DNA of 64,000 nt, from positions 741-64,740 of the forward strand of contig PCXZ01000018.1 of the NCBI GenBank assembly GCA_002762985.1. Direction: 5' to 3'. Made by a program: the position numbers and the translations under genes. The DNA comes from Candidatus Woesearchaeota archaeon CG10_big_fil_rev_8_21_14_0_10_44_13 (GTDB lineage Archaea; Nanobdellota; Nanobdellia; Woesearchaeales; UBA12501). Shown here in pieces: positions 1 through 64,000 of this stretch (positions within the stretch are counted from its first letter, which is position 1; the number at the start of each line of letters is the position of its first letter). The notes under the pieces were generated by a model. The model was not told the origin of the DNA and searched no databases. It worked only from the letters and a program-made list of their open reading frames with translations.

Positions 1-104
1 GACAGTCGAGACATCCAGATCGACGACCTGCGTCTCTGTGCAGCCGCTGATAAAAGCTACAATAAACGCTGCCAGTAGCATCACTGCAATGCCTGCTCTT
101 CTCA
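1..104 (-). CDS. Lipoprotein N-terminus, partial (gene continues off the window)
   Basis: Minus-strand ATG at 102-104 translates to MRRAGIAVMLLAAFIVAFISGCTETQ, a signal peptide followed by a lipobox-like Cys. Confidence 0.35.
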
Positions 105-119
105 TGTTTTTTCTTCCTC

Positions 120-524
120 TCATATTATCACTGCGAATATCATCCCGATGACGAATCCTATGACTGCGCCGAGTATGAAATCCGTCACGCCGCATGTAAG
201 GAAATCCTTTCCGCTTAGCTTGTTCTCCCTGCTCTTTGTCTCAAGGAAATCAACCCTTTTCCTTACGGCCGCAGATATCCTCTTCCTGTCCCTCATCTTA
301 TTTATGGTGTCTGCAAGCTCTGCATCGCCTATCGAATGCCTTATCCATGCCGCAAAGTCATTCTTGTTCGCATTCACATGGTGGTTGAATGCTGCTTCCG
401 CCATTATGTCAAGGGCTTCTGCAAGCTGTTTCAGACTGGCAATATTAGTGCCCATGTGCAGCTTGAAATGGCTGTTCTCCTTGACATCCTCAAGCAGGTC
501 TGCTGCTTTTTCCGGAGTTATCAT
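120..524 (-). CDS. Hypothetical protein with C-terminal TM helix; paralog of 577..951
   Basis: 134-aa ORF sharing the motif L..AL..M....FNHH.N..KNDF..WI with the neighbouring ORF. Confidence 0.5.
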   Translation of the reverse strand: MITPEKAADLLEDVKENSHFKLHMGTNIASLKQLAEALDIMAEAAFNHHVNANKNDFAAWIRHSIGDAELADTINKMRDRKRISAAVRKRVDFLETKSRENKLSGKDFLTCGVTDFILGAVIGFVIGMIFAVII

Positions 525-576
525 ATCACACCTCTTTTTTACCTTTTTTTATAAACTTTATTTACTATGCTTACGA

Positions 577-951
577 TCATAATGCGCTTTTGCCTGTCTT
601 CCTCTTCACATAGAACACTATGGTCTCTTTGGCCCCCATCCTGTTCTTGCCGAGTATATTATGCGCAAGATCATGGTGCTGCATTATATCCTTTATCCAG
701 TTGCTGAAATCGTTCTTTTCCCTGTTCGCGTGATGATTGAACACATCATCAGTCATCCTGTCCAGTGCTGCAACAAGCTCCTTGAGGTTCTTCAATACCT
801 TGCCGTCGCGCACATAGAAGACGAACTGGTCCGGCACATTCTCATCCCAGTACCTGAGCCTCGCTTTTCTGGCTGCTGCAGGCACTGCCGGCTTTCCCGG
901 GCTTTTGGCCTCGGCTTTAGCCTTTGGTCCTCCTTTACCCCTTTTTACCAC
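577..951 (-). CDS. Hypothetical protein with basic Lys/Ala-rich N-terminus; paralog of 120..524
   Basis: 124 aa; carries the same FNHH...KNDF..WI core as the 120..524 ORF. Confidence 0.5.
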   Translation of the reverse strand: MVKRGKGGPKAKAEAKSPGKPAVPAAARKARLRYWDENVPDQFVFYVRDGKVLKNLKELVAALDRMTDDVFNHHANREKNDFSNWIKDIMQHHDLAHNILGKNRMGAKETIVFYVKRKTGKSAL

Positions 952-1038
952 TTTTCCACCTCTTTTTCTTTTTTTATGCTTACCTGATATATATTTTTTG
1001 TTGTCTTGGCTGCCTTTGAACCCGCAATAAGCGGATCA

Positions 1039-2295
1039 TCATGACCTGAACACCTGCGAGGATGACTTGTTTCCAGCAGGAGCATCAAGGTAAAGGCTGC
1101 CGTTCCTCTGCTTAACCCTCAATACAAGGTCGTTCAAGGCGTTCATGAATGTGATGAAACCGTCATAAGGGGTGTCGTAAGGGTTGAAATACTTGTGCAC
1201 ATCACCATCTGAAAAATACTTCACGCACATGTAATAGAAATGGTCGCTTGTCTGCATCTTCCTCCATTCCTCAAGAAGCTCCTTGTCCCCGATCATCTTT
1301 ATCTCTTTCTCCAGCATGTACAGCTGCTTTATAGCAGATTGCTGCATCCTGTTGCCCAGCCAGGCGCTCAGGTCCCTCTCAACATCCGCCCACGACAGCG
1401 TGAAGGGTACGTTTATCTCCCCTACGGGCTCATGATCCTTGACGAGCTCTGAAGGCAGCTTGAAATTATTGTCAGGGTTCCTCAATACTTCCTCAGGCAG
1501 CCTTTTCATGAAATCGAATATGCCTGTGTCCCCCCATTGGTGCTCTCCGAAGGTCTCATAATCCATGAAAAGGTTTATGTTCGTGCCGTTGCCGTTCACT
1601 GAGTTGACCCACTGCATGTATTTTTCAGCCGTCAAAGGCCATTCATTCCATCCCCTGTTCGAGAACCTGAATGCGATATCATCGCTCAGCCTGTAATTCT
1701 TCAGCAGCAACCTTATCTTTTCGCAGCCCGCCGGCTTGTAGACGAAATTAGGGCTCCTCCATTCTAGGCATTTGTCCCATCCTTCAGCAAGTATCCCCTT
1801 ATAGCCCATATCCTCTATCACTTTCGCCATGTCGTTGTTGTATATGAGCTCCGTGTTCCTGAATATGGAGGGGGTCTGGCCGAAGAGCTTTTTTATCTTG
1901 TCCCTGTGCATCTCTATCTGCTGCCTGAACTCGTCCTTTGAATAGAGATATGAGAGGCTGTGGTAGTATGTCTCTGAGAGGAATTCCACTTTCTTCGTCT
2001 TTGCGAGCTCCTTGAATGTGTCAAGTACGTCAGGGAAATACTGTTCGAACTGCTCAAGCGCCGTGCCTGTGATAGAGAAAGACACCTTGAAATCCCTTTC
2101 TGCATCCTTGTACCTGTTTATCTGCTCGAGCAGCAGCCTGTTCATGGGAAGATAGCATTTCCTGCCTATCTTCAGCATGACTTCTATGTTCTTCTTATTG
2201 TCGAAGTAGCTGTGGTTCTTGCCGATGTCAAAAACCGAATATTTCCTCAGCCTGAAAGGCTGATGCACCTGAAAGTAAAAACAGATGCTTACCAT
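1039..2295 (-). CDS. Glycoside hydrolase family 57 (alpha-amylase / 4-alpha-glucanotransferase-like)
   Basis: N-terminal FYFQVHQPFR signature typical of GH57; 418 aa. Confidence 0.85.
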   Translation of the reverse strand: MVSICFYFQVHQPFRLRKYSVFDIGKNHSYFDNKKNIEVMLKIGRKCYLPMNRLLLEQINRYKDAERDFKVSFSITGTALEQFEQYFPDVLDTFKELAKTKKVEFLSETYYHSLSYLYSKDEFRQQIEMHRDKIKKLFGQTPSIFRNTELIYNNDMAKVIEDMGYKGILAEGWDKCLEWRSPNFVYKPAGCEKIRLLLKNYRLSDDIAFRFSNRGWNEWPLTAEKYMQWVNSVNGNGTNINLFMDYETFGEHQWGDTGIFDFMKRLPEEVLRNPDNNFKLPSELVKDHEPVGEINVPFTLSWADVERDLSAWLGNRMQQSAIKQLYMLEKEIKMIGDKELLEEWRKMQTSDHFYYMCVKYFSDGDVHKYFNPYDTPYDGFITFMNALNDLVLRVKQRNGSLYLDAPAGNKSSSQVFRS

Positions 2296-2343
2296 TTTTC
2301 CTCCTTTAGCTTTTCCTCTTTTGGCATTTTTTATCCTTTATTA

Positions 2344-3561
2344 TCATCTGATCAGGTTCTCATAAACATCCATGCATTTCCTTGCAGGCTCATCCCAGCT
2401 GAATCTCCTCACTTCTGTTGAGCCATGTGCAGTGAGCTCATCCTTCAGTTCATCATACCTCAGGATAGAGACGACCTTGTTCGTCATCTCATCTATGTCC
2501 CAGAAATCCACCTTAAAGGCGTTCCTGAGCACCTCTGAGACTCCGCTCTGTTTGGATATCACGACAGGCACATTGTTCTTCAATGCCTCGAGTGGCGTTA
2601 TGCCGAAAGGCTCGCTCACAGAAGGCATCACATAGACATCAGCCATCTGGTATGCCCTGTCAACATCAGCTCCCTTGAGGAACCCTGTGAACAGGACCTT
2701 GTCTGCTATCCCAAGATCAGCCGCTTTCTGGATTATGAAAGGGAGCATATCGCCTGTCCCGCTTATTATGAATTTCACATTAGGATACATGTCAGATATC
2801 CTCCTTGCAGCATAGATGAAATAATCGGGGCCTTTCTGCAGGGTCACCCTGCCGAGGAAAAGGACTGTCTTGAGGCCGTCATTTATCTTGGCATCAGGGA
2901 AATCGTTCTGCTCGAATTCAACTGCATTATGGACTACTGTTATCTTTTTCGGGTCAATGCCGTAATGCTTCACGACCATGTTCTTCGTGTAATTGCTCAC
3001 CGTGATCACCTTGTCTGCCTTCATCAATCCTTCTTTCTCAAGGTCATAGACATACTGGTTGATGCCATTGCCGCCTGTCCTGTCAAATTCAGTGGCATGC
3101 ATATGCACGACCAATGGCTTTCCGCTCACCTCTTTTGCATATATGCCTGCCTGATAGGTGAGCCAGTCATGGCAGTGTATGACATCATAATTCCCTTTCT
3201 CTTTCTCTGCTATTATTTTTGCCCTCCTTGAGAACAGGTAGACTGCCTGGAAAAGGTTCTTCCCGTATAAGCTTATCTTTTCAGCGGGCATTGTCGTCAG
3301 CTCTTTCAGGAATTCGTTCTCATTCATGTAAGGTGTCACCATCGATTCTACCTCTTTGAGTGTGATGTTGCTCATCGCCGAGATCAGCTTGGTGTTCGAA
3401 TTGTCGGATTTGGGCGTCTTAGGCGCCACGAAGATCACCTTTGTGCCGTTATTAGAGAGGCCTTTGACCAGGCCATGGCATGCTGTGCCTAATCCTCCTG
3501 AGCTGTACGGCGGGAACTCCCAGCCGAACATGAGCACCCTTGCGCGCCTATCTCCCTTCAT
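2344..3561 (-). CDS. GT4-family glycosyltransferase (glycogen/starch synthase-like)
   Basis: MFGWEFPPYSSGGLG N-terminus and EPFGITPLEA motif; 405 aa. Confidence 0.8.
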   Translation of the reverse strand: MKGDRRARVLMFGWEFPPYSSGGLGTACHGLVKGLSNNGTKVIFVAPKTPKSDNSNTKLISAMSNITLKEVESMVTPYMNENEFLKELTTMPAEKISLYGKNLFQAVYLFSRRAKIIAEKEKGNYDVIHCHDWLTYQAGIYAKEVSGKPLVVHMHATEFDRTGGNGINQYVYDLEKEGLMKADKVITVSNYTKNMVVKHYGIDPKKITVVHNAVEFEQNDFPDAKINDGLKTVLFLGRVTLQKGPDYFIYAARRISDMYPNVKFIISGTGDMLPFIIQKAADLGIADKVLFTGFLKGADVDRAYQMADVYVMPSVSEPFGITPLEALKNNVPVVISKQSGVSEVLRNAFKVDFWDIDEMTNKVVSILRYDELKDELTAHGSTEVRRFSWDEPARKCMDVYENLIR

Positions 3562-3890
3562 ATGATATTGACCTCTCCTTTCTTCTCAAATTTTTTAACA
3601 GGATTTGCTTGTGATGTTTTAGTGGCATTCTTATGCAAAGTCCCTGTCTTCTGGATACGGCCAGCCTGTTCGATCCCTTTCTCTGTAGCTTCGACTATCC
3701 TGACGTATCTGCTGCTGAAAACTTCCTTGGCAAGGCCCTTGCCTATGAGAAATGTCATGTGGTTGTCGACTGTCTTCCAGTTGATGCCTGTCTCTGATGC
3801 TATCTGGTTCAGTGTTTTCTGGCCGGACACGACATTCTCAAGAATAAGATTCCTCAGTTCTGTAAACAGCCTCTTTTTTTGCTGAACCAT
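3558..3890 (-). CDS. Small winged-helix transcriptional regulator
   Basis: 110 aa, HTH-like segment LNQIASETGINWKTVDNHMTFLIGKGL; start overlaps the GT4 gene by 4 nt (ATGA). Confidence 0.55.
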   Translation of the reverse strand: MVQQKKRLFTELRNLILENVVSGQKTLNQIASETGINWKTVDNHMTFLIGKGLAKEVFSSRYVRIVEATEKGIEQAGRIQKTGTLHKNATKTSQANPVKKFEKKGEVNII

Positions 3891-4152
3891 ATATATCTCC
3901 TATAGACTAGTATACGAAAGGCACTACTAGTTTATAAATTTTTTGCTTTTATAGACATAACTTAATATCATTTTAACTATATATACCAATTATAAAAATA
4001 CTAAGATATATTTATGATATACCTATGTTATGATTAAAAATATAAGATATAGAGAGAGGCATATTTGCAAAATGATTGAGTATTCAATAGTAATGTTAAA
4101 ATTATTTAAATCGAGCTACAGAAGCCTTATCAGGGGTAGAAGGTGAACTAAT

Positions 4153-5976
4153 ATGGAGATTAAAGCGGACTGTCTTTTCGAGGTTTCATGGGAGGTATGC
4201 AACAAGGTAGGAGGCATATACACTGTGATAATGTCGAAGGCTGCCCTCATAAACCAGAAGTATAAGAACTATTTTGTGATAGGCCCTTATTTCGAGAACC
4301 AGGCAAAAGAGATCTTTGTCGAGCAGGAAACCCCTTCTGAATTCAGGAGAGCCTTTGATGACCTCACGAAAGAAGGCATATTCTGCCATTATGGCATATG
4401 GCAGATAAAAGGCGAGCCGAAAGCGATACTCATAGATTTCCAGAATTTCATGGGCAGGAAGAATGACCTGAAGAAATTCTATTGGGACACGTTCAAGATC
4501 GATTCATTGTTTGCAGAATGGGATTTTGATGAGCCTATGCTATGGTCTACTGCTGCGGGCAAGCTGATCGGGAGATACTGCATCTACAACAACAAGAATA
4601 ATGGGCAGAAGATCGTAGGGCATTTCCATGAATGGATGTCAGGTTTCGGATTGCTTTACCTGAAGAATGCCAAGAAAGAGGAGGGCATTAAGATAGGGAC
4701 TATATTCACGACCCATGCAACAATGCTTGGCAGGAGCATAGCCGGAAGCGGCGAGCCATTGTATGAGATGCTGGATAGCATGGACCCGATGAAGGAAGCA
4801 TACAATCATGGCGTGCAGGCAAAATTCCTTGCTGAGAAGGCGTGTGCGCTGAATGCCGACATATTCACCACGGTGAGCGAGATAACTGCAATTGAAGCAG
4901 AGAAGATACTCGGGAGGAAGGCTGATGTCCTCCTGCTCAACGGCCTGGACATATCAAGATTCCCGACGTATGAGGAATGCGCCATCAAGCACAGGAAGAA
5001 CAGGGAGATAATAAGGGAGTTCGTCGCATATTATTTCTTCCCGCATTACAAGTTCGACCTTGAGCAGACGCTGCTTTTCTTCATAGTCGGAAGATATGAG
5101 TTCAAGAACAAGGGCATTGACATCTTCATAAAGGCGCTTACAAACCTAAATGAAATCATGAAGAAAGAGGACACAAAAAAAACAGTTGTCGCATTATTCT
5201 GCATACCGAGGGATGTGCATGGTGCGAAGCTCGAGCTCTCATTGAACAAGAACAGCTACTATCAGATAAAGGATTTTGTCGAGGAAAACCTAGAAGAATT
5301 CAAGGAAAAGATAATAAACAATATAATGACATGCGACGTGAATGCGTTCAATGATGTGAAGAAATTCCAGCAGGAAAAGATATTTGACCAGGATTTCCTG
5401 CTTGAAGCGAAGAAGATAAGGATCAATTTCATGAAAAAAGGCAATCCGCTCATCGTTACGCACAATATCTCTTATGAAGAGAATGATGACATAGTAAGGA
5501 ATCTCGTCAACACTGGTCTTGACAACAAGGAAGAGGATAAAGTCAAGGCCATATTCTACCCGGTCTACCTTTCAGGCATAGACGGCCTGATAGACCTGCC
5601 TTATTATGAGGCCATAACTGGCTGCCATCTCGGGCTGTTCCCCAGCTATTATGAGCCCTGGGGATACACGCCACTGGAGTCTGCTGCTCTCGGCGTACCT
5701 TCCCTCACTACGGACCTTGGCGGTTTCGGAAGGTTCCTGATGCAGAAAGGGGTCATCAATAACGGCGTTTTCATACTGCAGAGATTCCACAAGACAGAGG
5801 AGGAGACAGTGCAGCATTTCACAGAGATACTCCATAATTTCACAAAGCTTGATGACAAGGGAAGGGTCAGGCAGAAGATACTTGCGAAGGAAGCGTCAAA
5901 TCTGGCAGATTGGGGGGAATTGATAAATAATTATTATGAAGCCCATAATGGGGCAGTAAGAAAAGAATGGGGATAA
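4153..5976 (+). CDS. GT3-family (eukaryotic-type) glycogen synthase
   Basis: FEVSWEVCNKVGGIYTV N-terminal motif; 607 aa. Confidence 0.85.
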   Translation: MEIKADCLFEVSWEVCNKVGGIYTVIMSKAALINQKYKNYFVIGPYFENQAKEIFVEQETPSEFRRAFDDLTKEGIFCHYGIWQIKGEPKAILIDFQNFMGRKNDLKKFYWDTFKIDSLFAEWDFDEPMLWSTAAGKLIGRYCIYNNKNNGQKIVGHFHEWMSGFGLLYLKNAKKEEGIKIGTIFTTHATMLGRSIAGSGEPLYEMLDSMDPMKEAYNHGVQAKFLAEKACALNADIFTTVSEITAIEAEKILGRKADVLLLNGLDISRFPTYEECAIKHRKNREIIREFVAYYFFPHYKFDLEQTLLFFIVGRYEFKNKGIDIFIKALTNLNEIMKKEDTKKTVVALFCIPRDVHGAKLELSLNKNSYYQIKDFVEENLEEFKEKIINNIMTCDVNAFNDVKKFQQEKIFDQDFLLEAKKIRINFMKKGNPLIVTHNISYEENDDIVRNLVNTGLDNKEEDKVKAIFYPVYLSGIDGLIDLPYYEAITGCHLGLFPSYYEPWGYTPLESAALGVPSLTTDLGGFGRFLMQKGVINNGVFILQRFHKTEEETVQHFTEILHNFTKLDDKGRVRQKILAKEASNLADWGELINNYYEAHNGAVRKEWG

Positions 5977-5991
5977 GGCAAGAGGATAAAT

Positions 5992-6945
5992 ATGGGGGAG
6001 CTTAGAAAAGATTATTTCCTTGACAGATGGGTGATCATCGCGAGCGAAAGGGGCAAGAGGCCTCATGAGTTCGTGCAGGAACAGGTGAAACAGAAGGCTG
6101 GCAAATGCTATTTCTGCCCAGGCAGCGAGGATGAGACTCCCCCTGAGATATTCAGGATTGGCGCAAAGAACAGGTGGAAGATGAGGGTCTTCCCAAACAA
6201 GTTCGCCGCAGTGAGGCAGGAAGGCCAAGCTTCCATAAAGACCGACAACATATTCTATACCTTCTCTGCAAATTACGGCATGCATGAGGTGATCGTAGAG
6301 ACGAATGACCACAAGAAGCAGCTCTGGGACCTCGCTCCGAAAGACATAGTCGACCTGATCTCGCTTTATTCGATGAGGATAAAGGAACTGGGCAAGATGA
6401 ATGGGATAAAGTATGTCCAGGTCTTCAAGAATTCAGGAAAGGAAGGCGGTACATCGATATTGCACTCGCATTCCCAGGTGATCGCATACAATAAGGTGCC
6501 TGAACTGGTGGAACAGGAGGCAAAGGCGATAAAGGAATTCAAGGAGAAGATGAATATCTGCCCTTACTGCTGCATAATCAACAGCGAAAAGGATTCTTTC
6601 AGGAGATGCTTTGAGAACAGGAATTTTGTCGCTTTCGCGCCTTATGCCTCGAGATTCCCTTTCGAGATATGGGTGCTGGCAAAGCAGCATGTGAAAAGCA
6701 TAACTGATCTTGACAACGGCCAGGTAAAGGATCTTGCAGAGGTCATGAACAGCATACTAAAAAAACTGAAGAAGCTGAATGCGCCTTATAATTTCATGCT
6801 GCATAATTCCCCCGCAGGCGAGGATTTCCATTTCCATATCGAGATACTGCCGAGGCTCGCAACATGGGCAGGGTTTGAGTTCAACGGCACGATAATAAAC
6901 ACCCTGCCTCCTGAAGAGGCTGCGAAGTTCTATAGGGGGGAATGA
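5992..6945 (+). CDS. GalT-family nucleotidyltransferase (galactose-1-phosphate uridylyltransferase / nucleotide-sugar phosphorylase-like)
   Basis: N-terminal CYFCPG zinc-type motif, HSHSQV histidine-triad-like motif, duplicated HIT-like halves; 317 aa. Confidence 0.7.
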   Translation: MGELRKDYFLDRWVIIASERGKRPHEFVQEQVKQKAGKCYFCPGSEDETPPEIFRIGAKNRWKMRVFPNKFAAVRQEGQASIKTDNIFYTFSANYGMHEVIVETNDHKKQLWDLAPKDIVDLISLYSMRIKELGKMNGIKYVQVFKNSGKEGGTSILHSHSQVIAYNKVPELVEQEAKAIKEFKEKMNICPYCCIINSEKDSFRRCFENRNFVAFAPYASRFPFEIWVLAKQHVKSITDLDNGQVKDLAEVMNSILKKLKKLNAPYNFMLHNSPAGEDFHFHIEILPRLATWAGFEFNGTIINTLPPEEAAKFYRGE

Positions 6946-6989
6946 AGGTTTTGAGTTGATTGCTCTATCTTTAATGTGTTTTTCTAACA

Positions 6990-7150
6990 ATTTATGCATC
7001 AAAATCAACATTCCATTCGCCTCCAAGGATGAACTTCCTGATATGGCTCATGCCCTCTTCTTTGATTTGCTGAATTACCCCACTACAACCGCTCCCCAGC
7101 CCAGTACGTTGTAGGAGGGGGACGGGGGGGACCTTGGTCCCCCCGTAGAT
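6990..7150 (-). repeat. Intergenic repeat family, copy F (inverted orientation)
   Basis: Reverse complement matches core ...GAAGAGGGCATGAGCCATATCAGGAAGTT...GGAGGCGAATGGAATGTTGATTTTG and hairpin module TAGGAGGGGGACGGGGGGGACC..GGTCCCCCC. Confidence 0.7.
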
Positions 7151-7294
7151 ATTGTTGGTTTATTTCAAAAACATAAATTTTATGAACAAAAACCTAATAA
7201 AAAAACACAAAACCATCACCAATCCAAAAACTATATAAACAACTTCTTTTCATATACTAATAATAAATATCTAAGTGAAAAAAGAGGGGGCTAA

Positions 7295-9139
7295 ATGACT
7301 AAAGTCGTGCATACATTAGGCAATTCTACACTCCAGGGAGAAACACCTAACCCCCATTTCATCCTCACAAACAAGATAGGAGGTTATTTCTCGCTGAGCG
7401 ATTACCAGTCATCAAGGTATCAGGGGGCGTTCTTCTGCGACAATTTCGACATGTTCAAGGTCATAGAGAATATCCTCCCCTTGAATTCCGGGAAAGTCGT
7501 CAAGGTGACGAATAAATTCTACTGCATAGAGAGGGAGAGGGAGAACGGACTGAAAGAGACATTGTTCATGCCTTTGTTCCACAACTCAATAGGGTATCAG
7601 CTAAGCGCTGAAACAGACATACAGATCGATCTTGATGTGAGAAAAGCGTATGATGTCAGGGAATTCGGCAGGTATTACAGGATCTACAAGGAGAAGGACA
7701 AGATAATCATAGAGTTCACGAAAAAGACAGACAGCAAGGAGGACAAGACGCATGCGAAGCAGGAATTCACGGTCTATGTCGTGATAGACAACGGCAAGGA
7801 GTTCAGGAAAGCCAATGAATTCTACCAGGTCAGCTATCCTTTCGACAGGGAAAGGAACTCATGGCCATGGGAGAGGTATGTGTACAGGTCTATCATAATA
7901 AAAGCGGACAGATTGGTCATCTCGTTCTCCAAGAACAAGAACAAAGCCATACAGGAGAATGAGAAGCTGCTCAGCAACCTCAGGAATGTCAAGGAAAAAC
8001 AGCAGATGTATGTGAATATCACGAAGAAATTCGAGGACGAGAAGATGACGATGGCTTACAGGTCTGCATGCTCATCATTGGACCATCTTGCTAATGTGAT
8101 AAGCAACAAGAAAGGCATCTATGCAGGGTTGTGGTGGTTCTTCCAGTACTGGACAAGGGATGAGGCAGTATCCTTGAGGGCATTGATGATACAGGGGAAA
8201 TACGACCTTGTCAAGGACATACTGTTCAGGAAGCTGAAGGAGATAAAAGACGATGGAAGGATCCCTAACAGGTACCCTGCTTCTGATCTCGAGTCTGCAG
8301 ACGGGATAGGCTGGGTCATGAAGAGATGCTATGACCTGTTCGAGGAATTGTACAGGAAAAACCTCATCACGGAATATCTCTCAAAAGATGACCTCACATT
8401 CATGAAGAAAAAAGTGGAGGATTCCGTCTATATGCTGCTGAAGAGGTATACAGCCCAGGATTTTGCCATAAACAGCAAGCTTGAGACATGGATGGACACT
8501 GAATACAGGGGGGATAACAGGGAAGGTATAAGGATAGAGATTCAGGCATTGAGGCTCTGCACTTACAAGCTCATGAAGCTGCTGTGCAGGACAATGAAGG
8601 ATGATGTGGGCCATAATATGGCTGTCCATCTTGAGAACGACCTTGCGAAAAAAGTGAGGGAGAGGTTCTGGAACGGAAGGTATCTCAAGGACGGTGTCAA
8701 TGATGAGACGATAAGGCCTAATGTGTTCATAGCCCATTATGTATACCCTGAATTGCTGTCCAATTCGCAGTGGGAGAAATGCTTCAAGACGATAATGCCT
8801 AAGCTGTGGAACGGCTGGGGCGGCATCTCGACCATAGACAAGGAAAACCCATTGTTCTGCAACTATCATGCCGGCGAGAACAACCAGAGCTACCACAGGG
8901 GCGACTGCTGGTATTGGCTGAATAACCTTGCGGCAGTATGCATGAATAGGGTCAATAAGAGGAAATTCAAGGAGTATGCTGATAAGATCCTTGAAGCGAG
9001 CACCCATGAGATACTGTTCTCAGGTGCGATAGGCCATCATGCAGAGATAAGCTCTGCTGCCAACAGGGAGAGCAAAGGCTGCTTGATGCAGGCGTGGAGC
9101 GCAGCGATGTACATAGAGATGGTTGAGGAGATGTTCTAA
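7295..9139 (+). CDS. Glycogen debranching enzyme (amylo-alpha-1,6-glucosidase, GDE C-terminal domain family)
   Basis: GLWWFFQYWTRDEAVSLRAL motif; 614 aa. Confidence 0.8.
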   Translation: MTKVVHTLGNSTLQGETPNPHFILTNKIGGYFSLSDYQSSRYQGAFFCDNFDMFKVIENILPLNSGKVVKVTNKFYCIERERENGLKETLFMPLFHNSIGYQLSAETDIQIDLDVRKAYDVREFGRYYRIYKEKDKIIIEFTKKTDSKEDKTHAKQEFTVYVVIDNGKEFRKANEFYQVSYPFDRERNSWPWERYVYRSIIIKADRLVISFSKNKNKAIQENEKLLSNLRNVKEKQQMYVNITKKFEDEKMTMAYRSACSSLDHLANVISNKKGIYAGLWWFFQYWTRDEAVSLRALMIQGKYDLVKDILFRKLKEIKDDGRIPNRYPASDLESADGIGWVMKRCYDLFEELYRKNLITEYLSKDDLTFMKKKVEDSVYMLLKRYTAQDFAINSKLETWMDTEYRGDNREGIRIEIQALRLCTYKLMKLLCRTMKDDVGHNMAVHLENDLAKKVRERFWNGRYLKDGVNDETIRPNVFIAHYVYPELLSNSQWEKCFKTIMPKLWNGWGGISTIDKENPLFCNYHAGENNQSYHRGDCWYWLNNLAAVCMNRVNKRKFKEYADKILEASTHEILFSGAIGHHAEISSAANRESKGCLMQAWSAAMYIEMVEEMF

Positions 9140-9269
9140 GGAAAGGAGTTTTTTGTGGACACCAGACAATATTTTTTATAAGGGGCGCATTTCTTTCCTC
9201 TAAAATTAGCCACACCCAAAACCGCACAACCTCCAATCTATCCCACCCTATCACCTCAAGGTACTCGAT

Positions 9270-9420
9270 TCACAAAAGGGAGGTAGGGGGATTTAGTTGT
9301 GCGCAGTTGCGATTGTTGAATGGGTTTAAATTGTGCGGCCGTGAGCCATATCAGTGGATTGTGTAGTGGAGGCGAACGGGAGGATGAGGGTCGTCGTGAT
9401 GCAAAAAAGTAGGGATGAGC
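9270..9420 (+). repeat. Intergenic repeat family, copy E (diverged 5' module)
   Basis: GTGAGCCATATCAGTGGATTGTGTAGTGGAGGCGAACGG core followed by GTGATGCAAAAAAG tail. Confidence 0.6.
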
Positions 9421-9463
9421 ACAGCAGCTGCTGAACAATAGGGTGGTTTTAATAATACCCATA

Positions 9464-9880
9464 TCACTGTTTCAATTTAGAACTCTTGAACTTGTCCGGC
9501 TGGTATGCATTAAGCCTTCTCACTTCCGCCTTTATGTTCCTCTTCTTCAGCTCTGCCTCGAAATTCTCAGGAAGCTCCTGATCATAGCCCAAACAGATGA
9601 TGTCCGGCCTTGTCTTCTCTATTATGCTGATCTTGTCCTTCAGGTCTCCCATGAGGACATCATCAACTTCCTGGACTTTCTTCACCCTCAAAAGCCTTGT
9701 CGTCTCATTGTTGATAGGGAACAGGCCTTTCGCCTGCTTCACATTAAGGTCTCTGCCTATGACAACAACTAATTTTGAATCCAGACCTCCTGCCTTCTTG
9801 GCCTGGCTGAAGAAATTGAGATGGCCAGGATGCAGGATGTCGAATGTACCGAATACGATTACCTTTTTTGGCGGCGGCAT
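9464..9880 (-). CDS. ribL: Cytidylyltransferase-like nucleotidyltransferase, probable archaeal FAD synthase RibL
   Basis: GTFDILHPGH (GxFDxxHxGH) motif, 138 aa, adjacent to the riboflavin operon. Confidence 0.65.
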   Translation of the reverse strand: MPPPKKVIVFGTFDILHPGHLNFFSQAKKAGGLDSKLVVVIGRDLNVKQAKGLFPINNETTRLLRVKKVQEVDDVLMGDLKDKISIIEKTRPDIICLGYDQELPENFEAELKKRNIKAEVRRLNAYQPDKFKSSKLKQ

Positions 9881-9941
9881 GGATAGCAGTTAGGGGAGGA
9901 GGTTTTTAAAGTTTTTGAAGTTAATCTAAAAAAACAAAAAT

Positions 9942-10589
9942 TTAAAACTTTACTGAAGCAAACCCGCCCAATACATAGGTTGGTCTTTTTCCGCTTCCAA
10001 TGCCGGAGATGTCTGCTGCCGGGCCAATTGTGAATTTGCCTCTTCCAATGCCCAATCTCATCCTTGTCAGGTCATAGTTATAACTATTGTCAGTCATATT
10101 GACGACCTCTTCCATTCTTCCAGCCAGCTTCCATTTTCCGCCTATGCCTTTAGTATAACCTAAAACTCCTGTAAATTCGGTATTTGGGTTTTCGCTGAAA
10201 TTCCTTGTTATTAAAGCATATGCTGTAAGATTTTTCCCTGCTTCCCTGAAATATTGAATTCCCAGCCTTGCATCTAATTCTGAACCGGGGACATATTGTG
10301 TTTCTGCAACAGCATCAAATCCTTTACCCAATGCGTAGCTCAGGTCCACTGACGTAAATGAACCAACCATGCGGCTATCATCTAAAGTTGTCCTGTTCCT
10401 AAGAAAGAAGTTTGCTCTCTTGGCAATCTCCCCGCTAAGCTTTGTGTCTATTGTTGTAGAAACATTGCTGTTGGCATCTGCTCCTGAAACAATCTCCACA
10501 GTGGCGTCTGCTGCCTTTGCAGGGATTGCATTAATCAAAGCAATGTAAACTCCAATGGCCATCATTCCGATTTTCTTTATTGTTGACAT
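9942..10589 (-). CDS. Secreted beta-barrel OMP-like protein
   Basis: Signal peptide ending AKA/AD; Gly/Thr/Ser/Tyr-rich mature part with alternating pattern and a C-terminal ...ASVKF aromatic end. Confidence 0.45.
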   Translation of the reverse strand: MSTIKKIGMMAIGVYIALINAIPAKAADATVEIVSGADANSNVSTTIDTKLSGEIAKRANFFLRNRTTLDDSRMVGSFTSVDLSYALGKGFDAVAETQYVPGSELDARLGIQYFREAGKNLTAYALITRNFSENPNTEFTGVLGYTKGIGGKWKLAGRMEEVVNMTDNSYNYDLTRMRLGIGRGKFTIGPAADISGIGSGKRPTYVLGGFASVKF

Positions 10590-10611
10590 CTTATTTGCCT
10601 CATTTCATCTT

Positions 10612-11022
10612 TCATTTTATTTTATTTAGGGCATGATATTCCTCTAAAGAAATTTTCATTCTTTTTACCTCTTTTTGGAATATATAGGCCATATTCAAAA
10701 GAAGTGCGCCGCAATAAACGGATGTAATCGCAAATAGATTGGAATCCAATGAGGCATTTTCAGAACCTACCAATGAAATCAGTCCAGTGGCAGACATACC
10801 TGCACCCATATACCCTACTGCATTCCTTACTGCCTTCCCCGTTTTTAATCCTGTTTCTAATTGTTCTTCTTTAGACTGATCTTCTGAAGGAAGTTTTAGG
10901 GGATACAATGAGATTTCTAATATTTTATCTGTTATTTCCGATTTGCTGATTGGATAAGTTAATGCTTTGCCCACATAAGGCATCTTTCCGGCTGTTTCGT
11001 TCAGTTTTGTTCTTATTGACAT
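10612..11022 (-). CDS. Hypothetical protein
   Basis: 136-aa ORF with Gly-rich hydrophobic segment. Confidence 0.4.
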   Translation of the reverse strand: MSIRTKLNETAGKMPYVGKALTYPISKSEITDKILEISLYPLKLPSEDQSKEEQLETGLKTGKAVRNAVGYMGAGMSATGLISLVGSENASLDSNLFAITSVYCGALLLNMAYIFQKEVKRMKISLEEYHALNKIK

Positions 11023-11149
11023 TTTCTCAACCTCGATTATTTTTTATCCTAATGTAGTAACAACACCACCTATTATAAATATCTTACCACACCATAACTG
11101 GTATAGCAACCATAAGATTTATATATAAAACCCCCTCAAAACACCAGAT

Positions 11150-11917
11150 ATGGACATTTCAACACTCAAAGAAGCCGGCCTGACAGAAGGAGAGATCAAG
11201 GTATATCTTGCTTTGTTAGAATTAGGCTCCAGCACAACGGGCCCGATAGTTGAGAAATCCAGGATAGCCCGTTCTATTATTTATCAAATTCTAGAAAAGC
11301 TTATGCAGAAAGGCCTTGTCTCTGTCATAACAAAAGAGAAGACAAAATATTTCCAGGCTGCAGAGCCGAATAAGATATTGGATTACATTGATGAAAGGGA
11401 AGAAAGACTGCAGGAAAACAAGGAGATGATTGAAAAACTGCTGCCGGAGCTTGAACTCAAGCAGAAGATGGCTGTGAAGAGCGCGACAAACATGTATTTT
11501 GGTTACAAAGGCATCCGCACAGCACATGAACATCTGTATTTGAAGCTGAAAAAAGGCGAAAGCTATGATTATATGGGCGTCCCTGCTTTCCAGCCAGAAG
11601 AACAGCATCTTTACTGGAAAAGGGATCATGTCAGAAGAATAAAGGCAAAAATAAAAACAAGAATATTATTCAATATAGATGCTGATCAAAACACATTAAA
11701 AAACAGGAATTCATATTGGGGGGTTGATGCAAGATACATGCCTGAAGGGATAAGAACTCCTGCCTGTTTTGCCATCTTCAAGGATACAACAATAATCATC
11801 TTGCAGTCCCCTCATGCCCTCGCAGTAGAAATAATCAATCAGGACATCGCAGACTCATTCCAGGCCTATTTCGAGGAATTCTGGAAGAGGAGTGAGCCGT
11901 TTAAACCAAACCCCTAA
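11150..11917 (+). CDS. TrmB-family transcriptional regulator
   Basis: N-terminal LTEGEIKVYLALLELGSSTTGPIVEKS.IARS.IYQILEKL wHTH; paralog of the 63275.. ORF. Confidence 0.75.
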   Translation: MDISTLKEAGLTEGEIKVYLALLELGSSTTGPIVEKSRIARSIIYQILEKLMQKGLVSVITKEKTKYFQAAEPNKILDYIDEREERLQENKEMIEKLLPELELKQKMAVKSATNMYFGYKGIRTAHEHLYLKLKKGESYDYMGVPAFQPEEQHLYWKRDHVRRIKAKIKTRILFNIDADQNTLKNRNSYWGVDARYMPEGIRTPACFAIFKDTTIIILQSPHALAVEIINQDIADSFQAYFEEFWKRSEPFKPNP

Positions 11918-12483
11918 ATCTCATGCCCCATCTTCTCTCTTTTCGCATCAAGATACCTCTTGTTATGCCCGTTCGGCTGGACAACGATGGGTATCCTCTC
12001 AGAGACCTCTATGCTTCCGTTCAGCCCCTTTATCTTCTCAGGATTATTCGTGATCAGCCTTATCTTCTTCAGACCGAGATCCTTCAGGATTGCGACAGCA
12101 GCAGAATAATCCCTCTCATCGGCCCTGAAGCCCAGCTGGTGGTTGGCTTCGACTGTGTCCATGCCTTTGTCCTGCAATGAATATGCCTTCATCTTGTTCA
12201 GCAAACCTATGCCCCTGCCTTCCTGCCTGAGATAGATCAAAACACCGTTCCTGCCTTCAGCGATAATCTGCATTGATCTTTCAAGCTGCTCCCTGCAGTC
12301 GCATCTCAATGAGAAAAGAGCCTCTCCTGTCAGGCATTCGGAATGGATCCTTACAAGAGCGCCATCTTCAGGATTCCCTGCTACCAAGGCCATGTGGCAT
12401 TTCTCTCCTTCAGAATAGGGGATCAGCCTGAACTGCCCGAATTTTGTGGGAAACTTCACCTCATCCCCTTTATTTAGCCTCAT
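11914..12483 (-). CDS. ribA: GTP cyclohydrolase II
   Basis: RIHSECLTGEALFSLRCDCREQL zinc-binding motif. Confidence 0.85.
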   Translation of the reverse strand: MRLNKGDEVKFPTKFGQFRLIPYSEGEKCHMALVAGNPEDGALVRIHSECLTGEALFSLRCDCREQLERSMQIIAEGRNGVLIYLRQEGRGIGLLNKMKAYSLQDKGMDTVEANHQLGFRADERDYSAAVAILKDLGLKKIRLITNNPEKIKGLNGSIEVSERIPIVVQPNGHNKRYLDAKREKMGHEI

Positions 12484-13586
12484 ATATATCCCTCTATGAC
12501 GACATCATCGCCTATCTTCCTTATCTCGACATCCCTGAGGTTTATCGCCTGGTCCATGTTCCTTATGCCTTCTCCGCCGAGAGGCGTCTTTGCATCCCTG
12601 CCGCCGATGATCTTGGGGGAGATGAAATAGACGAATTTGTCGACTATGCCTTGTTTCAGCGCAGAGGCGCTTATCTCTGAGCCCCCTTCAATCATTATAT
12701 TTGTTATACCCCTTAGGACAAGCTCATACATCAGCTCTTTCAGGTCAACCTTATCTTCATCCTTCCCGACAATCACAACACCGATGCCTTTCTGCTCAAG
12801 CGCCACCTTTTTCTGCCTGTCGCATCTCTTTGTCGTTGCGATCAGCGCATTCTTGTCTGCCAATATCCTTGAATCCAATGGTATCCTCAATCTGCTGTCG
12901 AGTATTATCCTCAAAGGGTCCCTTCCGTTCTCCATCCTGCATGTAAGCCTAGGATTGTCGTGAAGGACGGTGTTTATGCCGACGATGACTGCATCAACCC
13001 GGTTCCTGAGTTCATGGACATATCTCCTGCTCGCCTCTGAGCTTATCCATTTCGACATCCCTGTAGTGGTTGCTATCTTCCCGTCCAGCGTCATGGCTGC
13101 CTTCAATATGACGAACGGCCTTTTTGTAGTGACATATTTTATGAATGCCTCGTTCAGCTTCCTTGTCTCCTTCTCCATTATGCCGTATTCAGTCTCTATC
13201 CCGTGTTTTTTCAGTTCCCGGAAGCCATTCCCGTTCACTTTCGGATTCGGGTCCTGGATAGAGGAGACGACCCTGCTTATGCCTGCCTCGATTATCGCTT
13301 TTGTGCATGGGCCTGTACGGCCATAGTGGCAGCAGGGTTCAAGAAGGGTGTACATGGTTGCGCCTTTCAGCATGCTCTTGTCGCTTACAGAATTCATCGC
13401 CTCGATCTCAGCATGAGGCATGCCAGCTTTCTTATGGTACCCATGGCCTATCACTGTGCAGTCTTTGACTATGACTGCCCCCACTATGGGATTCGGAGAA
13501 GTCCTTCCTTCAGCTTTCCTGGCCAGCTCAAACGCAAGCTGCATGAAATAGCTGTCCTCTTTTTTTCCTCGCCCTTCCATTTTCAT
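12480..13586 (-). CDS. ribD: Bifunctional riboflavin deaminase/reductase
   Basis: HAEIEAM ... PCCHYGRTGPC deaminase motif plus C-terminal reductase domain; 368 aa. Confidence 0.85.
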   Translation of the reverse strand: MKMEGRGKKEDSYFMQLAFELARKAEGRTSPNPIVGAVIVKDCTVIGHGYHKKAGMPHAEIEAMNSVSDKSMLKGATMYTLLEPCCHYGRTGPCTKAIIEAGISRVVSSIQDPNPKVNGNGFRELKKHGIETEYGIMEKETRKLNEAFIKYVTTKRPFVILKAAMTLDGKIATTTGMSKWISSEASRRYVHELRNRVDAVIVGINTVLHDNPRLTCRMENGRDPLRIILDSRLRIPLDSRILADKNALIATTKRCDRQKKVALEQKGIGVVIVGKDEDKVDLKELMYELVLRGITNIMIEGGSEISASALKQGIVDKFVYFISPKIIGGRDAKTPLGGEGIRNMDQAINLRDVEIRKIGDDVVIEGYI

Positions 13587-13603
13587 TCACAGATTATGAG
13601 CTT

Positions 13604-14029
13604 CTATTTAAGCCTTCTCAGCATCTTCAGGCATGACTCTACTGACCGTTTTGCATACTCATCGATCCTGTCAACGGCTCCTGCATGGGTTATCTTCGGC
13701 CCCGTAACTCCCAGTGCGACGGGCTTGTCGAACTGTACTGCCAGGTCTGCCATCTTCCTTGCCGCATTCTGCGCAACGATGTTGTCATGGTCAGTGTCCC
13801 CTTCGATGACGGCGCCCAAAGTCACAACTCCGTCTATATTCTTCATCTCAAGAAGCCTCTTTATAGCCAATGGCATGTCAAATGCTCCCGGCACCCTCAT
13901 GACCTTCTCCACCTTTGCGCCCATGAAGACTGCATGCTCTTCTGCCATCTTCGCCATGAGATGGGTGATGTCTGCGTTGAAATCCGACACAACAAACCCT
14001 ATCTTTTCATTCATTTTTATCCCCCGCAT
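13604..14029 (-). CDS. ribH: 6,7-dimethyl-8-ribityllumazine synthase
   Basis: 141 aa, lumazine synthase fold motifs (GAFDMP, TLGAVIEGDT). Confidence 0.8.
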   Translation of the reverse strand: MRGIKMNEKIGFVVSDFNADITHLMAKMAEEHAVFMGAKVEKVMRVPGAFDMPLAIKRLLEMKNIDGVVTLGAVIEGDTDHDNIVAQNAARKMADLAVQFDKPVALGVTGPKITHAGAVDRIDEYAKRSVESCLKMLRRLK

Positions 14030-14066
14030 TGTTTTTTATCATTAAATCACCATAAAACATAAGAGA

Positions 14067-14543
<477 letters not shown>

Positions 14544-14949
14544 TTAGATGCAATTTTGATAATAAACCATGGATTTTTTATTTAAGTTTTGCTACTTATT
14601 TTCGGGTAACTATGAAAAAACAGGAGACTGGAAGAGATGATGGATCGGATCTGCAGCAGCATACGGAAAAAAATCAGAAAAATATTTTTTTGGAAAAAAA
14701 ATCAGAAAATCCGGAAAAAATCAGAAACATTTATAAAGAAAAAAAATATACTCACTAATAGCAGACGAAATTCAAAATAATTTTCAAGAATAGTATTAAA
14801 AAACAACGAGGTGAAAACTTGGCAAAGAAGAAAGCAGCAAAGAAGAAATCAGGAAAAAAGAAGAAAAGAAGATAAATTCTGTTAAAGCCCCTTAGTGCAA
14901 AGCAATGAGGGGCGATTTTTTTTAAGTTGATTCGATTCTGGATTGAGAC

Positions 14950-16212
14950 TCAGAATTCCCCTAATGAAGTCTGTTTCTGCCTGATTTTCTGCGGATTCTC
15001 AGCTATCTTCCTGTCCTCATCGCTGAAGACAGGAATCCCATACTCGCCGTCAAATCCCGGCTTGACTTCTATCTTCCCTTCCCTGTTCCTGATTATCATC
15101 TCAGCTATCTTTGGGCTTGTGAACTTCATAAGCTCATTCTCGCTGGCGTTCAGGAGTATGTTGAACTCAGACTTGAAGTTCGCAATAAGGTTATTGTATT
15201 CTTTCCATACTGCCTGTGTTGCTATCTCCCTGTCCAGGAGCTTCGCAAGTATCTCTGAGAGAGGTATCAGTCTCCTGAATGGCTTCGCCCCTTTAGGCCT
15301 GAAACCCATCGGCCTGTCTGCCAATGCCTCCACCCTCTCAAGCACCCCAACAGTAAGTTTTTTCCCGCAATTAGGGCAGATATCCCCTAATTTCCTTGCC
15401 TGCTTCGGATCCAGGCAGATATTGCAGTTCCTATGGCCCGTGTAATGGTATTTACCATATCCAGGATCAACCTCTATCGTCCCCTGCAATCCTTCCCTTG
15501 TCCTGATCGCCTTTATCAGATTGTCATAAGTCAATCTTATGTCGAATAGAGTAGCTTCCCTTCCTATCCTCCATGGCCAGAAGCTATGCAGGTCAGAGGA
15601 TGACACCAAAGCGAAATCATCAAGCTGTGAAAGCCTCCAGTTCATCTCGGGATCAGAGCTCATACCAGTCTCAAGAGCATGGATATTCCTAGTCTGGTCC
15701 TGGAAGCAGTCCTTGACAGAATCAAATCCGCTATTTGAACCAAACATGCTGAACCACGGCGTCCATATATGCGCAGGTATCACTTCTATACCCCCGGCTA
15801 TCTTCATCATATCTTCAACAAACTCAGGGCACGGCATCCCGAAGATGGGCCTCCCGTCATAATCCACCCTTCCTTTTTTCTTAAGATATTCTGTTATCTG
15901 CCTCACGATATCGAAGTTTTTTGCAAGAACGACAAGATGGACCTTCCTTCCTTTCCCCTGGTGGGTGTAGATGAGCGAGAGCTCGGTCTGGAGGACGAAC
16001 GGGAATCCGTCTTTTGTCCTTAATATCCCTGTGTCATCCTCTGCGAGCTTCTGCTTCAGCTCTTCAATCCATTTCGGATGCGTGAAATCGCCTGTGCCGA
16101 GAAGATCGACGCCTTTTATCAGCGCATACTTCTGCAGGTTATCTATGTCAAGGGATGTGCTCGTACCTCTGCTGAACCTGCCGTGGATGTGAAGATCTGC
16201 TATTATTGCCAT
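14950..16212 (-). CDS. Endonuclease Q-like (PHP domain plus zinc ribbon)
   Basis: ADLHIHGRFS PHP motif and CNICLD...CPNCGKK zinc ribbon; 420 aa, as in archaeal EndoQ. Confidence 0.6.
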   Translation of the reverse strand: MAIIADLHIHGRFSRGTSTSLDIDNLQKYALIKGVDLLGTGDFTHPKWIEELKQKLAEDDTGILRTKDGFPFVLQTELSLIYTHQGKGRKVHLVVLAKNFDIVRQITEYLKKKGRVDYDGRPIFGMPCPEFVEDMMKIAGGIEVIPAHIWTPWFSMFGSNSGFDSVKDCFQDQTRNIHALETGMSSDPEMNWRLSQLDDFALVSSSDLHSFWPWRIGREATLFDIRLTYDNLIKAIRTREGLQGTIEVDPGYGKYHYTGHRNCNICLDPKQARKLGDICPNCGKKLTVGVLERVEALADRPMGFRPKGAKPFRRLIPLSEILAKLLDREIATQAVWKEYNNLIANFKSEFNILLNASENELMKFTSPKIAEMIIRNREGKIEVKPGFDGEYGIPVFSDEDRKIAENPQKIRQKQTSLGEF

Positions 16213-16345
16213 GTTACCCCCTTCAGCCTCGAATGCTTCCTGCCCTCTTTAAAGCATAGCGCAAAGCATATAAAAATATTGCGGGAAAAACTATGACAGC
16301 AAACTTTATTAATCGAATCAACCCTAACCCTTTATAAAAGAGCAT

Positions 16346-16918
16346 TTGGCCGATAAAACCAAAAGAGGTGGCATAATGAACATAAAAGAGAATATTCTCA
16401 GGATGAAAGATATGACCGAGCTCATGCTCGATCTGGCTTATTCTGCTGTTTTCCTGAAGGACAGGCAGATAGTCGACAAGGTCAAGGATATGCATAAGGA
16501 GATAGGTCTCCTTGAGGAGCAGACATTGAAGATGGTCTTCAAGATAAAAGAGTCTGATGAGGACAGGATGTTCATAGTCAACCTTACTGATTACATCAAG
16601 GACATATCGAATGCTGCACTGCAGATTGCAGAGCTTTCTTCCGGCAAAGGCACGCCGCCAATTGTGAGGGATATCCTCACAGAGAGCAGCAAGATGGTGA
16701 TAACGGCAAAGATACACCCCAAATCATCTTATGCTAACAAGATGATAGGGCAGAACCATATAAGGACGAACACAAAGGCGACGATAATAGGCGTGAAGAG
16801 GAGCGGGAGCTGGATATTCAGCATAGACAAGAACTTCAGGCTTATGCCTGATGATGAAGTGATTGCAATAGGGAGCTATGAAGCGGACAAACTTTTCAAG
16901 AAATACGCTTCTGACTGA
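16346..16918 (+). CDS. PhoU-like plus TrkA_C domain regulatory protein
   Basis: PhoU-like helical N-terminus; C-terminal TrkA_C-like segment IIGVKRSGSWIFSIDKNFRLMPDDEVIAIGS. Confidence 0.6.
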   Translation: MADKTKRGGIMNIKENILRMKDMTELMLDLAYSAVFLKDRQIVDKVKDMHKEIGLLEEQTLKMVFKIKESDEDRMFIVNLTDYIKDISNAALQIAELSSGKGTPPIVRDILTESSKMVITAKIHPKSSYANKMIGQNHIRTNTKATIIGVKRSGSWIFSIDKNFRLMPDDEVIAIGSYEADKLFKKYASD

Positions 16919-16931
16919 TCGCTAGCCTAAA

Positions 16932-17471
16932 ATGACATTCTCTGATTTCAAGGAGATATCCGCGGGGCAGTTCGTATCAATAACCGGAGGGCTGATTGCA
17001 GGCATAATCCTTGCCTCAATCAAGGATGATCTGCTGCTTGTTCCGGGTCTCCTGATATTGATCCCTGGGTTCCTTGAGATGAAAGGCAATGTCAATGGGT
17101 CTTTGGCCTCAAGACTCAGCTCTGCATTGCATATCGGCCGCATAAAACCGAAGATAGACAACTCACCCTTCATAAGAGAGAATCTCCTTGCATCACTCAT
17201 CCTTGTCCTTTTGGTCGGAACAGTGCTGGGTGTGGCTTCTTTGGCCGCAACATACATCTACTTCCATGTTTTTTACATAAAGATAGTGTATATAGCCATC
17301 CTGACCTCATTGATATCGGATATCCTTTCTATCCCTCTGACCACAGTAACCTGCTTTTGGCTTTTCAAGAAAGGCTATGACCCTGACAATATAATGGGAC
17401 CGTATGTGACGACAACAGGGGATATAATAAGCCTGATAGCCTTGTTTTTGGCTGCATGGGTGATAGTATGA
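16932..17471 (+). CDS. MgtE-type divalent cation transporter membrane domain (half-transporter)
   Basis: Multi-TM protein with LIPGFLEMKGNVNGSLASRLSS MgtE-like motif. Confidence 0.65.
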   Translation: MTFSDFKEISAGQFVSITGGLIAGIILASIKDDLLLVPGLLILIPGFLEMKGNVNGSLASRLSSALHIGRIKPKIDNSPFIRENLLASLILVLLVGTVLGVASLAATYIYFHVFYIKIVYIAILTSLISDILSIPLTTVTCFWLFKKGYDPDNIMGPYVTTTGDIISLIALFLAAWVIV

Positions 17472-18028
17472 AGATATTCTGGAAGATAATGAAGGAGAGC
17501 ATAAAGATACTCATACTTGCCTCCCTCATAAGCTCTCTCGGAGGCATAGGCCTTGAGAGCGTCAGTGCAAGGCTTGTCGCCCTCATCCCTCTCCTCATAC
17601 TGATGCCTGCGATGAATGATATGATAGGCGATTTCGGCGCGATAATCTCCTCAAAGATATCCACCATGCTATATCTCGGCAGGCTTAAAGAAAAAAGATG
17701 GTGGGGCTCGCATGAAGCAGGGGATGTTTTCCTGACAGTTGCTGTTGTTTCTATCCTTAGCGCAGTATATATCAGCCTTCTTTCCGGAGCAATAGCCTTG
17801 TTCAGGGGATTTGACCTGAAAGGCGTGTTCCTCCTGAAGCTTGTCATTGTCACGATAATGACGACGATAATACTCATCGTGTTCATGTTCTGGCTTTCTG
17901 CCACTGCAGGATTCTACACGTTCAAGAAGAATGAAGACCCGAGCAATTTCCTGATACCCCTCACGACATCAGTGGCGGATCTCGGCAGCATGCTCATAAT
18001 GACGAGCATGATAATGTGGTTCTTCTGA
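17456..18028 (+). CDS. MgtE-type divalent cation transporter membrane domain (second half)
   Basis: Paralogous to the preceding ORF (LILMPAMNDMIGDFGAIISSKIS); 16-nt overlap. Confidence 0.65.
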   Translation: MGDSMKIFWKIMKESIKILILASLISSLGGIGLESVSARLVALIPLLILMPAMNDMIGDFGAIISSKISTMLYLGRLKEKRWWGSHEAGDVFLTVAVVSILSAVYISLLSGAIALFRGFDLKGVFLLKLVIVTIMTTIILIVFMFWLSATAGFYTFKKNEDPSNFLIPLTTSVADLGSMLIMTSMIMWFF

Positions 18029-18097
18029 AAATGGCCCTGTGAAACAAAAGTTTTTTATATTAAGCCATGAAATACCCGGATATTCGAAAGTGATCGG

Positions 18098-18622
18098 ATG
18101 GAAATAAGAAAAGAGACGGATTTTCTGGAAAAGAGCAGGCAGTTCGCCGATTGGCGCAGGAAAAACAAGGATAATTACCTATCTTATATCCTTTTCATCA
18201 GCGGCGAAAAGGAAGACAAGCTTGAGATGGGCTATCATAACAAGAAGAATGACAAGGTCACTACTTTCTGCATAACTAACTGCGGGAAAAAGGAAAGGGG
18301 CATAGAGATCAGGCCTGAGGAGAATGTATTCAAGAAGCCGGACATGGATGTCAAAAAGCTTGAGATGGACACAGTGAAGATAGATGTGGGAGAGGCATTG
18401 GCAATAGCGCAGAAGCTCCAGAAAGAGAAATACCCTGCAGAGGCCCCGATAAAGATAGTCCTAATACTGCAGAACCTTGACCCTTACGGCCAGATATACA
18501 ACCTGACGTACGTCACAAAATGCTTCAAGACGCTCAATCTCAAGATAGATTCCGAGACAGGGGATGTGGTTGAAGAGGATCTTGTGTCTTTGATGCAGAT
18601 GGGCGGGAAAGAAGCCAAATAA
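18098..18622 (+). CDS. Hypothetical protein
   Basis: 174-aa ORF. Confidence 0.4.
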   Translation: MEIRKETDFLEKSRQFADWRRKNKDNYLSYILFISGEKEDKLEMGYHNKKNDKVTTFCITNCGKKERGIEIRPEENVFKKPDMDVKKLEMDTVKIDVGEALAIAQKLQKEKYPAEAPIKIVLILQNLDPYGQIYNLTYVTKCFKTLNLKIDSETGDVVEEDLVSLMQMGGKEAK

Positions 18623-18734
18623 GGGGATTTTTTAACAGGAATATATTTCTTATAATATTGAATGGTTTGTTTACATTTAATATCCAACATTATTTGCGGG
18701 ATAGATATGGTAATCTTTTATAGGACATACAACC

Positions 18735-18910
18735 TTATCTGAGGGGGAACGCGGTTCCCCCCGTCCCCCTCCTATAACGCAACTATGTTGGAGAGCAGTT
18801 GTTTGCGGGCAGTTGAGCGAGATAATGAAGAGAGCATGAGCCATATCCAGAAGTTCTGCGATGGAGGCGAATGGAAGGGGGATGATACAAAAAACTTAAA
18901 ATTGAAATAT
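18735..18910 (+). repeat. Intergenic repeat family, copy A
   Basis: TTATCTGAGGGGGAACGCGGTTCCCCCCGTCCCCCTCCT hairpin module, GAGCCATATCCAGAAGTTCTGCGATGGAGGCGAATGG core, GATGATACAAAAAACTTAAAAT tail. Confidence 0.7.
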
Positions 18911-19040
18911 GGGAGAATAACGAGTAGGTAACTCACCAGTAATCAAAATCCAAAAACATCTATTCTTTATAATACAACATCAAGAATATATTATTCATCG
19001 CAACATTATTTAAAAACAAAATGCCACAACACCTTTATGC

Positions 19041-19466
19041 ATGAAGCTGAAAGTCAAAAAACTCCAAGAAGATGCTATTCTTCCTCAGCATGCCAAAAAA
19101 GGCGATGCTGCCATCGACCTGAGTTCGTGCGAAGAGCTTGTTCTTAAGGCAGGAGAGAAGAGGCTTGTGAGGACAGGAATAAGCCTTGCGATACCAGAAG
19201 GCTTTGCCGGCTTTGTATGGGACCGTTCAGGCCTTGCAGCCAATCATTCTGTCCACAGCATAGCAGGAGTAGTCGATTCTGGGTACAGGGGTGAAGTGAA
19301 GGTCGTCCTGATAAACCTCAGCAAGGAGGATTTCAGGATCGAGAAAGGCATGAGGATAGCGCAGATGGCGATCCAGCCTGTTTCCTCAGTGGATGTCGAA
19401 GAAGTTAGGGAGCTGGATAATGATACTGAAAGGGGAAAAGGAGGATTTGGAAGCACTGGAAGATAG
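19041..19466 (+). CDS. dut: dUTP diphosphatase
   Basis: GDAAIDL ... RSGLA dUTPase motifs; 141 aa. Confidence 0.85.
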   Translation: MKLKVKKLQEDAILPQHAKKGDAAIDLSSCEELVLKAGEKRLVRTGISLAIPEGFAGFVWDRSGLAANHSVHSIAGVVDSGYRGEVKVVLINLSKEDFRIEKGMRIAQMAIQPVSSVDVEEVRELDNDTERGKGGFGSTGR

Positions 19467-19513
19467 TTAGCAAATATTAAATACTTGATAAGGATATAAA
19501 AAAGAGGTGTAAG

Positions 19514-19630
19514 ATGGCAGTGAGCTATAACGCAAAGAAGAATTGCAAGAAACTTGATTGTTTCTTCGATTGTGACGGGGAGAAACCTTCGGAAGCTGCA
19601 GAGGAAGAAGGATTGAAGGAAGCGATGTAG
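19514..19630 (+). CDS. Possible 38-aa Cys-containing small protein
   Basis: Strong SD AGAGGTG 7 nt upstream of the ATG; MAVSYNAKKNCKKLDCFFDCDGEKPSEAAEEEGLKEAM. Confidence 0.25.
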   Translation: MAVSYNAKKNCKKLDCFFDCDGEKPSEAAEEEGLKEAM

Positions 19631-19703
19631 CTGTTTTATTCTCTTTCTTGGAATATTGTTCTTGTGCGTTAGCTTTATTAATACATCACACAGAAGCATT
19701 CTG

Positions 19704-20153
19704 ATGCCAAAGATAAACTATACTGAAGAAGACCTTGAAGACCATAATGGCATGGGTGCGGTGATAAAAGATGATAAAGGCCAGATTCTTGTGCAGGAGC
19801 ATGTCAAATATGGCTTCTGGACCCTGCCGGTTGGGAAGGCAAAAAAAGACAGCGACGTGAAGGAAGGCCTAAAAAAGGAGCTTCTTGAGGAATGCGGGAT
19901 AAATGCAGTGAAATTCAGGGAGATAGCAAAGAGAGATTATTATTATACAAGGAATAAAAGAAAAGTTCTGGTTATGGTGCATCTTTTTGAGATAGAAAAG
20001 TATGAAGGGATTATTGAGAACAGAGAGCCTGAAAAGCACAGAAAACAGCTGTTTATGGGCCTTAAGGAGATAGTTAAGCTTCCTTATCTCTCTGACATAA
20101 CCTTGTTCTATCTTGAAACGCTCGGGATCAAGAGGAAAGCGAAACTGAAGTGA
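19704..20153 (+). CDS. Nudix hydrolase
   Basis: Nudix box GKAKKDSDVKEGLKKELLEECGI; start taken at the internal Met. Confidence 0.7.
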   Translation: MPKINYTEEDLEDHNGMGAVIKDDKGQILVQEHVKYGFWTLPVGKAKKDSDVKEGLKKELLEECGINAVKFREIAKRDYYYTRNKRKVLVMVHLFEIEKYEGIIENREPEKHRKQLFMGLKEIVKLPYLSDITLFYLETLGIKRKAKLK

Positions 20154-20157
20154 GCTG

Positions 20158-21606
20158 TTACCCTCCTTTTTTGTCCAATTTCAAATCATCATCCTGATTG
20201 TAGTGCAGATCGTATCTCAATGCCAATTCTGCCTTCTGGAGCTCTGAACCTATGTCCAAAGCATGGCTCATCTGAGAGATGACATGTTTCCTGTCAAGCA
20301 TCCTGAATATCTCTGCTGCGTTCCTGCCCCTGAACTCGTCCAGCTTCTTGCCTTCCTGGCTGTAATGCGAGATCACAATCTCTTTCTTCTCCTTATCCAC
20401 CTTTATCACAACATTGCCTCTTGGGTCCCATTCATGCTCCTTGCCCTTGTAATATATGTCAAGGATCTCCTGAACTTCTTTCATGCTCTCTTCATATATA
20501 TGGGCAGAAGCCGAGAATATTGTCATAGAGCCCATCTTTATCCCTGTCTCTTCAGAAACGTGCTTCTGGAGTTTCCTCAGCGCAAAGGCGTTCTGCGGCC
20601 ATCCCCTGTACATGTCATGGCTCCTGAAATATGCATTCATGAACAGCCTGTTGTCCTGCACGATGAAATTGACAAGGTCAAGGCATGGCGCATGCTCGTT
20701 ATACACATCCTTGCCAACATCCCATGTGACTGCTATGGCTCTCCTTGTGAAAGGCTCTTTCTTCAGCTTTTCTATGACTGACCTTATCTGGTCTACGCCT
20801 TCATGATCCATTAGCCTCTGGCCATAGGTGTAGTTTATGCCCTGGATTTTGTTGGCAGTCAGGACTTGGGGGTAATATGCCTCAAGCTCTTTTTTCGTGA
20901 AATTGAAGAAATCGTACCATCTCGGCTCTTCGGGGTCTTCGTCAGTTATTACAGCGACGATATTGAGCAGCTCTTTCTGCGTAGTGCTGTGGTGGCTTTT
21001 CTTTATGTGGCCGAACCTCATTATCTTGCTAAGGAGGATTATCCATGCCATCCCGACTGTCTTCGCCCTTATCTTGAATACAGAGCTGTCTGTAGGGAAT
21101 CTTTCAGGCAGCTCAAGCTTTGGCTCTGGGAAAAGCCTTGGCTTCCCAAAAGGCTTCCTGCCCTTGTCAATAGAACCTATCCTTTCTGCTATCTTCTTCG
21201 GATCGATCACTCCGATCATATTTATTATCTCAACATTCTTCCTGAATTCTGCAACCGCTTCATCAGGTATCTCTTTCTCTATGTGTGCGTTTTCAACTCC
21301 GAGAATGTTATGCCTGCTGTCTATGCCGTTTTTTGCCAGGCTTAAAAGCGCTTCACCGCTCCCTGACTTGTCTGTGCCGCAAAGGATTATGTATCTTATC
21401 GCAGGATTCGCGAATATGTTCCTTATTATGGCATTTATGCCTGCCTTCGAGTACAATTGGCCGATTGTAGAGAAAGAATTCCTGTCAAGGCCTTTCGCTA
21501 TCATCTCTTTCTCAGTCCACAAGGTGATTATGCTGATATTGCTGTCCTTATCACCGACTATAAGATTCTCAGAAAAATAAATAGGCCATCCCTCCTTCAT
21601 CTGCAT
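20158..21606 (-). CDS. thyA: Thymidylate synthase (ThyA family) with an ~170-aa N-terminal extension of unknown function
   Basis: C-terminal TS domain with RRAIAVTWD and HAPC nucleophile motifs; 482 aa in total. Confidence 0.75.
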   Translation of the reverse strand: MQMKEGWPIYFSENLIVGDKDSNISIITLWTEKEMIAKGLDRNSFSTIGQLYSKAGINAIIRNIFANPAIRYIILCGTDKSGSGEALLSLAKNGIDSRHNILGVENAHIEKEIPDEAVAEFRKNVEIINMIGVIDPKKIAERIGSIDKGRKPFGKPRLFPEPKLELPERFPTDSSVFKIRAKTVGMAWIILLSKIMRFGHIKKSHHSTTQKELLNIVAVITDEDPEEPRWYDFFNFTKKELEAYYPQVLTANKIQGINYTYGQRLMDHEGVDQIRSVIEKLKKEPFTRRAIAVTWDVGKDVYNEHAPCLDLVNFIVQDNRLFMNAYFRSHDMYRGWPQNAFALRKLQKHVSEETGIKMGSMTIFSASAHIYEESMKEVQEILDIYYKGKEHEWDPRGNVVIKVDKEKKEIVISHYSQEGKKLDEFRGRNAAEIFRMLDRKHVISQMSHALDIGSELQKAELALRYDLHYNQDDDLKLDKKGG

Positions 21607-21609
21607 TCC

Positions 21610-22308
21610 TCATCTGAATATATCCTTTGATTTTTCCCATACTATCCTTTGTATGTCCCCTATCTGCATTATCCTTCCTTCTTTTACGCATTCGATCATG
21701 ATCCATCGCTCTTTTTTTGCTATCTCCATGTAGGCCTGCTCTGTGTCCTTCAGGTGGGAAGTGTCTGCTTCGTGGATATCCTTCCTGTTGCCTCTTTTTG
21801 TTATCAATGTCTGGGCGATCTCAGCAGGGACATGCAGGAAAATAACCGCATCAGGCCTCGGTATCATGTTCTGGCTGTATTCAAGGTCATCTATCCATTC
21901 CATGAACCTCTTCCTTTCCCCTGGATCCTTTATCTTTGATGCCTGATGGCCTTTGTTCGATTGCTGGTACCTATTGGCGATTATGATATCGCCTTCTTCA
22001 AGCCATCTTTTCATCATGGGTGCTGCATCAACCCTGTCCTCTGCATAGAATCTTGCGGCATCATACGGGCTTACGTCCTCTACTTTGCCGAATTTCCCGG
22101 CAAGATAATCCTCTACTTTCTTTGCGCATGGCCTGCCGTACTGCGGGAAATCGATTGTTTTTACCTTGAAGCCTTCTTTCTCAAGCTTTTCCACAAGAAG
22201 CTTTGATTGGGTAGCCTTGCCAGAGCCGTCAGTGCCTTCGATTACGATAAGTTTTCCTTTATGCTCCGATTTTCCTCTTTTAGGCATGTGTACCCCCAAG
22301 CCAAGCAA
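21610..22308 (-). CDS. tmk: Thymidylate kinase
   Basis: LIVIEGTDGSGKATQ P-loop; likely start at the internal Met (MPKRGK, ~22287). Confidence 0.85.
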   Translation of the reverse strand: MLGLGVHMPKRGKSEHKGKLIVIEGTDGSGKATQSKLLVEKLEKEGFKVKTIDFPQYGRPCAKKVEDYLAGKFGKVEDVSPYDAARFYAEDRVDAAPMMKRWLEEGDIIIANRYQQSNKGHQASKIKDPGERKRFMEWIDDLEYSQNMIPRPDAVIFLHVPAEIAQTLITKRGNRKDIHEADTSHLKDTEQAYMEIAKKERWIMIECVKEGRIMQIGDIQRIVWEKSKDIFR

Positions 22309-22401
22309 ATTATCAGGTTTTTATATAGTTTGTGGTGGTAAAAGTTTAAGGTTGTTTTGTTTATAGTGCTATTATTGGCAGAAGGAATTTTTTTACATAG
22401 A

Positions 22402-22513
22402 ACGCCGCCATCACCGCGGCTCGACGATCTCCTCACGTCGTTCGGAGCCCTACTCGGCACCCCGGAGGGGCCGACCCCCGCCTCGCCGAGCGCAGTGGCG
22501 GCGTGCGCAGGAC
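22402..22513 (+). other. GC-rich structured island, candidate cis-regulatory or small RNA upstream of the ACS gene
   Basis: ~110 nt of >70% GC in a ~40% GC genome; 9-bp terminal helix (ACGCCGCCA / TGGCGGCGT) enclosing at least two internal hairpins. Confidence 0.3.
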
Positions 22514-22566
22514 AAAACAAAAAAATATATAAACCAACCAATAAAATAATGTTATCAGGGGGTTTT

Positions 22567-24564
22567 ATGGACGTCGTAAAGACTATATTCGAAGGAGCGA
22601 AAAAACTGCTTGCATTGGCAGAGAAAAGCCTTAAAGAAGGTGATGTGAAGCCTTTTTCTGATACTGAGTACAATCTTCCTGTAGTATATGCGCTGTTCGG
22701 CAGGGAGATAAAGGGAAAAGAGGATGCTGCTGAGATTCTCGATAAGATAAGGAAAAAGCTAGAGAAAGAGCAGACATTGGAGAATGCTCTAAAGGCAGGG
22801 GTTTATTCTTATGCCCTGCTGGAGCTTGTTGAAGCCGTAAAATATGCTAAAGAGAATAAGACCAATTTCATCCCTGACACTGTGATAAGGAGCCTGGGCC
22901 TGCCTCTGGTCAATGGGACGATCCCTGGCGTCGCTGTTGTTGTCGGAAAGGCAAAAGACGAAGAGGAGATGAAAAAAGTCCTTGAGGAAGCTGTCTCACA
23001 TGCGCTACTTGTCCTTGTTGTCGGAGAATGCTGCAATCAGTATGATAAGACAAAATTTACTCCTGAGAAAAATGTCATCCCTATAGGCGCAGAACCCACA
23101 AACCTTGCCCACGTCATGAATATTGTGTTTAGGATACCGATGATCTTCGCAAAGATACCTCCTGGAGAGAAAAAAGAGATAGAAGAGTATATAACGGAGA
23201 GGGTTCCTGCTTTTGTGGTGGTTCTCGGAGAGATTGATGAGGTTGTTTTAGCTTTGGGAGCCGGCTGTTTAAGGTTAGGATTTCCAATCACTACAACAAA
23301 TGAAGCTGGAAAAGCAGTGGAACAAATCTTTGTAGGCCCTGCAGAAAAACTTATTGATGAAGGTGTAAAAAGAAAGGGGATTAAATCGAAGAAACTGGAC
23401 ATAAGACTGCCTATGGGCTATGGGAACCTTTATGTCGGGGAAACGATAAGGAAAGAGGATATGGCCCTGGAATTCGGCGGGAAGAAGTCAAAGGCATTCG
23501 AGCTTGTCCAGAAAGATGATTCCATAGAAGACGGTAAAGTCGAGATCATCGGCAAGGACATTGATGGCCTTGCAGAGAATGCGAATGTGGGTTTGATAGT
23601 CAGTGTGGCAGGAGACTTTGAGAAGGATGCAGAGCCTGTGTTCGAGAGGATGATACATGAGCACCTCAATAAGATAGAGGGATTCATGCATCTCGCTTCA
23701 AGGGATATCATATGGTGCAGGTTCTCCAATGAGGCCAAGAAGAAAGGGCTGAAGCTGAAGAATCTGGGAGAAGTCCTTGTGAGATCGATGAAACAGGAAT
23801 TCCCATTGATAGAGAAGGCTTCAGCGACAATAATAACAGATGATGATGAGTTCAGCAAGCAGCTTGCGCATGCGAAACATGTCTACAAGGAGAGGGATGA
23901 CAGGATAAAAGGCCTTACAGAGGAGAATGTGGATATGTTCTATGGCTGCACTATGTGCCAGAGCTTCGCCCCTAATCATGTATGTGTCATAACACCCGAG
24001 AGGATTGCGCTGTGCGGCGCGATAACATGGCTGGATGCAAAGACTGCGATGAAGATAAATCCTTCTGGCATGAATTTTGAGATACCTAAGGGAAGCATCA
24101 TTGACAATGAGAAGGGGGAATATGAAGGTGTGAATAAGATCGTGAAGCAGAAATCCCACGGCAAGATCGACCGTTTCCATCTCCATTCGATATTCGGCTT
24201 CCCGCATACAAGCTGCGGCTGTTTTGAAGCGATCGCGTTCTATATCCCTGAAGTCGACGGCATAGGCATTGTGCACCGTGATTTCAAGGGAGAAACCCCT
24301 ATCGGGATGAAATTTTCCACTCTTGCAGGAATGACTGGAGGAGGGCTGCAGTCAGAAGGGCTGATCGGAGTGGGAACTGCTTATGTTGCATCTAAGAAAG
24401 CGTTCCTGGGCCAGGGCGGCAGGGGGAAGATAGTTTGGCTGCCGAAGGAGCTGAAAGAGAGGTATAAGGATGATATTCCTGCTGAGATTTTTGGGAAGAT
24501 TGCGAGTGAGGAGGATGTGAAGGATATAAATGAGCTGCAAAAATGGGTTGATGGAAAGAAATAG
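22567..24564 (+). CDS. acsB: Acetyl-CoA synthase catalytic subunit (AcsB/CdhC family), bacterial-length
   Basis: C-x2-C-x8-C-x9-C ... (+67) C-G-C spacing identical to the A-cluster ligands of Moorella AcsB; YVGETIRKEDMALEFGG middle-domain motif; alternative start at 22549. Confidence 0.8.
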   Translation: MDVVKTIFEGAKKLLALAEKSLKEGDVKPFSDTEYNLPVVYALFGREIKGKEDAAEILDKIRKKLEKEQTLENALKAGVYSYALLELVEAVKYAKENKTNFIPDTVIRSLGLPLVNGTIPGVAVVVGKAKDEEEMKKVLEEAVSHALLVLVVGECCNQYDKTKFTPEKNVIPIGAEPTNLAHVMNIVFRIPMIFAKIPPGEKKEIEEYITERVPAFVVVLGEIDEVVLALGAGCLRLGFPITTTNEAGKAVEQIFVGPAEKLIDEGVKRKGIKSKKLDIRLPMGYGNLYVGETIRKEDMALEFGGKKSKAFELVQKDDSIEDGKVEIIGKDIDGLAENANVGLIVSVAGDFEKDAEPVFERMIHEHLNKIEGFMHLASRDIIWCRFSNEAKKKGLKLKNLGEVLVRSMKQEFPLIEKASATIITDDDEFSKQLAHAKHVYKERDDRIKGLTEENVDMFYGCTMCQSFAPNHVCVITPERIALCGAITWLDAKTAMKINPSGMNFEIPKGSIIDNEKGEYEGVNKIVKQKSHGKIDRFHLHSIFGFPHTSCGCFEAIAFYIPEVDGIGIVHRDFKGETPIGMKFSTLAGMTGGGLQSEGLIGVGTAYVASKKAFLGQGGRGKIVWLPKELKERYKDDIPAEIFGKIASEEDVKDINELQKWVDGKK

Positions 24565-24600
24565 TTATGTAATTTTAACCTGACATTTCAAAAATATTTG

Positions 24601-24800
24601 TGGGGAAACTACGTTTCCCCTTACCCCCTTCCTACATTGTGCTGGGAAGGGGAGCAAAAGCAGGCATTCAGGTGAGTTGTTTAAGGCAAAGAAGAGGGCA
24701 TGAGGCATATAGGGAAGTTGTGTGATGGAGCCGAATGGAATGTTGTTTTTGAAAAAAACAACTAAGAAAACCGAAGGTTTTCTGTTGAGGAAAAAATAGT
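24601..24800 (+). repeat. Intergenic repeat family, copy C (between acsB and cooC)
   Basis: TGGGGAAACTACGTTTCCCCTTACCCCCTTCCT hairpin module; CATGAGGCATATAGGGAAGTTGTGTGATGGAGCCGAATGG core; second hairpin GTTGTTTTTGAAAAAAACAAC. Confidence 0.7.
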
Positions 24801-24823
24801 TTTATGGGGAAAAGATTATTAAA

Positions 24824-25564
24824 ATGATAGTAGCAATCTCAGGCAAAGGCGGCGTAGGCAAGACAGTCTTCTCAGCTTTGACCATAAAATACCTCACGTC
24901 AAAAGGGAAGAAAGTCCTTGCTGTCGATGCAGACCCTGATGCGAACCTTGCAGAGGCCCTCGGTGTTGAAGTCGAGAACAGCATCGGCGGGATAAGGGAG
25001 GAATTGCAGAAGATCCAGCACAAGATACCTGGCGGACTGACAAAAGAGGCTTTCCTGCAGAGGAAGATACAGGAGATAATAAGCGAACATAAGGGTTTCG
25101 ACCTTCTTGTTATGGGGCGTGCAGAAGGCCAGGGCTGCTATTGCTGGGTCAACAACATATTGAGAGAAAACATAGACAAATTATCTGCCAATTATGATTT
25201 CACAATAATCGACTGTGAAGCGGGGCTTGAGCATCTGTCAAGAAGGACGACAAAAGATGTTGATATTATGTTCGTAGTGCTTGACCAATCAAGGCTTTCC
25301 CTTAACACTGCATTAAGGATAAAAGAGCTGGCAAAAGAGGTTGATATAAATTTCAAGAAGCTTTTCATAGTGCAGAACAAGGGCCAGAACAAGAACTTTG
25401 AGAAAGAGGCAGGGAAGGAAGGAATCAAGGTCATTGGAGTCCTGCCTGAAGACAATGAGATCGTGAGGCTGTACAGCGAGGGGAAAGCCATAACTGGCAT
25501 AAGCGAGAAGGCAAATGCTTATTATTCTGTCAAACAGGTTTGGGAGAACCAAAATATTTATTAA
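24824..25564 (+). CDS. cooC: CooC/AcsF-type Ni-insertion ATPase (MinD/ParA family)
   Basis: Deviant Walker A SGKGGVGKT and GQGCYCW CxC nickel-binding motif; 246 aa. Confidence 0.8.
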   Translation: MIVAISGKGGVGKTVFSALTIKYLTSKGKKVLAVDADPDANLAEALGVEVENSIGGIREELQKIQHKIPGGLTKEAFLQRKIQEIISEHKGFDLLVMGRAEGQGCYCWVNNILRENIDKLSANYDFTIIDCEAGLEHLSRRTTKDVDIMFVVLDQSRLSLNTALRIKELAKEVDINFKKLFIVQNKGQNKNFEKEAGKEGIKVIGVLPEDNEIVRLYSEGKAITGISEKANAYYSVKQVWENQNIY

Positions 25565-25603
25565 CTCTCCCCGAATCCTCCCTCTCATGAAAGGGGGTTC
25601 AAT

Positions 25604-26212
25604 ATGAGGATTTCTGCAGTCATAGAAGCTGATACTATAGAGAGCGCCCACCCCAAGGTCCTGGAATTGATCCATAATGAGGGGGATGAGCACAGCGACG
25701 AGTATGGGGCCAAGACAAGGGAAGTCTTCAACCTAATGATAAAGGTGAAGAACCCGACAGAGAAGATGATTCCGCATGCTTTCCACATGACGAAGATGGA
25801 ATTGGAGGAGTATGCCCTCAAATATTACCTCAGCCCGAAAGTCGAAGGCGAAGTCTACACCTATGGGGAAAGGATGCTTGATTTCAAAGGGGATGGGGAA
25901 TACAACCAGATCCAGCATATCATCGACAAGCTCAAGAAGAATGCAAACTCAAGGAGAGCTGTTGTTGTCTTATGGGATCCCACAAGGGATGGGACAAAGA
26001 TTGAGCATCCTCCGTGCATGGACATGCTGGTGTATAACCTCAGGAACGGGAAGCTCCATTGCACTTCTGTTTTCAGGAGCAATGACATGCTGAGGGCATG
26101 GCCGGCCAATGCATTCGGGATAACAAGATTGCAGGAATTCATCGCAGGAGAGATAGGATGCGAAGTCGGCACATTGACGACAATGTCAATAAGCGCGCAT
26201 ATTTATCTGTGA
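25604..26212 (+). CDS. thyA: Thymidylate synthase, short archaeal type (ThyA family)
   Basis: SRRAVVVLWD and EHPPCMD nucleophile motifs; 202 aa; paralog of the 20158..21606 ORF. Confidence 0.75.
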   Translation: MRISAVIEADTIESAHPKVLELIHNEGDEHSDEYGAKTREVFNLMIKVKNPTEKMIPHAFHMTKMELEEYALKYYLSPKVEGEVYTYGERMLDFKGDGEYNQIQHIIDKLKKNANSRRAVVVLWDPTRDGTKIEHPPCMDMLVYNLRNGKLHCTSVFRSNDMLRAWPANAFGITRLQEFIAGEIGCEVGTLTTMSISAHIYL

Positions 26213-26220
26213 GGATATCC

Positions 26221-27231
26221 ATGAAAACTAAAACGATATTGATTTTGGCAATTCTATGCATCTTCATTGTTTCATGCAGCGAGCAGCCTGGACAGCCTGA
26301 AGAAACAGGAGCCAAAGACACTAAAGCAGTTCAAACAATCCAGGAGGAAGCCAAAGCGCCTGAAATAACAAGAGAAAGCAAAATCCCTTCAGATGCAGTT
26401 AAGGTTACTCCTCAGACAGACATCAATCCTCCAAAATCAAAATCAGACGAATACGATGACCCTATTCCTTTATCCTCGGCAATCAACAGCGCAGGAGCTG
26501 AAGATTCCCCATTCATGATGCCAGATGGAAACACATTATATCTCTTCTTCACGCCCGATGTAAGGGTCCCTGTTGAAAAACAGCTTCTTGACGGTGTCAC
26601 AGGAATTTGGGTTTCAAAAAAAGTGATTGGAGAATGGGGCAAACCTGAAAGAGTTGTGCTCCAGGACCCTAAAAAGCTTGCGCTGGACGGCTGCGAGTTC
26701 GTCCTCGGCAGCACGATGTGGTTCTGCTCTGCACGGGAAGGCTATGCAGGCATAAACTGGTTCACAGCAGAATTCAAGGATGGGAAATGGCAGGATTGGA
26801 AGAGTGCGGATTTTAACCCTGATCATAAAGTAGGAGAGCTGCATATCTCAAATGACGGCAATGAGCTTTATTATCATTCAGACAGGCCCGGCGGCAAAGG
26901 CGGCCTGGACATCTGGGTGTCAAAAAAGGTCAATGGGGAATGGCAGCAGCCGGAAAATGTTGAGGCAGTCAACTCAGAGAGGGATGATGGGTGGCCTGCA
27001 TTGAACCCTGAGGAGAATGAGCTTTGGATTTACAGGGATTACGGGCTGTTGAGGTCAAAGAAAATCAATGGAGAATGGCAGACGCCTGAACCGATGTTCT
27101 CGCCGCTTGCGGGCGAAGCGACACTGGACAATGAAGGGAATGTCTATTTTGTCCATCATTATTTCAAGGACGATAAGATGATAGAAGCGGATATTTACGT
27201 TGCGCATAAAAAAGCGGTAAAACGGCGGTAA
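26221..27231 (+). CDS. Lipoprotein with PD40/TolB-like beta-propeller repeats
   Basis: MKTKTILILAILCIFIVSCSEQ lipobox; repeated DGN.LYF/YHSDRPGGKGG.DIWVS units. Confidence 0.55.
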   Translation: MKTKTILILAILCIFIVSCSEQPGQPEETGAKDTKAVQTIQEEAKAPEITRESKIPSDAVKVTPQTDINPPKSKSDEYDDPIPLSSAINSAGAEDSPFMMPDGNTLYLFFTPDVRVPVEKQLLDGVTGIWVSKKVIGEWGKPERVVLQDPKKLALDGCEFVLGSTMWFCSAREGYAGINWFTAEFKDGKWQDWKSADFNPDHKVGELHISNDGNELYYHSDRPGGKGGLDIWVSKKVNGEWQQPENVEAVNSERDDGWPALNPEENELWIYRDYGLLRSKKINGEWQTPEPMFSPLAGEATLDNEGNVYFVHHYFKDDKMIEADIYVAHKKAVKRR

Positions 27232-27241
27232 GGTGAATAGG

Positions 27242-27712
27242 ATGAAAGCAAAAATCATGGTTTTGGCCTTTATTGTGATGTTCGCATTGAGCGGCTGCGG
27301 AAGCACAAAGTGGGATATCTTCAAGGACGGGAAATTCAGCATAAGCTATCCTGTGATGAATATGGGCAAAGACCTGAATGAGAACCTGATGCTGCAGACA
27401 GGCAATTCCAGATGCATGCTCCTGGTGAACAAGTACCCTGGGCAGTCAGACGTGAAGGGATTCGCAAACTACATAAAAGACCTGCTGACAAAAGAACCTG
27501 CAACGACAATCACAAGCGAGGACATCAATGACTCAGAAGCCAATTTTGAACTGAGGGTCATCTACAGCAACAAGCCGTACATCTCAAAAGTCAAGTTAGT
27601 GTCGTGCGAAGGTGCAATGTACAATATAATGATGAACTGCCAGGAAAACGGCTATGAAAAGAATGCCCAGGATGTGGAATCCACACTAAGCTCGGTAAAA
27701 TGCAGTGAATGA
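27242..27712 (+). CDS. Lipoprotein, function unknown
   Basis: MKAKIMVLAFIVMFALSGCGS lipobox. Confidence 0.5.
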   Translation: MKAKIMVLAFIVMFALSGCGSTKWDIFKDGKFSISYPVMNMGKDLNENLMLQTGNSRCMLLVNKYPGQSDVKGFANYIKDLLTKEPATTITSEDINDSEANFELRVIYSNKPYISKVKLVSCEGAMYNIMMNCQENGYEKNAQDVESTLSSVKCSE

Positions 27713-27716
27713 GTGA

Positions 27717-28484
27717 ATGATAAACAAGACAAGGATAGGCGATATCGAAATCGGAGGGGAATCGAGATTCTTCAGGTTCGAAGAGAAAGATGATTTCAGG
27801 ATGGCATTCGCCCTTGCATATGATGAGCATAACCCAAAAATCATCGAAGAGAATGATGTGGATGCTGTCGCTATAACTATAAGAAGTGATAATCCTGAGG
27901 AAGCGATAAAGCAGGTCGAGGATTTCAGGAGTAGATGCAAGAAGCCGTTGATAATCTACACCCAGGACAACCCTAACACCGACCATATAATCATAGATGC
28001 TATAGCAAGGAGATTCCCCGGCCAGCATTTCCTTTTCTGCTCAGCGACAGTCAAGAACAAGGCGGCAGATATAGCGAATTCCGCCCTCAAGTTCGGCCAC
28101 AATGTAAGCGCTTATACGACATTGGATCCTGGCGGAGCCATCTCCCTTAACAAAGACCTCTTGAAGACGGGCCTGAAGCCTAAGCAGATCGTCATCGACC
28201 CGCTGACATCATTCATAGGGTATGGCATTGAATACTCTATAAGCGCGATGGAGAGGATAAGGCTGGATGCATTAGCCACAGACGAGACATTGAGGATGCC
28301 TATTCTTGCAGACCTGTCCGCTGTAAACCAGCTGAGAGAGGCCGATACGAAGGAAAAACAGCTCCATTGGGAGACCATGACTGCAGTCGCATTGATCGCT
28401 GCAGGCGCTGACCTGTTCATATTCAGGCACATAGAATCGCTGAGGAAAGTGAAGGGATTCGCAGAAAAGATGAAGAAGAGATAA
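27717..28484 (+). CDS. acsD: Corrinoid iron-sulfur protein small subunit (AcsD/CdhD family)
   Basis: IVIDPLTSFIGYGIEYSISAMERIRLDAL and WETMTAVALIAAGADLFIFRH match AcsD motifs recalled from Moorella. Confidence 0.7.
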   Translation: MINKTRIGDIEIGGESRFFRFEEKDDFRMAFALAYDEHNPKIIEENDVDAVAITIRSDNPEEAIKQVEDFRSRCKKPLIIYTQDNPNTDHIIIDAIARRFPGQHFLFCSATVKNKAADIANSALKFGHNVSAYTTLDPGGAISLNKDLLKTGLKPKQIVIDPLTSFIGYGIEYSISAMERIRLDALATDETLRMPILADLSAVNQLREADTKEKQLHWETMTAVALIAAGADLFIFRHIESLRKVKGFAEKMKKR

Positions 28485-28521
28485 TGCACACATGAGATAA
28501 ACAGCCGAGGTAAAAAACAAT

Positions 28522-29649
28522 ATGAAACTGAGCCCATTCAACCTTTATCCGCATCTTCCGAAGAAGAACTGCAGGGAATGCGGGGAATCCACATGCCTGG
28601 CTTTCGCCGTGAAGCTGCTGAACAGGGAAGCAGAGCTTGAGAAATGCCCGCATGTCAATGATGAACAGAAATCAAAGCTTAAGGCCATGTTCGAGCCGCC
28701 TGTGAAAGAGATAAGATACAAAGGATATAAGATGGGGGGAGAAGAGGTGATTCACAGGCATGAGCTGACATTCCATAATCTTCCGCTAATTGCATCGAAA
28801 AACAGGCCGGATATATTTTTTGAGAGGGCTGGCAAGAGGATGTCTGTTGAGCTTAAAGAGGCTCAGGATGACATCGGCGGGATCATATGGTGCAAAGAGA
28901 AGGCAAGAGCAGATGAATCCATAGAGAAGGCAAAAAAGGATGATCTGCCCGTGATAATGAGGGTGAATTCGATAGAAGAGGCAAAATCATTCTCAACAAG
29001 ATATGACAAGATCATGGTTGAATTCCACGGCTCTCCTGCAGAGGTCTTCAGGAATCTCAAGGATTACAGGGAGAGGGCGATAAAGGGTGAGCAGGGATGC
29101 AATCTTCCGACGATGTTCCTGGCTGATGATGAGGCAGAAGCGGCTTATGCATTGATGAGGTATGCGAATATTGTCGTGATAAACAACGAGGAAAAGGAAT
29201 TCCTTGAGCCATTCATGTATCTGCGCCAGGCGATATTCTCTGACCCGAGGATCCCTGCAAAAGTGGATGCTATACTCTACAAGATAGGGACTCCTGATGA
29301 GAACAGCCCTATCTTCGTCGTAGGAAATTATGCCCTGACATATTACACTGTCTCAGGCGACATAAACTCCCAGAAGATAAACTCCTATCTCATCGCATTC
29401 GACACTGAGGGTTTGAGCGTCTGGACAGCAGTCGCTGCCAATAAGTTCCTCCCTTCAAAGATAAGAGAGGTAATTGAAAACTCAAGGCTTTCTGAGAGGG
29501 TGAAGAACAGGACTCTGGTCATCCCGGGCTTCGCAGCGCCCTTAAAGGGAGCGATTGCAGAGGAAACCGGATGGAAGGTGGTTGTAGGGCCTGAGGACAG
29601 CAGGGAGATAGGGAATTTTATAGAGGAGATGAAAAGAGAGAAGCAATGA
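28522..29649 (+). CDS. acsC: Corrinoid iron-sulfur protein large subunit (AcsC/CdhE family), shortened
   Basis: N-terminal C-x2-C-x4-C-x16-C [4Fe-4S] motif (CRECGESTC...C); 375 aa. Confidence 0.7.
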   Translation: MKLSPFNLYPHLPKKNCRECGESTCLAFAVKLLNREAELEKCPHVNDEQKSKLKAMFEPPVKEIRYKGYKMGGEEVIHRHELTFHNLPLIASKNRPDIFFERAGKRMSVELKEAQDDIGGIIWCKEKARADESIEKAKKDDLPVIMRVNSIEEAKSFSTRYDKIMVEFHGSPAEVFRNLKDYRERAIKGEQGCNLPTMFLADDEAEAAYALMRYANIVVINNEEKEFLEPFMYLRQAIFSDPRIPAKVDAILYKIGTPDENSPIFVVGNYALTYYTVSGDINSQKINSYLIAFDTEGLSVWTAVAANKFLPSKIREVIENSRLSERVKNRTLVIPGFAAPLKGAIAEETGWKVVVGPEDSREIGNFIEEMKREKQ

Positions 29650-29654
29650 TCATC

Positions 29655-30428
29655 TCAGTGCCTCAGCCAGAACAGGTCCATCATGATTATTTCTGTCAGG
29701 GATTTGACAAACTTATCAGGCTCAGCTTCTCCTGTGAAATCAAGGTCTCTTGTCCATTCGTCAGGGCAGGCTATGGTGAATCCTGCGCCTGCCCTTCTTG
29801 CCGAGATTATCCCTTTTGGGGAATCCTCTACAACGACACAGTCTTTTATGGGGACTTTTATGGCTTCTGCGCCTTTTAGATAGGGCTCAGGATGGGGCTT
29901 TGTATGTATCACATCTTCTTTGGCGATTATCAATGAGATATACCTCCTAAGGCCGGATATCTCCAAAGAGCTGCTGACACTTTGTCTGTAGCCTGTTGAG
30001 ACTGCTGCTGAGGGTATCAAAAGGGCAGCAAGATACTGGAGAAACTCGAGCGCCCCGTGCTTCCTATTGAGATTAGGAAGAAGATGGTTGATGAATATCT
30101 TCTCTCTTTCCCTCTTTGCGAACCCCAGGTCCAGCCTCTCGCCCAGGTCATCTCTTCCTTCAATCTTATTATCGTCCAGGATGCCCTGAGTCCCTTTTCC
30201 ATCCCCCTTAATCCAATAATCAATATGCGTCTGCTTGGTGATCGAAACGCCATATGCTGCGAAGAATATCTTGTTCTCTAGGTAATGCAGCGGTTCAGAA
30301 TCCACCAATGTGCCGTCTACATCAAGCAAAGCCCCTGCATATTCCCTTAAAGGGTTGAGCCTTTTTTCATGAGGCTCATGCTCTTCTGGCCCGGATTTTT
30401 TCAGTGGTACAGCATCTAATCCTATCAT
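29655..30428 (-). CDS. HAD-superfamily hydrolase (beta-phosphoglucomutase-like)
   Basis: LLDVDGTLVDSEP DxDGT motif. Confidence 0.7.
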   Translation of the reverse strand: MIGLDAVPLKKSGPEEHEPHEKRLNPLREYAGALLDVDGTLVDSEPLHYLENKIFFAAYGVSITKQTHIDYWIKGDGKGTQGILDDNKIEGRDDLGERLDLGFAKREREKIFINHLLPNLNRKHGALEFLQYLAALLIPSAAVSTGYRQSVSSSLEISGLRRYISLIIAKEDVIHTKPHPEPYLKGAEAIKVPIKDCVVVEDSPKGIISARRAGAGFTIACPDEWTRDLDFTGEAEPDKFVKSLTEIIMMDLFWLRH

Positions 30429-30541
30429 AAACTCGCCTGCATCCTGTTTACACGCTATTGTTTACACAATATTAATACAGTTTAGAACCTCTTTTAAAGC
30501 CATGAAAAGATAAGACTATAAAAATTTAACCTAATGCCTAT

Positions 30542-30865
30542 CTAATCCATCACCCTCAATATCTTCTCCTTGGACCTGAGCCCGTGCGCAATCCCTACTC
30601 TCTTCTTGAGAAGCCTCGAGAAGAATTTGATCACTTCCTTATTGGCCTTGTCCTTGTCAGCAGGAGCAGCTACATCCACTCTCAATGCGTTCCTTGCCTC
30701 ATCTATGCCGATTATCTTCGTCTCTTTTGCATTGGGCTTTACGATGATCCTGATCTGCTTCTCCTGGGAAAGTTTGCCTGCATCCATTTTATCGGTCTGA
30801 TGAAGGGATGTTGTCCAGCTATCGCTCAGCTGTAGTCCCTCCATGTATGCTTGCACTTCGTGCAC
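30542..30865 (-). CDS. DUF167 (YggU-like) protein
   Basis: IRIIVKPNAKETKI...LRVDVAAPADKDKANKEVIKF pattern; true start may be the internal Met near 30787. Confidence 0.55.
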   Translation of the reverse strand: MHEVQAYMEGLQLSDSWTTSLHQTDKMDAGKLSQEKQIRIIVKPNAKETKIIGIDEARNALRVDVAAPADKDKANKEVIKFFSRLLKKRVGIAHGLRSKEKILRVMD

Positions 30866-31149
30866 CTGAAGAATTTTGTCTCAGGCTCGTCGCTTGCGCG
30901 GGTCTGGACAAGCCAGAAGAACGCCTTTGTGTTGTGGCATTTGGGGCATTCTGCCTGCACTTCAGGCATTGACTCGAAATCTTCCCTGTCCACAACTTCG
31001 ACCTGCTTCTCTTTCGCGACGGTCTCCTTCAGCCTGGCCTGCGCAAGATCCTTGCTCTTGTAGCCGCAGGAGCATGCTAAAAGCTTCTTGTTATCTTCTC
31101 TTTTCGGCATCAATATTGCGCCGCATTTCGGACAAAACATTTTACGCAC
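30826..31149 (-). CDS. tfs: Transcription factor S / RNA polymerase subunit M
   Basis: N-terminal CPKCG..CSCG and C-terminal CPKCHN...RCTKCKHTW TFIIS-type zinc ribbons. Confidence 0.85.
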   Translation of the reverse strand: MRKMFCPKCGAILMPKREDNKKLLACSCGYKSKDLAQARLKETVAKEKQVEVVDREDFESMPEVQAECPKCHNTKAFFWLVQTRASDEPETKFFRCTKCKHTWRDYS

Positions 31150-31801
31150 CCCTCATACAGTGTATGAAACTATCCTTGCCTGTCACGCTGTTGATCAGGC
31201 ATACGAATGAGATCTTTATCCAACCGAGATAAGGCACCCTCAGGACGGCCTTGCCTACCACATCTTTCTGCGGTATCTTATACTCAAAAGGGAATGAGAT
31301 CGAATTATGGTCTCCTTTGGTCCTGTAGAAATAAAACCCGTCTTGGCTCTCAATGTACGTGACCCGGTGGATTATAGGCTCGGGCCTTATGTTGCTGTTG
31401 TAGACTATCACATCCCCTCTTCCCGCTGCGCCTGAAGTTATGCCTTTCAGGACCATTATATCCCCTTTGTTGAAACCATTCTTGAAATCATAAGTCAGGA
31501 ATTCCTCCTTGCTTATCCCTTCCATAGTGTACCATTCTGCCTGCGGACCCCACCACTCATTGAAATCGCCTTCATGCTCCATGCTGTTAGATATAACTGC
31601 GACAACAGGATGCGATGTGTTCAGCATCATCCCGAGCCCCGGGTAGATGACCCCTTTTATCAGTATAAAAGCGACAAGGATATTGATGACCCAGCTCAAG
31701 AAACTATCTTCCTCCCAGAAGAAATACCAGAACTTCCCCCAATACCTCTTTACCTTCTTTAAAAGGCTTTCAGGGCCTTTTGAGCCGTTTTTGTCAGCCA
31801 T
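31142..31801 (-). CDS. Signal peptidase I (archaeal Sec11-like)
   Basis: N-terminal TM and VISNSMEHEGD catalytic-Ser region. Confidence 0.55.
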   Translation of the reverse strand: MADKNGSKGPESLLKKVKRYWGKFWYFFWEEDSFLSWVINILVAFILIKGVIYPGLGMMLNTSHPVVAVISNSMEHEGDFNEWWGPQAEWYTMEGISKEEFLTYDFKNGFNKGDIMVLKGITSGAAGRGDVIVYNSNIRPEPIIHRVTYIESQDGFYFYRTKGDHNSISFPFEYKIPQKDVVGKAVLRVPYLGWIKISFVCLINSVTGKDSFIHCMRGA

Positions 31802-31894
31802 GAATGTTGCTGTAAATGGAGATATTATAAAGGTTGCGGTGAGGGGCCATAAAAAATCAAAAAGCTATATAAATACGCCCTATTTACTGCATTT

Positions 31895-32854
31895 ATGAAA
31901 TTCTGCCCAAAATGCGGAAGGAAGGGAATAGACGGTGTCTTGTGCAGGGACTGCTCTTCTGAGCAGAGCTCCATAAAGTTCAGGGAGATAAGGATAAAAT
32001 TCTGCATAGACTGCAAATCCTACCTGTTCAAGAACAAATGGGTGAAGGCGGATTCCATTGAAGAAGTGATCAAGAGGATTGCGAAGAAATCATTGAAGAG
32101 CAGGATAGCCGGCGAGATAATCCCTTTATTGCCCGAGATAGAATTCAAGCCGGGCATAAATTATGATTTCGAGGTGAAGATAAAAGTCTCGCCGAAAGAG
32201 AAATATTTCATCCCTGCACGGATAGAGATGACGACATGCCCTAAATGCAGCAAGAAAGGCACAAAATATTTTGAAGGTGTGCTCCAGCTGAGAAACCCGA
32301 ATGAAGAGGTGATAGGTTTCATAAGGAATGACATCAGGGGGCAGGCCGGGAAAGGAGTTTACATAACAAAAGAGGAAAGAGTGGAATACGGCAAGGGGGT
32401 TGATTTCTATATCACGTCGCAGAAATACCTGCAGACGCTCGGATTCAAGCTGCAGAAGAAATTCGGGGGGATAATGAAGGTGAACTCCAGGCTTTTCTCA
32501 AGGAACAAGCAGACGAGCAAGGATATATTCAGGGTGAATGTGCTTTTTGAGATGCTTGATTTCAAGGTGGGTGATGTCGTGCTTGTCGGGAACAAACCGA
32601 TCAAGGTGACAGACATAAGCAAGATAGCCACAGGGTATGACCTTGCCATGGAAAAAAAGACGAATTTTGAATACAAGAAGAAGGATTACAGGGTGCTTGA
32701 GAGGAAAAAGACGAGCGTGGTCAAGATATACCCTTCTGTGGAGGTCATGGATCCTGAGACCTACCAGAACCTGAAGACAGGCAACAGGAAAAATGTGAGC
32801 ATGGGGGATGAAGTCGAGGTTGTGATTGTCGAAGGGATTGCATATATGGTATGA
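31895..32854 (+). CDS. NMD3-family ribosome export/biogenesis protein
   Basis: CPKCG..C..C and C..C zinc clusters at the N-terminus; 319 aa. Confidence 0.75.
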   Translation: MKFCPKCGRKGIDGVLCRDCSSEQSSIKFREIRIKFCIDCKSYLFKNKWVKADSIEEVIKRIAKKSLKSRIAGEIIPLLPEIEFKPGINYDFEVKIKVSPKEKYFIPARIEMTTCPKCSKKGTKYFEGVLQLRNPNEEVIGFIRNDIRGQAGKGVYITKEERVEYGKGVDFYITSQKYLQTLGFKLQKKFGGIMKVNSRLFSRNKQTSKDIFRVNVLFEMLDFKVGDVVLVGNKPIKVTDISKIATGYDLAMEKKTNFEYKKKDYRVLERKKTSVVKIYPSVEVMDPETYQNLKTGNRKNVSMGDEVEVVIVEGIAYMV

Positions 32855-32985
32855 TTTTGGCATGATTATCTTTATTCTTATCCTTATTATGATTTATTGT
32901 CATCTATCCATACCCACATCATCAGCGGGATTAGGGGCATCAACAAAATATTTAAATACGCCTGGCATTTAACAGGATAAACGAG

Positions 32986-33936
32986 GTGAAATTCATGAGC
33001 AAAGTCGGTTCTATATTAGTAGTGGTTGTTTTAGCTGCGCTTTTGGTATTCATAGGATACAGGTACTCTGAGGATATAACAGGCGGCACTGTCAAGACGG
33101 CTGAAATAAAGTGTTTTGACACAGACAATGGCAAGGACCATTATCTCAAAGGGAATGTCACCCTGGGTTCTGATTTAAAAACCGATTTCTGCGCCGTAAG
33201 GCCTGGTGAAGTCGCCTCAAGGAATAACAAGGCAGGGGATCTGATGGAATATTATTGCAAGGATGACAAGACATATGATGTCCTGGCTTATGCATGCCCA
33301 AAAAGGTGCAAGGACGGCAAGTGCGTAATGCCTTTGTCAGATGAGTTTTTCATGCTTGACCCGATAGAGACTGCAGATAGGACATTAAAGCCGTGTGTTG
33401 ATTCTGACGGCGGGAAGGTGTATTCCAATAAGGGGGGATTGTCAGGCTCGACAATAGACCCAAAAACTGCAGAAGATGAATGCGTGCTGATGGGCGGGAA
33501 GAGCGTTGTTGCTGAGAGATACTGCTATTCGAAGGAGAGAGGCGCTTTTGAGTATTATGACTGCGCCAAGGAAGGGAAAGCGTGTGATAACGGCGCTTGC
33601 ATAGTTTTACAGCCGGTAATCGAATCAAGCAGCCTAAAATGGGCTTATGCTGTCCTGAATGACAATGTCATGACGAATGAGCCTGGCTGCACATACGGCG
33701 GAGAGGGCAATTTCCTTCCCACAACACAAGGTTATGTGAACATTGCGGCAGGACTGACACCGGCGCAGGACAGCTATAGAGGATATGTCGGCAAGACTAT
33801 CACAGAGTATTGCGACAAGGATGATATCACAATAAAATGGGAACTCTATTGTGACAGCCATGGCTATGCCCATATGGCCAAAGTAAAATGCGAAAATGTC
33901 TGCCAGCTCGGCGCATGTGATATGAGGGAGCGCTGA
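32986..33936 (+). CDS. Secreted Cys-rich protein with internal tandem duplication
   Basis: N-terminal TM/signal; two ~75-aa repeats each starting C.D(T/S)D.GK and holding 6 Cys. Confidence 0.5.
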   Translation: MKFMSKVGSILVVVVLAALLVFIGYRYSEDITGGTVKTAEIKCFDTDNGKDHYLKGNVTLGSDLKTDFCAVRPGEVASRNNKAGDLMEYYCKDDKTYDVLAYACPKRCKDGKCVMPLSDEFFMLDPIETADRTLKPCVDSDGGKVYSNKGGLSGSTIDPKTAEDECVLMGGKSVVAERYCYSKERGAFEYYDCAKEGKACDNGACIVLQPVIESSSLKWAYAVLNDNVMTNEPGCTYGGEGNFLPTTQGYVNIAAGLTPAQDSYRGYVGKTITEYCDKDDITIKWELYCDSHGYAHMAKVKCENVCQLGACDMRER

Positions 33937-33986
33937 ATTTTGTTTATTTTTATTATTCCTTTTTATTTTATATACAGGTGAGTTAT

Positions 33987-34154
33987 ATGTGGCCATTCAG
34001 GAGAAAGAAAATTAGTAAGGTTGATTACAGCAGGATTGCTGAAGAGGACAAGGAGCTTCTCACAGAGGATGACCTGGCGAAGTCTGATGCAGAATTCAGG
34101 GAGGAATCCGGGTTCATAATAACAAGATTATTGAATAGGTTCAAGAAATTGTAG
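33987..34154 (+). CDS. Possible 55-aa small protein
   Basis: GGTGA SD 7 nt upstream of the ATG; charged ORF. Confidence 0.3.
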   Translation: MWPFRRKKISKVDYSRIAEEDKELLTEDDLAKSDAEFREESGFIITRLLNRFKKL

Positions 34155-34237
34155 GGAGCTTTAATCAGGGGATAACCAGATTACTGTTTCTAAGGAACAT
34201 AAAAAAGAAAAAATATAAAAAAGAAAAAATAGATTAT

Positions 34238-35353
34238 TCAGTCAGACTCCTCTTCTGTCCGTGCAGTTATGCTGACAGCGCCGCCGACGTCGACATTCTC
34301 GTCATCCTCTTTATCGTCATCTTCCTGCTCGTCTTCCCTCTCTTCCTTGATTACGGGCTCCTGCGCATCTTCCTGTTCCTGCTCATCTTCGGCAGAGTCG
34401 TCGTCTTCCTCATTTTCAGAGGATTTCCTCTCTCTGGTCTCCTTGCCTTCCCTTACCTCAGCCTTGACCTGCGCCTTTATCTCTTTGCCCATCTCTGTCA
34501 CTTCTTCAGAGGATTTGCCTGTCTTTGCCTGTATGGCTATCTTGACCTTGTTCTTCTTCAGCTCGACTTTGACTTTTGCGTCACCGACTTCATTTCTTAG
34601 CTGATTGACGAGGGCAGCTATCTTCGCCTGCTGCTCTGCAGTCAACTGGAGCTTCTCTTCTGCTTTATCCTTTGCGTCTTCCATCTCCAATTCCTGCTCA
34701 TCAAGCTCATTCTCTATCTCAGTCTGCTCTTTGAGCTGCTCTTCAGGCGCATCGTCGCCGTCCATCTCCTCTACAGCCTGTTTGACATGACCGAGAGCTT
34801 TTCCATGCTCCTTTCTTGCTTTTTCGGCATCATCAAACTTCTTCTCAGCTATCATGGTCTTGACTTCCATAAGCCTTTCCCTTGCATTGGCCAGCCCTTT
34901 CTGGGCCTTTGCTGATTTGCCTAATGTCAATGCCAGGCTCACCCTTTCTATAGCCCTCTCAATCCCCCATAATACTGGCTGATCAGGTGTTATTCCTGCA
35001 TCTTCAACCTCTTCTGCTGTAACGACACCCGTCTCTACCGCATCAACTTCTACTATTTCGACTGTCTCTTCAGCAGGTGCTTCTGCAGGGGTTTCTGTTT
35101 CAGCTTCTGGCTGCTGCACAACAGTCACAGTTTCAACTGCTTCTGGACTATCAACTTCTGTTACGGCTGGCGCTTCAGTCGTTGCTGCATCTGTTGATAT
35201 CTCTGTCACTACAGGTGTGTCTGTTGCTGCAGAATCGTCAGCTAGTGCTGGATCTGCCGCAACTTGGCTTGTGTCTGCATCCTGTGCGAATGCCAGTGAG
35301 ACTACGCTCAATAGCATAAGCAAGGCCACAAAAAGACTTGCTATTTTTTTCAT
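34238..35353 (-). CDS. Secreted highly acidic protein with Thr/Ala/Glu/Pro-rich N-terminal region and poly-acidic C-terminal tail
   Basis: Signal peptide MKKIASLFVALLMLLSVVSLAFA; low-complexity acidic composition. Confidence 0.55.
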   Translation of the reverse strand: MKKIASLFVALLMLLSVVSLAFAQDADTSQVAADPALADDSAATDTPVVTEISTDAATTEAPAVTEVDSPEAVETVTVVQQPEAETETPAEAPAEETVEIVEVDAVETGVVTAEEVEDAGITPDQPVLWGIERAIERVSLALTLGKSAKAQKGLANARERLMEVKTMIAEKKFDDAEKARKEHGKALGHVKQAVEEMDGDDAPEEQLKEQTEIENELDEQELEMEDAKDKAEEKLQLTAEQQAKIAALVNQLRNEVGDAKVKVELKKNKVKIAIQAKTGKSSEEVTEMGKEIKAQVKAEVREGKETRERKSSENEEDDDSAEDEQEQEDAQEPVIKEEREDEQEDDDKEDDENVDVGGAVSITARTEEESD

Positions 35354-35501
35354 TTTTTCGCCTCCTTGGAATTTATACTTGTTTATGAACTTGTTTGTGA
35401 TTTGAACTTGTTCATGGTCATCTCAGCAATAGTCTATCTTAGCCATCGTTTTTTTGGTCCCTTCATTCCCAGTGGGTCCAGGGGGGGTTTTAATGTTAGT
35501 T

Positions 35502-35903
35502 TTACATGGTTTTATTAATATTGCTGTCATCTTTGCTGAGTCTGAGCTTATCTTCCAAAACAGCCATATCCTTTCTTAACAGATGTACGGAGTATTGCGC
35601 CAATGTCGAAGCGTCTATAGGTTCGCCGACTTCAGTCCGGAAGATAGTTTCGCTTGATATTCCCATTATGGGCAGCAATTGTGATCTGAGTATGCCATAA
35701 TGCTCTTTTAGGTCTAAAAGCATCAGAAGAGAGATGTCTTTCCTGCCTGCTGAGAGCAGTTCTCCTGCCATAGAAAGCTGGTTCATAGCATAACCCAGAT
35801 ATGAAAAATAATCCTTCTCGCCATTCAGCATTCCGCTTTGGTCCGGCATCCCCAGATATGCGAAAACAGATGTGAGGTTTTGTTCAGGTGTTTTTAGTTC
35901 CAT
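35502..35903 (-). CDS. Hypothetical protein
   Basis: 133-aa ORF. Confidence 0.4.
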   Translation of the reverse strand: MELKTPEQNLTSVFAYLGMPDQSGMLNGEKDYFSYLGYAMNQLSMAGELLSAGRKDISLLMLLDLKEHYGILRSQLLPIMGISSETIFRTEVGEPIDASTLAQYSVHLLRKDMAVLEDKLRLSKDDSNINKTM

Positions 35904-36226
35904 TTTAATCCATTGTTTTGGTTGTTTTTATTTGATTGTTTTTTATCAATGATTTTTTATTAATATTTTATCCCTGCTTTATCCTTGCTATGCCCTTGCT
36001 ATGCCTCTCCCTAAAATCAAAAAATGCTGGAGTGACAGTAATCGGACCCAGGCCACGGGTCATCATGATTTCCCAAAGGGGTTGGTTGTGTGGTGGCCAT
36101 CATCATAGCCTGAGCCCATCTTAAGTATCAGTTAGCGGCTAACTACTTATTTGTTATCTGAAGAACTCAGCCTTTATACGGTTTATCAAGGAAGAATAAG
36201 TGTTTTATAAGTTCAAATATGTTCAT

Positions 36227-37153
36227 TTACAGTTTTTTAAGGAAAACAAGGTTTTTCTTGCCTCTTTTCTCCTTATGGACGACATTTCGCTCTTCTAACT
36301 CCTTCAAAAGGCCGGAAAGCTTTGCTTTGGAAAATCCAGTTATAACCCTTAATGTGCCCTGTTCGCACTGGCCTTCCCTCTGCTTGAGTATATTGACAAC
36401 CTGCTCCTCATCCTCCTTAAGGTGTTTCTCAAGCATATCCTCCTTTTCGACGACTTTCTCGACAACCCTCTCCACGCTTGGCTTTCTCTTAAAAAGGAAT
36501 GCCACGAGAGCGATAAGAGCGATTATTATTATCCCTAGTGCCCAGATGAGGTAGCTGTTCCCTTTCTTCTCGATGAACCTGACAAAAAAGCTTTTCTCAT
36601 CGCCTTTGTTCAGGCCTGAATACCCCCATGCAAGATTGATCAAAAGGCCGTCTGTAGTGACTGCATCAGGCAGAGGATATGCCGGGCTTGTGCTGATGTC
36701 TGATTTAGGCAGTGGCTTCTCAAGCACGGAATTCTCCGGCAGCGTAAGCGTGACTTTAAGGTTATCCGCATCATAAGGCATCCTCATGCTCACTATGAAC
36801 TCCGACCTGTCGACAAATTCCCCAGTAACGTAGTTCAGCCTTATGCTCTTCGATGAATTGAGCCTTGCCCTTATCCTGCCATCTTCCACTTTTGATTCGA
36901 CAAATGCATTGTCGATGTAGAGTGAAGCTGTTTTTACATCGTCTGGCACATCCAGGAATATCTCGTTTGTTGCCTTCTCGCTGAAAAGCATCTCCTTGTC
37001 GACGACGACCTTGCCATAAGCCATATGGAAATTTATCGTATAGTTCTCAAGCGTCTCTGCTGATGAGAGCGATGGGGATAGAAGGACCAATGCAGATAAT
37101 ATGAATATGGCTGCAGCATCTGATATAGACGAGTGCGTATGAGATTTCCCCAT
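36227..37153 (-). CDS. Membrane-anchored protein with extracellular domain and cytoplasmic winged-helix domain
   Basis: Signal/TM, central TM LIWALGIIIIALIALVAFLF, C-terminal wHTH VVNILKQREGQCEQGTLRVITGFSKAKLSGLLKELEE. Confidence 0.5.
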   Translation of the reverse strand: MGKSHTHSSISDAAAIFILSALVLLSPSLSSAETLENYTINFHMAYGKVVVDKEMLFSEKATNEIFLDVPDDVKTASLYIDNAFVESKVEDGRIRARLNSSKSIRLNYVTGEFVDRSEFIVSMRMPYDADNLKVTLTLPENSVLEKPLPKSDISTSPAYPLPDAVTTDGLLINLAWGYSGLNKGDEKSFFVRFIEKKGNSYLIWALGIIIIALIALVAFLFKRKPSVERVVEKVVEKEDMLEKHLKEDEEQVVNILKQREGQCEQGTLRVITGFSKAKLSGLLKELEERNVVHKEKRGKKNLVFLKKL

Positions 37154-37227
37154 TTGAATGCATAAGCTAGCAAAATATTTAAATCTATCGGAAAGTGATA
37201 TGACAAAGAGAGGTTCATAGAGGTAAA

Positions 37228-38295
37228 ATGATAAGTATAGACGGCAATTATCTTGAAGGAGGGGGCCAGATCCTTAGGACGGCGCTGGCATTGTCCGCCA
37301 TAACGCAGAAACCTTTTGAGATATCTGACATAAGGAAGGGGAGATGCGAATCCGGGCTCAAGCACCAGCATATGTACTGCGTAAGGGCATTGAGTGAGCT
37401 GTGCGATGCAAAAGCCGATGGCGATGATGTAGGTTCTGAAACCCTGAAGTTCTTCCCGGGGAAGATAAAGCCGAAAACCATTGATATAGACATAGAGACG
37501 GCAGGCTCGATCACTCTTCTGCTGCAGTCCCTGCTTCTGCCATGTCTTTTTGCAGGAGGTAGGACAAGGCTCAGGATCACAGGCGGGACAGACGTAAGAT
37601 GGAGCATGCCCGTGGATTATTTCAGGAACGTGCTTCTTCCGCAGCTTCACAAATACGCAGAGATTGATTTTTCCCTTGCAAAAAGAGGGTATTACCCCAA
37701 AGGAAGCGGCAGAGTGGAGATTAACATAAAGCCGAAGTTCAATTTTGATGACAGGATGCAGGCAGATGACATCGTGCTGCTGGAACAGGGTGATATCATG
37801 CAGATCAAAGGGATAAGCCATGCCTCTTCTGACCTGCAGAAGGCAGAGGTGGCAGAAAGGCAGGCAATGTCTGCCCAGTCTATGCTTAAGCAGACAGGCT
37901 GCCCTGTTGACATAATCACTGAATATCATAACACGGCTTCGACAGGCTCGGGCATCGCCCTCTGGGCCATATTCTCAAAGAGCAAAGAAGGGGTTGATTT
38001 TGTCAATCCGATAAGGATAGGCGCGGATGCTTTGGGCGAGAGAGGCAAGAAGGCAGAAGAAGTGGGGAAGGAAGCTGCTGAGAGGCTGATCGGGGAGATA
38101 AGATCAAAGGCGCCTGTTGACGAGTATCTTGCGGATAATTTAATCCCTTTCATGGCGCTGTTCGGGCAGGACGGGATGTTCAAAGCAGCCAGGATAAGCA
38201 ATCACACGCTTACGAATATCTATGTTGTGGAAAAATTCCTTGATGTCAAGTTTGTAATCGATAAAGAGAACAATGTCATCTCAGTAAAAAAATAG
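37228..38295 (+). CDS. rtcA: RNA 3'-terminal phosphate cyclase
   Basis: LEGGGQILRTALALS hallmark motif; 355 aa. Confidence 0.85.
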   Translation: MISIDGNYLEGGGQILRTALALSAITQKPFEISDIRKGRCESGLKHQHMYCVRALSELCDAKADGDDVGSETLKFFPGKIKPKTIDIDIETAGSITLLLQSLLLPCLFAGGRTRLRITGGTDVRWSMPVDYFRNVLLPQLHKYAEIDFSLAKRGYYPKGSGRVEINIKPKFNFDDRMQADDIVLLEQGDIMQIKGISHASSDLQKAEVAERQAMSAQSMLKQTGCPVDIITEYHNTASTGSGIALWAIFSKSKEGVDFVNPIRIGADALGERGKKAEEVGKEAAERLIGEIRSKAPVDEYLADNLIPFMALFGQDGMFKAARISNHTLTNIYVVEKFLDVKFVIDKENNVISVKK

Positions 38296-38305
38296 ATCTA
38301 AGGAA

Positions 38306-40318
38306 TCAGCCAATTGTGCTGAGTTCAATATCCGTCTTAAGCTCCATTATCTCATAATAGATCTTCTTCTTGTCATCTATCGAAGGGAGCCTTGAATACA
38401 TCGGTTTGAGCCTGTTGTAGAGGTCCTTTGCCCTGTGTATGTCCTTTATCTCAAGAGCATTCCTTGCGGCCTCGATCATAGAATAGATGTCGAATGTCTC
38501 CTTTCTCCTTGTCTCCATCATGTCCTTCTCTACTTCCTCTTCTGCGGGCCTTTCAATCAGCTCCCTTGCTACATAAGCGCCGAATTTCTCCTTTTTCAGC
38601 TCTCCTTCCTCTTTTTCTATCCTGTGGTAAGCCTGCTTGACCCTCTTCTCTTTCTTGTTCAGTATGCTTGATCTTTCTGACAATGCTTTTTCCCTCCTCT
38701 CGATCTCCTCAAGATCCATGAGCCTAGTGGATTTCTTGTTTATCTCTGTATCAAGCTCCCTTATATCCTTCTCCATCTGCTGCTCTATCTTGTCGCGGGA
38801 TTTCTTCAGGGATTCCACATTGGCCCTTAACTCCTTGACCTTGCTTATCTTGTCAAGTTTCCTCTCGACGTCGTCAGTCTTCTGCTGGAGGTTCTTCTCT
38901 ATGTTGACTATGTTGTTCTCCCTCTGCCTGAGGTCTGCCTGCATCTCCTCAAGATCCCTCCTCTTCATGTCGAGCTTTGCAAGCTCTGCCCTCAGGCTGG
39001 TCTCCTTGCCGGAAAGCATGATCCTTGTCTTTTCCATCTCCTCTACGAGCCTCAATACCTCATCCTCTCTTGACTTGAGGAGGTCATTGCTCTTCTCGAG
39101 CTCTTCTACGCTCTTCAGCAGCTCGTCTTCTTTATCAGCAAGTATCCTCTCCTTCTCGTCAAGGTCCTTGACATATGTGGATTTCTCGTCCACTTCCTGC
39201 TGAAGCGTCCTCCTCTTGTCTGTAAGCGAAAGTATCTCCTTCTCTATGGTCTCTGATCTCTTGTTCATAGAACTCTCCTTCGATGATATCTCTTTTTCCT
39301 TGTCTATGGTGAACTTCTCCCTCTCATTGAGGTTCTTTTCCTTTATCAGAAGCTCGTTCTGCTTGGCTCTCAGGCCCTCGTCCAGCTTGTTCTGCTGCTG
39401 CTCTTTCTTTGCTATGCCCTCTTCCCTGTCAAGCAGCTCATCATGCTTCTGCCTGAGGTATTTCCTCTCTGTTTTTGTCAGCTTGATCGTCTCCTTGAGC
39501 TTCTCGTCAGCCTTCTTGTTCTCGATTTCGAGGGCTTCTTTCTGCTTTTTTATTAGGTCTGTCTCCCTCATGAGGGAATTCCTGCTCTTCTGGAGGGCCT
39601 CGATCTCTTTCTTCGCTACCTTGACCATCCTGTTGACCTGGCTTTCGCGCTCATCATGCTTCTTGTGGGATTCTGATATGGCCTTCTCTTTCTCTATCAG
39701 GGAAGACTCTTTCTGGTCGAGATCGAGTTTCCTCTGCGTGATCTTGTCTGAAAGCTTCAGGAGCAGGTCCTGTTTTTCCTTGAGGGTCTTGTCATGGACA
39801 GGCGCCTCCTTGCTCTTGAATTTCGCCTGCTGCTCAAGCTCTTTGAGCTCAGCCTCTTTCTGCTGGATGCCTTCAAGCAGGCTGTCATGGACGTCCTGCA
39901 GGTTCTTTATCTTCTTCTCAAGCTTGTCTTTTTTCAGCGGGATCTTGTCTTTCTCCTTCAGCTCTGCTTCCCACCTGTCAAGCTCTTCCTTCCTTTTTGT
40001 GAATATGACCTGTTCAGGGATCCTGGTTTCTGCCAGGGATTCTGCTTTCTGTTTCTTGCCTTTCTTTTCCTTCTTTTCGGGAATTGCCGCTTTTATATCG
40101 CCTATGTCGCCTTTGATCTCCTCTTTTGGGAATTCAGGTATCTCTTGAAGCGGAGGAAGCCCAGCAAACTCGTCTACCTTGCCCTCTTTGCCCTCTTCAG
40201 GAGATTTCTTCTTCTTGCCGAATAATTTAGAAAACAGCCCTTTCTTCTCTTTGGATCCTTCAGGCAAGGGAGGTGGCCCTAAAATCTCTTCCATCTTTTT
40301 TATGTCGTCATCAGCCAT
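38306..40318 (-). CDS. Large Lys/Glu-rich coiled-coil protein
   Basis: ~670 aa of heptad-like K/E-rich sequence; start chosen at MADDD. Confidence 0.55.
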   Translation of the reverse strand: MADDDIKKMEEILGPPPLPEGSKEKKGLFSKLFGKKKKSPEEGKEGKVDEFAGLPPLQEIPEFPKEEIKGDIGDIKAAIPEKKEKKGKKQKAESLAETRIPEQVIFTKRKEELDRWEAELKEKDKIPLKKDKLEKKIKNLQDVHDSLLEGIQQKEAELKELEQQAKFKSKEAPVHDKTLKEKQDLLLKLSDKITQRKLDLDQKESSLIEKEKAISESHKKHDERESQVNRMVKVAKKEIEALQKSRNSLMRETDLIKKQKEALEIENKKADEKLKETIKLTKTERKYLRQKHDELLDREEGIAKKEQQQNKLDEGLRAKQNELLIKEKNLNEREKFTIDKEKEISSKESSMNKRSETIEKEILSLTDKRRTLQQEVDEKSTYVKDLDEKERILADKEDELLKSVEELEKSNDLLKSREDEVLRLVEEMEKTRIMLSGKETSLRAELAKLDMKRRDLEEMQADLRQRENNIVNIEKNLQQKTDDVERKLDKISKVKELRANVESLKKSRDKIEQQMEKDIRELDTEINKKSTRLMDLEEIERREKALSERSSILNKKEKRVKQAYHRIEKEEGELKKEKFGAYVARELIERPAEEEVEKDMMETRRKETFDIYSMIEAARNALEIKDIHRAKDLYNRLKPMYSRLPSIDDKKKIYYEIMELKTDIELSTIG

Positions 40319-40450
40319 TCTAATCCCCCAAATCATCCCTCTGATATAGTTAACAATATATCTATTTATATATCTTTGTTGTAATTTTAGAATGAAAACA
40401 GGGCGTATTAAACAAAAAGATTTATAAATAAGGCCTAAAACAGCCAAAGT

Positions 40451-40630
40451 ATGGCAGAAACAGATAAACCGGTATGCAGCTCATGCAAGAGAAGGGTATC
40501 TAATCTGAACAATACTACGAGGTTCAAATGCCCTAAATGCGGCAAGTATGAGATTGTAAGATGCGGCCATTGCAGGGAGATCGTTGCAAAATACAGGTGC
40601 CCTGGCTGCAACTTTGAAGGTCCTAATTAA
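40451..40630 (+). CDS. Zn-ribbon protein (four CxxC pairs) of the type found upstream of aEF-1beta
   Basis: 59 aa: CSSC, CPKC, CGHC, CPGC. Confidence 0.6.
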   Translation: MAETDKPVCSSCKRRVSNLNNTTRFKCPKCGKYEIVRCGHCREIVAKYRCPGCNFEGPN

Positions 40631-40631
40631 A

Positions 40632-40907
40632 ATGGCACAGGTAGTCATAACATTCAGGATAATGCCTGAGGGCCCTGACACTAACCTTGAAGCGATAGAA
40701 AAAAAGGCTTCTAAGATCATTGCAGAGTTCGGTGGAGAGGTAGGCAAATCTGAAAAAGTGCCTGTCGCTTTCGGCATCAGCTCGCTGAACCTCATCTTCA
40801 TAATGGACGAAAGCATAGGCTCGACTGAGACGCTTGAAAAGGACATAAGCGGGATAGAAGGCGTTAATTCTGTTGAAGTAGTTGATGTGAGAAGGGCTGT
40901 GGGATAG
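40632..40907 (+). CDS. Elongation factor 1-beta
   Basis: MAQVVITFRIMPEGPDTNLEAIEKK ... VAFGISSLNL ... IEGVNSVEVVDVRRA. Confidence 0.8.
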   Translation: MAQVVITFRIMPEGPDTNLEAIEKKASKIIAEFGGEVGKSEKVPVAFGISSLNLIFIMDESIGSTETLEKDISGIEGVNSVEVVDVRRAVG

Positions 40908-40927
40908 AATAACCTTATATTGTTTGA

Positions 40928-41155
40928 TTATTTATTTTTGAAATGCCTTTCTTCAAGCCTCCCGATTATTCTATATTTACATGAGATGATGGATATAAAA
41001 CCTGCCAAGAAAATAACGAGCCATATGATAAAACTAATTAATTTGAATGAAATAAGGATCTCAGCAAGTATAATCAGCACAATTCCCATCCAGAAATAAG
41101 GCATTCTGACAAGCTCTTTAAAATACTCTTTCCTATAAGCCATAAACTTAAACAT
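40928..41155 (-). CDS. Small membrane protein
   Basis: 75 aa, two hydrophobic helices. Confidence 0.3.
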   Translation of the reverse strand: MFKFMAYRKEYFKELVRMPYFWMGIVLIILAEILISFKLISFIIWLVIFLAGFISIISCKYRIIGRLEERHFKNK

Positions 41156-41173
41156 TTTCTAAATAAAAGAATT

Positions 41174-41443
41174 TCACAGCAGATTCTTCACTTTCTCTAT
41201 GTTCTCTGCGACTTCTGAGCCCTTTTTCGTCAAAGTGAGCAGCTTCAGCCTTCCCTGCTTGTCAAAATTTATCAGTCCTGCCTTCTCCATCTGCTGGAGT
41301 ATCTTGACGACATGAGAATAAGTGCAGTCTATCTGTTTTGCGAGATTAGAGGCATAGACTTCCCCCTTGGCATTCTTCAGATTGACCAGCATCATAGCCG
41401 GTTTTTCCCTGAAAAAAACGCCGAAAATTGGTTTAGTCTTCAT
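41174..41443 (-). CDS. Small winged-helix DNA-binding protein
   Basis: VYASNLAKQIDCTYSHVVKILQQMEKAGLI HTH segment. Confidence 0.5.
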   Translation of the reverse strand: MKTKPIFGVFFREKPAMMLVNLKNAKGEVYASNLAKQIDCTYSHVVKILQQMEKAGLINFDKQGRLKLLTLTKKGSEVAENIEKVKNLL

Positions 41444-41704
41444 TTCCAACCCCCCGAACACATACCTCGAATGTAAAGGTTATTTAGTAAAGTATAGTTT
41501 TTAGTGCTTATTTATAAAGCTTTCTAATCCCGCAGGATTTCTGCATCGGTTTTCGTTTTCGTTCAGTGCCGAAGGATTCTCTGACAGGAAATTTTGATCT
41601 GAATACAGCAAAAATTATAAACGCAGGAAAAAATTTCAATGAAAAGGCGAAAAAACCAAGGGATCGATCGGTAAAAGAGAGATAAGGGGGCATGGACAGG
41701 ATAG

Positions 41705-43591
41705 ATGAGCAGCGAATTTCTATTTCCGCATGAAAAGATCAGGAAAATCCAGGATGATCTGGTTAAAGATATAGCTGATGCTGTAAAAAACAGGAAACAT
41801 ATGATAGCCCATGCGCCTACAGGGCTGGGGAAGACTGCCGCTGTGCTGGGGCCTTCATTGAAGCGCGCGATAGATGAGAATCTCTCTGTGCTCTTCCTCA
41901 CATCAAGGCACACGCAGCACATGATCGCTGTAGAGACGCTGAAGGAGATAAGGAACAGGCATAATATTGATTTCAATGCGGTCGACATCATAGGCAAGAA
42001 ATGGATGTGCGCAATGCCCGGCGTCGAGCTCCTTTATTCCTCAGATTTCTCTGAGTATTGCAAGGCTGTGAGAGAGGACGGCAAGTGCGAGTTCTACATA
42101 AATACAAAAAACAACAGCAAAGCCACTGTCCAGGCCAGGAAGATCCTGGATGACATAAAAAAAATGGGCTGCATGCACACTGAGAAGCTGATAGAGCTGG
42201 CTAAGCAGGAGAAAGTCTGCCCATATGAGGTCGCCTCGATGCTCGCTTCCGAATCTAAGGTGGTGATCGCGGATTATTCCTATGTCTTCAACCCGGGCAT
42301 AAGCGAGACCTTCTTCGCAAAGGCGAAAAAAGAGCTCGACAGGTGCATCGTGATAATAGATGAAGGCCACAATCTGCCGAACAGGATAAGGGATTCGGCA
42401 ACAGAGAAGCTTTCCAGCTTCACTATCAAGAAAGCCATGAAAGAGGCGAAAAAACACGGCTATGATGAGATTGTTTCAGCGCTCTCACAGATACAGGACA
42501 TACTCAATGATTATTCGAAGGGGATGAAGAGTTATTCTGAAAGGCTTGTGAATAAGGATGATTTCATGAAAAAGATCGCAGGGATAAAGGATTATGACGA
42601 GCTCATTGCAGACCTTGAATTCACAGGGGATGCGATAAGGGAAGAGCAGAAGAAATCATCTGTGGGGGCAGTATCGAGATTCCTTGACAAATGGAGAGGG
42701 TATGACGACGGATTCGCAAGGATATTCTCTGTCAGGGAATTCAAGATGCAGCCATTTCTCACGCTTTCCTACAGGTGCCTTGATCCTTCCGTGGTCTCGA
42801 AGGAGATAATCAGCGGGTCCTATTCCACAATACTCATGAGCGGAACATTGAACCCTACGGAGATGTACAGGGACCTGCTGGGATTCCCGAAGGATACTGT
42901 CGAAAGATCGTATGAGAGCCCTTTCAAGGAAGAGAACAAGCTTACCCTTGTGGTCCCTGAGACGACGACGAAATTCTCAATGAGGCATGATGAGCAGTTC
43001 ATGAGGATTGCGGAGATCTGCGCAGATATCGTGAACATGGTCCCGGGGAATTCTGCGATATTCTTCCCAAGCTATGCGATAAGGGACAGGGTGTATGCAT
43101 ATCTTGACAGCCGATGCAAGAAGACGACCATGCTAGAGCACCAGCGCCTTACGAAAGAAGAGAAGGCCGAGGTCCTTGAGAAATTCAAGAGCTATAGCAA
43201 GTCAGGGGCGGTATTGCTGGGCGTTGCGACCGGCTCTTTCGGCGAGGGGATAGACCTGCCGGGAGACCTGCTGAAATGCGTCGTTGTAGTGGGATTGCCT
43301 CTGCAGCAGCCTGACCTTGAGACAAAGGAGCTGATAACCTATTATGATAAGAAGTTCGGGAAAGGGTGGGATTATGGGTATATCTTCCCTGCTTTCAACA
43401 AATGCCTGCAGAATGCAGGAAGATGCATAAGGTCGGAGACAGACAGGGGCGTTGTCATCTTCCTTGACCAGAGGTATATCTGGCCGATGTACAAGAGATG
43501 TTTTCCTGAGGATTCTGACATCAAGGTCACGACGCATTACAAAGAGATGATCGACGAGTTCTTCGAGCCTATGCAGAGGAAGCTGGGTTGA
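41705..43591 (+). CDS. XPD/Rad3-family FeS DNA helicase
   Basis: HAPTGLGKT Walker A, DEGH box, four-Cys FeS domain between the helicase motifs. Confidence 0.75.
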   Translation: MSSEFLFPHEKIRKIQDDLVKDIADAVKNRKHMIAHAPTGLGKTAAVLGPSLKRAIDENLSVLFLTSRHTQHMIAVETLKEIRNRHNIDFNAVDIIGKKWMCAMPGVELLYSSDFSEYCKAVREDGKCEFYINTKNNSKATVQARKILDDIKKMGCMHTEKLIELAKQEKVCPYEVASMLASESKVVIADYSYVFNPGISETFFAKAKKELDRCIVIIDEGHNLPNRIRDSATEKLSSFTIKKAMKEAKKHGYDEIVSALSQIQDILNDYSKGMKSYSERLVNKDDFMKKIAGIKDYDELIADLEFTGDAIREEQKKSSVGAVSRFLDKWRGYDDGFARIFSVREFKMQPFLTLSYRCLDPSVVSKEIISGSYSTILMSGTLNPTEMYRDLLGFPKDTVERSYESPFKEENKLTLVVPETTTKFSMRHDEQFMRIAEICADIVNMVPGNSAIFFPSYAIRDRVYAYLDSRCKKTTMLEHQRLTKEEKAEVLEKFKSYSKSGAVLLGVATGSFGEGIDLPGDLLKCVVVVGLPLQQPDLETKELITYYDKKFGKGWDYGYIFPAFNKCLQNAGRCIRSETDRGVVIFLDQRYIWPMYKRCFPEDSDIKVTTHYKEMIDEFFEPMQRKLG

Positions 43592-43623
43592 AGATTATCA
43601 AAATAACCAGAAGAAAACCACAG

Positions 43624-44208
43624 TTAATATATGACTTGGGAGACTATGCACTTATGGGCATCAAAGCTGCCTTTAAGGGCCTTAAGCTCGTTTAAGACTG
43701 CTTCAACTTTTGATCCCAATTCGCATATCTGGGTCGGTTCTGCAACAACCCCTGTGAAATCCTGAATATTATATACACCACCCACATTTTTCTTTCTACT
43801 ATTAAACCTCATCCTACTGAGTAATCCAAGGCCTCCCTCTTTCATTCCTTCTTTTAAGCATAGATCCCTGTACTGAACGACAGCTTCTACAAACTCTTCA
43901 GGAGTAGGTTGATATATCAAAGGAAGTTCCCAACTTACCATTTCAGGGTCTATATGATTCAAACTTGGTTTAAAAGGATTCTTAAAATCAATTGAATTAA
44001 AAGGCCATTTCTCTCTTTCGAATCTTGACCAGATTACTGGTTTTATATCAGAACTCTCACAGTATCTTTTTATAGCAGAATCAACCTCATCAGCAACATG
44101 CTTCCTGAATTTGCTGACTTCCTTAAAGGATTTCCTATCATTTATTATTTCAGGGTTTGTTTCCATCAAGCCCATTGAGATAAGATATCTTCCCACCATG
44201 CAGGGCAT
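43624..44208 (-). CDS. Hypothetical protein
   Basis: 194-aa ORF. Confidence 0.4.
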   Translation of the reverse strand: MPCMVGRYLISMGLMETNPEIINDRKSFKEVSKFRKHVADEVDSAIKRYCESSDIKPVIWSRFEREKWPFNSIDFKNPFKPSLNHIDPEMVSWELPLIYQPTPEEFVEAVVQYRDLCLKEGMKEGGLGLLSRMRFNSRKKNVGGVYNIQDFTGVVAEPTQICELGSKVEAVLNELKALKGSFDAHKCIVSQVIY

Positions 44209-44779
44209 GATGATATTGCTACTATATAAATGTTTCGGAACAGCTATTACTCTTGAGTAACAACTGCCCTTAATCCGCAGAATTCTTGCTTTAAAGGCCT
44301 CAATTCGCTTTTTACCTTGCTTCCTGTTTGCGAACTCATCTTCCTGTGTCCTGGCTCAATCTGAGATTGCTCTTGATTGCGTTTTGATTTCAGGCAATCT
44401 TCAATCTGTGAAGCTCCACTGATATTTAAGCTCTTGCCTTATTTTGTGAGAATTTGAGCCAATATGGCCATGGTACCATTTTTAGGACTAAAAATAGGAC
44501 TAAAAGTTGTGTTATAGTCTTTATATACTTTGAAATCTTATAGAAGATTGTGCCAGATTTTGTGCAAGATTTTGTAACAATTCGTTGCAAAGGGGTTTTA
44601 TATACTTTGAAATCAATAAGCTTCCGTTGCTTCAACGTTGTTTTTGTTAAAGATGTTAAAATAGTCACTTCACTAGTAGTGTGCTTATAAAATGTATACC
44701 TAAAAAAATTGTACAATTTTCTGTACAAAAAGTTTAGTTAGGGTATTTATATAGTCCAAAAACAATCAGGAGGTTCAAG

Positions 44780-45289
44780 ATGATGCAGTACAAACGAGAG
44801 CCTTTAGAGGATTTTGAGATAGAAGCCCTGAAGAAGGCCTGCGAATCATTTGAAGATTCATTAGTCGTCAATGTCCTGTTAGAGACGGGCATGAGAGTAT
44901 CTGAACTTGCCAATCTGACAAAGGATCAAATCTCTTGGCAGAGAGACTGCATCGCAACAATAGGCAAGGGCGGAAAAAGAAGGGTAATCCCTATGAGCAA
45001 AGCCACGAGGTTTTACCTTACTGAACATTTTAAAGACCATTCAAAGATAGAGTTTGGCCAGAGATGGATTCAGAAGATTGTAAAAAGAATAGCTGAAAAA
45101 GCCAGTATAATGAAGAAGATAAGCCCTCATGTTCTCAGGCATACTTTTGCAGTCTGCTACATCCACAAAGGCGGAAACATAAGGGCTTTGCAGGGCATCT
45201 TAGGCCATTCCCACATACAGACCACCGATATGTACCTCAACTATTCGGGCATAAGGGTTCTGGAGGATTTCAAGCGTGTATGGGAATGA
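44780..45289 (+). CDS. Tyrosine recombinase, catalytic domain only (169 aa)
   Basis: R (ETGMRVSE), K, HVLRHTF, LGHSHIQTTDMYLNYS catalytic residues. Confidence 0.7.
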   Translation: MMQYKREPLEDFEIEALKKACESFEDSLVVNVLLETGMRVSELANLTKDQISWQRDCIATIGKGGKRRVIPMSKATRFYLTEHFKDHSKIEFGQRWIQKIVKRIAEKASIMKKISPHVLRHTFAVCYIHKGGNIRALQGILGHSHIQTTDMYLNYSGIRVLEDFKRVWE

Positions 45290-46350
45290 TGGAAACAAGA
45301 AATAATTCATTTGAGAATCTAATCCTACTCTGCGGAGTTATTATTGTCTTATACAAATGGTTTGAATCTTATCAGGAGGAGCTTTTAAGTCCTTTTCAGG
45401 AGATAAATTGGCTTCATGTTGGAATATACTTTGTCATCATCCTATCTTCTGTAATACTCTTAATCTTTGCCTACAAGAGAAGGAAACAACACTTAGAGAG
45501 GAAGAGAGCAGAAGAGGAAAAGCTGCAAAGACAAGAGAAACAGTTGAAAGGGCTTTTGGGTACAACCTTTGGCTATTATTCCTCAGATGAAACAAGAGAG
45601 AAATTGAGGGAGATAAAGAAAGCGATATCCTCAATTCCGGAAAAGATAACCTCAAAATATGACCTGAACGGATTCTACGAAAAAGTTGAGAATATAATCT
45701 CTGAAAAGATAGGGCAGGAGAATGAATTACGGGAAAGAGAAAAAGCAAGAATACGGACTGAACATGAAGAAGCAAAAAGAAGGGAACAGGAAAGAGAGCA
45801 GAAACTCAAAGAAAGCAAGATTGAAATAAAAAAGCCAATCATAGAACGGCATGGCAAAAAGCTGGAGAAATCATTCTATCGTGTCAAGGATTTAAGCGAG
45901 GATGAAAGATTAAGAGCAATATCGCAGGGCTTTAAGCATTACAGAGGAATTGAGCTTGACGGCCATCTGTGCATTGGCGGGTTTTACATAAAGAACAATA
46001 AGAAAGAAAGCTCTTATCATTTCACTGCAAAACATCTCTTTGCAGAGCTTCGCCCCAATTCAAAGATAGAGTACGGCTTGGGAGACAAGAGGGCTGATGT
46101 GGCTTATATCTGCAAGGATTACAAATTGGGGCTTGAGATTGAGACAGGAACCAATAAGATTGAGCAGTTAGCAGCAAAAATCCCATGGCTGGAAAGGAAC
46201 TTCAGCCAGTGGATTTTTGTCTGCTCAAGGAAGGTCATGGGTAAATATGTGCATTTGGTTGATGGCAAGAAAAGCTTCTGTCTATCTCCAAAAAGGGCAA
46301 AGGAGAAGGTCTTGGAGCTGACTGCACCCAAATGCACCGAAAGGATTTAG
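45280..46350 (+). CDS. Hypothetical membrane / coiled-coil protein
   Basis: N-terminal TM helices, RKRAEEEKLQRQEKQ coiled coil, conserved-looking C-terminal domain. Confidence 0.4.
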   Translation: MGMMETRNNSFENLILLCGVIIVLYKWFESYQEELLSPFQEINWLHVGIYFVIILSSVILLIFAYKRRKQHLERKRAEEEKLQRQEKQLKGLLGTTFGYYSSDETREKLREIKKAISSIPEKITSKYDLNGFYEKVENIISEKIGQENELREREKARIRTEHEEAKRREQEREQKLKESKIEIKKPIIERHGKKLEKSFYRVKDLSEDERLRAISQGFKHYRGIELDGHLCIGGFYIKNNKKESSYHFTAKHLFAELRPNSKIEYGLGDKRADVAYICKDYKLGLEIETGTNKIEQLAAKIPWLERNFSQWIFVCSRKVMGKYVHLVDGKKSFCLSPKRAKEKVLELTAPKCTERI

Positions 46351-46364
46351 GCGAGAAGCCGTTA

Positions 46365-46392
46365 AAACCTCGAAAACAGGCTTTTCGAGGTT
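46365..46392 (+). terminator. Perfect 11-bp stem hairpin after the 45280..46350 gene
   Basis: AACCTCGAAAA cagg c TTTTCGAGGTT. Confidence 0.35.
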
Positions 46393-46664
46393 CAAAATGG
46401 ACGGGTAATATAGGCCTGATTGGTGCGCTTAAGCCCCCATTTAATAGCAGGATAGGCAAGGCCACGTATCAGATGGAGCTTTATCTAAACAAGGAGAGGT
46501 TCAAGGAAAGGATAGGGGAGATAACTAGGAAGGGGGTCTTGCCTGTGCTGGTGTGGTTTTATAAGGAAGAGAGGTAATATGTTAAGAACAAAAATATTAA
46601 GACTTGGGAAAGAGAAAGTTCTTCTGAGTTAATTTTATATAGTGAGTTCTGCTTTCTTATATGT

Positions 46665-47150
46665 ATGGGCATCTTTAAGGCAGTCAAAGAGATGATCACA
46701 CTCATATCTGAAATGCCCAAAATATTGTTAGTAAGTATGGGTTTCTTATGGGTAGGAAGCATAGTTTGGTATTTAAAAGAACCAAGCGAAAATGGTCTTT
46801 TGGGGATGGGATTTATATTTGTTATTACTATCATAAATATTTATTATTATACAAGAGAGGGATTTAAGGATTGGATAAAAGGTGAGAAATTAAAAGTTCT
46901 TATAAGAAGATTATACTTAGATGGCGATAAACAATTATTGAAGGAGATAAAAGAGACTGATTTAGATAATCTGCCTTATGCAATTTGGGATGGTGCTGAA
47001 TATGCTGAGATATACAAAAAAGTATTAGGTTATTCAATAAAGGCAAGAAGGGGGGATAATTGTATGTATAGTCTTACGGATAGGATACTCGGTGGGGATA
47101 TTCATCTACGTAGTATTCACGAGACTATTAAGAATAAGAGATTAAAATAA
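46665..47150 (+). CDS. Hypothetical membrane protein
   Basis: 161-aa ORF with N-terminal TM helices. Confidence 0.35.
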   Translation: MGIFKAVKEMITLISEMPKILLVSMGFLWVGSIVWYLKEPSENGLLGMGFIFVITIINIYYYTREGFKDWIKGEKLKVLIRRLYLDGDKQLLKEIKETDLDNLPYAIWDGAEYAEIYKKVLGYSIKARRGDNCMYSLTDRILGGDIHLRSIHETIKNKRLK

Positions 47151-47258
47151 TAATCGGGCATACCCCTCGGCTTTCTTTTATAATTTTGTGTTAATTTGGT
47201 ATATAATGCCCTCAGTTTAATCCATTTATGGCCGGAAAGAATAAAATTATATAAATTC

Positions 47259-47909
47259 TTAATCTTTATAGATTTTCACTTCTTTTAATCTTTGCTTTAA
47301 TTTATCAAGATTTTCCTTTCTTCTGTGAAAATCTTTAACCTTATTTAGATGTTCAATATTACATTCAAGATAATATATAATTCTTTTTTTATCAAAATCA
47401 ATATTTAAAGTTTTAAGCATATTTTTCCATTCTGGCGTTCCAAAAACTATTATCTTATCTACAACTTCAGTTATGTTGGATATATTCGTCGTATCTTTAT
47501 GATCTTTATGAACTGCCCCTTGGAGATTAATTGTCCCCTTTTTTAAATTAATTTGAGTGACAGTAGATATGCTTTCGTGATATCCAGTATTACCTCCATA
47601 TAGTATTTCAACAAAATCATTTAGTTTTGGGTATCTATTAGTTCTTATAAATATATCCCCAGGAAAACAAAAGTCAGATATTATGAATCCGATAATTTCA
47701 ACTTCAACATATTGTGTGGTCCTCCTCGACTTTAAATAAGATTGAAAGCATTTTGTTAGTTTAACAGGTAATTCATTAAAAATATCAATCAAAAAAGCAA
47801 AGCGTTCTGGTTGTTTAAGAATTTCCTTTGCAAACCTTTTTGGATCTGCTCTTTCAATCGTCTCTTTAATCTCTTGTTTTTTATCAAAACGCACCATATA
47901 ACCACCCAA
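47259..47909 (-). CDS. Hypothetical protein
   Basis: 216-aa ORF. Confidence 0.4.
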   Translation of the reverse strand: MGGYMVRFDKKQEIKETIERADPKRFAKEILKQPERFAFLIDIFNELPVKLTKCFQSYLKSRRTTQYVEVEIIGFIISDFCFPGDIFIRTNRYPKLNDFVEILYGGNTGYHESISTVTQINLKKGTINLQGAVHKDHKDTTNISNITEVVDKIIVFGTPEWKNMLKTLNIDFDKKRIIYYLECNIEHLNKVKDFHRRKENLDKLKQRLKEVKIYKD

Positions 47910-48007
47910 TCCCCTATTTGGGATATCTTTATTTATAAATATTTGTCCATAAAAACCAAAAACTTTATATATAACCTAGTATTATACCATGTAATAGGGT
48001 GTTATAA

Positions 48008-48178
48008 ATGGTAAAAATACTAATTGACTTATCTGACGATGAAGATAAAATAGTTGAAGTGTACAAACTAATGAATAATCTCAAAACTAAACAAGAAGCA
48101 ATTAAACAGATTGTGCAGTACTTTAAGGTCGATATAAAACCGAAAAATGTCAAAGAAAAAGATTATTATTCAGTCTGA
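48008..48178 (+). CDS. Possible 56-aa ribbon-helix-helix-like small protein
   Basis: MVKILIDLSDDEDKIVEVYKLMNNLKTKQEAIKQIV pattern (strand then helix). Confidence 0.3.
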   Translation: MVKILIDLSDDEDKIVEVYKLMNNLKTKQEAIKQIVQYFKVDIKPKNVKEKDYYSV

Positions 48179-48189
48179 GGAGGTAAAAA

Positions 48190-48795
48190 ATGGAAATTTC
48201 AACAATAGTCTGGATCGGAGCATCAGTCTTTGTAGCAGTTATATTGTATATTTTAATTAAGAATTGGGTTGTTATATACAACAAATTTGTATACTGGAGA
48301 ACCAGGGCAGAGAGAAAATTCGCAGATATTGATGTTGTGATGCAACAAAGGATTGATATGCTCCCTGCACTTGCTCAGATTGTTAAGAAATATGATATTC
48401 ATGAATATAAAGCGCTTAAAGAGGTAATTGAAGCAAGAAGTCGCTGGACAAAAGATGCTTCTCTGAATGAGAAAGTTCAGACAGTTCAAGAGATTGATAA
48501 CAGCTTTTTAAGGATTCAGGCAGTTTTTGAAAAATATCCTCAATTAAAAGCAGATGCTTTACATCAGAGCATCCTAGGGCATGGCAATGTTTCAAGGATG
48601 GAATCAAGATTAAGAGAGTTTAGATTAGGATATAATAGGGTGGCTCAGGACTATAATGAGAGAGTACAAAAATTTCCTAGAAATGTAGTAGCAAAGGTTC
48701 ATGGGTTTAAGTTGTTAGACTATCTAACTATGGGCAACCAGGTAAATCAAGGGCCACAGCAATCCTATAAACCAAAAGAATTATTTGAAGAATAA
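48190..48795 (+). CDS. LemA-family membrane protein
   Basis: N-terminal TM helix then the LemA-like region YWRTRAERKFADIDVVMQQRIDMLPAL. Confidence 0.65.
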   Translation: MEISTIVWIGASVFVAVILYILIKNWVVIYNKFVYWRTRAERKFADIDVVMQQRIDMLPALAQIVKKYDIHEYKALKEVIEARSRWTKDASLNEKVQTVQEIDNSFLRIQAVFEKYPQLKADALHQSILGHGNVSRMESRLREFRLGYNRVAQDYNERVQKFPRNVVAKVHGFKLLDYLTMGNQVNQGPQQSYKPKELFEE

Positions 48796-48803
48796 TTATC
48801 AAA

Positions 48804-49301
48804 ATGAGAATTTTTCAGAGATGGTTTTGGGAAAGATATTGGCTTCTTTTTGTTGTCTTAGTTATACTAATTTCTGTAATTAGTGCTTTCTCGGTGAAAA
48901 CAATTTTGTTATCTTTATTATTAACCTGGGGATGGTCAAGAATAAAAACTATCCTCAGAAAACACAAAAAGAATGTATATAGAACAATACCTCAAAGAAG
49001 AAAGTTTATAAGAAGATTTAGAAGATCTGGGTCTCAAAAGAGATTTAAAGGAATAAATCCAGATTATCTACCCACTCGAATAGAGACACAAGCACATAAA
49101 GACTTCCATAGAAGATTATCTCAATGGAAAATGAATCATCCAGGTAAAGAACCTAATAAAAACCAAATGTATAGGTTGGCGATAAACTCAAGTCATGATA
49201 CTTTGAGAACAAGAGGAGCAAAGGGTCATTGGGGGCGCCAGAAGATAAGGAAGAAAATTCTTGAAGGTAAAAATGTCGTAAAGAAATACGAGATGAAATG
49301 A
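48804..49301 (+). CDS. Hypothetical basic protein with N-terminal TM
   Basis: 165-aa ORF. Confidence 0.4.
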   Translation: MRIFQRWFWERYWLLFVVLVILISVISAFSVKTILLSLLLTWGWSRIKTILRKHKKNVYRTIPQRRKFIRRFRRSGSQKRFKGINPDYLPTRIETQAHKDFHRRLSQWKMNHPGKEPNKNQMYRLAINSSHDTLRTRGAKGHWGRQKIRKKILEGKNVVKKYEMK

Positions 49302-49302
49302 T

Positions 49303-49869
49303 ATGTTTAATCAACAAAAGAAAGTAAAACCAATTATAATAGGGGTATGTGGTAGAAGTTGTTCAGGCAAGTCTACTGTCGTTAAAGCGCTAGAAGAGAA
49401 GTATAAAGGCGAATTTCTGAATATAAATCAAGATAAATTCTTCAAGGTAAAAGCAGATAATTGGGAAAGTCCTGAATCTTTAAGAATAGATAGATTGATT
49501 TATTCTATCAAAAAACTAAGAAATGGAGAATCAACACATATACCTAGTCACAGATGGACAGAAGTTTTTGATAGGGAAGTAATACCCCCTAAAGTCATTA
49601 TTGTTGAAGGTTACCTTCTTTTTGCTGATGAAGAACTATCTAAACTATTTGACAAGAAGATATGGGTTGATGTTTCTGATGCCAATATCATATATAGAAG
49701 AACAAAAAGAGACGGCACAAGTAAACATATAGATTATACCATGAATAAGGTGATACCTGAATCTAAGAGATATGAAGAGATACAGAGAAAGAGGGCAGAT
49801 ATAATTATTGATGGAAATAAAACAAAAGAAGAAATAATACAAGAATTTGAGAGGTATATCAAAAAATGA
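49303..49869 (+). CDS. P-loop nucleoside/polynucleotide kinase-like protein (uridine kinase / PRK family-like)
   Basis: IIIGVCGRSCSGKSTV Walker A; 188 aa. Confidence 0.55.
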   Translation: MFNQQKKVKPIIIGVCGRSCSGKSTVVKALEEKYKGEFLNINQDKFFKVKADNWESPESLRIDRLIYSIKKLRNGESTHIPSHRWTEVFDREVIPPKVIIVEGYLLFADEELSKLFDKKIWVDVSDANIIYRRTKRDGTSKHIDYTMNKVIPESKRYEEIQRKRADIIIDGNKTKEEIIQEFERYIKK

Positions 49870-50060
49870 CAAAAATAACCTATTCTTTAATAAACACAAT
49901 TAGAAGAATATTCCGCAAACATAAACATCATGCAGTATATGATAAGAAGTGGTGTCACTGGTATTGTAGTAAATGTAACCGTGAACTATATTATAATGAT
50001 CTGCCACCCAAAGTCTGGAAGCATTTAATGCAAAAATCAAGGAGGGTAAAAAGACATTAA
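49866..50060 (+). CDS. Small basic His/Cys-containing protein
   Basis: 64-aa ORF with HKHH...C.W.CSKC. Confidence 0.3.
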   Translation: MTKITYSLINTIRRIFRKHKHHAVYDKKWCHWYCSKCNRELYYNDLPPKVWKHLMQKSRRVKRH

Positions 50061-50061
50061 A

Positions 50062-50769
50062 ATGGGCAACTATTTAATAGAATTTAGATTTCAATCTAAG
50101 CGAATAAGAACTTATCTTAAAGGTATGATTTATGAGATAAACAGGAGGTTTGGAGTTGGAAAAAGAAAACATATCCCCCATATAACTCTGGTTGGCCCCA
50201 TTATTACAAATAATGAGGGAAGACTCATATCTGATTTTGCAAGAGTATGTTCCCAAACAAAAGTTATGAAATTTAAAGGTGAAGGGTTTGGAACATTTGA
50301 CAATAATAGGGTTGTGTTTGTGGATATTGGAGCTACTGATAAACTCAACGAGTTTAGGATAAATCTTGTAGAAGCTTTAAGACCTTATTGCAAACTTCAA
50401 TCCCAAGACAAGAAAAAAGAGAAGGATAGATTTAAGTACCATTCTACATTAGCCATGAAATTAAATCAAAGTGAGTTTGATTCTATCAAAACTTATATCA
50501 GAAATAAGCCTGCTCCGGAATTTAAACAGATTGTTATGAGGATTACTTTACTCAAAGGAGGAAAGATTTTAAGAGAATATGATTTCATGCAAAAAAGATT
50601 ACTAAAAAGAAGACAAGCACTAAATAAAATGATTTTAAGAAATAGTAAAGAACTTCTACGTAGATTTATAGAAGGTAAATATGACCCCAATGAGAGGCTA
50701 AAACAGGCAATTGAATATAAACAGCCTACTTTATGGGATAAGATTAAAAGCTTTTTTGGAATAAGATAA
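50062..50769 (+). CDS. 2H phosphoesterase superfamily protein (LigT / cyclic phosphodiesterase-like)
   Basis: Two H-x-T/S-x motifs: HITLVGP and YHSTLAM. Confidence 0.6.
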   Translation: MGNYLIEFRFQSKRIRTYLKGMIYEINRRFGVGKRKHIPHITLVGPIITNNEGRLISDFARVCSQTKVMKFKGEGFGTFDNNRVVFVDIGATDKLNEFRINLVEALRPYCKLQSQDKKKEKDRFKYHSTLAMKLNQSEFDSIKTYIRNKPAPEFKQIVMRITLLKGGKILREYDFMQKRLLKRRQALNKMILRNSKELLRRFIEGKYDPNERLKQAIEYKQPTLWDKIKSFFGIR

Positions 50770-50774
50770 ATAAA

Positions 50775-51182
50775 ATGACCCCAAAAGAGATAACTCAAGG
50801 GATGGTAGACAAACAGTTTAAAAGATTAGAGATAAATCTAAAAAAAGCAGCAGATAAGTCCCCAAATAAATTAAAAACAATTCTTAAAAAAATGGCAAGT
50901 GAGGCTCCCGAGGCGACTGTTAGTATATTAAGAAAAATGGTTATTAGATTAATAGATGAAGTAGAAGAATCAAAAAAACAAATAAAGACAACAAAAAAAC
51001 ACGAAGAAAAGATAAGAAAACTGAAAGAATATCGTATGTTTTTTTTAGAGATTCTTGTTAAACTCCAAGGCTACAAAGACGTTAAAGATTATCAGAAAAA
51101 GAATATACGCATATTTAGTAAGGAAGTAAGAGATCATCTTGAACAGAATGATTATGAGATTAAAATAGATAGGAGTAAATAA
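50775..51182 (+). CDS. Hypothetical protein
   Basis: 135-aa ORF, Lys-rich. Confidence 0.4.
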   Translation: MTPKEITQGMVDKQFKRLEINLKKAADKSPNKLKTILKKMASEAPEATVSILRKMVIRLIDEVEESKKQIKTTKKHEEKIRKLKEYRMFFLEILVKLQGYKDVKDYQKKNIRIFSKEVRDHLEQNDYEIKIDRSK

Positions 51183-51188
51183 ATGGTA

Positions 51189-51599
51189 TTAACATATAAT
51201 CTGCAATATTAGGGATATAATGCCCACCAAGATAGTTGTGATTGTTAATACTATAACCCATTTTGTTAATCTTTCATTATTCCACATGCTTATTAAACTC
51301 AAACCAGTTGGCCCAAGTTTTATCATGTTACCATCTTTTGATTTTACTAATACTCCCTGCTTAACAAAAGTGTCTATATCCTCTTCGGAAAGAATTTGTT
51401 TTGTCCATGCTATACCTTCCACAAAATCACTAGGATAATATTTATAGTAGCGATATAAAAGCTTTTTAATATCCTTCTTGCAGGCTTCATGCTCTTCCAA
51501 TGATTTTATCATAGCTTTAAGTAACCCTTTCTTTATAGTGGGATTAGTTATTTGTCTTGGGCCTTCTCTTTTTCTAATTTTGATATCCATATTATACAC
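51189..51599 (-). CDS. Hypothetical protein with C-terminal TM helix
   Basis: 136-aa ORF. Confidence 0.4.
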   Translation of the reverse strand: MYNMDIKIRKREGPRQITNPTIKKGLLKAMIKSLEEHEACKKDIKKLLYRYYKYYPSDFVEGIAWTKQILSEEDIDTFVKQGVLVKSKDGNMIKLGPTGLSLISMWNNERLTKWVIVLTITTILVGIISLILQIIC

Positions 51600-51669
51600 T
51601 TAGTAGACCCCCTATATATTTATTATGGTCAGAAATGGATGTTTATTGAATATCTTTAGCTCCTTGCCT

Positions 51670-52404
51670 TCAATATACCCTTTCTAACACTTCCATCTTA
51701 TCCTTATACTCTTCCAGCGAGATGTCCCCATTTGCATACTTCAGCTGCAACAGCTGGATAGGATCATTCACCAGATGGAAGCTTTCCTTCTTCTTGTGGC
51801 CAAAAGCAGTATTGATCTTGTTCTGCAAATCCTTGTTGCTTATATGGGCATATATCTGCGTTGTGTGGATGTCAGAATGGCCTAATGCCCTCTGCACATA
51901 ATACAGATCAACACCTTTCTCCAAGAGAAAGGTGGCAAAAGTATGCCTCAAAGTATGGAAGCTGTAAGCGTGCCTCTGCTGTCCACAAACAGTTTTTTCT
52001 GTCTCAATCAGCAGGCCTGCTTCTTCCAGGCATTTCCTGAACTTGTTTGATAACTGCCCTTCTGCCATCCATCCTTTAAACACAGCAGGGATTACATACT
52101 CAGAACCATTGATCCTGAACCATTTCTCCAGTATTGGCTTTAGCTTCTCTGGAAGCATCACATATCTGTCCTTGCTTCCCTTGCCTTGCACAATCTTAAT
52201 CCTCTCGCTCTCAAAGTCAATGTCCTGCTTTTTCAGGCTGCAAGCCTCACTTATCCTCAAGCCGCAGCATAATGCCAATAAACAAGCGATGAATATATCT
52301 GTTTCCTTAATGCAATTGAACAGCTCCAATAGCTGTTTCTTGTTCAGCACATTCGGCAGTTTCCTGCCTTTTTCTTTTATCTTCCTTATATTGACCATTT
52401 TCAC
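51670..52404 (-). CDS. Tyrosine recombinase / integrase, catalytic domain
   Basis: GLRISEA (R), HTLRHTFA (HxxR), LGHSDIHTTQIYAHIS (Y). Confidence 0.8.
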   Translation of the reverse strand: MKMVNIRKIKEKGRKLPNVLNKKQLLELFNCIKETDIFIACLLALCCGLRISEACSLKKQDIDFESERIKIVQGKGSKDRYVMLPEKLKPILEKWFRINGSEYVIPAVFKGWMAEGQLSNKFRKCLEEAGLLIETEKTVCGQQRHAYSFHTLRHTFATFLLEKGVDLYYVQRALGHSDIHTTQIYAHISNKDLQNKINTAFGHKKKESFHLVNDPIQLLQLKYANGDISLEEYKDKMEVLERVY

Positions 52405-52787
52405 ATCTCCTTAATCAGCCTTAAGCCAAGCTGTTTTATGTCAATCTGAAGGCCTGTCTCTGTCTCATGCCTTCTCTCAAAGAACAGCTTGATGGCCTTC
52501 TTCTGGCTCAGGTAATGGTTTCTGAGCTGAAACTTTATCTCTTCAGGAACTCTCTCTAATAAAGCCCAGCGATAGACAGTAAACGGATTGTAGGAATTCT
52601 CTATCAGGGCATTGTATAGCTCTCTTTCTTTTCCAACAATCATCCCCTTTCTTTTGTTGTAGTGGTATGTTGCCAGTCTGCTCAGCAAAGGACACATTTC
52701 CTGAACACTCAGATCAGGGAAGTGCATCTTTACCAGCCCTCTGACCTTTTCCAGCTCTTCAAAAACACTTTTGCGAATTCCTGCCAT
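52401..52787 (-). CDS. Integrase N-terminal SAM-like domain as a separate ORF (split or frameshifted integrase)
   Basis: 128-aa ORF overlapping the integrase start by ATGA. Confidence 0.45.
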   Translation of the reverse strand: MAGIRKSVFEELEKVRGLVKMHFPDLSVQEMCPLLSRLATYHYNKRKGMIVGKERELYNALIENSYNPFTVYRWALLERVPEEIKFQLRNHYLSQKKAIKLFFERRHETETGLQIDIKQLGLRLIKEM

Positions 52788-52996
52788 TCTTTACGACCTC
52801 CCGTTTAGCAACTCTCTCAGATGCCAGAATTCGCAGGAATCAGCCCGTCAGCGCAAGAATTCGCAGATTTTAAATCTTTCTATTTTCATCTCTTTTTAGT
52901 AGTAACTAAAATCCCTTTTATGATTAGTATACACATCCCTATACTAATCCTCATAATAGTAACATTTATATACTAGTCTATCATTATACCGGTATT

Positions 52997-53404
52997 ATGG
53001 TCGTACTCTTCGATCAATACAATCTGCCGGAAAATGTCTATGAAGTAGTATTCGCCACAGAGCAGCAGGCAGTCGTCGGAAAGCTCCTCATCGATGAGCT
53101 GAAATCCCACGGCGGAGAGATGGGCAAGACAGAGATGTCATTGTTCGCGAATAACCTCCATGAGGGGACTATCATCGAGGTCGATGAGCCGGGCCCGATG
53201 GGCAGGATCACGAGGAAAAAGCTGAAGATCTCATACAACAAGAGGCAGTTTTACGACAGGATACTCACGCCGATGAAGGCCATGGGCATGATCGATTATG
53301 ATCTTTACCAGAAGAGATACAAGATATCGGACAAATTCAACAGGGCTCTCACGAAGATAGGCATCATGTGGAGCCAGGAGGTCCATAAGAAGCCCAGGAT
53401 ATAG
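52997..53404 (+). CDS. Hypothetical protein
   Basis: 135-aa ORF. Confidence 0.4.
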   Translation: MVVLFDQYNLPENVYEVVFATEQQAVVGKLLIDELKSHGGEMGKTEMSLFANNLHEGTIIEVDEPGPMGRITRKKLKISYNKRQFYDRILTPMKAMGMIDYDLYQKRYKISDKFNRALTKIGIMWSQEVHKKPRI

Positions 53405-53606
53405 CAGGACTATGGGGCATCACATTCAAAGGCTCCCTATATGGTTCTGTTTTCTCAACCACCCCCAACGAAACCCTTTTCATAATAGGGAGCCTTTCAT
53501 ATTCATTCTGGGACATTTGATGTTACTTATTGCATTCTTTTCGCTCAGCAACAACAATATTGGCGCCTAGATATGCTGATTACTAAAAACAATTAACAAC
53601 AATATC

Positions 53607-53700
53607 GGTGGGGAAACTACGTTTCCCCCTGCCCCTTCCTGCAACGGGCCGGAGAAGAGGGAGCATTTGGTGGTTATTGCCTTATCTTGTTTGGGATATC
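53607..53700 (+). repeat. Intergenic repeat family, copy D (truncated)
   Basis: GGTGGGGAAACTACGTTTCCCCCTGCCCCTTCCT hairpin module and GAAGAGGGAGCAT core fragment. Confidence 0.55.
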
Positions 53701-53873
53701 AACATACTCCAAACCTCTTATAACCCCAGTTTTCTGTGGTTTTAAGCTGAGCCATTATAGCTACTGATTAGTAGTTAAAAAAAGGAAAGATTTATATATT
53801 AGTTGTCCCATATATTGCTTACCGAGCAAAAGAGATGGTTTGGAAAGGGTGAAAAAAGAAAAAGGGTTGGAAT

Positions 53874-55052
53874 ATGGCGGAAATTATCAAAAAAGCAATT
53901 GAGTACTTCATTAAATCTTTTGAAGGGATATCTGATAAAGATAGGGACTCCCTTGCCAAAATGTCTGAGATGGACAAGGAGATATTGAGATATATCAAGA
54001 CTAAGAATATTTCTAATTTACACGCCCATTACCAAAACAGGAGGGAGCAGATAAACCCTTTGATTGAGCGTATAGGGTTGTTCGGTCTGATGATCGACAG
54101 GAACCATCTAAGGCTCAGCAAGAAGAAAGAAGATGATTTGATTGCCGAGACATATTCCCTGGATAAGATGATAGAAATGCAGGATGCTCTAGAAAATCCA
54201 AGAAGGCTTATCACAAAGATAGATGAGTACAAGAACATAATCAGCGCATTGAAAAATGAAGAGAATAGATTAAGCAAGATAAGGGATGAGCTGGCAGACA
54301 AAGTTGACAAGCTCATAACAATAGACGACTTAACAAAGTTGTATCGCAAGGAATTCTTTAAAAAAAGGGCGATAGAGGAGATTGCAAGGGCAATGAGGAC
54401 AGGGGAAGGATTTCTTATATTAATGTCGGACATAGATCATTTTGGCGAGTATAATGATACTTTCGGCCATATCCCCGCAGGTGACGAGGCATTAAAGACT
54501 GTTGCAAGGGTATTAAGCAGATCAGTAAGGGAAGGGGACATTGGTGAAAGGCATGGAAATGATAATTATGAGAATGAAGGCGGCAGGCAGGGCGGCGAAG
54601 AGTTCGTATACCTTATACATGGGGTGCCAAAAGAAAAAGCGCACAGCATAGTTGACAGGGTAAGAAAAAATGTCGAATCTACAGTATTCGATGAATACAA
54701 TCCCCTCAACCCGGAAAAGAACGGATATGGCATGATGACCTCGCCTGACTGCATCCAGCCAGGATATGACAGCAAGAAAATCACCACAAGCATAGGTTAT
54801 TTAACATTCGATCCTAATGAATTCAAAGACCCTTCTGCATTCAGATATTCCACTGATTTTGAAAGGATTTCCAATGCAAAGGAGATACGCCCGAATGATA
54901 TATTCATGGAGATGATGAGGCGCATAGATGCAGCGTTATATGTGGCCAAAGGTTCAGGCAGGAATAATGTAAAAAGGTATGATCCTAGCATGGAGATTGG
55001 CAACAATGCAAAAGTACATGAACTTAGCATGGAGAATTGCAAACATGAATAG
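53874..55052 (+). CDS. GGDEF-domain diguanylate cyclase with N-terminal coiled-coil region
   Basis: DIDHFGEYNDTFGH..GDEAL, RQGGEEF, TTSIGYL, IDAALYVAKGSGRNNV motifs. Confidence 0.7.
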   Translation: MAEIIKKAIEYFIKSFEGISDKDRDSLAKMSEMDKEILRYIKTKNISNLHAHYQNRREQINPLIERIGLFGLMIDRNHLRLSKKKEDDLIAETYSLDKMIEMQDALENPRRLITKIDEYKNIISALKNEENRLSKIRDELADKVDKLITIDDLTKLYRKEFFKKRAIEEIARAMRTGEGFLILMSDIDHFGEYNDTFGHIPAGDEALKTVARVLSRSVREGDIGERHGNDNYENEGGRQGGEEFVYLIHGVPKEKAHSIVDRVRKNVESTVFDEYNPLNPEKNGYGMMTSPDCIQPGYDSKKITTSIGYLTFDPNEFKDPSAFRYSTDFERISNAKEIRPNDIFMEMMRRIDAALYVAKGSGRNNVKRYDPSMEIGNNAKVHELSMENCKHE

Positions 55053-55719
55053 AATGCATCTTAAGCTCGAACAGGTGAAACTCGCAGGGAAAGTCATCAC
55101 GACTGACTCTTTTGAGGAGATCAGCCTCATAGGTGGCTGCGACCAGGCTTATACAAATGATGGCAAGATAGTATCGACGATAGTCGTGCTTGACAAGAAC
55201 CTCAAGGTTGTTGATTCTGCGAATGCTGTTGCTGAATGCAGGATGCCGTACATCCCGGGATACCTCTTCTACAGGGAAGCCCATGTCATAATAGAGGCTT
55301 TCAACAAGCTGAAACAAAGGCCGGAGATACTCGTTGTCGACGGCAACGGCATACTCCATCCGAGAAGGATAGGCATGGCCTCGCAATTAGGCATAGTCCT
55401 TGACATCCCTACGATAGGCGTTGCAAAAACGCTCATGATGGGGCAATCAATGGACGGCAGGATCGAAGTTGACAAGGAGATAAGGGCGATAGAGGTGAGA
55501 ACAAGGGAATTCGCAAAGCCTCTGTATGTGTCTCCTGGCCACAGGATCAGCCTGAAGACTGCTGTCGAGATGATACAGAAGATGATCGTCCAGCCGCACA
55601 AGCTGCCTGAGCCATTGCACCTGGCACACAGGTTTGCGGACAAAAAGAGAGACAGGTTGGCCAATGGGCCGAAGTTCGGACAGGAACCATTGAAGACTGC
55701 ACAAGAGATAGATGTCTGA
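55045..55719 (+). CDS. nfi: Endonuclease V
   Basis: GGCDQAY ... VVLD ... YIPGYLFYRE ... VDGNGILHPRRIG ... IPTIGVAKT. Confidence 0.8.
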   Translation: MNRMHLKLEQVKLAGKVITTDSFEEISLIGGCDQAYTNDGKIVSTIVVLDKNLKVVDSANAVAECRMPYIPGYLFYREAHVIIEAFNKLKQRPEILVVDGNGILHPRRIGMASQLGIVLDIPTIGVAKTLMMGQSMDGRIEVDKEIRAIEVRTREFAKPLYVSPGHRISLKTAVEMIQKMIVQPHKLPEPLHLAHRFADKKRDRLANGPKFGQEPLKTAQEIDV

Positions 55720-55769
55720 TTATTTTCTAATTCTTTTCCAAATTTTTTTATAATAAAAACTCGCGCTCG

Positions 55770-56105
55770 GAGCTACTGAAAATCTGCGGATTTTCATACT
55801 CAAAAACTTTGTTTTTGACTACGGAAAATTGCGATTTTCATAGTCACGCCCGCTTCGCTCGGTGACTATCTCCTGCCTTTAGGCCGGAGTATTACGCTCC
55901 TCGCATTGATAGCGAGTTTTTAGTCTTGAAAACGCTCAGAAATCAAAGATTTCTGGCGTGCCAAAAATGCTTTGCATTTTTGATCATGGCGCAATCGCAC
56001 TGAAGTGTGAGGTATTACTTGCGAACTTGTTCGCAAGTCTGAAAATCTCGACTTTAGTCGGGATTTTCTTTAAACCGCCAGAAAATGGCTTACGCCATTT
56101 TCAAT
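55770..56105. repeat. Array of at least eight distinct perfect hairpins in a convergent intergenic region
   Basis: GAAAATCtgcgGATTTTC, CAAAAACtttGTTTTTG, GAAAATtgcgATTTTC, CAAAAATGCtttGCATTTTTG, CTTGCGAACttgGTTCGCAAG, GAAAATC..GATTTTC, GAAAATGGCttacGCCATTTTC. Confidence 0.6.
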
Positions 56106-56138
56106 AAGAATATAGTTATTGGTAAGGCCAGCAGCAGT

Positions 56139-56843
56139 TCAAATCCAGCCCATCAGCATGGCTATCCCCATCAGCAGGAGCAATATGCTTGCGATCAGAT
56201 GCAGGCCCCTTATATGCTTGTCTTTCCATCCTGAAACCCTATCCACAGTAGAATAGCCCACATAGACGATTATCGTTATCGCTATCATGGGTGCTACAAA
56301 TATGAGGTTGTAATACAGCAGCCAGGGTATTGTCTTGAAGAGATCAAGGTAAGACAATATTCCTGAAGCGATTATATAAGGGCCTATCGTGCATGGAAGT
56401 AGGAATACTGTGACAAAGATCCCGGCGATGAAAGCCCCCCAAGGCGAAGTCGCATGTGATATCATCCTTTTTACCTTGGGCCTCATGAACAGCGGCATCT
56501 CAGTGCCTACGCTTCCTGGCTTGTAGCTTATGAAATCCTTAAGATTGAGCAGCCCCAGCACTATCGCGACAACAGCAAGCGCCTGCGAGAAATAGACCCT
56601 TATTGATGCTATGTTATGCACGAATGTCTTGAAGGCCCCGATGAAAACAAAACCATATCCCAGATATAGCAGATAGACTGCAAACGTGAATGAGAATCCG
56701 CCGAGCAGGATCCTGTATCTCTTCTTCGGGTCTGACGCGAGCATCGCTATGAGTATCAGAGTGAGCACGGCTATTGCGCATGGATTGACAGCATCGGCTG
56801 CAGCCAATGCGGTTATCTTCCCTATTGTAAGGTCAGCTGCCAT
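56139..56843 (-). CDS. ccdA: CcdA/DsbD-family thiol-disulfide transporter membrane protein
   Basis: AADAVNPCAIAVL motif, multi-TM, 234 aa. Confidence 0.7.
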   Translation of the reverse strand: MAADLTIGKITALAAADAVNPCAIAVLTLILIAMLASDPKKRYRILLGGFSFTFAVYLLYLGYGFVFIGAFKTFVHNIASIRVYFSQALAVVAIVLGLLNLKDFISYKPGSVGTEMPLFMRPKVKRMISHATSPWGAFIAGIFVTVFLLPCTIGPYIIASGILSYLDLFKTIPWLLYYNLIFVAPMIAITIIVYVGYSTVDRVSGWKDKHIRGLHLIASILLLLMGIAMLMGWI

Positions 56844-56912
56844 TTTCCACTTTTTTTGATATGATTTATTCTTTTGATATGAAGTTTATTTATGTAATTT
56901 AATTCTTTTTCC

Positions 56913-57284
56913 TTAAGAACAACCTGTCAGGCTCAATAAAACATCTATCTCCTGGACCCCGATATGCCTTTCCCCGTTGATGAACCATGTCGGGACGCTT
57001 GTCACATTCTGCTGCGAGCATTTCTGGCCTTCGATAAGGCAGTCCACTATATTAAGGAACATGAAATTCTTTCCGAACAACTTCTCCTGGGCAGCGCACG
57101 CATGGCATCCTGTAGAGATGTAGATTGTTGATTTTGATGCTATGCATTTCACTGTCTCCCTGCTCGGCCCTGAATCAGGAGCCGTATTGAAGAACCTGAA
57201 ATAGATCAACAGGAAGACCACTGCGATTATCAGCAACAGAGCCCATACATCTATCTTTACATTTTCACCCAGCTTTATTTTCAT
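56913..57284 (-). CDS. Membrane-anchored thioredoxin-like protein
   Basis: N-terminal TM plus STGCHAC CxxC motif. Confidence 0.6.
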   Translation of the reverse strand: MKIKLGENVKIDVWALLLIIAVVFLLIYFRFFNTAPDSGPSRETVKCIASKSTIYISTGCHACAAQEKLFGKNFMFLNIVDCLIEGQKCSQQNVTSVPTWFINGERHIGVQEIDVLLSLTGCS

Positions 57285-57382
57285 TCATTAGCCGGATTGG
57301 GGGGGGCTGTTTTTATAGTTTTCTGTTTGAATGGGTGTTTTATTGAAAAATTTTATATAGCCCTTAGTAAGCCCATAAGGAT

Positions 57383-58093
57383 ATGATATCAATAGTCCTT
57401 ATAAGCCCGATAACGCCCGGCAATATAGGCGCAATAGCAAGGGCGATGAAGAATTTTGACTTCAAAGAGCTCATACTTGTCAATCCGAGATGCGATCACA
57501 TTTCAAAAGAGGCGATGGACAGGGCTTCGCATGCGAAGGATATCCTGAAAAAAGCGAAGAAGATGGCATTCAATGAGGTTTTGGAAAGGTTTGATTATAT
57601 TGTCGGGACAACATCGAAGATAAGCACGGATTACAATATCCCCAGATGCCCGATCTCGCCGGAACAGTTCGCAGAAAAGCTTGATGAGATCAAAGGAAAG
57701 ACGAAATTCGCATTATTGTTCGGCAATGAATCATTCGGGCTTACCAATAAGGAGATAGATGGATGTGATTTCATGATCACTGTGCCTTCTTCAAAGGATT
57801 ATCCTGCTTTGAACCTGAGCCATTCTGCTGCGATAATACTCTATGAGATCTATGCGAGGAAGGGCAGGAAGAAGGTGACAAAGGAGATATGGCCTATAAC
57901 AAACAAGGAGAAGAAGCAGATTGCGAAGATGGTGGACAATGTGCTTGACAGCATGATCTTCGAGACAAAAGAGAGGAAGGACACCCAGAGGAAGGTCTGG
58001 AAGAAGATGGTCGGTAAGAGCTTCATGACAAGGAGAGAAGCTTATGCATTGATGGGATTCCTGAAGAAGATATTGCAGAGGAAGTTTAGATAG
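57383..58093 (+). CDS. SPOUT-class RNA 2'-O-methyltransferase (TrmJ/TrmH-like)
   Basis: LISPITPGNIGAIARAMKNF and LLFGNESFGL motifs. Confidence 0.7.
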   Translation: MISIVLISPITPGNIGAIARAMKNFDFKELILVNPRCDHISKEAMDRASHAKDILKKAKKMAFNEVLERFDYIVGTTSKISTDYNIPRCPISPEQFAEKLDEIKGKTKFALLFGNESFGLTNKEIDGCDFMITVPSSKDYPALNLSHSAAIILYEIYARKGRKKVTKEIWPITNKEKKQIAKMVDNVLDSMIFETKERKDTQRKVWKKMVGKSFMTRREAYALMGFLKKILQRKFR

Positions 58094-58115
58094 ATTGATT
58101 ATTTTTTGATTATTC

Positions 58116-58379
58116 CTATTTCAGCCCCAAAAACTCAAAAATCTCCTTCATCTTTTCGGGATTAAGCGAAACGTGAATTTCACCTGTTGATCTTTTTGAG
58201 AGCAAAAAGCCAAGTTTATGCAGTTCCTTTATGGCTTCTTTTGTAACCTTCGCCCCGGCAAGATGAGATGGCAGTCCTCTAGCAAGATTCCTTTCCTCTG
58301 TGTGCGAATTGCCCCACTTAGGTGGCTTCATTGCCATGAGCTTTCTCAGTATCTTTTCCTGGATTGCCCTTTTTTCCAT
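58116..58379 (-). CDS. Hypothetical small protein
   Basis: 87-aa ORF. Confidence 0.35.
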   Translation of the reverse strand: MEKRAIQEKILRKLMAMKPPKWGNSHTEERNLARGLPSHLAGAKVTKEAIKELHKLGFLLSKRSTGEIHVSLNPEKMKEIFEFLGLK

Positions 58380-58515
58380 GAATAATTTGAAATCAAGATT
58401 CTTAATAAGCCTTTCTGAGCTTTTTCTGGAGATTTTCCGGATATTTCGGAAGATTTACAAAAATTAACTTTTTGGTATAATATCATACCAAAATAGAAAG
58501 TTTTATATACTTGCT

Positions 58516-58860
58516 GTGATTACCTTCTTGCTTATGGAAGAAACAACAATATTCAGAGAGGCATTTGGAGACTCACCAGTCATAAGGGTGCTTGATTTCC
58601 TGATAGAAGGCAGAAACTTAGATTATAGCCTTACAGACATAGCAGAAAACTCGGGTATTGGTTGGACAACGCTGCACCGAATCTGGGGCAATCTTGAAAA
58701 ACTGAAGATAGTGAAGCATACAAGGATCATAGGAAAGGCAAAGCTTTACAGATTGAACATGGAAAATGATGCTGTCAGAAAGCTGATAAAGGTGTATGAT
58801 GCGCTGCTTGTGCAGGAGACAGAGAAGGCACCGAAGAAAAAGATCATTGTTTCTCATTAA
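58516..58860 (+). CDS. Winged-helix transcriptional regulator
   Basis: YSLTDIAENSGIGWTTLHRIWGNLEKLKIV HTH. Confidence 0.5.
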   Translation: MITFLLMEETTIFREAFGDSPVIRVLDFLIEGRNLDYSLTDIAENSGIGWTTLHRIWGNLEKLKIVKHTRIIGKAKLYRLNMENDAVRKLIKVYDALLVQETEKAPKKKIIVSH

Positions 58861-58887
58861 TTGTAATATCATTATAATAAATCAGAT

Positions 58888-59361
58888 TTATCTCACATTC
58901 AGCAGCACAGGCCAAAGGTACATGTACATCAGGACGCCGACAGCAGCGAACAGCAATATGCCTCCGATAATCTCAAGGATTATGACAAGGATGTGCTTCT
59001 TCTTCCCTTTCTCAGGGAAGAATTTCTGCTCTATCTTCTCCTGGGCCTTGAACTCTATCTCAGGTATGGGCTCGAATTTCTGGAGTTTTGCCTGTTCTGA
59101 CATCTCAGGAATCTGTTCGAATGAAGGCAAGGAAGGCATTTCAAGAAGTTTTTCCGGTTTTTTTTTCTTATCGCTCTTCTTCTGTTTTATCTCCTCTTTC
59201 TTCTCTTCGTGGTCCCTCATCTCCCTGCTGACGACCCACAGGGCCTCGTCAATATCCCTCTGGCTATAGCTGTATCTTTTAAGCAGTTTAGTTATATCTT
59301 CTATAGAAAACCCTTTCTGGAATGCATTCCTGACATAGTCTAGCAGTTTCTCTTCAACCAT
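58888..59361 (-). CDS. Hypothetical protein with C-terminal TM anchor
   Basis: 157-aa ORF. Confidence 0.4.
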   Translation of the reverse strand: MVEEKLLDYVRNAFQKGFSIEDITKLLKRYSYSQRDIDEALWVVSREMRDHEEKKEEIKQKKSDKKKKPEKLLEMPSLPSFEQIPEMSEQAKLQKFEPIPEIEFKAQEKIEQKFFPEKGKKKHILVIILEIIGGILLFAAVGVLMYMYLWPVLLNVR

Positions 59362-59459
59362 TCCCTCTACCTCTTTTTTTACCGCACTTTCCTGTTTTAT
59401 TACCGGTTGTATTCAGCCTGAGTATTTAAAATTTACCAAATAAGCGATACCCGATATGG

Positions 59460-59804
59460 TCATTTCTTCATATTGTCAAGGTATTCCTTGACATTCTTGT
59501 CTATGCTCGGCTTTGCGCTCGGACCAAGCCCATAATATGTCTTCTCTGCCTCAGGGCCCCAGCTGTAATCGCCTTTCACCTTCTCTATCTTGTCGACCTT
59601 GAACTCATTTGTCTGTATGCCTTTCTTCAGGTGATAATAGATCGACCTTAATGTGACTTTAGGATAGATTGCCCGGTATATCTTGTATAGGTCGTAGCCA
59701 GAAGACGGGCCCAGAAAGTAAATTATCTCGACTATGTTCTGTCTTATCTGAGATTTAACAGGTCTTCCTCTAACCATCCGCCCACCTATTGCATAGTTAA
59801 GCAA
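59460..59804 (-). CDS. Hypothetical small DNA-binding-like protein
   Basis: 114-aa ORF, basic, wHTH-like YDLYKIYRAIYPKVTLRSIYYHLKKG. Confidence 0.4.
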   Translation of the reverse strand: MLNYAIGGRMVRGRPVKSQIRQNIVEIIYFLGPSSGYDLYKIYRAIYPKVTLRSIYYHLKKGIQTNEFKVDKIEKVKGDYSWGPEAEKTYYGLGPSAKPSIDKNVKEYLDNMKK

Positions 59805-59899
59805 AGGTTATTTATATAGTTTGCTATATTGAAAAGAAATAAATTAATGATGATTATAGGATTAAATGTAGGATAATATAAGCGGATGAAGAGGATTAT

Positions 59900-60532
59900 T
59901 CACCTGAACCTCAATATCCTCACTGCCTTCTCAAGGTCATTCTCATCTATCACAAACAAAGTGTCAGTCCATGTGCTCATGGTCTCGAAGATGTTTATGC
60001 TGTGGTCTCCGAACAGGGAGTAGAGATATGACAGGACTCCTGGCGTCCTCTCTATCGCATTCGATGTCTTTATGGTTATCTCAGCTAGGCCCTTGTTCTC
60101 CCTTATCAGATCATTCTTGAATAGCCCCCTAAGCTCTTCTGAGAAATCATTTGTAGTGATGATGGTTATTGTGCCGGTGCCCTCTATCACCTGGAAAACC
60201 TGCTTCTGCTTCTTGACCTTCTTCTCTATGTCCAGCAGATAGTCGAAATACGTCCCTTTCTCTATTATGAAGACCACAATCCCTGTCTTTATCTCAAGCT
60301 TGCTGTTGCTCAGGATCTCCTCGATCTTCCTCTCAGTGGATATGTCCGCCTTGAGCTTCCTCTCGAGCCTCCTGCACGCAATCAGCACAGCGTCGAAGTC
60401 TTTCTTCTTCAGGCCGATCTCCTTTATCAGTCTCCTCGAGAGCGAAGAGTAGTTTATTATGCCCTGCTTCAGGCCGGCCCTCACTGTCCTGTTCTGCATT
60501 ATATAATTCTCCACTTCCTTTGTTATGCTCAT
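59900..60532 (-). CDS. Hypothetical protein with possible C-terminal ACT-like domain
   Basis: 210-aa ORF. Confidence 0.35.
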   Translation of the reverse strand: MSITKEVENYIMQNRTVRAGLKQGIINYSSLSRRLIKEIGLKKKDFDAVLIACRRLERKLKADISTERKIEEILSNSKLEIKTGIVVFIIEKGTYFDYLLDIEKKVKKQKQVFQVIEGTGTITIITTNDFSEELRGLFKNDLIRENKGLAEITIKTSNAIERTPGVLSYLYSLFGDHSINIFETMSTWTDTLFVIDENDLEKAVRILRFR

Positions 60533-60619
60533 CCGCTGAGTCTGCGGCTTCCATTATAAAAATGTTTTGTTTCAGACATTTTTGTTTATTTTGTTCAGTA
60601 TGGGGCATCGGATTTATAT

Positions 60620-61261
60620 ATGAAACCGGAATCTGTTCTTCCTTGTTTTGGAGGATGGAGATTAATGGAGATTGTCGTTGCAAAATCATTGGATGATATC
60701 AATCAGATAGCATTGAAAGAGCTGATTGAGAGGGGGTTTGGGAAGAGGCTTGTTGAAGGATATTTCAACAATATAGACCCTGTCGCCTTCTTTGTTGCCG
60801 TGAATCAAAAAGAGGACATCAAGGAAGGGCCGTATAAAGGCGCAATTGTCATCGTTGACCCGCATAACCCTTATTCGCCGGGATTGAATTATGCAGACAA
60901 GATGATTGTCGCTGAGGAACACAGGGGGAATGGCGTTTTCTCTACTTTATGGGATGAGGTCAAGAATTATAATCCTAAGCTATTCTGGAGAGCCAAGAAG
61001 ACGAACCCTGCAAATGAGCTTTACAAAAGCATTGCAGGAGAACCTCAAATCACCCTCCCGTGGAATGTATATAGCATAGGATTAAAGAGGTTTGAGAGGA
61101 ATTGGGCTAGGAATTATGCAATCGCACTGCCTGAGTCTCTTGTGATGACAGATGAAGATGGCATTGATGAAAAAGTAACAACTTCACCCATAATAATCCC
61201 GGGAAAAATGCCGCAAGTCCCCTTATCAGAAAGAGTTTCTGGATCTTCTCCCTCTTTTTAG
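60620..61261 (+). CDS. GNAT-like acetyltransferase (tentative)
   Basis: IVAEEHRGNGVFSTLWDEV resembles GNAT motif A. Confidence 0.4.
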   Translation: MKPESVLPCFGGWRLMEIVVAKSLDDINQIALKELIERGFGKRLVEGYFNNIDPVAFFVAVNQKEDIKEGPYKGAIVIVDPHNPYSPGLNYADKMIVAEEHRGNGVFSTLWDEVKNYNPKLFWRAKKTNPANELYKSIAGEPQITLPWNVYSIGLKRFERNWARNYAIALPESLVMTDEDGIDEKVTTSPIIIPGKMPQVPLSERVSGSSPSF

Positions 61262-61442
61262 TCTTCTTTTAGTTTTCTACACCAGAGCCAAAACGATTGC
61301 GAGTATGACAAGCCCGATTATGAGCATCTTAAGGCCGTTGTCATCATTCGCGCCATGTTCCTTTGGCTCCATGCCGAATCTCCTGTCATATCCCTTCATA
61401 AGATCACTGCAATACTTTTTTCAGAAGAACAAGAAGTATTAT

Positions 61443-62435
61443 TTAAAGCTTTGTCTTCTTCGCCTTAGGGCACTTCTTCATCTCCCTCATCGCTTCATTC
61501 CATCTCAGGAGTATGTTCTTTGCGCCGTAATGCTGTATGACTGATTCGGCATTCGTAAGCCCCAGCTCCATCGCAAACCCCAAGTCATATCCTTTTGCCA
61601 ACCCTGCGACAAAGCTTGATGCGAAAGCGTCGCCAGCCCCTGTTGTCTCGACGACCTTGACTTTCCGCGGGAGGATCGTGTACAGGTCTATGCCGTCAGA
61701 GCAATAAGCGCCTTTCGGGCCGTCTGTTATCACTACAATCTTCGGGCCCAGCTGCCTGACGCCTTCCATGAGCTTATCTATCCTTTCTGCCCCGCTTTTT
61801 CCGAGCAATATGGCTGCCTCTTCCCTGTTGAATACGAGAAGATCGACCCTGTCGAGCAATGGCTTAAGCTTCGCTTTCCCGTCCTTCACCTGGTATGTGC
61901 TCGGGTTGAATGCGACTTTTATGCCGTTCTTCTGCGCAAAATCCATGAGCCTCACTGCAGCATCAAAAGATTTTCCGGTCATCGATGAGAAATAATACCA
62001 TTTCGCCCTGAGTTTTGCCTTATTGAGCCTCTTGAAATCGAGATTTTCGCTCGCATCCCTGTAAACAAGTATTGTGCGGTCATGGCCTATGCTGTCAAGG
62101 ACGACAGAATAGTTTGTCTTTTCCCTGCCTATCGTGCCTATAAAATCAGCTTTCTCCTTCTTTAATTCCCCGATTATCCTCTTCCCGTTAGCATCATCTC
62201 CGATGTTCCCGAGATAAGCTGTCTTCAGCCCGAGCCTTGCGAAGCTCACCGCAGTGTTGGTGCCTCCGCCGCCTGTCATGAACTGCAGGTCTTTGATGAG
62301 GATCTTAGAACCGAGAGGGTAGCAGGTGAAGATCTCCTCTGATCTCTTGGTCTTTATGTCTATGAGATCATCGCCTGATGTCTTGACAAACACATCTACT
62401 GTCGCAGAACCTATTGTTATGACATCATATGGCAT
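61443..62435 (-). CDS. PfkB-family carbohydrate kinase (ribokinase-like)
   Basis: GGGGTNTAV and ETTGAGDAF motifs. Confidence 0.8.
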   Translation of the reverse strand: MPYDVITIGSATVDVFVKTSGDDLIDIKTKRSEEIFTCYPLGSKILIKDLQFMTGGGGTNTAVSFARLGLKTAYLGNIGDDANGKRIIGELKKEKADFIGTIGREKTNYSVVLDSIGHDRTILVYRDASENLDFKRLNKAKLRAKWYYFSSMTGKSFDAAVRLMDFAQKNGIKVAFNPSTYQVKDGKAKLKPLLDRVDLLVFNREEAAILLGKSGAERIDKLMEGVRQLGPKIVVITDGPKGAYCSDGIDLYTILPRKVKVVETTGAGDAFASSFVAGLAKGYDLGFAMELGLTNAESVIQHYGAKNILLRWNEAMREMKKCPKAKKTKL

Positions 62436-62517
62436 TTTTGGCCTCTTTTGCATAGGGAAGTAAAGGAGGGGTGTTTAAAAATATTGTGATGTTGTTAGGT
62501 ATGAAACAAATCATCAT

Positions 62518-62746
62518 TATCTGAGGAGGAACGCGGTTCCCCCCGTCCCCCTCCTGCATTTGACTGGGCGACTGCGCGGTTGTTTTTGGGAAGTTGAGCA
62601 AGGGTAAATTTGTGCCTCAGTGAGCCATATCCGGAAGTTGTATGATTTATGGCGAACGGAATGTTGATTTTGGAACAAAATCAACTAATAAAATTCGCAG
62701 ATTTTCTGTTGAGGGAGATGATGCAAAAAACTTAAAATAAAAATAT
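62518..62746 (+). repeat. Intergenic repeat family, copy B (full length)
   Basis: TTATCTGAGGAGGAACGCGGTTCCCCCCGTCCCCCTCCT; GAGCCATATCCGGAAGTT core; GTTGATTTTGGAACAAAATCAAC hairpin; GATGATGCAAAAAACTTAAAATAAAAATAT tail. Confidence 0.7.
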
Positions 62747-62812
62747 AGAAACTAAAAAAATCAGTTTTGTTTAAAATAATAATAAAAACATAAAAAAAGA
62801 ATTAAAATAAAT

Positions 62813-63181
62813 TCATTCCTCCTCAGCGAGCTTTATTATCGCCTTTATTGCAACGATCAATGCTGCTGGTGCGACAAAAACAGCGATGAAAGAGAGCGTC
62901 GACTGCATCAATGTCCCAAGCCCCGTTATATACATGTCTATCACTACCAATGATTGGGAGATAGACGCCATCACTATCAAAGCGATCGCTGCAACAAGGA
63001 ACTCTGTGACCTCTTTCGCCGTTATGTTCAGGAATCCCACCAAAACTCCCAGGATAACCAAACCCAGCATCATTATGGAAGTCACATCGCTGTTGAGTGC
63101 CGTCGAAAACAACGCCAGGACCAAGGCCAGCAGAAGCCCGACCAAAAATGAATAATGGCCCACTTTTCTCATCATTGCCAT
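62813..63181 (-). CDS. Hypothetical integral membrane protein
   Basis: 122 aa, 3-4 TM helices. Confidence 0.45.
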   Translation of the reverse strand: MAMMRKVGHYSFLVGLLLALVLALFSTALNSDVTSIMMLGLVILGVLVGFLNITAKEVTEFLVAAIALIVMASISQSLVVIDMYITGLGTLMQSTLSFIAVFVAPAALIVAIKAIIKLAEEE

Positions 63182-63274
63182 TGAACCACCTCTTGTTTTT
63201 TTGATATGCCTTTTTGGATATATATTGTTTAGATTAAATAAATAAAATGCTCAAGAAGTATATAAATTTTTTGC

Positions 63275-64000
63275 CTATGGCTTTGCGATTTTCCAGAGCC
63301 CCTCAAAATAGAGCTTGAATTTGTCTGCCATATCTTTTGAGTGGATGAGGAAAGCGACTGGCTTTGTCGACCATGATATGAACATGACCCTATCCTTCAC
63401 AATATCTACATTAGCAGGGAGAGGCGTGTTCAGATATCTTATCTGCGCAAATTTTTCCAGTGTCTTCGCTGTTTTAGAATCTTTTTTGTAATCGGGCTGG
63501 CTTATTCCCCTAATCCTATGGCCCATCTTCCTGTACAAGGGCTCAAGCTTAAGGAAAAAAGTGTCTGTGACTTCAGTAAGGCCATGGGTTTCAGGCTCGT
63601 GATTGTACAGCCACAGATATTCATCATCGGCCCCCCAATAAGCGGCCATCTTTGAAAATGCAGAAAATGCCCCTTTCATCCCTACAAAAACCTCTGCTTC
63701 AAGTTTTTCTCCTGTCTCTTCAGATAATCTTTTGAGGCCAGGCAGTATTTTCTTGAGCTCTGCCTTCTCTTCCTCTATCTTCTTCTGCTGCTTTTCAACA
63801 TATTCCATCAATTTTTCAGGATCATAAGCCTGATAGTACTTGGTTTTTTGCTTTGTCACGTAGCTTACAATCCCTTTTTCTGCCAGCCTTTGCAGGACTT
63901 CATAGATATTGGAATAGGCAATCCCTGATGTTTTCACTATAGGACCTACAGTTGATGGGCCGTGCTCAAGCAAAGCAAGGTAAACCTTTGTCTCTCCGTC
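63275..64000 (-). CDS. TrmB-family transcriptional regulator, 5' end beyond the window
   Basis: Reading frame continues past 64000 (..DGETKVYLALLEHGPSTVGPIV); paralog of 11150..11917. Confidence 0.7.
   Translation of the reverse strand, partial: DGETKVYLALLEHGPSTVGPIVKTSGIAYSNIYEVLQRLAEKGIVSYVTKQKTKYYQAYDPEKLMEYVEKQQKKIEEEKAELKKILPGLKRLSEETGEKLEAEVFVGMKGAFSAFSKMAAYWGADDEYLWLYNHEPETHGLTEVTDTFFLKLEPLYRKMGHRIRGISQPDYKKDSKTAKTLEKFAQIRYLNTPLPANVDIVKDRVMFISWSTKPVAFLIHSKDMADKFKLYFEGLWKIAKP

Follow-up and report, generated by a model that had tools for sequence, protein, structure and literature searches.

What an acetyl-CoA synthase (ACS) and a corrinoid protein (CFeSP) could do for an archaeon when no CODH is encoded beside them is the question raised by the 64 kb stretch of DNA analysed here (the window). 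The contig comes from a Candidatus Woesearchaeota metagenome-assembled genome (MAG), that is, from a DPANN archaeon, which bears out the original prediction of a streamlined archaeal genome. NCBI record names and the MAG list of Huang et al. place its origin in a CO2-rich groundwater system. The host genome is probably near 1 Mb in size, of which ~72 kb was inspected. Within this tiny genome the locus encodes an intact, strongly conserved nickel ACS together with a slimmed-down CFeSP.

The ACS gene (22567..24564, + strand) encodes a long-form protein of 665 aa, identified by Pfam (CODH_A_N, CdhC and ACS_CODH_B_C), NCBIfam, PDB alignment, motifs and a tree. The A-cluster ligands expected from cysteine spacing are present as Cys461-x2-Cys464-x8-Cys473-x9-Cys483 followed, 67 positions after Cys483, by Cys550-Gly-Cys552, and structure-guided alignment to 6ytt and 8cjb (E ~1e-157) places them in register, column by column, with the A-cluster motifs of both. 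Scores are 525 against TIGR00316 (cdhC, cut-off 356) and 745 against the NF040764 equivalog, under its cut-off of 800. The long AcsB-like architecture also held, with an N-terminal A1 domain that matches 6yua at 163 bits versus 30 bits for archaeal CdhA. A neighbour-joining tree of catalytic domains assigns the window clade to the archaeal CdhC-type half, and 100 of 100 bootstraps separate it from bacterial AcsB. Judged from its sequence, the ACS is a combination of archaeal CdhC-type catalytic domains with an A1 domain, and only the latter is AcsB-like. The earlier suggestion of a horizontally acquired bacterial-type ACS is unsupported by this tree and by the gene order ACS-CooC-AcsD-AcsC, which is that of archaeal cdhC-cooC-cdhD-cdhE. 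Upstream of ATG 22567 lie an A/T-rich TATA-like box and a Shine-Dalgarno-like AGGGGG, so the start is placed there; a database call of 735 aa from TTG 22357 is probably over-extended.

A gap of 259 nt separates the ACS gene from that of a CooC/AcsF-type P-loop ATPase (24824..25564, +), recognised by Pfam CbiA and AAA_31, the P-loop GKGGVGKT and, as foreseen, a CxC motif (C105-Y-C107 inside GQGCYCW). This protein, presumed to be a nickel-insertion factor, is 46-52% identical to the product of the cooC-like gene between cdhC and cdhD of archaeal cdh operons. The cluster had been described as having gaps of 40 nt or less, which is wrong for ACS to CooC, and the CooC and AcsD genes are not neighbours. 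Three genes intervene, encoding a methanogen-type thymidylate synthase ThyA of 202 aa (25604..26212, +; TIGR03283), a PD40-repeat lipoprotein (26221..27231, +; Pfam PD40, with a signal peptide and lipobox in the translation) and a small lipoprotein (27233..27712, +) with the lipobox LSGC in its translation and no Pfam or NCBIfam match. Neither lipoprotein gene lies between ThyA and AcsD in the relative L089, where ThyA adjoins AcsD-AcsC directly. The PD40 lipoprotein is probably a lineage-specific insertion outside the module, and the small lipoprotein is a second inserted gene.

The CFeSP small subunit (AcsD/CdhD-like, 255 aa; 27717..28484, +) bears IDPLTSFIGYGIEYSISAMERIRL and aligns to 2h9a_B, in agreement with its original assignment; it reaches 105 bits with Pfam CdhD yet stays under every NCBIfam cut-off. 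Its AlphaFold model (pLDDT 94) has eight beta-alpha units, and Foldseek gives TM 0.86-0.91 to CFeSP small subunits. As modelled, it is a complete compact TIM barrel that dispenses with the extension found at the N-terminus of AcsD or CdhD. One other representative was found at E<=1e-30 among 1.84 billion. The large subunit (AcsC/CdhE-like, 375 aa; 28522..29649, +) matches Pfam FeS and CdhD and passes the NF003195 equivalog (331, cut-off 306). It consists of an N-terminal [4Fe-4S] motif at the anticipated position (C17-x2-C20-x4-C25-x16-C42), a shortened middle barrel domain and a C-terminal corrinoid-binding domain. Because alignments to 4djd_C and 2h9a_A span residues 2-94 and 202-369 only, the middle domain is taken to be ~70 aa shorter. 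The model has pLDDT 88 and a Foldseek E of 1e-33 to CFeSP large subunits, and the short form occurs in only five 90%-identity clusters among 5.8 billion clusters searched.

All four proteins are intact and strongly conserved. Their dN/dS values lie at 0.05-0.09 (0.06 for ACS against an 81%-identical relative, 0.06 for CooC and 0.05 for AcsD) while the HAD and NMD3 genes next to them reach 0.17-0.21, and amino-acid identity to relatives is 73-89% for the module versus 49-62% for those neighbours. Purifying selection on the CFeSP subunits is thus strong, although they are cut down in length and have hardly any counterparts in public data.

The reported absence of CODH, AcsE and methyl-branch genes from the window was confirmed. 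When the six frames of the window were searched by tblastn with CdhA and CdhB of archaea, only the ACS N-domain matched, and Prismane, Pterin_bind-type AcsE, MtrH, FTHFS, FolD, MetF and Mer were absent among scanned or pre-annotated window genes. None of these functions appeared in the 8.4 kb past the right end either, so that the orphan status covers ~72 kb, nor on L089, L090 and L092, three contigs from relatives. Also missing from the window are an enzyme to supply acetyl-CoA, a reductive activator for the corrinoid and any gene for cobamide salvage. The view that such a standalone module is unusual is overstated: archaeal-type CFeSP moves methyl groups to and from pterin without an additional enzyme (PMC13370988), so the absence of AcsE is not anomalous, and for an ACS/CFeSP without CODH a precedent exists in Dehalococcoides mccartyi.

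In that bacterium AcsB and AcsCD occur without CODH, AcsE or MetF, and the methyl group of acetyl-CoA goes to methionine while CO is released (PMC7005905). Both hosts are reduced-genome anaerobes with an ACS, a CFeSP and a maturation ATPase (CooC), and in D. mccartyi acetyl-CoA is proposed to be cleaved so that an anabolic acceptor receives the methyl group while CO arises as by-product (PMC7005905, PMC7857596). The differences are that CODH is absent there from closed genomes and here from ~72 kb, that the acceptor there is the core methionine synthase MesB whereas the window has a linked thymidylate synthase and no Meth_synt_2 gene, and that the window combines a DPANN archaeal host with archaeal-type catalytic domains and much shorter CFeSP subunits. 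In some methanogens mesB lies in operons with acsC-acsD (PMC7857596).

By analogy, the locus could be a self-contained, CODH-independent acetyl-CoA synthase/decarbonylase module giving methyl or C1 units and tied to dTMP synthesis, a reading we put forward tentatively, its chances being a little short of even. Its parts would be the long-form ACS, the CooC/AcsF-type nickel-insertion ATPase, the minimal CFeSP heterodimer and the methanogen-type ThyA. At its Ni-Ni-[4Fe-4S] A-cluster the ACS would split acetyl-CoA into CoA, CO and a methyl moiety; the CO would be released or passed to an unlinked enzyme, and the methyl group would go to Co(I) of the CFeSP. Being of the archaeal type, the CFeSP could do without AcsE in handing it to a pterin carrier, or could pass it straight to an acceptor enzyme. 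The main consumer of the C1 units may be dTMP synthesis, with ThyA, Tmk and dCTP deaminase encoded adjacently. The locus thus suggests that acetyl-CoA is cleaved for one-carbon units and that CO2 is not fixed. What we infer is which way the reaction runs, what becomes of the CO, that the module is linked to thymidylate and that CODH is absent genome-wide.

The original prediction overlooked both the ThyA inside the cluster and the dTMP-synthesis neighbourhood around it. The operon ThyA scores 200 bits against TIGR03283 (cut-off 174.55), and its PPC catalytic-Cys motif, RSND and AHIY align to solved ThyA; by these comparisons it belongs to the methanogen ThyA family as a regular member, with nothing to suggest that its chemistry is altered. 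The most conserved protein of the set, it is 89% identical in L089, and the adjacency ThyA-AcsD-AcsC is conserved between that relative and the window lineage. Immediately upstream of the ACS gene, and divergent from it, lies a dTMP kinase gene (21610..22308, -; Pfam Thymidylate_kin, with matches to NF005923 and TIGR00041 below their cut-offs). It is accompanied by a fusion of an MtrA-like domain (corrinoid-binding fold), a second ThyA and PterinBD-DUF4346 (20158..21606, -; Pfam, NCBIfam), a NUDIX gene and a dCTP deaminase/dUTPase-family gene (19041..19466, +; pre-computed Pfam DCD and dUTPase, at 6685-7110 of locus L001, whose coordinates plus 12356 give those of the window). The fusion gene belongs to the divergent unit next to the ACS gene; its MtrA domain matches PDB 5laa, the fusion ThyA is 36% identical to the operon ThyA, and many DPANN and Patescibacteria have this domain architecture. 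Against the proposed reading, the unit that ThyA needs is methylene rather than methyl, and no Mer- or MetF-type enzyme for interconverting the two was seen in the window. Gene adjacency within a compact genome can also be fortuitous, and the relatives have ACS-CooC on one short contig and ThyA-AcsD-AcsC on another.

The main rival is that the CODH/ACS chemistry is of the usual kind and that a cooS or cdhA in another part of the genome provides or consumes the CO, the locus then serving the carbonyl branch of a Wood-Ljungdahl-type pathway that fixes carbon or oxidises acetyl-CoA, and lying beside ThyA incidentally. We regard it as unlikely, though a serious contender. Among 80 archaeal and bacterial comparison loci fetched from GTDB genomes, with cdhA distance judged inside the fetched locus, cdh genes are adjacent in 64, and five (L014, L032, L060, L061, L062), from organisms including Methanobacterium and Methanothermococcus, show no cdhA closer than 7 kb to ACS-CooC-CdhD-CdhE (none within 7-10 kb upstream); local absence of CODH is thus no proof of genomic absence. 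None was found, however, in the ~72 kb or on the three related contigs, nor were methyl-branch genes found in the window. The A1 domain can be read both ways: it contacts CODH in bacterial complexes, and it also forms an additional ACS-CFeSP interface in bacteria (PMC13370988), so that its retention fits a CODH-free mode. The small subunit points against the rival, since the N-terminal region of archaeal CdhD is the scaffold of the CODH-containing ACDS supercomplex (PMC13370988), and a subunit devoid of it fits a CODH-free mode. Frequent Wood-Ljungdahl markers in Crystal Geyser Woesearchaeota are attributed to Probst et al. in a citation by Liu et al. 2018; that citation aside, the main text of two Woesearchaeota-wide genomic studies is silent on CODH, ACS and Wood-Ljungdahl, and a DPANN-wide survey places the pathway in Altiarchaeota and describes it as missing from other DPANN phyla (PMC8407392).

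Archaeal ACDS (CdhABCDE) shares with the window the catalytic-domain clustering, the order ACS-CooC-delta-gamma, the operon-encoded CooC and the dispensability of AcsE. The window in turn has no CdhA or CdhB, its ACS carries the extra N-terminal domain, its delta subunit has no disordered and coiled-coil scaffold region, and its gamma subunit is reduced in the middle domain. Bacterial CODH/ACS (Moorella, Carboxydothermus, Clostridium) shares a three-domain ACS of ~700 aa and the CFeSP heterodimer architecture recovered by fold search, whereas full-length ACS identity is 39-43%, the catalytic domains group apart, the NF040764 cut-off is missed, and AcsA and AcsE are wanting. The nearest named ACS relatives, from Methanocaldococcus infernus/Methanocaldococcaceae and a second set in Bathyarchaeia (44-47% identity), have the same A1 plus catalytic architecture in the archaeal-type half of the tree. 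The Bathyarchaeia second set likewise comprises ACS, delta and gamma and has no CODH gene of its own, but it is directly followed by a complete cdhABCDE operon, has full-length delta (335 aa) and gamma (454 aa) subunits and is not linked to ThyA.

CODH-free synthesis, in which environmental or host CO and a CFeSP methyl group (from methyl-pterin or another donor) would yield acetyl-CoA in a cell with few other routes, is improbable. The ACS reaction is reversible (PMC13370988), the MAG comes from CO2-rich groundwater, and MAG CG10_..._45_16, a candidate source that matches the window in GC content although its identity with the window's MAG is unproven, has an annotation lacking PFOR, a complete PDH, Pta, AckA and AMP-forming acetyl-CoA synthetase (Huang et al. 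Supplementary Data 3). To assume free CO is speculation, though, the window has no methyl-donating methyltransferase (MtaB/MttB/MtvB-type, AcsE or MtrH), and the genes around the module serve anabolism (dTMP), not catabolism. Least probable by far, and already largely refuted, is a contig mis-binned from a non-DPANN organism or a set of functionless decaying remnants: the CFeSP subunits are shorter than characterised ones and under several NCBIfam cut-offs, and a compositional break occurs at ~44-52 kb of the window, but both CFeSP models are confident, complete folds, every metal ligand is intact at the low dN/dS given above, that low-GC island is at least 15 kb from the ACS cluster, the MtrA-ThyA-DUF4346 fusion alongside is characteristic of DPANN and CPR organisms, and the neighbourhood of TFS, NMD3, HAD, ThyA, AcsD and AcsC repeats across independent samples.

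Just upstream of the ACS promoter lies a GC-rich (76%) structured element (22389..22525, +), the sole 100-nt stretch above 66% GC within the window. It folds into a three-way junction (z = -2.3) and has no Rfam or tRNA match; the relative L092 has a GC-rich stretch at the equivalent place.

The module lies on the plus strand and runs from an acetyl-CoA synthase gene (ACS, 665 aa; 22567-24564) through a CooC-like ATPase (24824-25564), a thymidylate synthase (ThyA; 25604-26212), a PD40 lipoprotein (26221-27231) and a small lipoprotein of no family (27233-27712) to the AcsD-like small subunit (27717-28484) and the AcsC-like large subunit (28522-29649) of the corrinoid iron-sulfur protein (CFeSP). 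The gaps of 40 nt or less given in the original prediction do not hold at the first junction, where the CooC-like gene starts 259 nt downstream of the ACS gene, its presumed target, and CooC and AcsD, taken there for near neighbours, have three genes between them (ThyA and the two lipoproteins). The spacer (24565-24823) contains two hairpins (~24602-24620 and ~24765-24783). On L092, the contig of an 81%-identical relative, the order is ACS, two small ORFs (178 and 151 aa, no Pfam family; 2214-3207), then CooC. Upstream of the ACS gene and divergent from it are a dTMP kinase gene (21610-22308) and, on the minus strand, a fusion of MtrA-like, ThyA and PterinBD-DUF4346 domains (20158-21606); these are preceded by a NUDIX gene and a dCTP deaminase/dUTPase gene.

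The assignments to ACS, to a CooC/AcsF-type ATPase and to the two CFeSP subunits are borne out. The ACS comprises the Pfam domains CODH_A_N, CdhC and ACS C-terminal, the latter two, which are catalytic, at 163 bits (PF03598) and 287 bits (PF19436), and the cdhC equivalog TIGR00316 scores 525 bits against a cut-off of 356. The protein aligns with solved ACS structures over 633 residues (E ~1e-157). The ligands of the A-cluster, C461, C464, C473 and C483 (the four cysteines of the [4Fe-4S] cubane) and C550-G-C552 (the two Ni), have canonical spacing, fall in the same columns as the motifs of 6ytt and 8cjb, and are invariant in an 11-sequence alignment. The CooC-like protein displays the deviant Walker A P-loop GKGGVGKT and a CxC motif (C105-Y-C107), and is 46-52% identical to CooC from the cdh operons of archaea; no dedicated HMM scored above cut-off in the libraries used.

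The ACS gene likely starts at ATG 22567, with an A/T-rich TATA-like box and an AGGGGG site upstream. The database call, 735 aa from TTG 22357, reads through a GC-rich non-coding element; because databases hold this longer call, exact look-up of the 665-aa protein gave no match. The element (22389-22525), between the divergent tmk and ACS genes, reaches 76% GC over 100 nt, whereas no other stretch of the 64 kb exceeds 66%; its plus strand is predicted to form a three-way junction with a 10-bp closing stem (-53 kcal/mol, z = -2.3). A GC-rich stretch of partial similarity occupies the equivalent position on L092. ARAGORN found no tRNA in the element, also with introns allowed, and no Rfam family matched even at E<=10; it may be a small structured RNA. 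Scans for sigma-70 promoters and intrinsic terminators were uninformative for an archaeon.

Searches for the missing partners agree with the original prediction, in which no CODH, AcsE or methyl-branch gene was recognised. Using archaeal CdhA and CdhB queries, tblastn against all six frames of the window returned solely the known CdhA homology of the ACS N-domain, and no Prismane, CO_dh, AcsE-type Pterin_bind, MtrH, FTHFS, FolD, MetF or Mer was detected with Pfam in the genes scanned or called (all ORFs of at least 300 aa and most smaller ones; precomputed tables for called genes cover 1-34.6 kb and 51.4-64 kb). The same partners were also not found in the 8.4 kb past the right end of the window, and no CODH, AcsE or MetF occurs on the three contigs of relatives (L089, L090 and L092). 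In contrast, archaeal ACDS (CdhABCDE) encodes CdhA and CdhB together with CdhC; the window and the adjoining 8.4 kb have neither. A CODH encoded elsewhere in the genome, unlinked to the module, is a serious rival to CODH independence, since the sequence inspected amounts to only ~72 kb and since cdhA is not adjacent to ACS in five comparison loci with 7-10 kb of upstream sequence, although it adjoins the ACS gene in 64 of the 80 comparison loci.

The MAG CG10_..._45_16 (1.18 Mb, ~90% complete), which matches the window in GC content, is annotated without PFOR, Pta, AckA and AMP-forming acetyl-CoA synthetase; as a guide to the window's own genome this annotation is only suggestive. The "streamlined archaeon" proposed for the window is indeed an archaeon, more exactly a DPANN member (Woesearchaeota): ten proteins of the window are identical to NCBI entries within PIN86833-PIN86902 (locus tags COV19_02405 to 02695), which belong to an 87.5-kb contig. 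A comparative survey of DPANN has described the Wood-Ljungdahl pathway as present in Altiarchaeota and missing from the other phyla (PMC8407392). Two Woesearchaeota-wide genomic papers contain no discussion of ACS or CODH.

The original prediction had read the long, AcsB-like form of the ACS as a possible sign of horizontal acquisition from bacteria; the architecture stands, and the bacterial type does not. The N-terminal A1 domain is present (PF18537, 54 bits) and scores 163 bits to the isolated bacterial N-domain 6yua_A, compared with 169-198 bits to long archaeal forms and 30-75 bits to CdhA. The whole protein falls below the cut-offs of the bacterial AcsB equivalog NF040764 (745 bits, cut-off 800) and of NF007078 (759 bits, cut-off 809). 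In the catalytic domains, identity is 50-56% to archaeal CdhC and at most 50% to the bacterial AcsB sampled. A neighbour-joining tree (70 sequences, 360 columns, distance method only) places the window clade with archaeal CdhC, across a split from bacterial AcsB that recurs in 100/100 bootstraps. The closest named relatives are Methanocaldococcus infernus (47%), a Methanocaldococcaceae MAG (46%) and a Bathyarchaeia paralogue (45%). An initial GTDB scan with a single protein found no relative, and the lineage is therefore one without a close relative among species representatives. The order ACS-CooC-delta-gamma is the archaeal order cdhC-cooC-cdhD-cdhE. Recent acquisition of a bacterial ACS was rejected because the catalytic-domain tree, the identities, the named relatives and the operon order, with its CooC, are archaeal. 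Judged by sequence, the ACS combines an archaeal-type core and an A1 domain. The pairing of this long form with archaeal catalytic domains is relevant to the relation of the bacterial A1 domain to the archaeal CdhA/CdhC split. That the N-domain is the fused C-terminal half of a split CdhA, as encoded at Altiarchaeota loci, was rejected, the score to such CdhA halves being only 60-75 bits.

Related arrangements were seen among the comparison loci. In Bathyarchaeia (L003/L010 1693-13566, L025, L036, L067) a second long-form ACS with delta and gamma subunits lies beside a complete cdhABCDE operon, and this second set is a duplicate without its own CODH. At seven loci, several of them named Altiarchaeota (L017, L022, L033, L047, L054, L085, L086), the tblastn match to cdhA comes in two adjacent pieces, an N-terminal piece with the catalytic region and a C-terminal piece homologous to ACS A1; the latter is directly upstream of cdhC, and no cdhB was detected at these loci. 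At two others (L035, L041) the cdhA match is unbroken and adjoins cdhC with no gap.

Both CFeSP subunits are trimmed. The large subunit (375 aa) matches PF04060, carries the N-terminal four-cysteine [4Fe-4S] motif (C17, C20, C25, C42) and scores 331 against a cut-off of 306 for the equivalog NF003195. Its C-terminal corrinoid-binding domain (residues 202-369) aligns to 4djd_C 275-436 and 2h9a_A 277-441, and its model (pLDDT 88) finds CFeSP large subunits with Foldseek at E 1e-33. The middle segment, which is unaligned by sequence, has ~107 aa compared with ~177 aa in the solved proteins (~70 shorter), and is modelled as a beta-meander followed by about five beta-alpha units. At 255 aa, the small subunit belongs to the CdhD family (PF03599, 105 bits) and scores below every NCBIfam cdhD/AcsD cut-off (e.g. 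143 vs 280). Compared with bacterial AcsD it begins 45-50 residues later, and the N-terminal region of 90-180 residues found in archaeal CdhD is missing; it aligns only to residues 179-378 of a 403-aa CdhD, and its model is a bare but complete TIM barrel of eight beta-alpha units (pLDDT 94; TM 0.86-0.91 to 2h9a_B, 4djd_D and 9fzy_E). A word-index search of 5.8 billion clusters found the short large subunit in only five (73-78% identity), the next matches being at ~33% identity at comparable coverage. For the small subunit, an exhaustive scan of 1.84 billion representatives gave one relative at 72% and otherwise none above 40%. Scanning JGI metagenomes with the alignment of the short AcsC added only one contig, of 2.2 kb. 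The CFeSP is minimal and, by these searches, nearly unique, and at 255 + 375 aa would provide structural and engineering work with a naturally occurring minimal form.

Relative to the 73-89%-identical relatives on the independent contigs L089 and L092, dN/dS is 0.06 for ACS, 0.06 for CooC, 0.05 for AcsD and 0.09 for AcsC, and 0.21 and 0.17 for the adjoining HAD and NMD3 genes. Such low ratios indicate that the four are working genes under more constraint than their neighbours. ThyA is 89% identical to its relative at the protein level, with synonymous sites saturated.

The ThyA encoded within the operon is of the methanogen type (TIGR03283, 200 bits vs cut-off 174.55), a type for which the C1 donor is itself unsettled (PMC9012536). 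Its PPC, RSND and AHIY motifs, comprising the catalytic cysteine and dUMP-binding motifs, are intact and align to solved ThyA. It shares only 36% identity with the ThyA domain in the fusion upstream. On L089, from a 73%-identical relative, ThyA, AcsD and AcsC follow one another at distances of 8 nt and 3 nt, and the downstream synteny (HAD, TFS, NMD3) is that of the window. The two lipoprotein genes (26221-27712) are missing there and are therefore read as an insertion in the window lineage, with ThyA-AcsD-AcsC as the conserved core. Linkage of ThyA to cdh genes was found in 0 of the 80 comparison loci.

The architecture of the upstream fusion (MtrA-like corrinoid-binding domain, methanogen-type ThyA and PterinBD-DUF4346, 460-510 aa) is shared by all 120 representatives listed, of 564 matches, and is sometimes also fused to dTMP kinase. 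Named carriers are Woesearchaeota, Aenigmatarchaeota, Nanoarchaeota and Patescibacteria (Kerfeldbacteria, Wolfebacteria). As an ACS-specific partner the fusion was rejected because this domain combination recurs widely in Patescibacteria and other DPANN; it appears to be a common thymidylate synthase of ultra-small-genome lineages. Its two extra domains might conceivably serve pterin recycling.

By analogy, the favoured reading of the ACS/CFeSP module is a CODH-independent acetyl-CoA decarbonylase that would supply anabolism with C1 units, dTMP synthesis being the consumer linked to it; we infer the direction of the reaction, the fate of the CO and the coupling to ThyA. ThyA requires a methylene unit, and no Mer/MetF-type enzyme was detected in the window. 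The decarbonylase reading is favoured because of a bacterial precedent, the AcsE-free working of archaeal CFeSP, the lack of the CdhD scaffold and the interface between A1 and CFeSP. In Dehalococcoides mccartyi AcsB/AcsCD cleaves acetyl-CoA without CODH, AcsE or MetF; the CO is lost from the cell, and CFeSP is proposed to hand the methyl group to a core methionine synthase (PMC7005905). Operons that join mesB to acsC-acsD occur in some methanogens (PMC7857596). The window's module is likewise an ACS/CFeSP without CODH, as shown for ~72 kb; unlike that of Dehalococcoides, it is archaeal-type, has a DPANN host and a minimal CFeSP, and includes a conserved thymidylate synthase partner. Since archaeal CFeSP exchanges methyl groups with pterin without a separate methyltransferase (PMC13370988), the missing AcsE is expected. 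The N-terminal region of CdhD, present in archaeal ACDS and absent from the window's small subunit, is the scaffold of the CODH-containing supercomplex, and A1 in bacteria provides a further interface between ACS and CFeSP (PMC13370988, preprint), which offers a reason for keeping A1 without CODH.

More specifically, though improbably, the thymine methyl in this Woesearchaeota clade could be the methyl carbon of acetyl-CoA; ACS/CFeSP would then generate C1 units specifically for DNA synthesis, and methylated CFeSP would feed ThyA. A salvaged pterin would carry the carbon to ThyA or, most boldly, methyl-Co(III) would donate it directly by TrmA-like chemistry. Direct transfer, if true, would amount to corrinoid-dependent, folate-independent thymidylate synthesis, for which the folate-independent methionine synthases MesB and MesC are the analogue. 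The decarbonylase reading, if true, would extend a Dehalococcoides-style half pathway for C1 supply to the Archaea, with an intact nickel ACS under strong selection and a minimal CFeSP in a Woesearchaeota lineage. DPANN archaea are regarded as metabolically minimal, and the module is a concrete candidate C1 source for thymidylate where folate/pterin metabolism is obscure.

Additional features are present elsewhere in the window. The largest unannotated gene is a 713-aa ORF of no Pfam family (38306-40447, minus strand). A low-GC island (~44400-52400; 32-38% vs ~45%) is flanked by phage-integrase-family genes (44780-45289, plus; 51670-52404, minus) and includes LemA, a uridine-kinase-like gene, a 2'-5' RNA ligase-family gene and several ORFs that match no family. 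The locus was also assembled independently in Logan, and that sequence stops at ~44254, just short of the island. No att-like direct repeats were found around the island; it is probably an integrated element. A GGDEF (diguanylate cyclase) protein, here in an archaeal genome, is encoded beside endonuclease V (53874-55052, plus). Near the left end, a glycogen metabolism cluster (1039-9139) comprises GH57, a GT4/GT5 glycosyltransferase, a PF05693-type glycogen synthase (469 bits), a GalT-like nucleotidyltransferase and a GDE_C debranching-type enzyme; a TrmB regulator is encoded close by.

Follow-up and report, generated by a model that had tools for sequence, protein, structure and literature searches.

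The classic context of a thymidylate synthase gene (thyA) is near glyA or purF. To our knowledge no archaeal ThyA enzyme has had its pterin specificity defined, and for the short archaeal type we know of neither a solved structure nor a defined pterin specificity. Methanosarcina extracts have been shown to make dTMP with H4SPT, according to the summary given in PMC9931769. Archaeal CdhDE itself performs the transfer of the methyl group from pterin to corrinoid, a reaction for which AcsE is not required (PMC13370988), and in Dehalococcoides the anabolic methyl- or C1-consuming core-MetE has been proposed to draw on a methylated corrinoid protein (PMC7005905). Wood-Ljungdahl pathway (WLP) genes have been inferred to be lost in DPANN Cluster 2 archaea (PMC13473441).

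We analysed a 64-kb stretch of DNA (the window) from a Woesearchaeota lineage that carries genes for acetyl-CoA synthase (ACS) as well as for the corrinoid iron-sulfur protein (CFeSP) despite this inferred loss, together with a thyA gene, thyA2, placed ahead of cdhD and cdhE. An earlier interpretation made from the letters of this DNA (the sequence-only reading) took a thyA inside an ACS/CFeSP operon to be an undescribed arrangement, and we likewise found no description of one in the published literature that we searched, nor did DUF4346, MtrA-ThyA fusions or Woesearchaeota ACS turn up there. Judging from its sequence, thyA2 probably encodes a working short archaeal (methanogen)-type thymidylate synthase in an unusual place, the adjacency being lineage-specific; we put the probability of this reading at roughly 60%.

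The thyA2 locus and its predicted product

The features of the locus are as follows.

22357 to 24564, plus strand: acetyl-CoA synthase (AcsB/CdhC type, N-terminal domain; PF03598, PF19436; TIGR00316 525 bits)
24824 to 25564, plus strand: CooC/AcsF-like P-loop ATPase (cooC) with GKGGVGKT and a C-Y-C (C-x-C) motif
25548 to 25564, plus strand: promoter-like BRE/TATA box (ACCAAAATATTTATTAA) overlapping the cooC stop, 40-56 nt upstream of the thyA2 ATG
25591 to 25598, plus strand: Shine-Dalgarno-like AAGGGGGT, 6 nt before the thyA2 ATG, containing GGGGG at 25593-25597
25604 to 26212, plus strand: thyA2, ATG to stop, 202 aa, ending AHIYL (TIGR03283, PF00303)
26222 to 27231, plus strand: lipoprotein 1, between thyA2 and cdhD, with lipobox IVSC and PD40/TolB-like repeats
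27233 to 27712, plus strand: lipoprotein 2, lipobox LSGC, no family match
27717 to 28484, plus strand: CdhD (PF03599, E = 5e-30)
28522 to 29649, plus strand: CdhE (NF003195 331 bits, cut-off 306; PF04060, PF03599)

The thyA2 protein (NCBI entry PIN86855.1) has PF00303 as its sole Pfam match (E = 1.1e-22, Pfam profile search) and scores 200 bits against TIGR03283 (NCBIfam, thymidylate synthase, methanogen type) over profile positions 2-194 of 201. TIGR03283 is an equivalog model with an NCBI curated cut-off of 174.55 bits, which thyA2 passes, and its membership of the family goes far beyond chance. Its scores fall under the cut-offs of the classical ThyA models (66.3 vs 108.35 bits for TIGR03284 and 63.8 vs 327 for NF002497), and a Pfam search of the protein gave no match to the PF00809 pterin-binding TIM barrel of the AcsE/MeTr type. 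The AF2 model (pLDDT 91.9, pTM 0.90) has the ThyA alpha/beta fold, and its top Foldseek matches are thymidylate synthases, MilA and AfhB (E about 1e-15 to 1e-16, TM 0.7-0.86), with a best E-value of 3.5e-16 for a thymidylate synthase structure and a TM of 0.83-0.86 for MilA.

The 202-aa ThyA-family frame with a catalytic Cys and an Arg-Arg pair, as claimed in the sequence-only reading, was borne out in all its parts. The catalytic Cys138 (in a P-C motif) and Tyr87 are the equivalents of E. coli C146 and Y94 and are invariant in 21/21 aligned relatives. Also kept are Arg117-Arg118 (E. coli R126 and R127, phosphate ligands from the partner subunit), Arg158 and Ser159 (R166 and S167, dUMP phosphate ligands), Asp161 (D169), and His199 and Tyr201 (H207 and Y209, deoxyribose ligands). 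Asn169 matches the uracil-specifying N177 and is invariant; at this position Asn specifies uracil and Asp is found in cytosine hydroxymethylases such as T4 dCH and MilA. Across the clade formed by thyA2 and its closest relatives, the equivalents of Y94, R126, R127, C146, R166, S167, D169, N177, H207 and Y209 are invariant. The proposed inspection of the dUMP-binding residues found all core binding and catalytic residues kept, and the retention of all nucleotide-binding residues argues against the suggestion that the fold had been repurposed to a non-nucleotide substrate.

The fourth phosphate ligand (E. coli R21; standalone archaeal enzymes have it in their SERG loop) is absent from thyA2, where the loop reads DEYGA and Tyr33 takes the place of the Arg in a mapping based on secondary-structure register rather than superposition. 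Tyr or His occupies the R21 equivalent in many fusion-type thymidylate synthases, so the Arg is not universal in the family. The C-terminal helix found in most family members is missing as well. We rejected this truncation as a unique derived trait because P0030, P0214 (Pacearchaeota), P0223, P0225 and P0229 have short tails too. The Tyr at the Arg21 equivalent and the missing helix form a counterpoint to the reading of thyA2 as an ordinary thymidylate synthase.

As an ordinary enzyme thyA2 would act as a homodimer in which, from the residues present and established ThyA chemistry, Arg117 and Arg118 reach into the partner's active site. dUMP would be bound via Arg158, Ser159, Asn169, His199 and Tyr201, and Cys138 would attack uracil C6. 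The one-carbon unit would be passed to C5 from a 5,10-methylene-tetrahydropterin, of the H4MPT/sarcinapterin type or whichever reduced pterin the cell holds, and hydride from the pterin would then yield dTMP and dihydropterin. Both the substrate and the pterin donor are thus predicted ones.

A modification of pyrimidine nucleotides other than methylation, for example dUMP hydroxymethylation, would arise if a site made leakier by loss of the C-terminal helix allowed the exocyclic methylene intermediate to be hydrated instead of reduced. Hydroxymethylases (MilA) and a hydroxylase (AfhB) are among the best structural matches and the C-terminus is truncated, but the good match to MilA concerns the fold only, thyA2 exceeds the thymidylate synthase equivalog cut-off, Asn169 points to specificity for uracil and not cytosine, other members of the family also have short C-termini, and the neighbourhood lacks the kinase or glucosyltransferase that hypermodification systems typically have; we give this possibility a slim chance.

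The other thymidylate synthase of the window

The window contains a further thymidylate synthase among genes of nucleotide metabolism.

19041 to 19466, plus strand: dUTPase (TIGR00576, 161.6 bits)
20158 to 21606, minus strand: thyA1, a 482-aa MtrA-like / ThyA / PterinBD-DUF4346 fusion (PF04208, PF00303, PF14251; TIGR03283 191 bits)
21610 to 22308, minus strand: dTMP kinase, adjoining thyA1 (PF02223, NF005923)

thyA1, for which 564 homologues were found, is intact and not degenerate. It is the usual DPANN/CPR-type thymidylate synthase and the primary copy, and thyA2 is a second intact copy. The sequence-only reading had named as its own refuting case a sole ordinary ThyA beside a degenerate paralog, which is not what the intact copy at 20158-21606 presents. 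Some relatives of the thyA1 type are even fused to Tmk. An origin of thyA2 as a recent duplicate of the ThyA domain of the fusion was rejected, since the two are only 36% identical and NJ trees do not place the thyA2 clade within that of the fusions. With a complete thymidylate synthase already present near tmk and dut, the second needs a reason, which is another counterpoint to the ordinary reading.

Among five clade members the dN/dS of thyA2 is 0.03-0.06 with saturated dS, from which we conclude that the gene is functional; dN within the clade is lower for ThyA (0.07) than for CdhD and CdhE (0.18), and five lineages share the same length and stop position. That thyA2 is a redundant or decaying copy serving no function of its own could be imagined from the other thymidylate synthase 4 kb away, the short C-terminus and the lost Arg21 equivalent. 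It is scarcely credible against this low dN/dS over saturated synonymous divergence, the identical length and stop in five lineages and the conserved promoter and Shine-Dalgarno sequence; dN/dS and stop position together effectively refute a decaying paralog.

Probable transcription unit and distribution of the linkage

The neighbours of thyA2 are those given in the sequence-only reading, a CooC-like ATPase before it and two lipoproteins with CdhD and CdhE after it. C-G-C and Cys-cluster motifs are seen in the ACS translation, the real start of which is probably downstream of 22357. The true start of lipoprotein 1 is 26222 (MKTKTILILAILCIFIVSC). All genes from cooC to cdhE are on the plus strand with successive gaps of 39, 9, 1, 4 and 37 nt. 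The tight co-directional spacing that had been described accordingly holds from cooC to cdhE (1-39 nt) and does not extend to the ACS gene, which ends at 24564, 259 nt from cooC, with a perfect hairpin at 24602-24620 where this gap begins. Leaders within 18000-30500 gave no Rfam match at E <= 1 to a riboswitch or other known RNA.

The BRE/TATA box upstream of thyA2 shows little or no variation across five orthologous upstream regions, in which the sequence farther upstream is unrelated. The window has three occurrences of the motif where 0.22 would be expected, and all three precede a start codon by 20-65 nt. The Shine-Dalgarno-like sequence is invariant in all five relatives, and the gene upstream of thyA in the relatives is RhuM-like, vapBC or Lrp-type, never cooC. 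The conserved box among unrelated upstream genes suggests that thyA heads a thyA-(lipoproteins)-cdhD-cdhE unit in which co-transcription with cooC is not required. With its own putative promoter, thyA2 would be the first gene of a transcription unit comprising the two lipoprotein genes, cdhD and cdhE, a position that would entail co-expression with the corrinoid iron-sulfur protein. thyA is physically joined to cdhD-cdhE, and probably joined transcriptionally too, the thyA-cdhD gap being 8 nt in locus L001 and 1 nt in L090. Of the co-transcription proposed earlier from cooC onwards, the part with cdhD-cdhE is probable in view of these gaps and the part with cooC is not required given the conserved promoter box. 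The spacing of 1-9 nt after thyA in three lineages would imply obligatory co-expression with the corrinoid protein, again a counterpoint to the ordinary reading.

Conservation of this gene order is narrow. Every case seen of the thyA-cdhDE linkage (the window, L001 and L090) has a ThyA of 83% identity or more. CdhD homologues of at least 71% identity number only six and the next one is at 32%. Cdh, ACS or CooC genes were found within 8 kb of thyA in 0/80 GTDB loci, and the linkage was likewise absent from 7 other relatives, so the gene order that was to be looked for in related genomes was found within the clade and not outside it. A scan of GTDB genomes for further clade members found none closer than 45% identity, and one of JGI metagenomes added one new clade locus only, L096. 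Relatives with 47-48% identical ThyA, one of them from Altiarchaeota (P0010), lie in divergent purF / thyA-glyA clusters. In L103, a canonical cluster containing a distant cdhD relative, the order is cdhA-cdhC-cooC-cdhD-cdhE without thyA, and the ATPase between cdhC and cdhD is 47% identical to that of the window. Homologues of lipoprotein 1 follow thyA in L089 and L096 and are absent from L001 and L090. Unrelated downstream genes (HAD, TFS, NMD3) are equally syntenic within the clade, and with them and the lipoprotein insertions the conserved order says little about function. Adjacency across divergent genomes beyond general synteny, the mark of a functional coupling of ThyA to ACS/CFeSP, was not found. 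Acquisition from Altiarchaeota, the first named matches, was rejected: the sister-group bootstrap is 4-32%, and in a HMMER search of all representatives one MtrA-ThyA fusion and one Asgard-type ThyA come out equally near or nearer.

One-carbon donor and comparison with known systems

The scan of window ORFs found no AcsE (PF00809-type methyltransferase), as the sequence-only reading had noted; this absence is usual for archaeal CFeSP and leaves no gap, as CdhDE transfers the methyl group by itself (PMC13370988). CODH was also not found among the ORFs scanned in the 64 kb, nor were the pterin-handling genes glyA, folD/mtd, mer/metF and DHFR/Dmr anywhere within the window, the latter being a further counterpoint to the ordinary reading.

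A set of ACS, CooC and CdhDE operating without CODH could cleave acetyl-CoA and send the methyl group via corrinoid and pterin to the methylene level and on to thyA2, so that the carbon of dTMP would come from acetate. The missing CODH and the intact appearance of ACS, the CooC-like ATPase, CdhD and CdhE are consistent with this, three lineages or more have thyA in a probable operon with cdhDE, and a CODH-less ACS/CFeSP as an anabolic methyl source has precedent in Zhuang 2014, as far as that work is discussed in PMC7005905. WLP loss in DPANN Cluster 2 would also make a full pathway unexpected, leaving a partial set in need of another role. However, methyl-pterin needs oxidation to methylene-pterin and Mer, MetF and Mtd are absent from the window, CODH may lie elsewhere in a genome of which 64 kb were covered, the linkage is limited to a shallow clade that also retains unrelated downstream synteny, and the unit carries inserted lipoprotein genes. 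We consider such coupling of C1 pools unlikely.

Another reading is a corrinoid-dependent dUMP methylase. Here the Cys-C6 adduct would receive an intact methyl group at C5 from CH3-Co(III) on CdhE, or on a fused MtrA domain, in a pterin-independent and redox-neutral reaction. We know of no ThyA-fold enzyme with a methyl-level donor, which counts against it, and we regard it as very improbable. In the version specific to short-tailed ThyA, dUMP activated by Cys138 would be methylated from CdhE loaded by ACS through acetyl-CoA cleavage, the donor in the metagenomic proteins P0200 and P0202 being their MtrA domain; this is a long shot. ThyA is associated with corrinoid proteins in two independent ways, first in the operon with CdhDE and second in the MtrA fusions P0200 (51% identity) and P0202 (44%), which keep His84, the cobalt ligand of MtrA (PMC4915002). 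That these best-scoring outside relatives are fused to an MtrA corrinoid-binding-type domain with His84 is a counterpoint to the ordinary reading. The three proteins share an AH[IV]YL C-terminus, both the Arg21 equivalent and the C-terminal helix are gone from thyA2, and core-MetE, which takes methyl from methyl-corrinoid instead of methyl-folate, offers a conceptual precedent (PMC7005905). Against this, the sister relation of thyA2 and P0200 has 10% bootstrap, the short C-terminus is seen again in standalone ThyAs, one of them from Pacearchaeota, and ordinary fusion enzymes commonly have Tyr at the Arg21 position. In the common DPANN fusion the MtrA-like domain has lost His84, Glu54 is replaced by Ala even in P0200 and P0202, and thyA2 exceeds the equivalog cut-off for thymidylate synthase.

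A corrinoid link, if true, would add to ThyA and ThyX a third chemistry for making thymidylate and would explain the frequent joining of ThyA to an MtrA-type domain in DPANN and CPR organisms. It would also give a pterin-poor DPANN cell a redox-neutral way to make thymidylate that does not depend on folate, in parallel with the core-MetE/CFeSP idea in Dehalococcoides. Should thyA2 be the ordinary thymidylate synthase that we favour, the case is a footnote on two such enzymes in one DPANN archaeon, of which one heads a cdhDE operon, though still a helpful marker of a Woesearchaeota lineage with ACS/CFeSP genes and of the matter of pterin specificity in archaeal ThyA; the adjacency would then at most reflect a shared reduced-pterin C1 carrier and would not imply a direct catalytic partnership.

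Compared with classical ThyA (E. coli, 264 aa), thyA2 shares the fold and a core that aligns from Tyr94 to Tyr209 (25% identity, hhalign probability 98%), but is about 60 residues shorter, lacks the folate-closing C-terminus and has N-terminal 80 residues that are unalignable by sequence. It resembles the methanogen-type enzymes (TIGR03283, about 200-240 aa) in its length of about 200 aa, from which the long insert and the C-terminal region that bacterial ThyA has are missing, and in its catalytic Cys, Arg-Arg pair, R-S-x-D, Asn and H-x-Y. Unlike them it ends 13 residues early, directly after AHIYL, has Tyr for the SERG-loop Arg and Arg at the E. coli L172 position, and is the second copy in its genome, located before cdhDE rather than near glyA/purF.

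The DPANN/CPR MtrA-like-ThyA-DUF4346 fusion belongs to the same ThyA subfamily (191 bits to TIGR03283) and has in common with thyA2 a Tyr or His at the Arg21 equivalent, a loop one residue longer and a polar residue at the L172 position; it differs in its 36% identity, its additional N- and C-terminal domains and its context of tmk and dut. P0200 and P0202 (MtrA-ThyA), the highest-scoring relatives outside the clade, share with thyA2 the AH[IV]YL end and LWDP/LWNP, P0200 also the motif M-x-RAWPANAFG. Their N-terminal part is an MtrA domain (137-141 bits) with His84, whereas thyA2 stands alone and is followed by CFeSP genes. The incomplete Wood-Ljungdahl module of Dehalococcoides resembles the present locus in having ACS and CFeSP with CODH not seen, here within 64 kb. 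The consumer in Dehalococcoides is however a methionine synthase with demonstrated use of methylcobalamin, while here it would be a ThyA-family enzyme known from sequence.

The thyA2 locus and its predicted transcription unit

The ThyA-family gene thyA2 lies between cooC and the lipoprotein genes ahead of cdhD, a placement reported in the sequence-only reading and confirmed here by its ORF, its Pfam and NCBIfam matches and its neighbours; the interpretation given there was supported in part. Exact-sequence look-up identified the window proteins as PIN86849-PIN86864 of a Woesearchaeota MAG, and assemblies of several samples contain the same locus, in contigs of up to 87.5 kb.

Genes at the thyA1, ACS and thyA2 loci (window positions, strand)
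20158-21606, -: thyA1, MtrA-like, ThyA and PterinBD-DUF4346 domains, 482 aa, ~4 kb upstream of thyA2
22357-24564, +: acetyl-CoA synthase (ACS) gene, upstream of a 259-nt gap
24824-25564, +: cooC, CooC-like P-loop ATPase with a C-x-C motif
25604-26212, +: thyA2, ATG-start ORF of 202 codons, AAGGGGGT ahead of the start
26222-27231, +: lipobox protein 1, PD40/TolB-like
27233-27712, +: lipobox protein 2
27717-28484, +: CdhD gene
28522-29649, +: CdhE gene

The genes from cooC to cdhE all lie on the forward strand, separated in order by 39, 9, 1, 4 and 37 nt, while the 259-nt gap between the ACS gene and cooC begins with a perfect 8-bp hairpin (24602-24620, GGGGAAAC-TAC-GTTTCCCC, 38 nt past the ACS stop) which may be a transcript end or processing signal. 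Both CdhD (255 aa) and CdhE (375 aa) are shorter than usual. No Rfam family was matched in the operon region.

Among five members of the thyA2 clade (orthologues with ThyA at least 83% identical) the 60 nt ahead of thyA align and the sequence and genes beyond are unrelated. These five share ATG-AAGGGGGT directly before the thyA start and, 38-56 nt before the ATG, an ACC[AG][CA]AA[TC][CA]TTTATTAA box, which fits an archaeal BRE/TATA promoter. With this conserved box thyA is thus predicted to head a thyA-(lipoproteins)-cdhD-cdhE unit. In the window the promoter-like box (25548-25564) overlaps the cooC stop codon; the co-transcription with cooC proposed earlier is possible but unneeded, as thyA carries a promoter-like box of its own. 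Allowing two mismatches, the window has three copies of the motif where 0.22 would be expected, each 20-65 nt before a start codon, and the ACCRMAAYMTTTATTAA box resembles a BRE/TATA consensus for this organism. The other two ACCRMAAYMTTTATTAA boxes lie at 16296-16312 (+) and 31824-31840 (-).

Two intact ThyA-family genes

The thyA2 product matches PF00303 (E = 1.1e-22) and scores 200 bits against TIGR03283 (thymidylate synthase, methanogen type; curated cut-off 174.55), and falls far under the cut-offs of classical ThyA models. The dUMP-binding and catalytic residues proved to be kept when mapped by profile-profile alignment with E. coli ThyA (probability 98%), and all ten are invariant among relatives.

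Residues of thyA2 and their E. coli ThyA equivalents
Tyr87: Y94
Arg117, Arg118: R126, R127
Cys138: C146
Arg158, Ser159: R166, S167
Asp161: D169
Asn169: N177
His199, Tyr201: H207, Y209

AlphaFold predicts the structure with confidence (pLDDT 91.9, pTM 0.90); the model best matches thymidylate synthases, MilA (a CMP hydroxymethylase) and AfhB (a phage dCMP hydroxylase), which share its fold and are pyrimidine-nucleotide enzymes. Across five clade members the dN/dS of ThyA is 0.03-0.06, with synonymous sites saturated, and its dN of 0.07 is below the 0.18 of CdhD/CdhE; as judged from these substitution rates, thyA2 is functional and under tight constraint. Clade ThyAs end directly after AHIYL, 13 residues before the family's terminal helix, carry DEYGA rather than SERG in the loop equivalent to E. 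coli Arg21, and have Arg at the L172 position. None of these peculiarities is unique, each recurring in other ThyAs: in fusion-type enzymes the Arg21 position is commonly Tyr or His and the L172 position polar, and short C-termini are found in several standalone ThyAs, one from Pacearchaeota.

The possibility that thyA2 is the sole copy, or that its paralog is degenerate, did not hold. The ThyA domain of thyA1 (191 bits against TIGR03283) is 36% identical to that of thyA2, and catalytic residues are kept in both; thyA2 is therefore a second, intact copy. thyA1 adjoins a dTMP kinase gene, with dUTPase and NUDIX genes nearby, and its three-domain architecture recurs in 564 homologues named as Woesearchaeota, Aenigmatarchaeota, Nanoarchaeota and Patescibacteria, some also joined to dTMP kinase (Tmk). 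This fusion is evidently the thymidylate synthase that DPANN and CPR organisms normally carry. We found no literature describing the MtrA-like/ThyA/DUF4346 fusion or DUF4346; the extra domains may, for instance, serve as a built-in holder of the pterin or as a reductase. We place the thyA2 product in the methanogen-type thymidylate synthase family, with a genomic position that is unusual and restricted to its clade, and consider it probable (about 0.6) that it is a normal archaeal-type, pterin-dependent enzyme, which would use methylene-tetrahydropterin. Biochemical data on archaeal ThyA are few; synthesis of dTMP with tetrahydrosarcinapterin has been demonstrated in extracts (PMC9931769, PMC9012536).

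Gene order within and beyond the clade

Seven loci of the clade (ThyA 83-100% identical) were seen. The window order is cooC-thyA-lipo-lipo-cdhD-cdhE, and in relatives' loci L001 and L090 a RhuM-like gene precedes thyA-cdhD(-cdhE), with thyA-cdhD gaps of 8 and 1 nt. L089 has vapBC-thyA-lipoprotein 1, and L096 an Lrp-type regulator ahead of thyA, with lipoprotein 1 and a further lipoprotein behind; in L100/L101 and L102 another gene precedes cdhD-cdhE, their contigs ending before thyA could show. The lipoprotein genes within the unit (26222-27712, +) occur in L089, L096 and L102-like loci and in neither L001 nor L090, and are therefore unrelated genes inserted into the operon. In relatives the slot right upstream of the thyA promoter holds mobile or accessory genes (RhuM/DinD-like, L001 2-454 and L090 3-146; vapBC, L089 117-688), which suggests an insertion hot spot.

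Between the window and L001, synteny extends equally to downstream genes unrelated to thyA or cdh (HAD hydrolase, PF1765-like, TFS, a 220-aa protein, NMD3 and others); general synteny at this evolutionary depth would therefore give the order conserved in the clade. Outside the clade the thyA-cdhDE linkage is gone. ThyAs at 47-48% identity lie in divergent purF / thyA-glyA clusters (one, P0010, is named Altiarchaeota), and other outside relatives have no C1 context. No Cdh, ACS or CooC homologue lay within 8 kb of thyA in any of 80 GTDB species loci, mostly from Methanothrix, a genus with its own cdh operons. For the window CdhD just six homologues reach ≥71% identity, the next being at 32% with none between, and the locus of that distant relative (L103) is a canonical cdhA-cdhC-cooC-cdhD-cdhE without thyA. 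C1 coupling of thyA2 with acetyl-CoA cleavage, to which the shared predicted unit would lend itself, appears unlikely beside this clade-bound linkage; in the preferred reading, a lineage-specific gene arrangement would have a normal thymidylate synthase expressed together with the corrinoid protein.

Elsewhere in the window a low-GC stretch (44000-52500, 32-38% vs about 45%), with tyrosine recombinase/integrase genes at its ends (44780-45289, +; 51670-52404, -), is probably an integrated element; it holds LemA, uridine-kinase-like and 2'-5' RNA ligase-like genes and several ORFs without family match. A GGDEF (diguanylate cyclase) domain protein (53874-55052, +) is uncommon for an archaeal genome. 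Riboflavin genes (11914-14534, -; GTP cyclohydrolase II, RibD, lumazine synthase) and a glycogen metabolism cluster (1039-9139) indicate more biosynthetic capacity than often assumed for DPANN archaea.

Possible corrinoid partners and known systems

The best-scoring relatives outside the clade (HMMER, 1.84 billion representatives) are the metagenomic proteins P0200 (391 aa, 51% identity) and P0202 (426 aa, 44%), in which an MtrA domain (137-141 bits) precedes a ThyA domain ending in AHVYL(N), the same end point as thyA2. ThyAs of this kind are thus joined to a corrinoid-type partner in two ways, by this fusion there and by the cdhDE operon here, a hint rather than evidence of a link to such a partner. 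Direct corrinoid-dependent methylation of dUMP by thyA2 is very improbable. In neighbour-joining trees support for the sister group of the clade is 10% for P0200 and 32% for an Asgard-type ThyA. The MtrA domain of P0200 and P0202 has Ala for Glu54 but retains His84, which in MtrA ligates the cobalt (PMC4915002), whereas the MtrA-like domain of thyA1 has lost the His84 segment.

The reported absence of AcsE from the window stands as an observation but not as a gap in function, because archaeal CdhDE alone moves methyl between pterin and corrinoid (PMC13370988). ACS, the CooC-like ATPase, CdhD and CdhE (22357-29649) all look intact on this Woesearchaeota/DPANN contig, and no CODH was found among the ORFs scanned in the 64-kb window. 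Loss of Wood-Ljungdahl pathway genes in DPANN Cluster 2 archaea has been inferred in a recent reconstruction (PMC13473441). A set of this kind has a precedent in Dehalococcoides, where ACS/CFeSP lacking CODH splits acetyl-CoA for anabolic methyl and core-MetE takes the methyl from methylcobalamin (PMC7005905).

Follow-up and report, generated by a model that had tools for sequence, protein, structure and literature searches.

According to reviews, diguanylate cyclases are almost exclusively bacterial, and detection of c-di-GMP has not been reported for any archaeon (PMC10249747). Curators of the c-di-GMP census recognise a single GGDEF protein from archaea and leave open whether the GGDEF and HD-GYP genes encoded in archaeal MAGs are genuine or represent contamination (PMC5847659; bioRxiv 10.1101/2021.11.05.467447); such genes "need to be confirmed in archaeal contigs" (PMC10086821). 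A first-pass annotation of a 64 kb stretch of DNA, referred to here in its entirety as the window, pointed to a GGDEF gene in an otherwise archaeal context. The locus thus raises the question whether an archaeon encodes a diguanylate cyclase, how the gene arrived, and whether its product is likely to be active.

Genomic context of the GGDEF gene

The gene lies between a conserved core gene and an endonuclease gene; L001, L006, L008 and L024 denote corresponding loci of relatives.

41705..43591 (+): XPD/Rad3 helicase gene, ancestral upstream neighbour of p135 (Pfam DEAD_2, HBB and Helicase_C_2; synteny in ~30 loci)
52997..53404 (+): p135, conserved Woesearchaeota core gene and anchor of the locus (282 relatives in GTDB species representatives, 59-79% identity)
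53426..53510 (+): conserved hairpin directly 3' of p135, belonging to p135 and not to the GGDEF gene (no Rfam family match)
53770..53804 (+): promoter-like block AGTAGTTAAA...GGAAAGATTTATATATTAGTT, resembling an archaeal BRE/TATA box and located 70-80 nt ahead of the ATG (conserved between the window and the loci L001, L006 and L008, the last of which has no GGDEF gene)
53874..55052 (+): gene of the GGDEF protein PIN86891.1 / COV19_02695, 392 aa (open reading frame; GGDEF matches in Pfam and TIGRFAM; 100% match with a Woesearchaeota entry at NCBI; 4 independent contigs)
55045..55719 (+): endonuclease V gene, endoV (Pfam Endonuclease_5, 191.7 bits; start overlaps the GGDEF stop codon)

The open reading frame for a 392-aa GGDEF protein was present as first annotated and matches both PF00990 and TIGR00254. 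The protein is deposited at NCBI as "hypothetical protein" from a Crystal Geyser Candidatus Woesearchaeota MAG. In line with the archaeal context claimed for it, the contig carries NMD3, XPD with an HBB domain, DUF7343, TFS/RPB9, DUF2250 and an XerA-like integrase; the NCBI name and taxonomy likewise indicate an archaeal host, and relatives of p135 occur in 282 Woesearchaeota/Nanoarchaeia genomes. The claim that GGDEF genes are rare in archaea agrees with the literature, which accepts essentially one, that of Methanocella arvoryzae (PMC5847659; bioRxiv 10.1101/2021.11.05.467447; PMC10086821).

The anchor p135 itself yielded no Pfam and no PDB match, and a p135 profile searched against the PDB returned no significant relative. 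The hairpin at its 3' end was recovered by covariance-model matches after p135 in about 45 of 80 loci; all ten of its ten base pairs covary, and 94.5% of cells are paired. Upstream of the GGDEF gene, no riboswitch or other known RNA was found at the Rfam gathering threshold, and a permissive search gave one weak match to an unrelated family, the emrB-Lactobacillus RNA (E 0.16). The block at 53770..53804 presumably acts as the archaeal promoter of the GGDEF gene. The start of endoV, assigned by comparison with its homologs in L001 and L008, overlaps the stop codon of the GGDEF gene, so the two genes are probably co-transcribed; L001 shows the same overlap.

The arrangement is conserved. Locus L001 of a second species encodes an ortholog (P0002) that is 47% identical to the window protein, in the same order of p135 (79% identical), hairpin, promoter box, GGDEF gene and endoV. 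Two further GGDEF genes are located right downstream of p135, namely in L024 (273 aa; P0121) and in L006 (MCX6707808.1, partial), and most Woesearchaeota are devoid of a GGDEF gene in this slot.

Origin of the GGDEF gene and its relation to the adjacent integrated element

Upstream of p135 lies a mobile element.

43600..52990 (strand not assigned): integrated element of ~9.4 kb with AT-rich cargo and two tyrosine-integrase genes (GC 29-35%; integrase Pfam matches; between XPD and p135)
44780..45289 (+) and 51670..52404 (-): the tyrosine-integrase genes of the element (Pfam integrase matches)

XPD and p135 are directly adjacent in about 30 related Woesearchaeota. The element fills this junction, and the GGDEF gene is located on the opposite side of p135. 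The codon usage of the element is distinct from that of the host: the codon log-likelihood ratio ranges from -0.31 to -0.41 for the AT-rich cargo and from +0.02 to +0.35 for host genes. The GGDEF gene scores -0.002, resembling the genes at the integrase ends of the element (-0.07 to +0.11). In GC content, GC3 and codon usage the gene departs from what is typical of the host, which we count against our favoured interpretation. However, a low GC3 relative to p135 was found in all four GGDEF-bearing lineages, and this recurrence marks it as a persistent property of the gene rather than a sign of recent arrival.

Two other explanations for the presence of the gene were weighed. MAGs commonly hold bacterial contamination (PMC5847659; bioRxiv 10.1101/2021.11.05.467447), and apart from the one ortholog the closest homologs of PIN86891.1 are bacterial, as would be expected if a bacterial gene had entered this archaeal MAG by contamination or chimeric assembly. 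However, archaeal markers lie to either side of the gene on its 87.5 kb contig, and the gene is found with identical flanks on 4 independently assembled contigs, so that the junctions are reproducible. Moreover, the order of p135, GGDEF gene and endoV, including the stop/start overlap, is kept in the second species, and the block upstream of the gene is also present in the GGDEF-less relative L008, which renders contamination hardly conceivable. The alternative that the gene is cargo of the integrase-bounded AT-rich element, acquired recently by horizontal transfer, draws on the right-hand integrase module, about 1.1 kb away, and on a GC content (40.5%) and codon usage between the values of host and element. 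It is contradicted by the position of p135, a core gene, and of its conserved 3' hairpin between element and GGDEF gene, by the insertion site of the element in the XPD|p135 junction, and by L001, where a GGDEF gene with saturated synonymous sites occupies the same slot. In addition, L006 has a GGDEF gene in the slot and no such element, the low GC3 is repeated in all four lineages, and direct repeats of att type, looked for around both the element and the GGDEF gene, came up only as short matches at chance level, none of which flank and enclose the gene. We consider this scenario highly improbable. The suggestion of the first-pass annotation that proximity to the integrase element signals horizontal acquisition is therefore not supported.

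Taken together, the GGDEF gene truly belongs to the chromosome of a Woesearchaeota (DPANN) archaeon and is not an assembly artefact. The element is not part of the GGDEF unit, and the gene is not its cargo. An ultimately bacterial origin is the most likely history of the gene.

Selection on the GGDEF gene and its Woesearchaeota relatives

Between the window protein and its ortholog, pN amounts to 0.32 and pS to 0.78 overall, and pN is lower than pS in every region, the inserts included. These values indicate that, since it diverged from the 47%-identical ortholog, the gene has descended vertically and under purifying selection. The GGDEF proteins evolve 3 to 5 times faster than their flanks at nonsynonymous sites. 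We found no evidence for an allele replacement that would have given the GGDEF gene a history unlike that of its flanks, as pS is comparably high in the flanks (0.56-0.58) and in the GGDEF gene (0.71-0.78).

The proteins of L024 and L006 share with the window protein a coiled-coil N-terminus and an intact GGEEF motif. In contrast to it, they are only 26-34% identical, keep the lysine that it has lost (see below), lack the inserts and have unrelated N-termini. The L024 protein has a 67%-identical relative (P0122), whose upstream gene lies off its contig, and the omega of this family is about 0.11, which makes it a second archaeal GGDEF family under selection. L006, in turn, has its nearest relatives in a bacterial family of about 385 aa found in sigma-54 and STAS contexts. 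A single ancient acquisition, or one Woesearchaeota GGDEF clade, is not supported, since the neighbor-joining bootstraps were 0/200, in a distance-based test of low power with 159 columns, and the N-termini are unrelated. A metagenome scan with peptides specific for the subfamily returned only three distant matches.

Domain structure of the GGDEF protein

The protein consists of a helical N-terminal region, a stalk and a catalytic domain interrupted by inserts.

53874..54197 (+): orphan N-terminal region, aa 1-108, all helical, which may serve in sensing or dimerisation (helical prediction of low confidence)
54198..54320 (+): long stalk helix leading into the GGDEF domain, aa 109-149 (model helix, pLDDT 76-95; aligned with the stalk of WspR, the GCN4-WspR fusion and the coiled coil of DgcB)
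54321..54977 (+): GGDEF catalytic domain, aa 150-368 (Foldseek TM 0.80-0.87; core pLDDT above 90; invariant columns kept)
54444..54446 (+): codon of Gly191 at the position of PleD K332, DIDHFG in place of DxDxFK (Lys in 109/120 sequences)
54528..54539 (+): RxxD inhibitory-site motif R219-E-G-D222, with the partner R262 corresponding to PleD R390 (invariant in both orthologs; columns at least 90% conserved)
54540..54584 (+): insert A, aa 223-237, ~12 extra residues from the I-site to the GGEEF hairpin (15 residues vs a median of 3)
54591..54605 (+): GGEEF motif of the active site, aa 240-244, with R238 (PleD R366) ahead of it (evident in the sequence itself; columns invariant or almost so)
54681..54782 (+): insert B, aa 270-303, ~21 extra residues past helix alpha3 (34 residues where the median is 13 and the maximum 19; also present in the ortholog P0002)
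54810..54890 (+): insert C, aa 313-339 (40 residues vs a median of 15; P0002 has 22; 18 are unique to the window protein)

In a Pfam search the window protein matched PF00990 with an E-value of 3.8e-24 and 85.7 bits, far above the cutoff of 23.8, and TIGR00254 with 99 bits (cutoff 37.4). In addition, 47 diguanylate cyclases of the PDB were matched by sequence, far beyond chance. The PF00990 match spans only positions 2-109 of the 161 of the profile, because two large inserts split the C-terminal half of the domain; a second HMMER stretch at aa 344-367 matches the AKxxGRN helix in the half beyond it. An AF2 model built from a 120-sequence alignment, which was used in place of an unusable model from two sequences (pLDDT 41.8), places the GGDEF core above pLDDT 90. 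Foldseek aligned it over whole solved GGDEF domains, with TM-scores normalised to the target, and the top matches were the coiled-coil-GGDEF structures 3i5c, 6ttr and 7e6g. The model therefore predicts a complete GGDEF alpha/beta fold, including the C-terminal half, and the stalk helix and these matches bear out the coiled-coil N-terminus noted at first pass.

An exhaustive HMMER search among 1.84 billion cluster representatives matched aa 1-140 to just two proteins, the protein itself and a 350-aa relative with 46% identity. In the comparison with the ortholog, the orphan region (aa 1-108) has a pN of 0.345 vs a pS of 0.76. No transmembrane segment was found in the window protein, which is predicted to be soluble. 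The N-terminus does not derive from the small open reading frame preceding the GGDEF gene in L006 or endoV in L008 (p 0.53 to 0.998); these two reading frames are related to each other (shuffle p 0.005) and not to the N-terminus of the window protein or of L001.

An insert of ~20 residues had been reported before the GGEEF loop. It exists, but it adds only ~12 residues, as 15 residues separate D222 from R238. No other segment is as well conserved between the orthologs (62% identity, pN 0.19); its pLDDT is low. Inserts B and C, which had been missed, add 21 and 25 residues relative to the bacterial median. All three flank the active-site hairpin in parts of the model with low confidence, which weighs against an active cyclase.

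Active site and inhibitory site

Residues were scored by column in the 120-sequence homolog alignment, the PleD register was checked against the PleD coordinates of the PDB sequence match, and residue roles were taken from PMC7288161 and PMC12943098. The metal ligands D186 (PleD D327) and E242 (PleD E370) are kept, in columns that are invariant or nearly so, as are the phosphate ligands K359 (PleD K442) and R363 (PleD R446), along with R238. The same is true for N194 and D204, which correspond to the guanine-binding N335 and D344 of PleD, both reported as essential (PMC7288161).

The protein contains the RQGGEEF and DID motifs and the ALYVAKGSGRN end. Hence, the intact GGEEF active site of the first-pass annotation is corroborated by G240-F244 and R238, and the loss of catalytic residues on careful alignment, which it had named as a refutation, was not borne out, as metal, guanine and phosphate ligands are all present. 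Its statement that all GGDEF signatures are present has to be amended for a single position: among the invariant or nearly invariant columns only position 191 departs, where Gly replaces the lysine of PleD K332. In the 120 sequences, Gly at this column is confined to the query, its ortholog and nine second domains of tandem-GGDEF proteins. The side chain of K332, described as a stabiliser of the transition state, is thus missing, which we count against the activity of the enzyme. However, it is the backbone of PleD K332 and not its side chain that contacts the GTP phosphates (PMC7288161), a contact that could persist with Gly191. The GH-xx-GD loop next to the base-binding Asp contains a one-residue insertion. 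The second domains with this Gly, as in the tandem-GGDEF proteins P0003, P0004 and P0006, look degenerate.

The motif R219-E-G-D222, at the end of helix alpha2, follows D204 by exactly 15 residues, the same distance as from D344 to R359 in PleD, and the usual 5-residue spacing between I-site and GGEEF is lengthened by insert A. R219, D222, R262 and R264 are invariant between the two orthologs. The RxxD motif together with Arg is a c-di-GMP-binding feature (PMC12943098), and the full primary inhibitory site, R219xxD222 plus R262, is retained.

Comparison with known GGDEF proteins

The best PDB sequence match is WspR of Pseudomonas aeruginosa (PA3702; PDB 3BRE, 3I5A-C), including its GCN4 fusion. 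In both proteins the GGDEF domain follows a helical stalk or coiled coil, the A-site reads GGEEF and the I-site RxxD (TM 0.73-0.83, normalised to the target). In contrast, WspR begins with a REC receiver, and its K332 position is occupied by Lys. The window protein starts with orphan helices, carries Gly191 and three inserts (+12, +21 and +25 residues), and comes from an archaeal host, with an archaeal promoter-like box in front of its gene. DgcB of Caulobacter crescentus (6TTR, 6TTS) and SiaD (7E6G) resemble it in consisting of stalk and GGDEF domain, no further domain being recognisable (TM 0.80-0.86, normalised to the target), but they are bacterial, lack the inserts and have the canonical DxDxFK; their regulation, for instance the binding of SiaC to SiaD, is without visible counterpart here. 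PleD of Caulobacter (1W25, 2V0N) is identical to the window protein at D327, N335, D344, R359xxD362, R366, G368-F372, R390, K442 and R446. It differs by K332, which is Gly here, and by its REC-REC input; the window protein has in addition the one-residue loop insertion and the three larger inserts.

The sole archaeal GGDEF protein accepted in the literature, RCIX2274 of Methanocella arvoryzae (CAJ37382; PMC5847659; bioRxiv 10.1101/2021.11.05.467447), was compared by description only. It is a REC-PAS-PocR-GGDEF-HD-GYP protein of a euryarchaeal methanogen, whereas the window protein is a stalk-GGDEF protein without phosphodiesterase domain from a DPANN archaeon. The Palm domain of Cas10/Cmr2 of type III CRISPR systems (GGDD) has the same Palm/GGDEF superfold and is common in archaea. 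The window protein of 392 aa, however, matches GGDEF proper, has GGEEF and not GGDD, and lacks HD and other Cas10 domains. Some of the retrieved homologs match PF22335 in precomputed Pfam annotation, which we take to be the second Palm domain of Cas10/Cmr2. No cas genes were found in the window, and a role in defence is not supported, as PADLOC returned nothing meaningful (one noise match, E 0.003).

Is the GGDEF protein an active diguanylate cyclase?

These data suggest that the protein is probably a soluble, active and feedback-inhibited diguanylate cyclase of ultimately bacterial origin, now under archaeal control and encoded by a genuine chromosomal gene of Woesearchaeota. Two subunits would pair via the stalk, so that two GTP-loaded GGDEF domains could meet and condense two GTP to c-di-GMP. 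The N-terminal helices may gate the cyclase by shifting the register of the stalk, as in WspR, DgcB and PadC, and the RxxD site would mediate feedback by the product. The activity is probably modulated, but not abolished, by Gly191 and the three conserved inserts. At variance with an active cyclase, no EAL, HD-GYP or PilZ domain was found among the about 86 open reading frames of the window, as the first-pass annotation had already stated, and no c-di-GMP riboswitch was detected in the 64 kb. The missing record of c-di-GMP from archaea (PMC10249747) counts in the same direction.

Two other functions have to be weighed against this interpretation. The domain could be catalytically dead or very weak and serve as a nucleotide-binding sensor, receptor or scaffold, with GTP at the A-site or a cyclic dinucleotide at RxxD. 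The replacement of K332 by Gly, shared with the apparently degenerate second domains of P0003, P0004 and P0006, the insertions beside the GGEEF hairpin and the lack of turnover or effector genes nearby would fit such a role, and an intact I-site would suit a receptor. However, a GGDEF domain that has degenerated into a receptor has normally lost its signature motif along with the residues that bind metal or base, whereas here all of these are kept in two 47%-identical orthologs under purifying selection. Moreover, a c-di-GMP receptor in a cell devoid of a cyclase would have no ligand, and the loss of the lysine side chain spares the backbone contact to the GTP phosphates discussed above (PMC7288161). 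A loss of catalysis is therefore rather unlikely. Alternatively, the inserts and Gly191 could have retuned the specificity of an active enzyme towards 3',3'-cGAMP or c-di-AMP, as in Hypr GGDEFs, or towards a linear product of the pppGpG type. The subfamily is very divergent, its inserts are conserved and the loop next to the base-binding Asp is altered (GH-xxx-GD); besides, archaea use c-di-AMP and cyclic oligoadenylates and are not known to use c-di-GMP (PMC10249747). On the other hand, both guanine-specifying residues, N194 and D204, are kept, and the RxxD plus Arg site, a feature of c-di-GMP binding, is retained (PMC12943098). D204 is an Asp. At the corresponding PleD D344 position the cGAMP-producing Hypr enzymes carry Ser. 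In view of these residues, a different product appears improbable.

Implications for possible c-di-GMP signaling in archaea

We tentatively envisage that some Woesearchaeota run a real c-di-GMP pathway, for which bacterial GGDEF genes were captured repeatedly at the conserved slot following p135 and its structured 3' element, placed under an archaeal promoter and kept by purifying selection, the window lineage representing a distinct subfamily (Gly at K332, three conserved inserts, orphan sensor region) and the receptors being other than PilZ, EAL or HD-GYP proteins. If so, which we hold to be possible rather than probable, this would be the first c-di-GMP pathway in the domain Archaea, and the signal might act in attachment or in host-interaction behaviour of these small-celled organisms. 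Independent of this notion, the locus provides for one lineage the confirmation in archaeal contigs called for in the literature, by reproducible junctions, a conserved arrangement with Woesearchaeota-specific genes, an archaeal upstream block and signs of selection that can be measured in two separate GGDEF families of archaea. The question of c-di-GMP in archaea has thereby become testable with named proteins, namely PIN86891.1, MCX6707808.1 and the L024 protein. The natural K332G variant with its conserved inserts offers material for structure-function work on GGDEF catalysis.

Identification of a divergent GGDEF protein

The GGDEF gene and the features located 5' of it are arranged in the window as follows.

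about 43600-52990: integrated element of 9.4 kb between XPD and p135, with a tyrosine-integrase gene at each end
52997-53404, + strand: p135, encoding a conserved 135-aa protein of Woesearchaeota/Nanoarchaeia
53426-53510, + strand: structured element (hairpin) directly 3' of the p135 stop codon
53874..55052, + strand: open reading frame of the GGDEF protein, 392 aa

The protein PIN86891.1 matched the Pfam family GGDEF (PF00990) with 85.7 bits (E 3.8e-24, cutoff 23.8) and TIGR00254 with 99 bits, so that the GGDEF protein described in the first-pass annotation stands, with corrections. By sequence, 47 solved diguanylate cyclases match it, WspR being the best. The Pfam match breaks off at position 109 of the 161 profile positions; ALYVAKGSGRN, in the C-terminal part, was matched again at aa 344-367, indicating that the domain is interrupted and not truncated. 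Compared to the bacterial median, the protein carries four insertions: one extra residue in the GH..GD loop, 12 extra residues separating the I-site from the GGEEF hairpin (insert A), and a further 21 and 25 at aa 270-303 and aa 313-339, respectively. The insert of about 20 residues proposed to precede GGEEF thus exists, but amounts to +12 by alignment.

Residue conservation was followed in an alignment of the protein with 119 homologs (120 sequences), using Caulobacter PleD as the reference.

Residues of the window protein and their PleD counterparts
D186: D327
D188: D329
N194: N335
D204: D344
R219xxD222: R359xxD362
R238: R366
G240-G-E-E-F244: G368-F372
K359: K442
R363: R446

Moreover, R262 aligns at PleD R390, and the PleD register is consistent with the coordinate ranges of the PDB sequence match. 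Every family column that is invariant or nearly so is kept, including GGEEF and the metal-binding positions, except that of K332, which is likewise the only tested feature of the GGDEF cyclase family that the protein lacks. The earlier statement that all GGDEF signatures are present therefore holds save for this position, where Gly191 replaces a Lys found in 109 of the 120 sequences. Apart from the query and its ortholog, only nine sequences have Gly in this column, each the second domain of a tandem-GGDEF protein. A Hypr GGDEF identity was rejected because Asp stands at the D344 position; a Cas10 Palm domain was rejected as well, and no defence-system signature was found for the protein.

The tandem GGDEF-GGDEF proteins (P0003, P0004, P0006-8, P0011, P0013, P0017 and P0038) are the best non-orthologous matches, P0003 being the neighbor-joining sister of the window protein. 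Besides the same Lys-to-Gly change (DIDHFG), their second domains alter ND to NK/NH, GH to GY/GD and K442 to Val. They may represent a degenerate regulatory subfamily.

Predicted structure and mechanism

A model based on the two-sequence alignment was unusable (pLDDT 41.8). The 120-sequence alignment yielded a mean pLDDT of 78. The GGDEF core exceeded 90, and a long helix at 109-149, the stalk, was modelled confidently; confidence was low at aa 1-100 and in the inserts. A Foldseek search against the PDB with this model returned diguanylate cyclases exclusively (TM 0.80-0.87, normalised to target), among them the coiled-coil-GGDEF structures GCN4-WspR (3i5c), DgcB (6ttr) and SiaD (7e6g). The protein is soluble, having no transmembrane segment, and its N-terminal 140 residues are an orphan with two matches, itself and one 350-aa relative, in an exhaustive HMMER search of 1.84 billion cluster representatives.

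By analogy to the established biochemistry of PleD and WspR (PMC7288161, PMC12943098), the protein would form a homodimer through its stalk, two GTP-loaded GGDEF domains would make c-di-GMP from 2 GTP under the gating of the orphan N-terminal helices, and the product would inhibit the enzyme at RxxD and R262. To our mind, the best indirect argument for c-di-GMP as the putative product is that the c-di-GMP-specific allosteric site is retained in both orthologs. The main caveat to the predicted cyclase mechanism is Gly191: K332 has been called the transition-state stabiliser (PMC12943098), although in the PleD complex the phosphates are contacted by the F330-K332 backbone (PMC7288161). In line with the first-pass annotation, none of the about 86 ORFs of the 64 kb window encodes an EAL, HD-GYP or PilZ domain; likewise, no c-di-GMP riboswitch was found in the window.

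In the literature searched, one archaeal GGDEF protein, from Methanocella arvoryzae, is accepted (PMC5847659; bioRxiv 10.1101/2021.11.05.467447), MAG-encoded archaeal cases are flagged as unconfirmed (PMC5847659; bioRxiv 10.1101/2021.11.05.467447; PMC10086821), and no c-di-GMP has been reported in archaea (PMC10249747). In one groundwater study, ultra-small bacteria and archaea were pooled for the count of diguanylate cyclase genes, and the archaeal ones were not resolved. The Woesearchaeota GGDEF sequences are public, one labelled "hypothetical" and one "GGDEF domain-containing", and no analysis of them was found in the literature searched. The window protein stands for a new and divergent subfamily within a known class of enzymes, in a domain of life where it was not expected, and this gene, with its predicted cyclase function, bears on a question that the literature explicitly leaves open.

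The gene resides in an archaeal genome

The taxonomy record places Woesearchaeota in the Archaea, kingdom Nanobdellati. The window encodes the archaeal or eukaryote-type markers NMD3, XPD with an HBB domain, DUF7343, a TFS/RPB9 zinc ribbon, DUF2250, a XerA-like integrase and a Sulfolobus-type TrmJ. Moreover, four independently assembled contigs (NCBI, ENA, JGI and Logan) carry the identical GGDEF protein with p135 upstream and endonuclease V (endoV) downstream. Given these markers, the matching assemblies and p135 as a conserved gene of the group, contamination or chimerism is very unlikely, and the archaeal context proposed earlier is borne out.

At 20158-29649, the window has a metabolic content unusual for a DPANN genome: CODH/ACS genes (a beta subunit of the CdhC type fused to the N-terminal domain of CODH-alpha, two CdhD-like genes and a CooC-like ATPase) and a 482-aa fusion of MtrA-like, thymidylate-synthase and pterin-binding DUF4346 domains. 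A glycogen/starch cluster at 1039-9139 comprises a eukaryote-type glycogen synthase (PF05693, E 4e-140), a GH57 enzyme, a GT4/GT5 synthase, a GalT-like transferase and a debranching-enzyme C-terminal domain.

The GGDEF gene occupies a pre-existing transcription unit

No relatives of p135 were found in Pfam or the PDB, and 282 were found in GTDB species representatives. Of these 282, the best 80 are 59-78% identical and titled mostly Woesearchaeota, Nanoarchaeota or Nanoarchaeia; 48 residues are invariant across 30 sequences. Many GTDB representatives (L008-L010, L018, L019, L023 and others) are titled 'uncultured Methanosarcinales archaeon' and one record 'Euryarchaeota archaeon SM23-78' despite the Woesearchaeota-type XPD-p135-hairpin arrangement; these titles probably reflect taxonomic mislabelling in the source records.

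The only close relative of the window protein among 5.8 billion clustered proteins is P0002 (350 aa, 47% identity), followed by generic bacterial GGDEFs at no more than 96 bits covering about one third of the query. Its 1.8 kb contig, L001, shows the order p135 (79% identical), intergenic hairpin, AGTrGTTAAA...GAAAGnTTTATATA box, GGDEF gene and endoV. The hairpin and the box are conserved between L001 and the window, and in both the endoV start overlaps the GGDEF stop, as in an operon. In the loci L008 (p135 75% identical) and L049, endoV follows p135 without a GGDEF gene. Since L008 retains the hairpin and the promoter-like box, there 5' of a small ORF and endoV, the GGDEF gene occupies a pre-existing archaeal transcription unit with a predicted promoter.

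The hairpin, an unannotated element, has a stem of about 10 bp; the loop closed by it spans about 50 nt and contains the conserved core GGTTCTGTTTTCTCAACCACCCCCAAC. With a covariance model it was detected immediately behind p135 in about 45 of the 80 Woesearchaeota loci L005-L084. Covariation was seen at 10 of 10 pairs, with 94.5% of cells paired and a covariation score of 0.71 vs 0.28 in shuffles, the alignment being fitted to the model. No Rfam family matched. The hairpin is independent of the GGDEF gene; it may serve as a terminator, as another 3'UTR or sRNA element, or as a site for protein binding.

The small ORF (about 45-65 aa) has homologous copies at L006 7712-7846 and L008 about 10680-10849 (shuffle p 0.005), located 3' of the promoter-like box and overlapping the start of the next gene (GGDEF in L006, endoV in L008); it is absent in the window and L001. 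The p135-GGDEF spacer of the window (53500-53740) contains about 220 nt not in L001, with a perfect 8-bp inverted repeat at 53610-53628, GGGGAAAC-TAC-GTTTCCCC, and the short direct repeat AACAACAATATyGG twice.

The adjacent integrase element did not deliver the gene

p135 is usually encoded right after XPD, directly so in about 30 related loci. In the window the two genes are 9.4 kb apart, separated by an AT-rich segment (GC 29-35%) with distinct codon usage and two integrase genes. Hence, it is the XPD|p135 junction that the mobile element occupies, with the GGDEF gene beyond p135 on the other side, and the inference of horizontal acquisition from the neighbouring element was wrong.

No convincing att repeats were found for the element. 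Its AT-rich cargo comprises LemA, a LigT-like 2'-5' RNA ligase, a PRK/AAA_18 kinase-like protein and several orphans. The right-hand integrase consists of the catalytic domain alone (244 aa) behind an overlapping 128-aa ORF and may therefore be split or frameshifted.

Origin and evolution of the Woesearchaeota GGDEF genes

An HMM built from 118 non-archaeal homologs was used to search 1.17 Mb of Woesearchaeota DNA (80 p135-centred loci, L001 and the window). Exactly four GGDEF domains were found, in the window, L001, L006 and L024, all encoded directly downstream of p135. The L024 protein (273 aa) contains DLDHFK..ND..GH and RIGGEEF and lacks the I-site Asp. The L006 protein (MCX6707808.1; RKTD-IVARY-GGEEF) is preceded by the small ORF and ends at the contig end; this half-domain shares 42-57% identity with a protein family about 385 aa in length, whose contexts (a sigma-54 activator, HisKA kinases, STAS and RsbW-like anti-sigma modules) are bacterial.

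The three archaeal groups are 26-34% identical to one another and have unrelated N-termini. In neighbor-joining trees, the query grouped with P0002 and L024 with P0122 in 200/200 bootstraps each, and a joint archaeal clade was recovered in 0/200. Synteny breaks directly after p135, and this slot has many different occupants. We somewhat favor recurrent capture of bacterial GGDEF genes at this one slot; a single old capture, after which the genes diverged fast and were often lost, is a serious, slightly less probable explanation. At the protein level, the GGDEF genes evolve 3 to 5 times faster than their flanks.

pS and pN of GGDEF genes and flanking genes
window vs L001, p135: pS 0.556, pN 0.113
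window vs L001, GGDEF: pS 0.78 (saturated), pN 0.32
L024 vs L088, GGDEF: pS 0.708, pN 0.204
L024 vs L088, downstream neighbour: pS 0.579, pN 0.037

In the comparison of the window with L001, every region of the GGDEF gene has a lower pN than pS, and the lineage-specific insert A is the best-conserved region (62% identity, pN 0.19). For L024 vs L088, omega of GGDEF is about 0.11. These values indicate that the GGDEF genes have long co-diverged with their flanks under purifying selection.

The GGDEF gene of the window has a GC of 40.5% and a GC3 of 46.6%, compared to means of 47.3% (SD 1.6) and 58.9% (SD 6.1) for host genes and 35% and 34% for element genes. Its codon log-likelihood ratio (-0.002) lies below 22 of 22 host genes and near the genes at the integrase end of the element. 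As the GGDEF genes of L001, L006 and L024 show the same GC3 deficit relative to p135, the deficit is a lasting property of these genes, reflecting weak codon adaptation or foreign ancestry, and not evidence of recent arrival.
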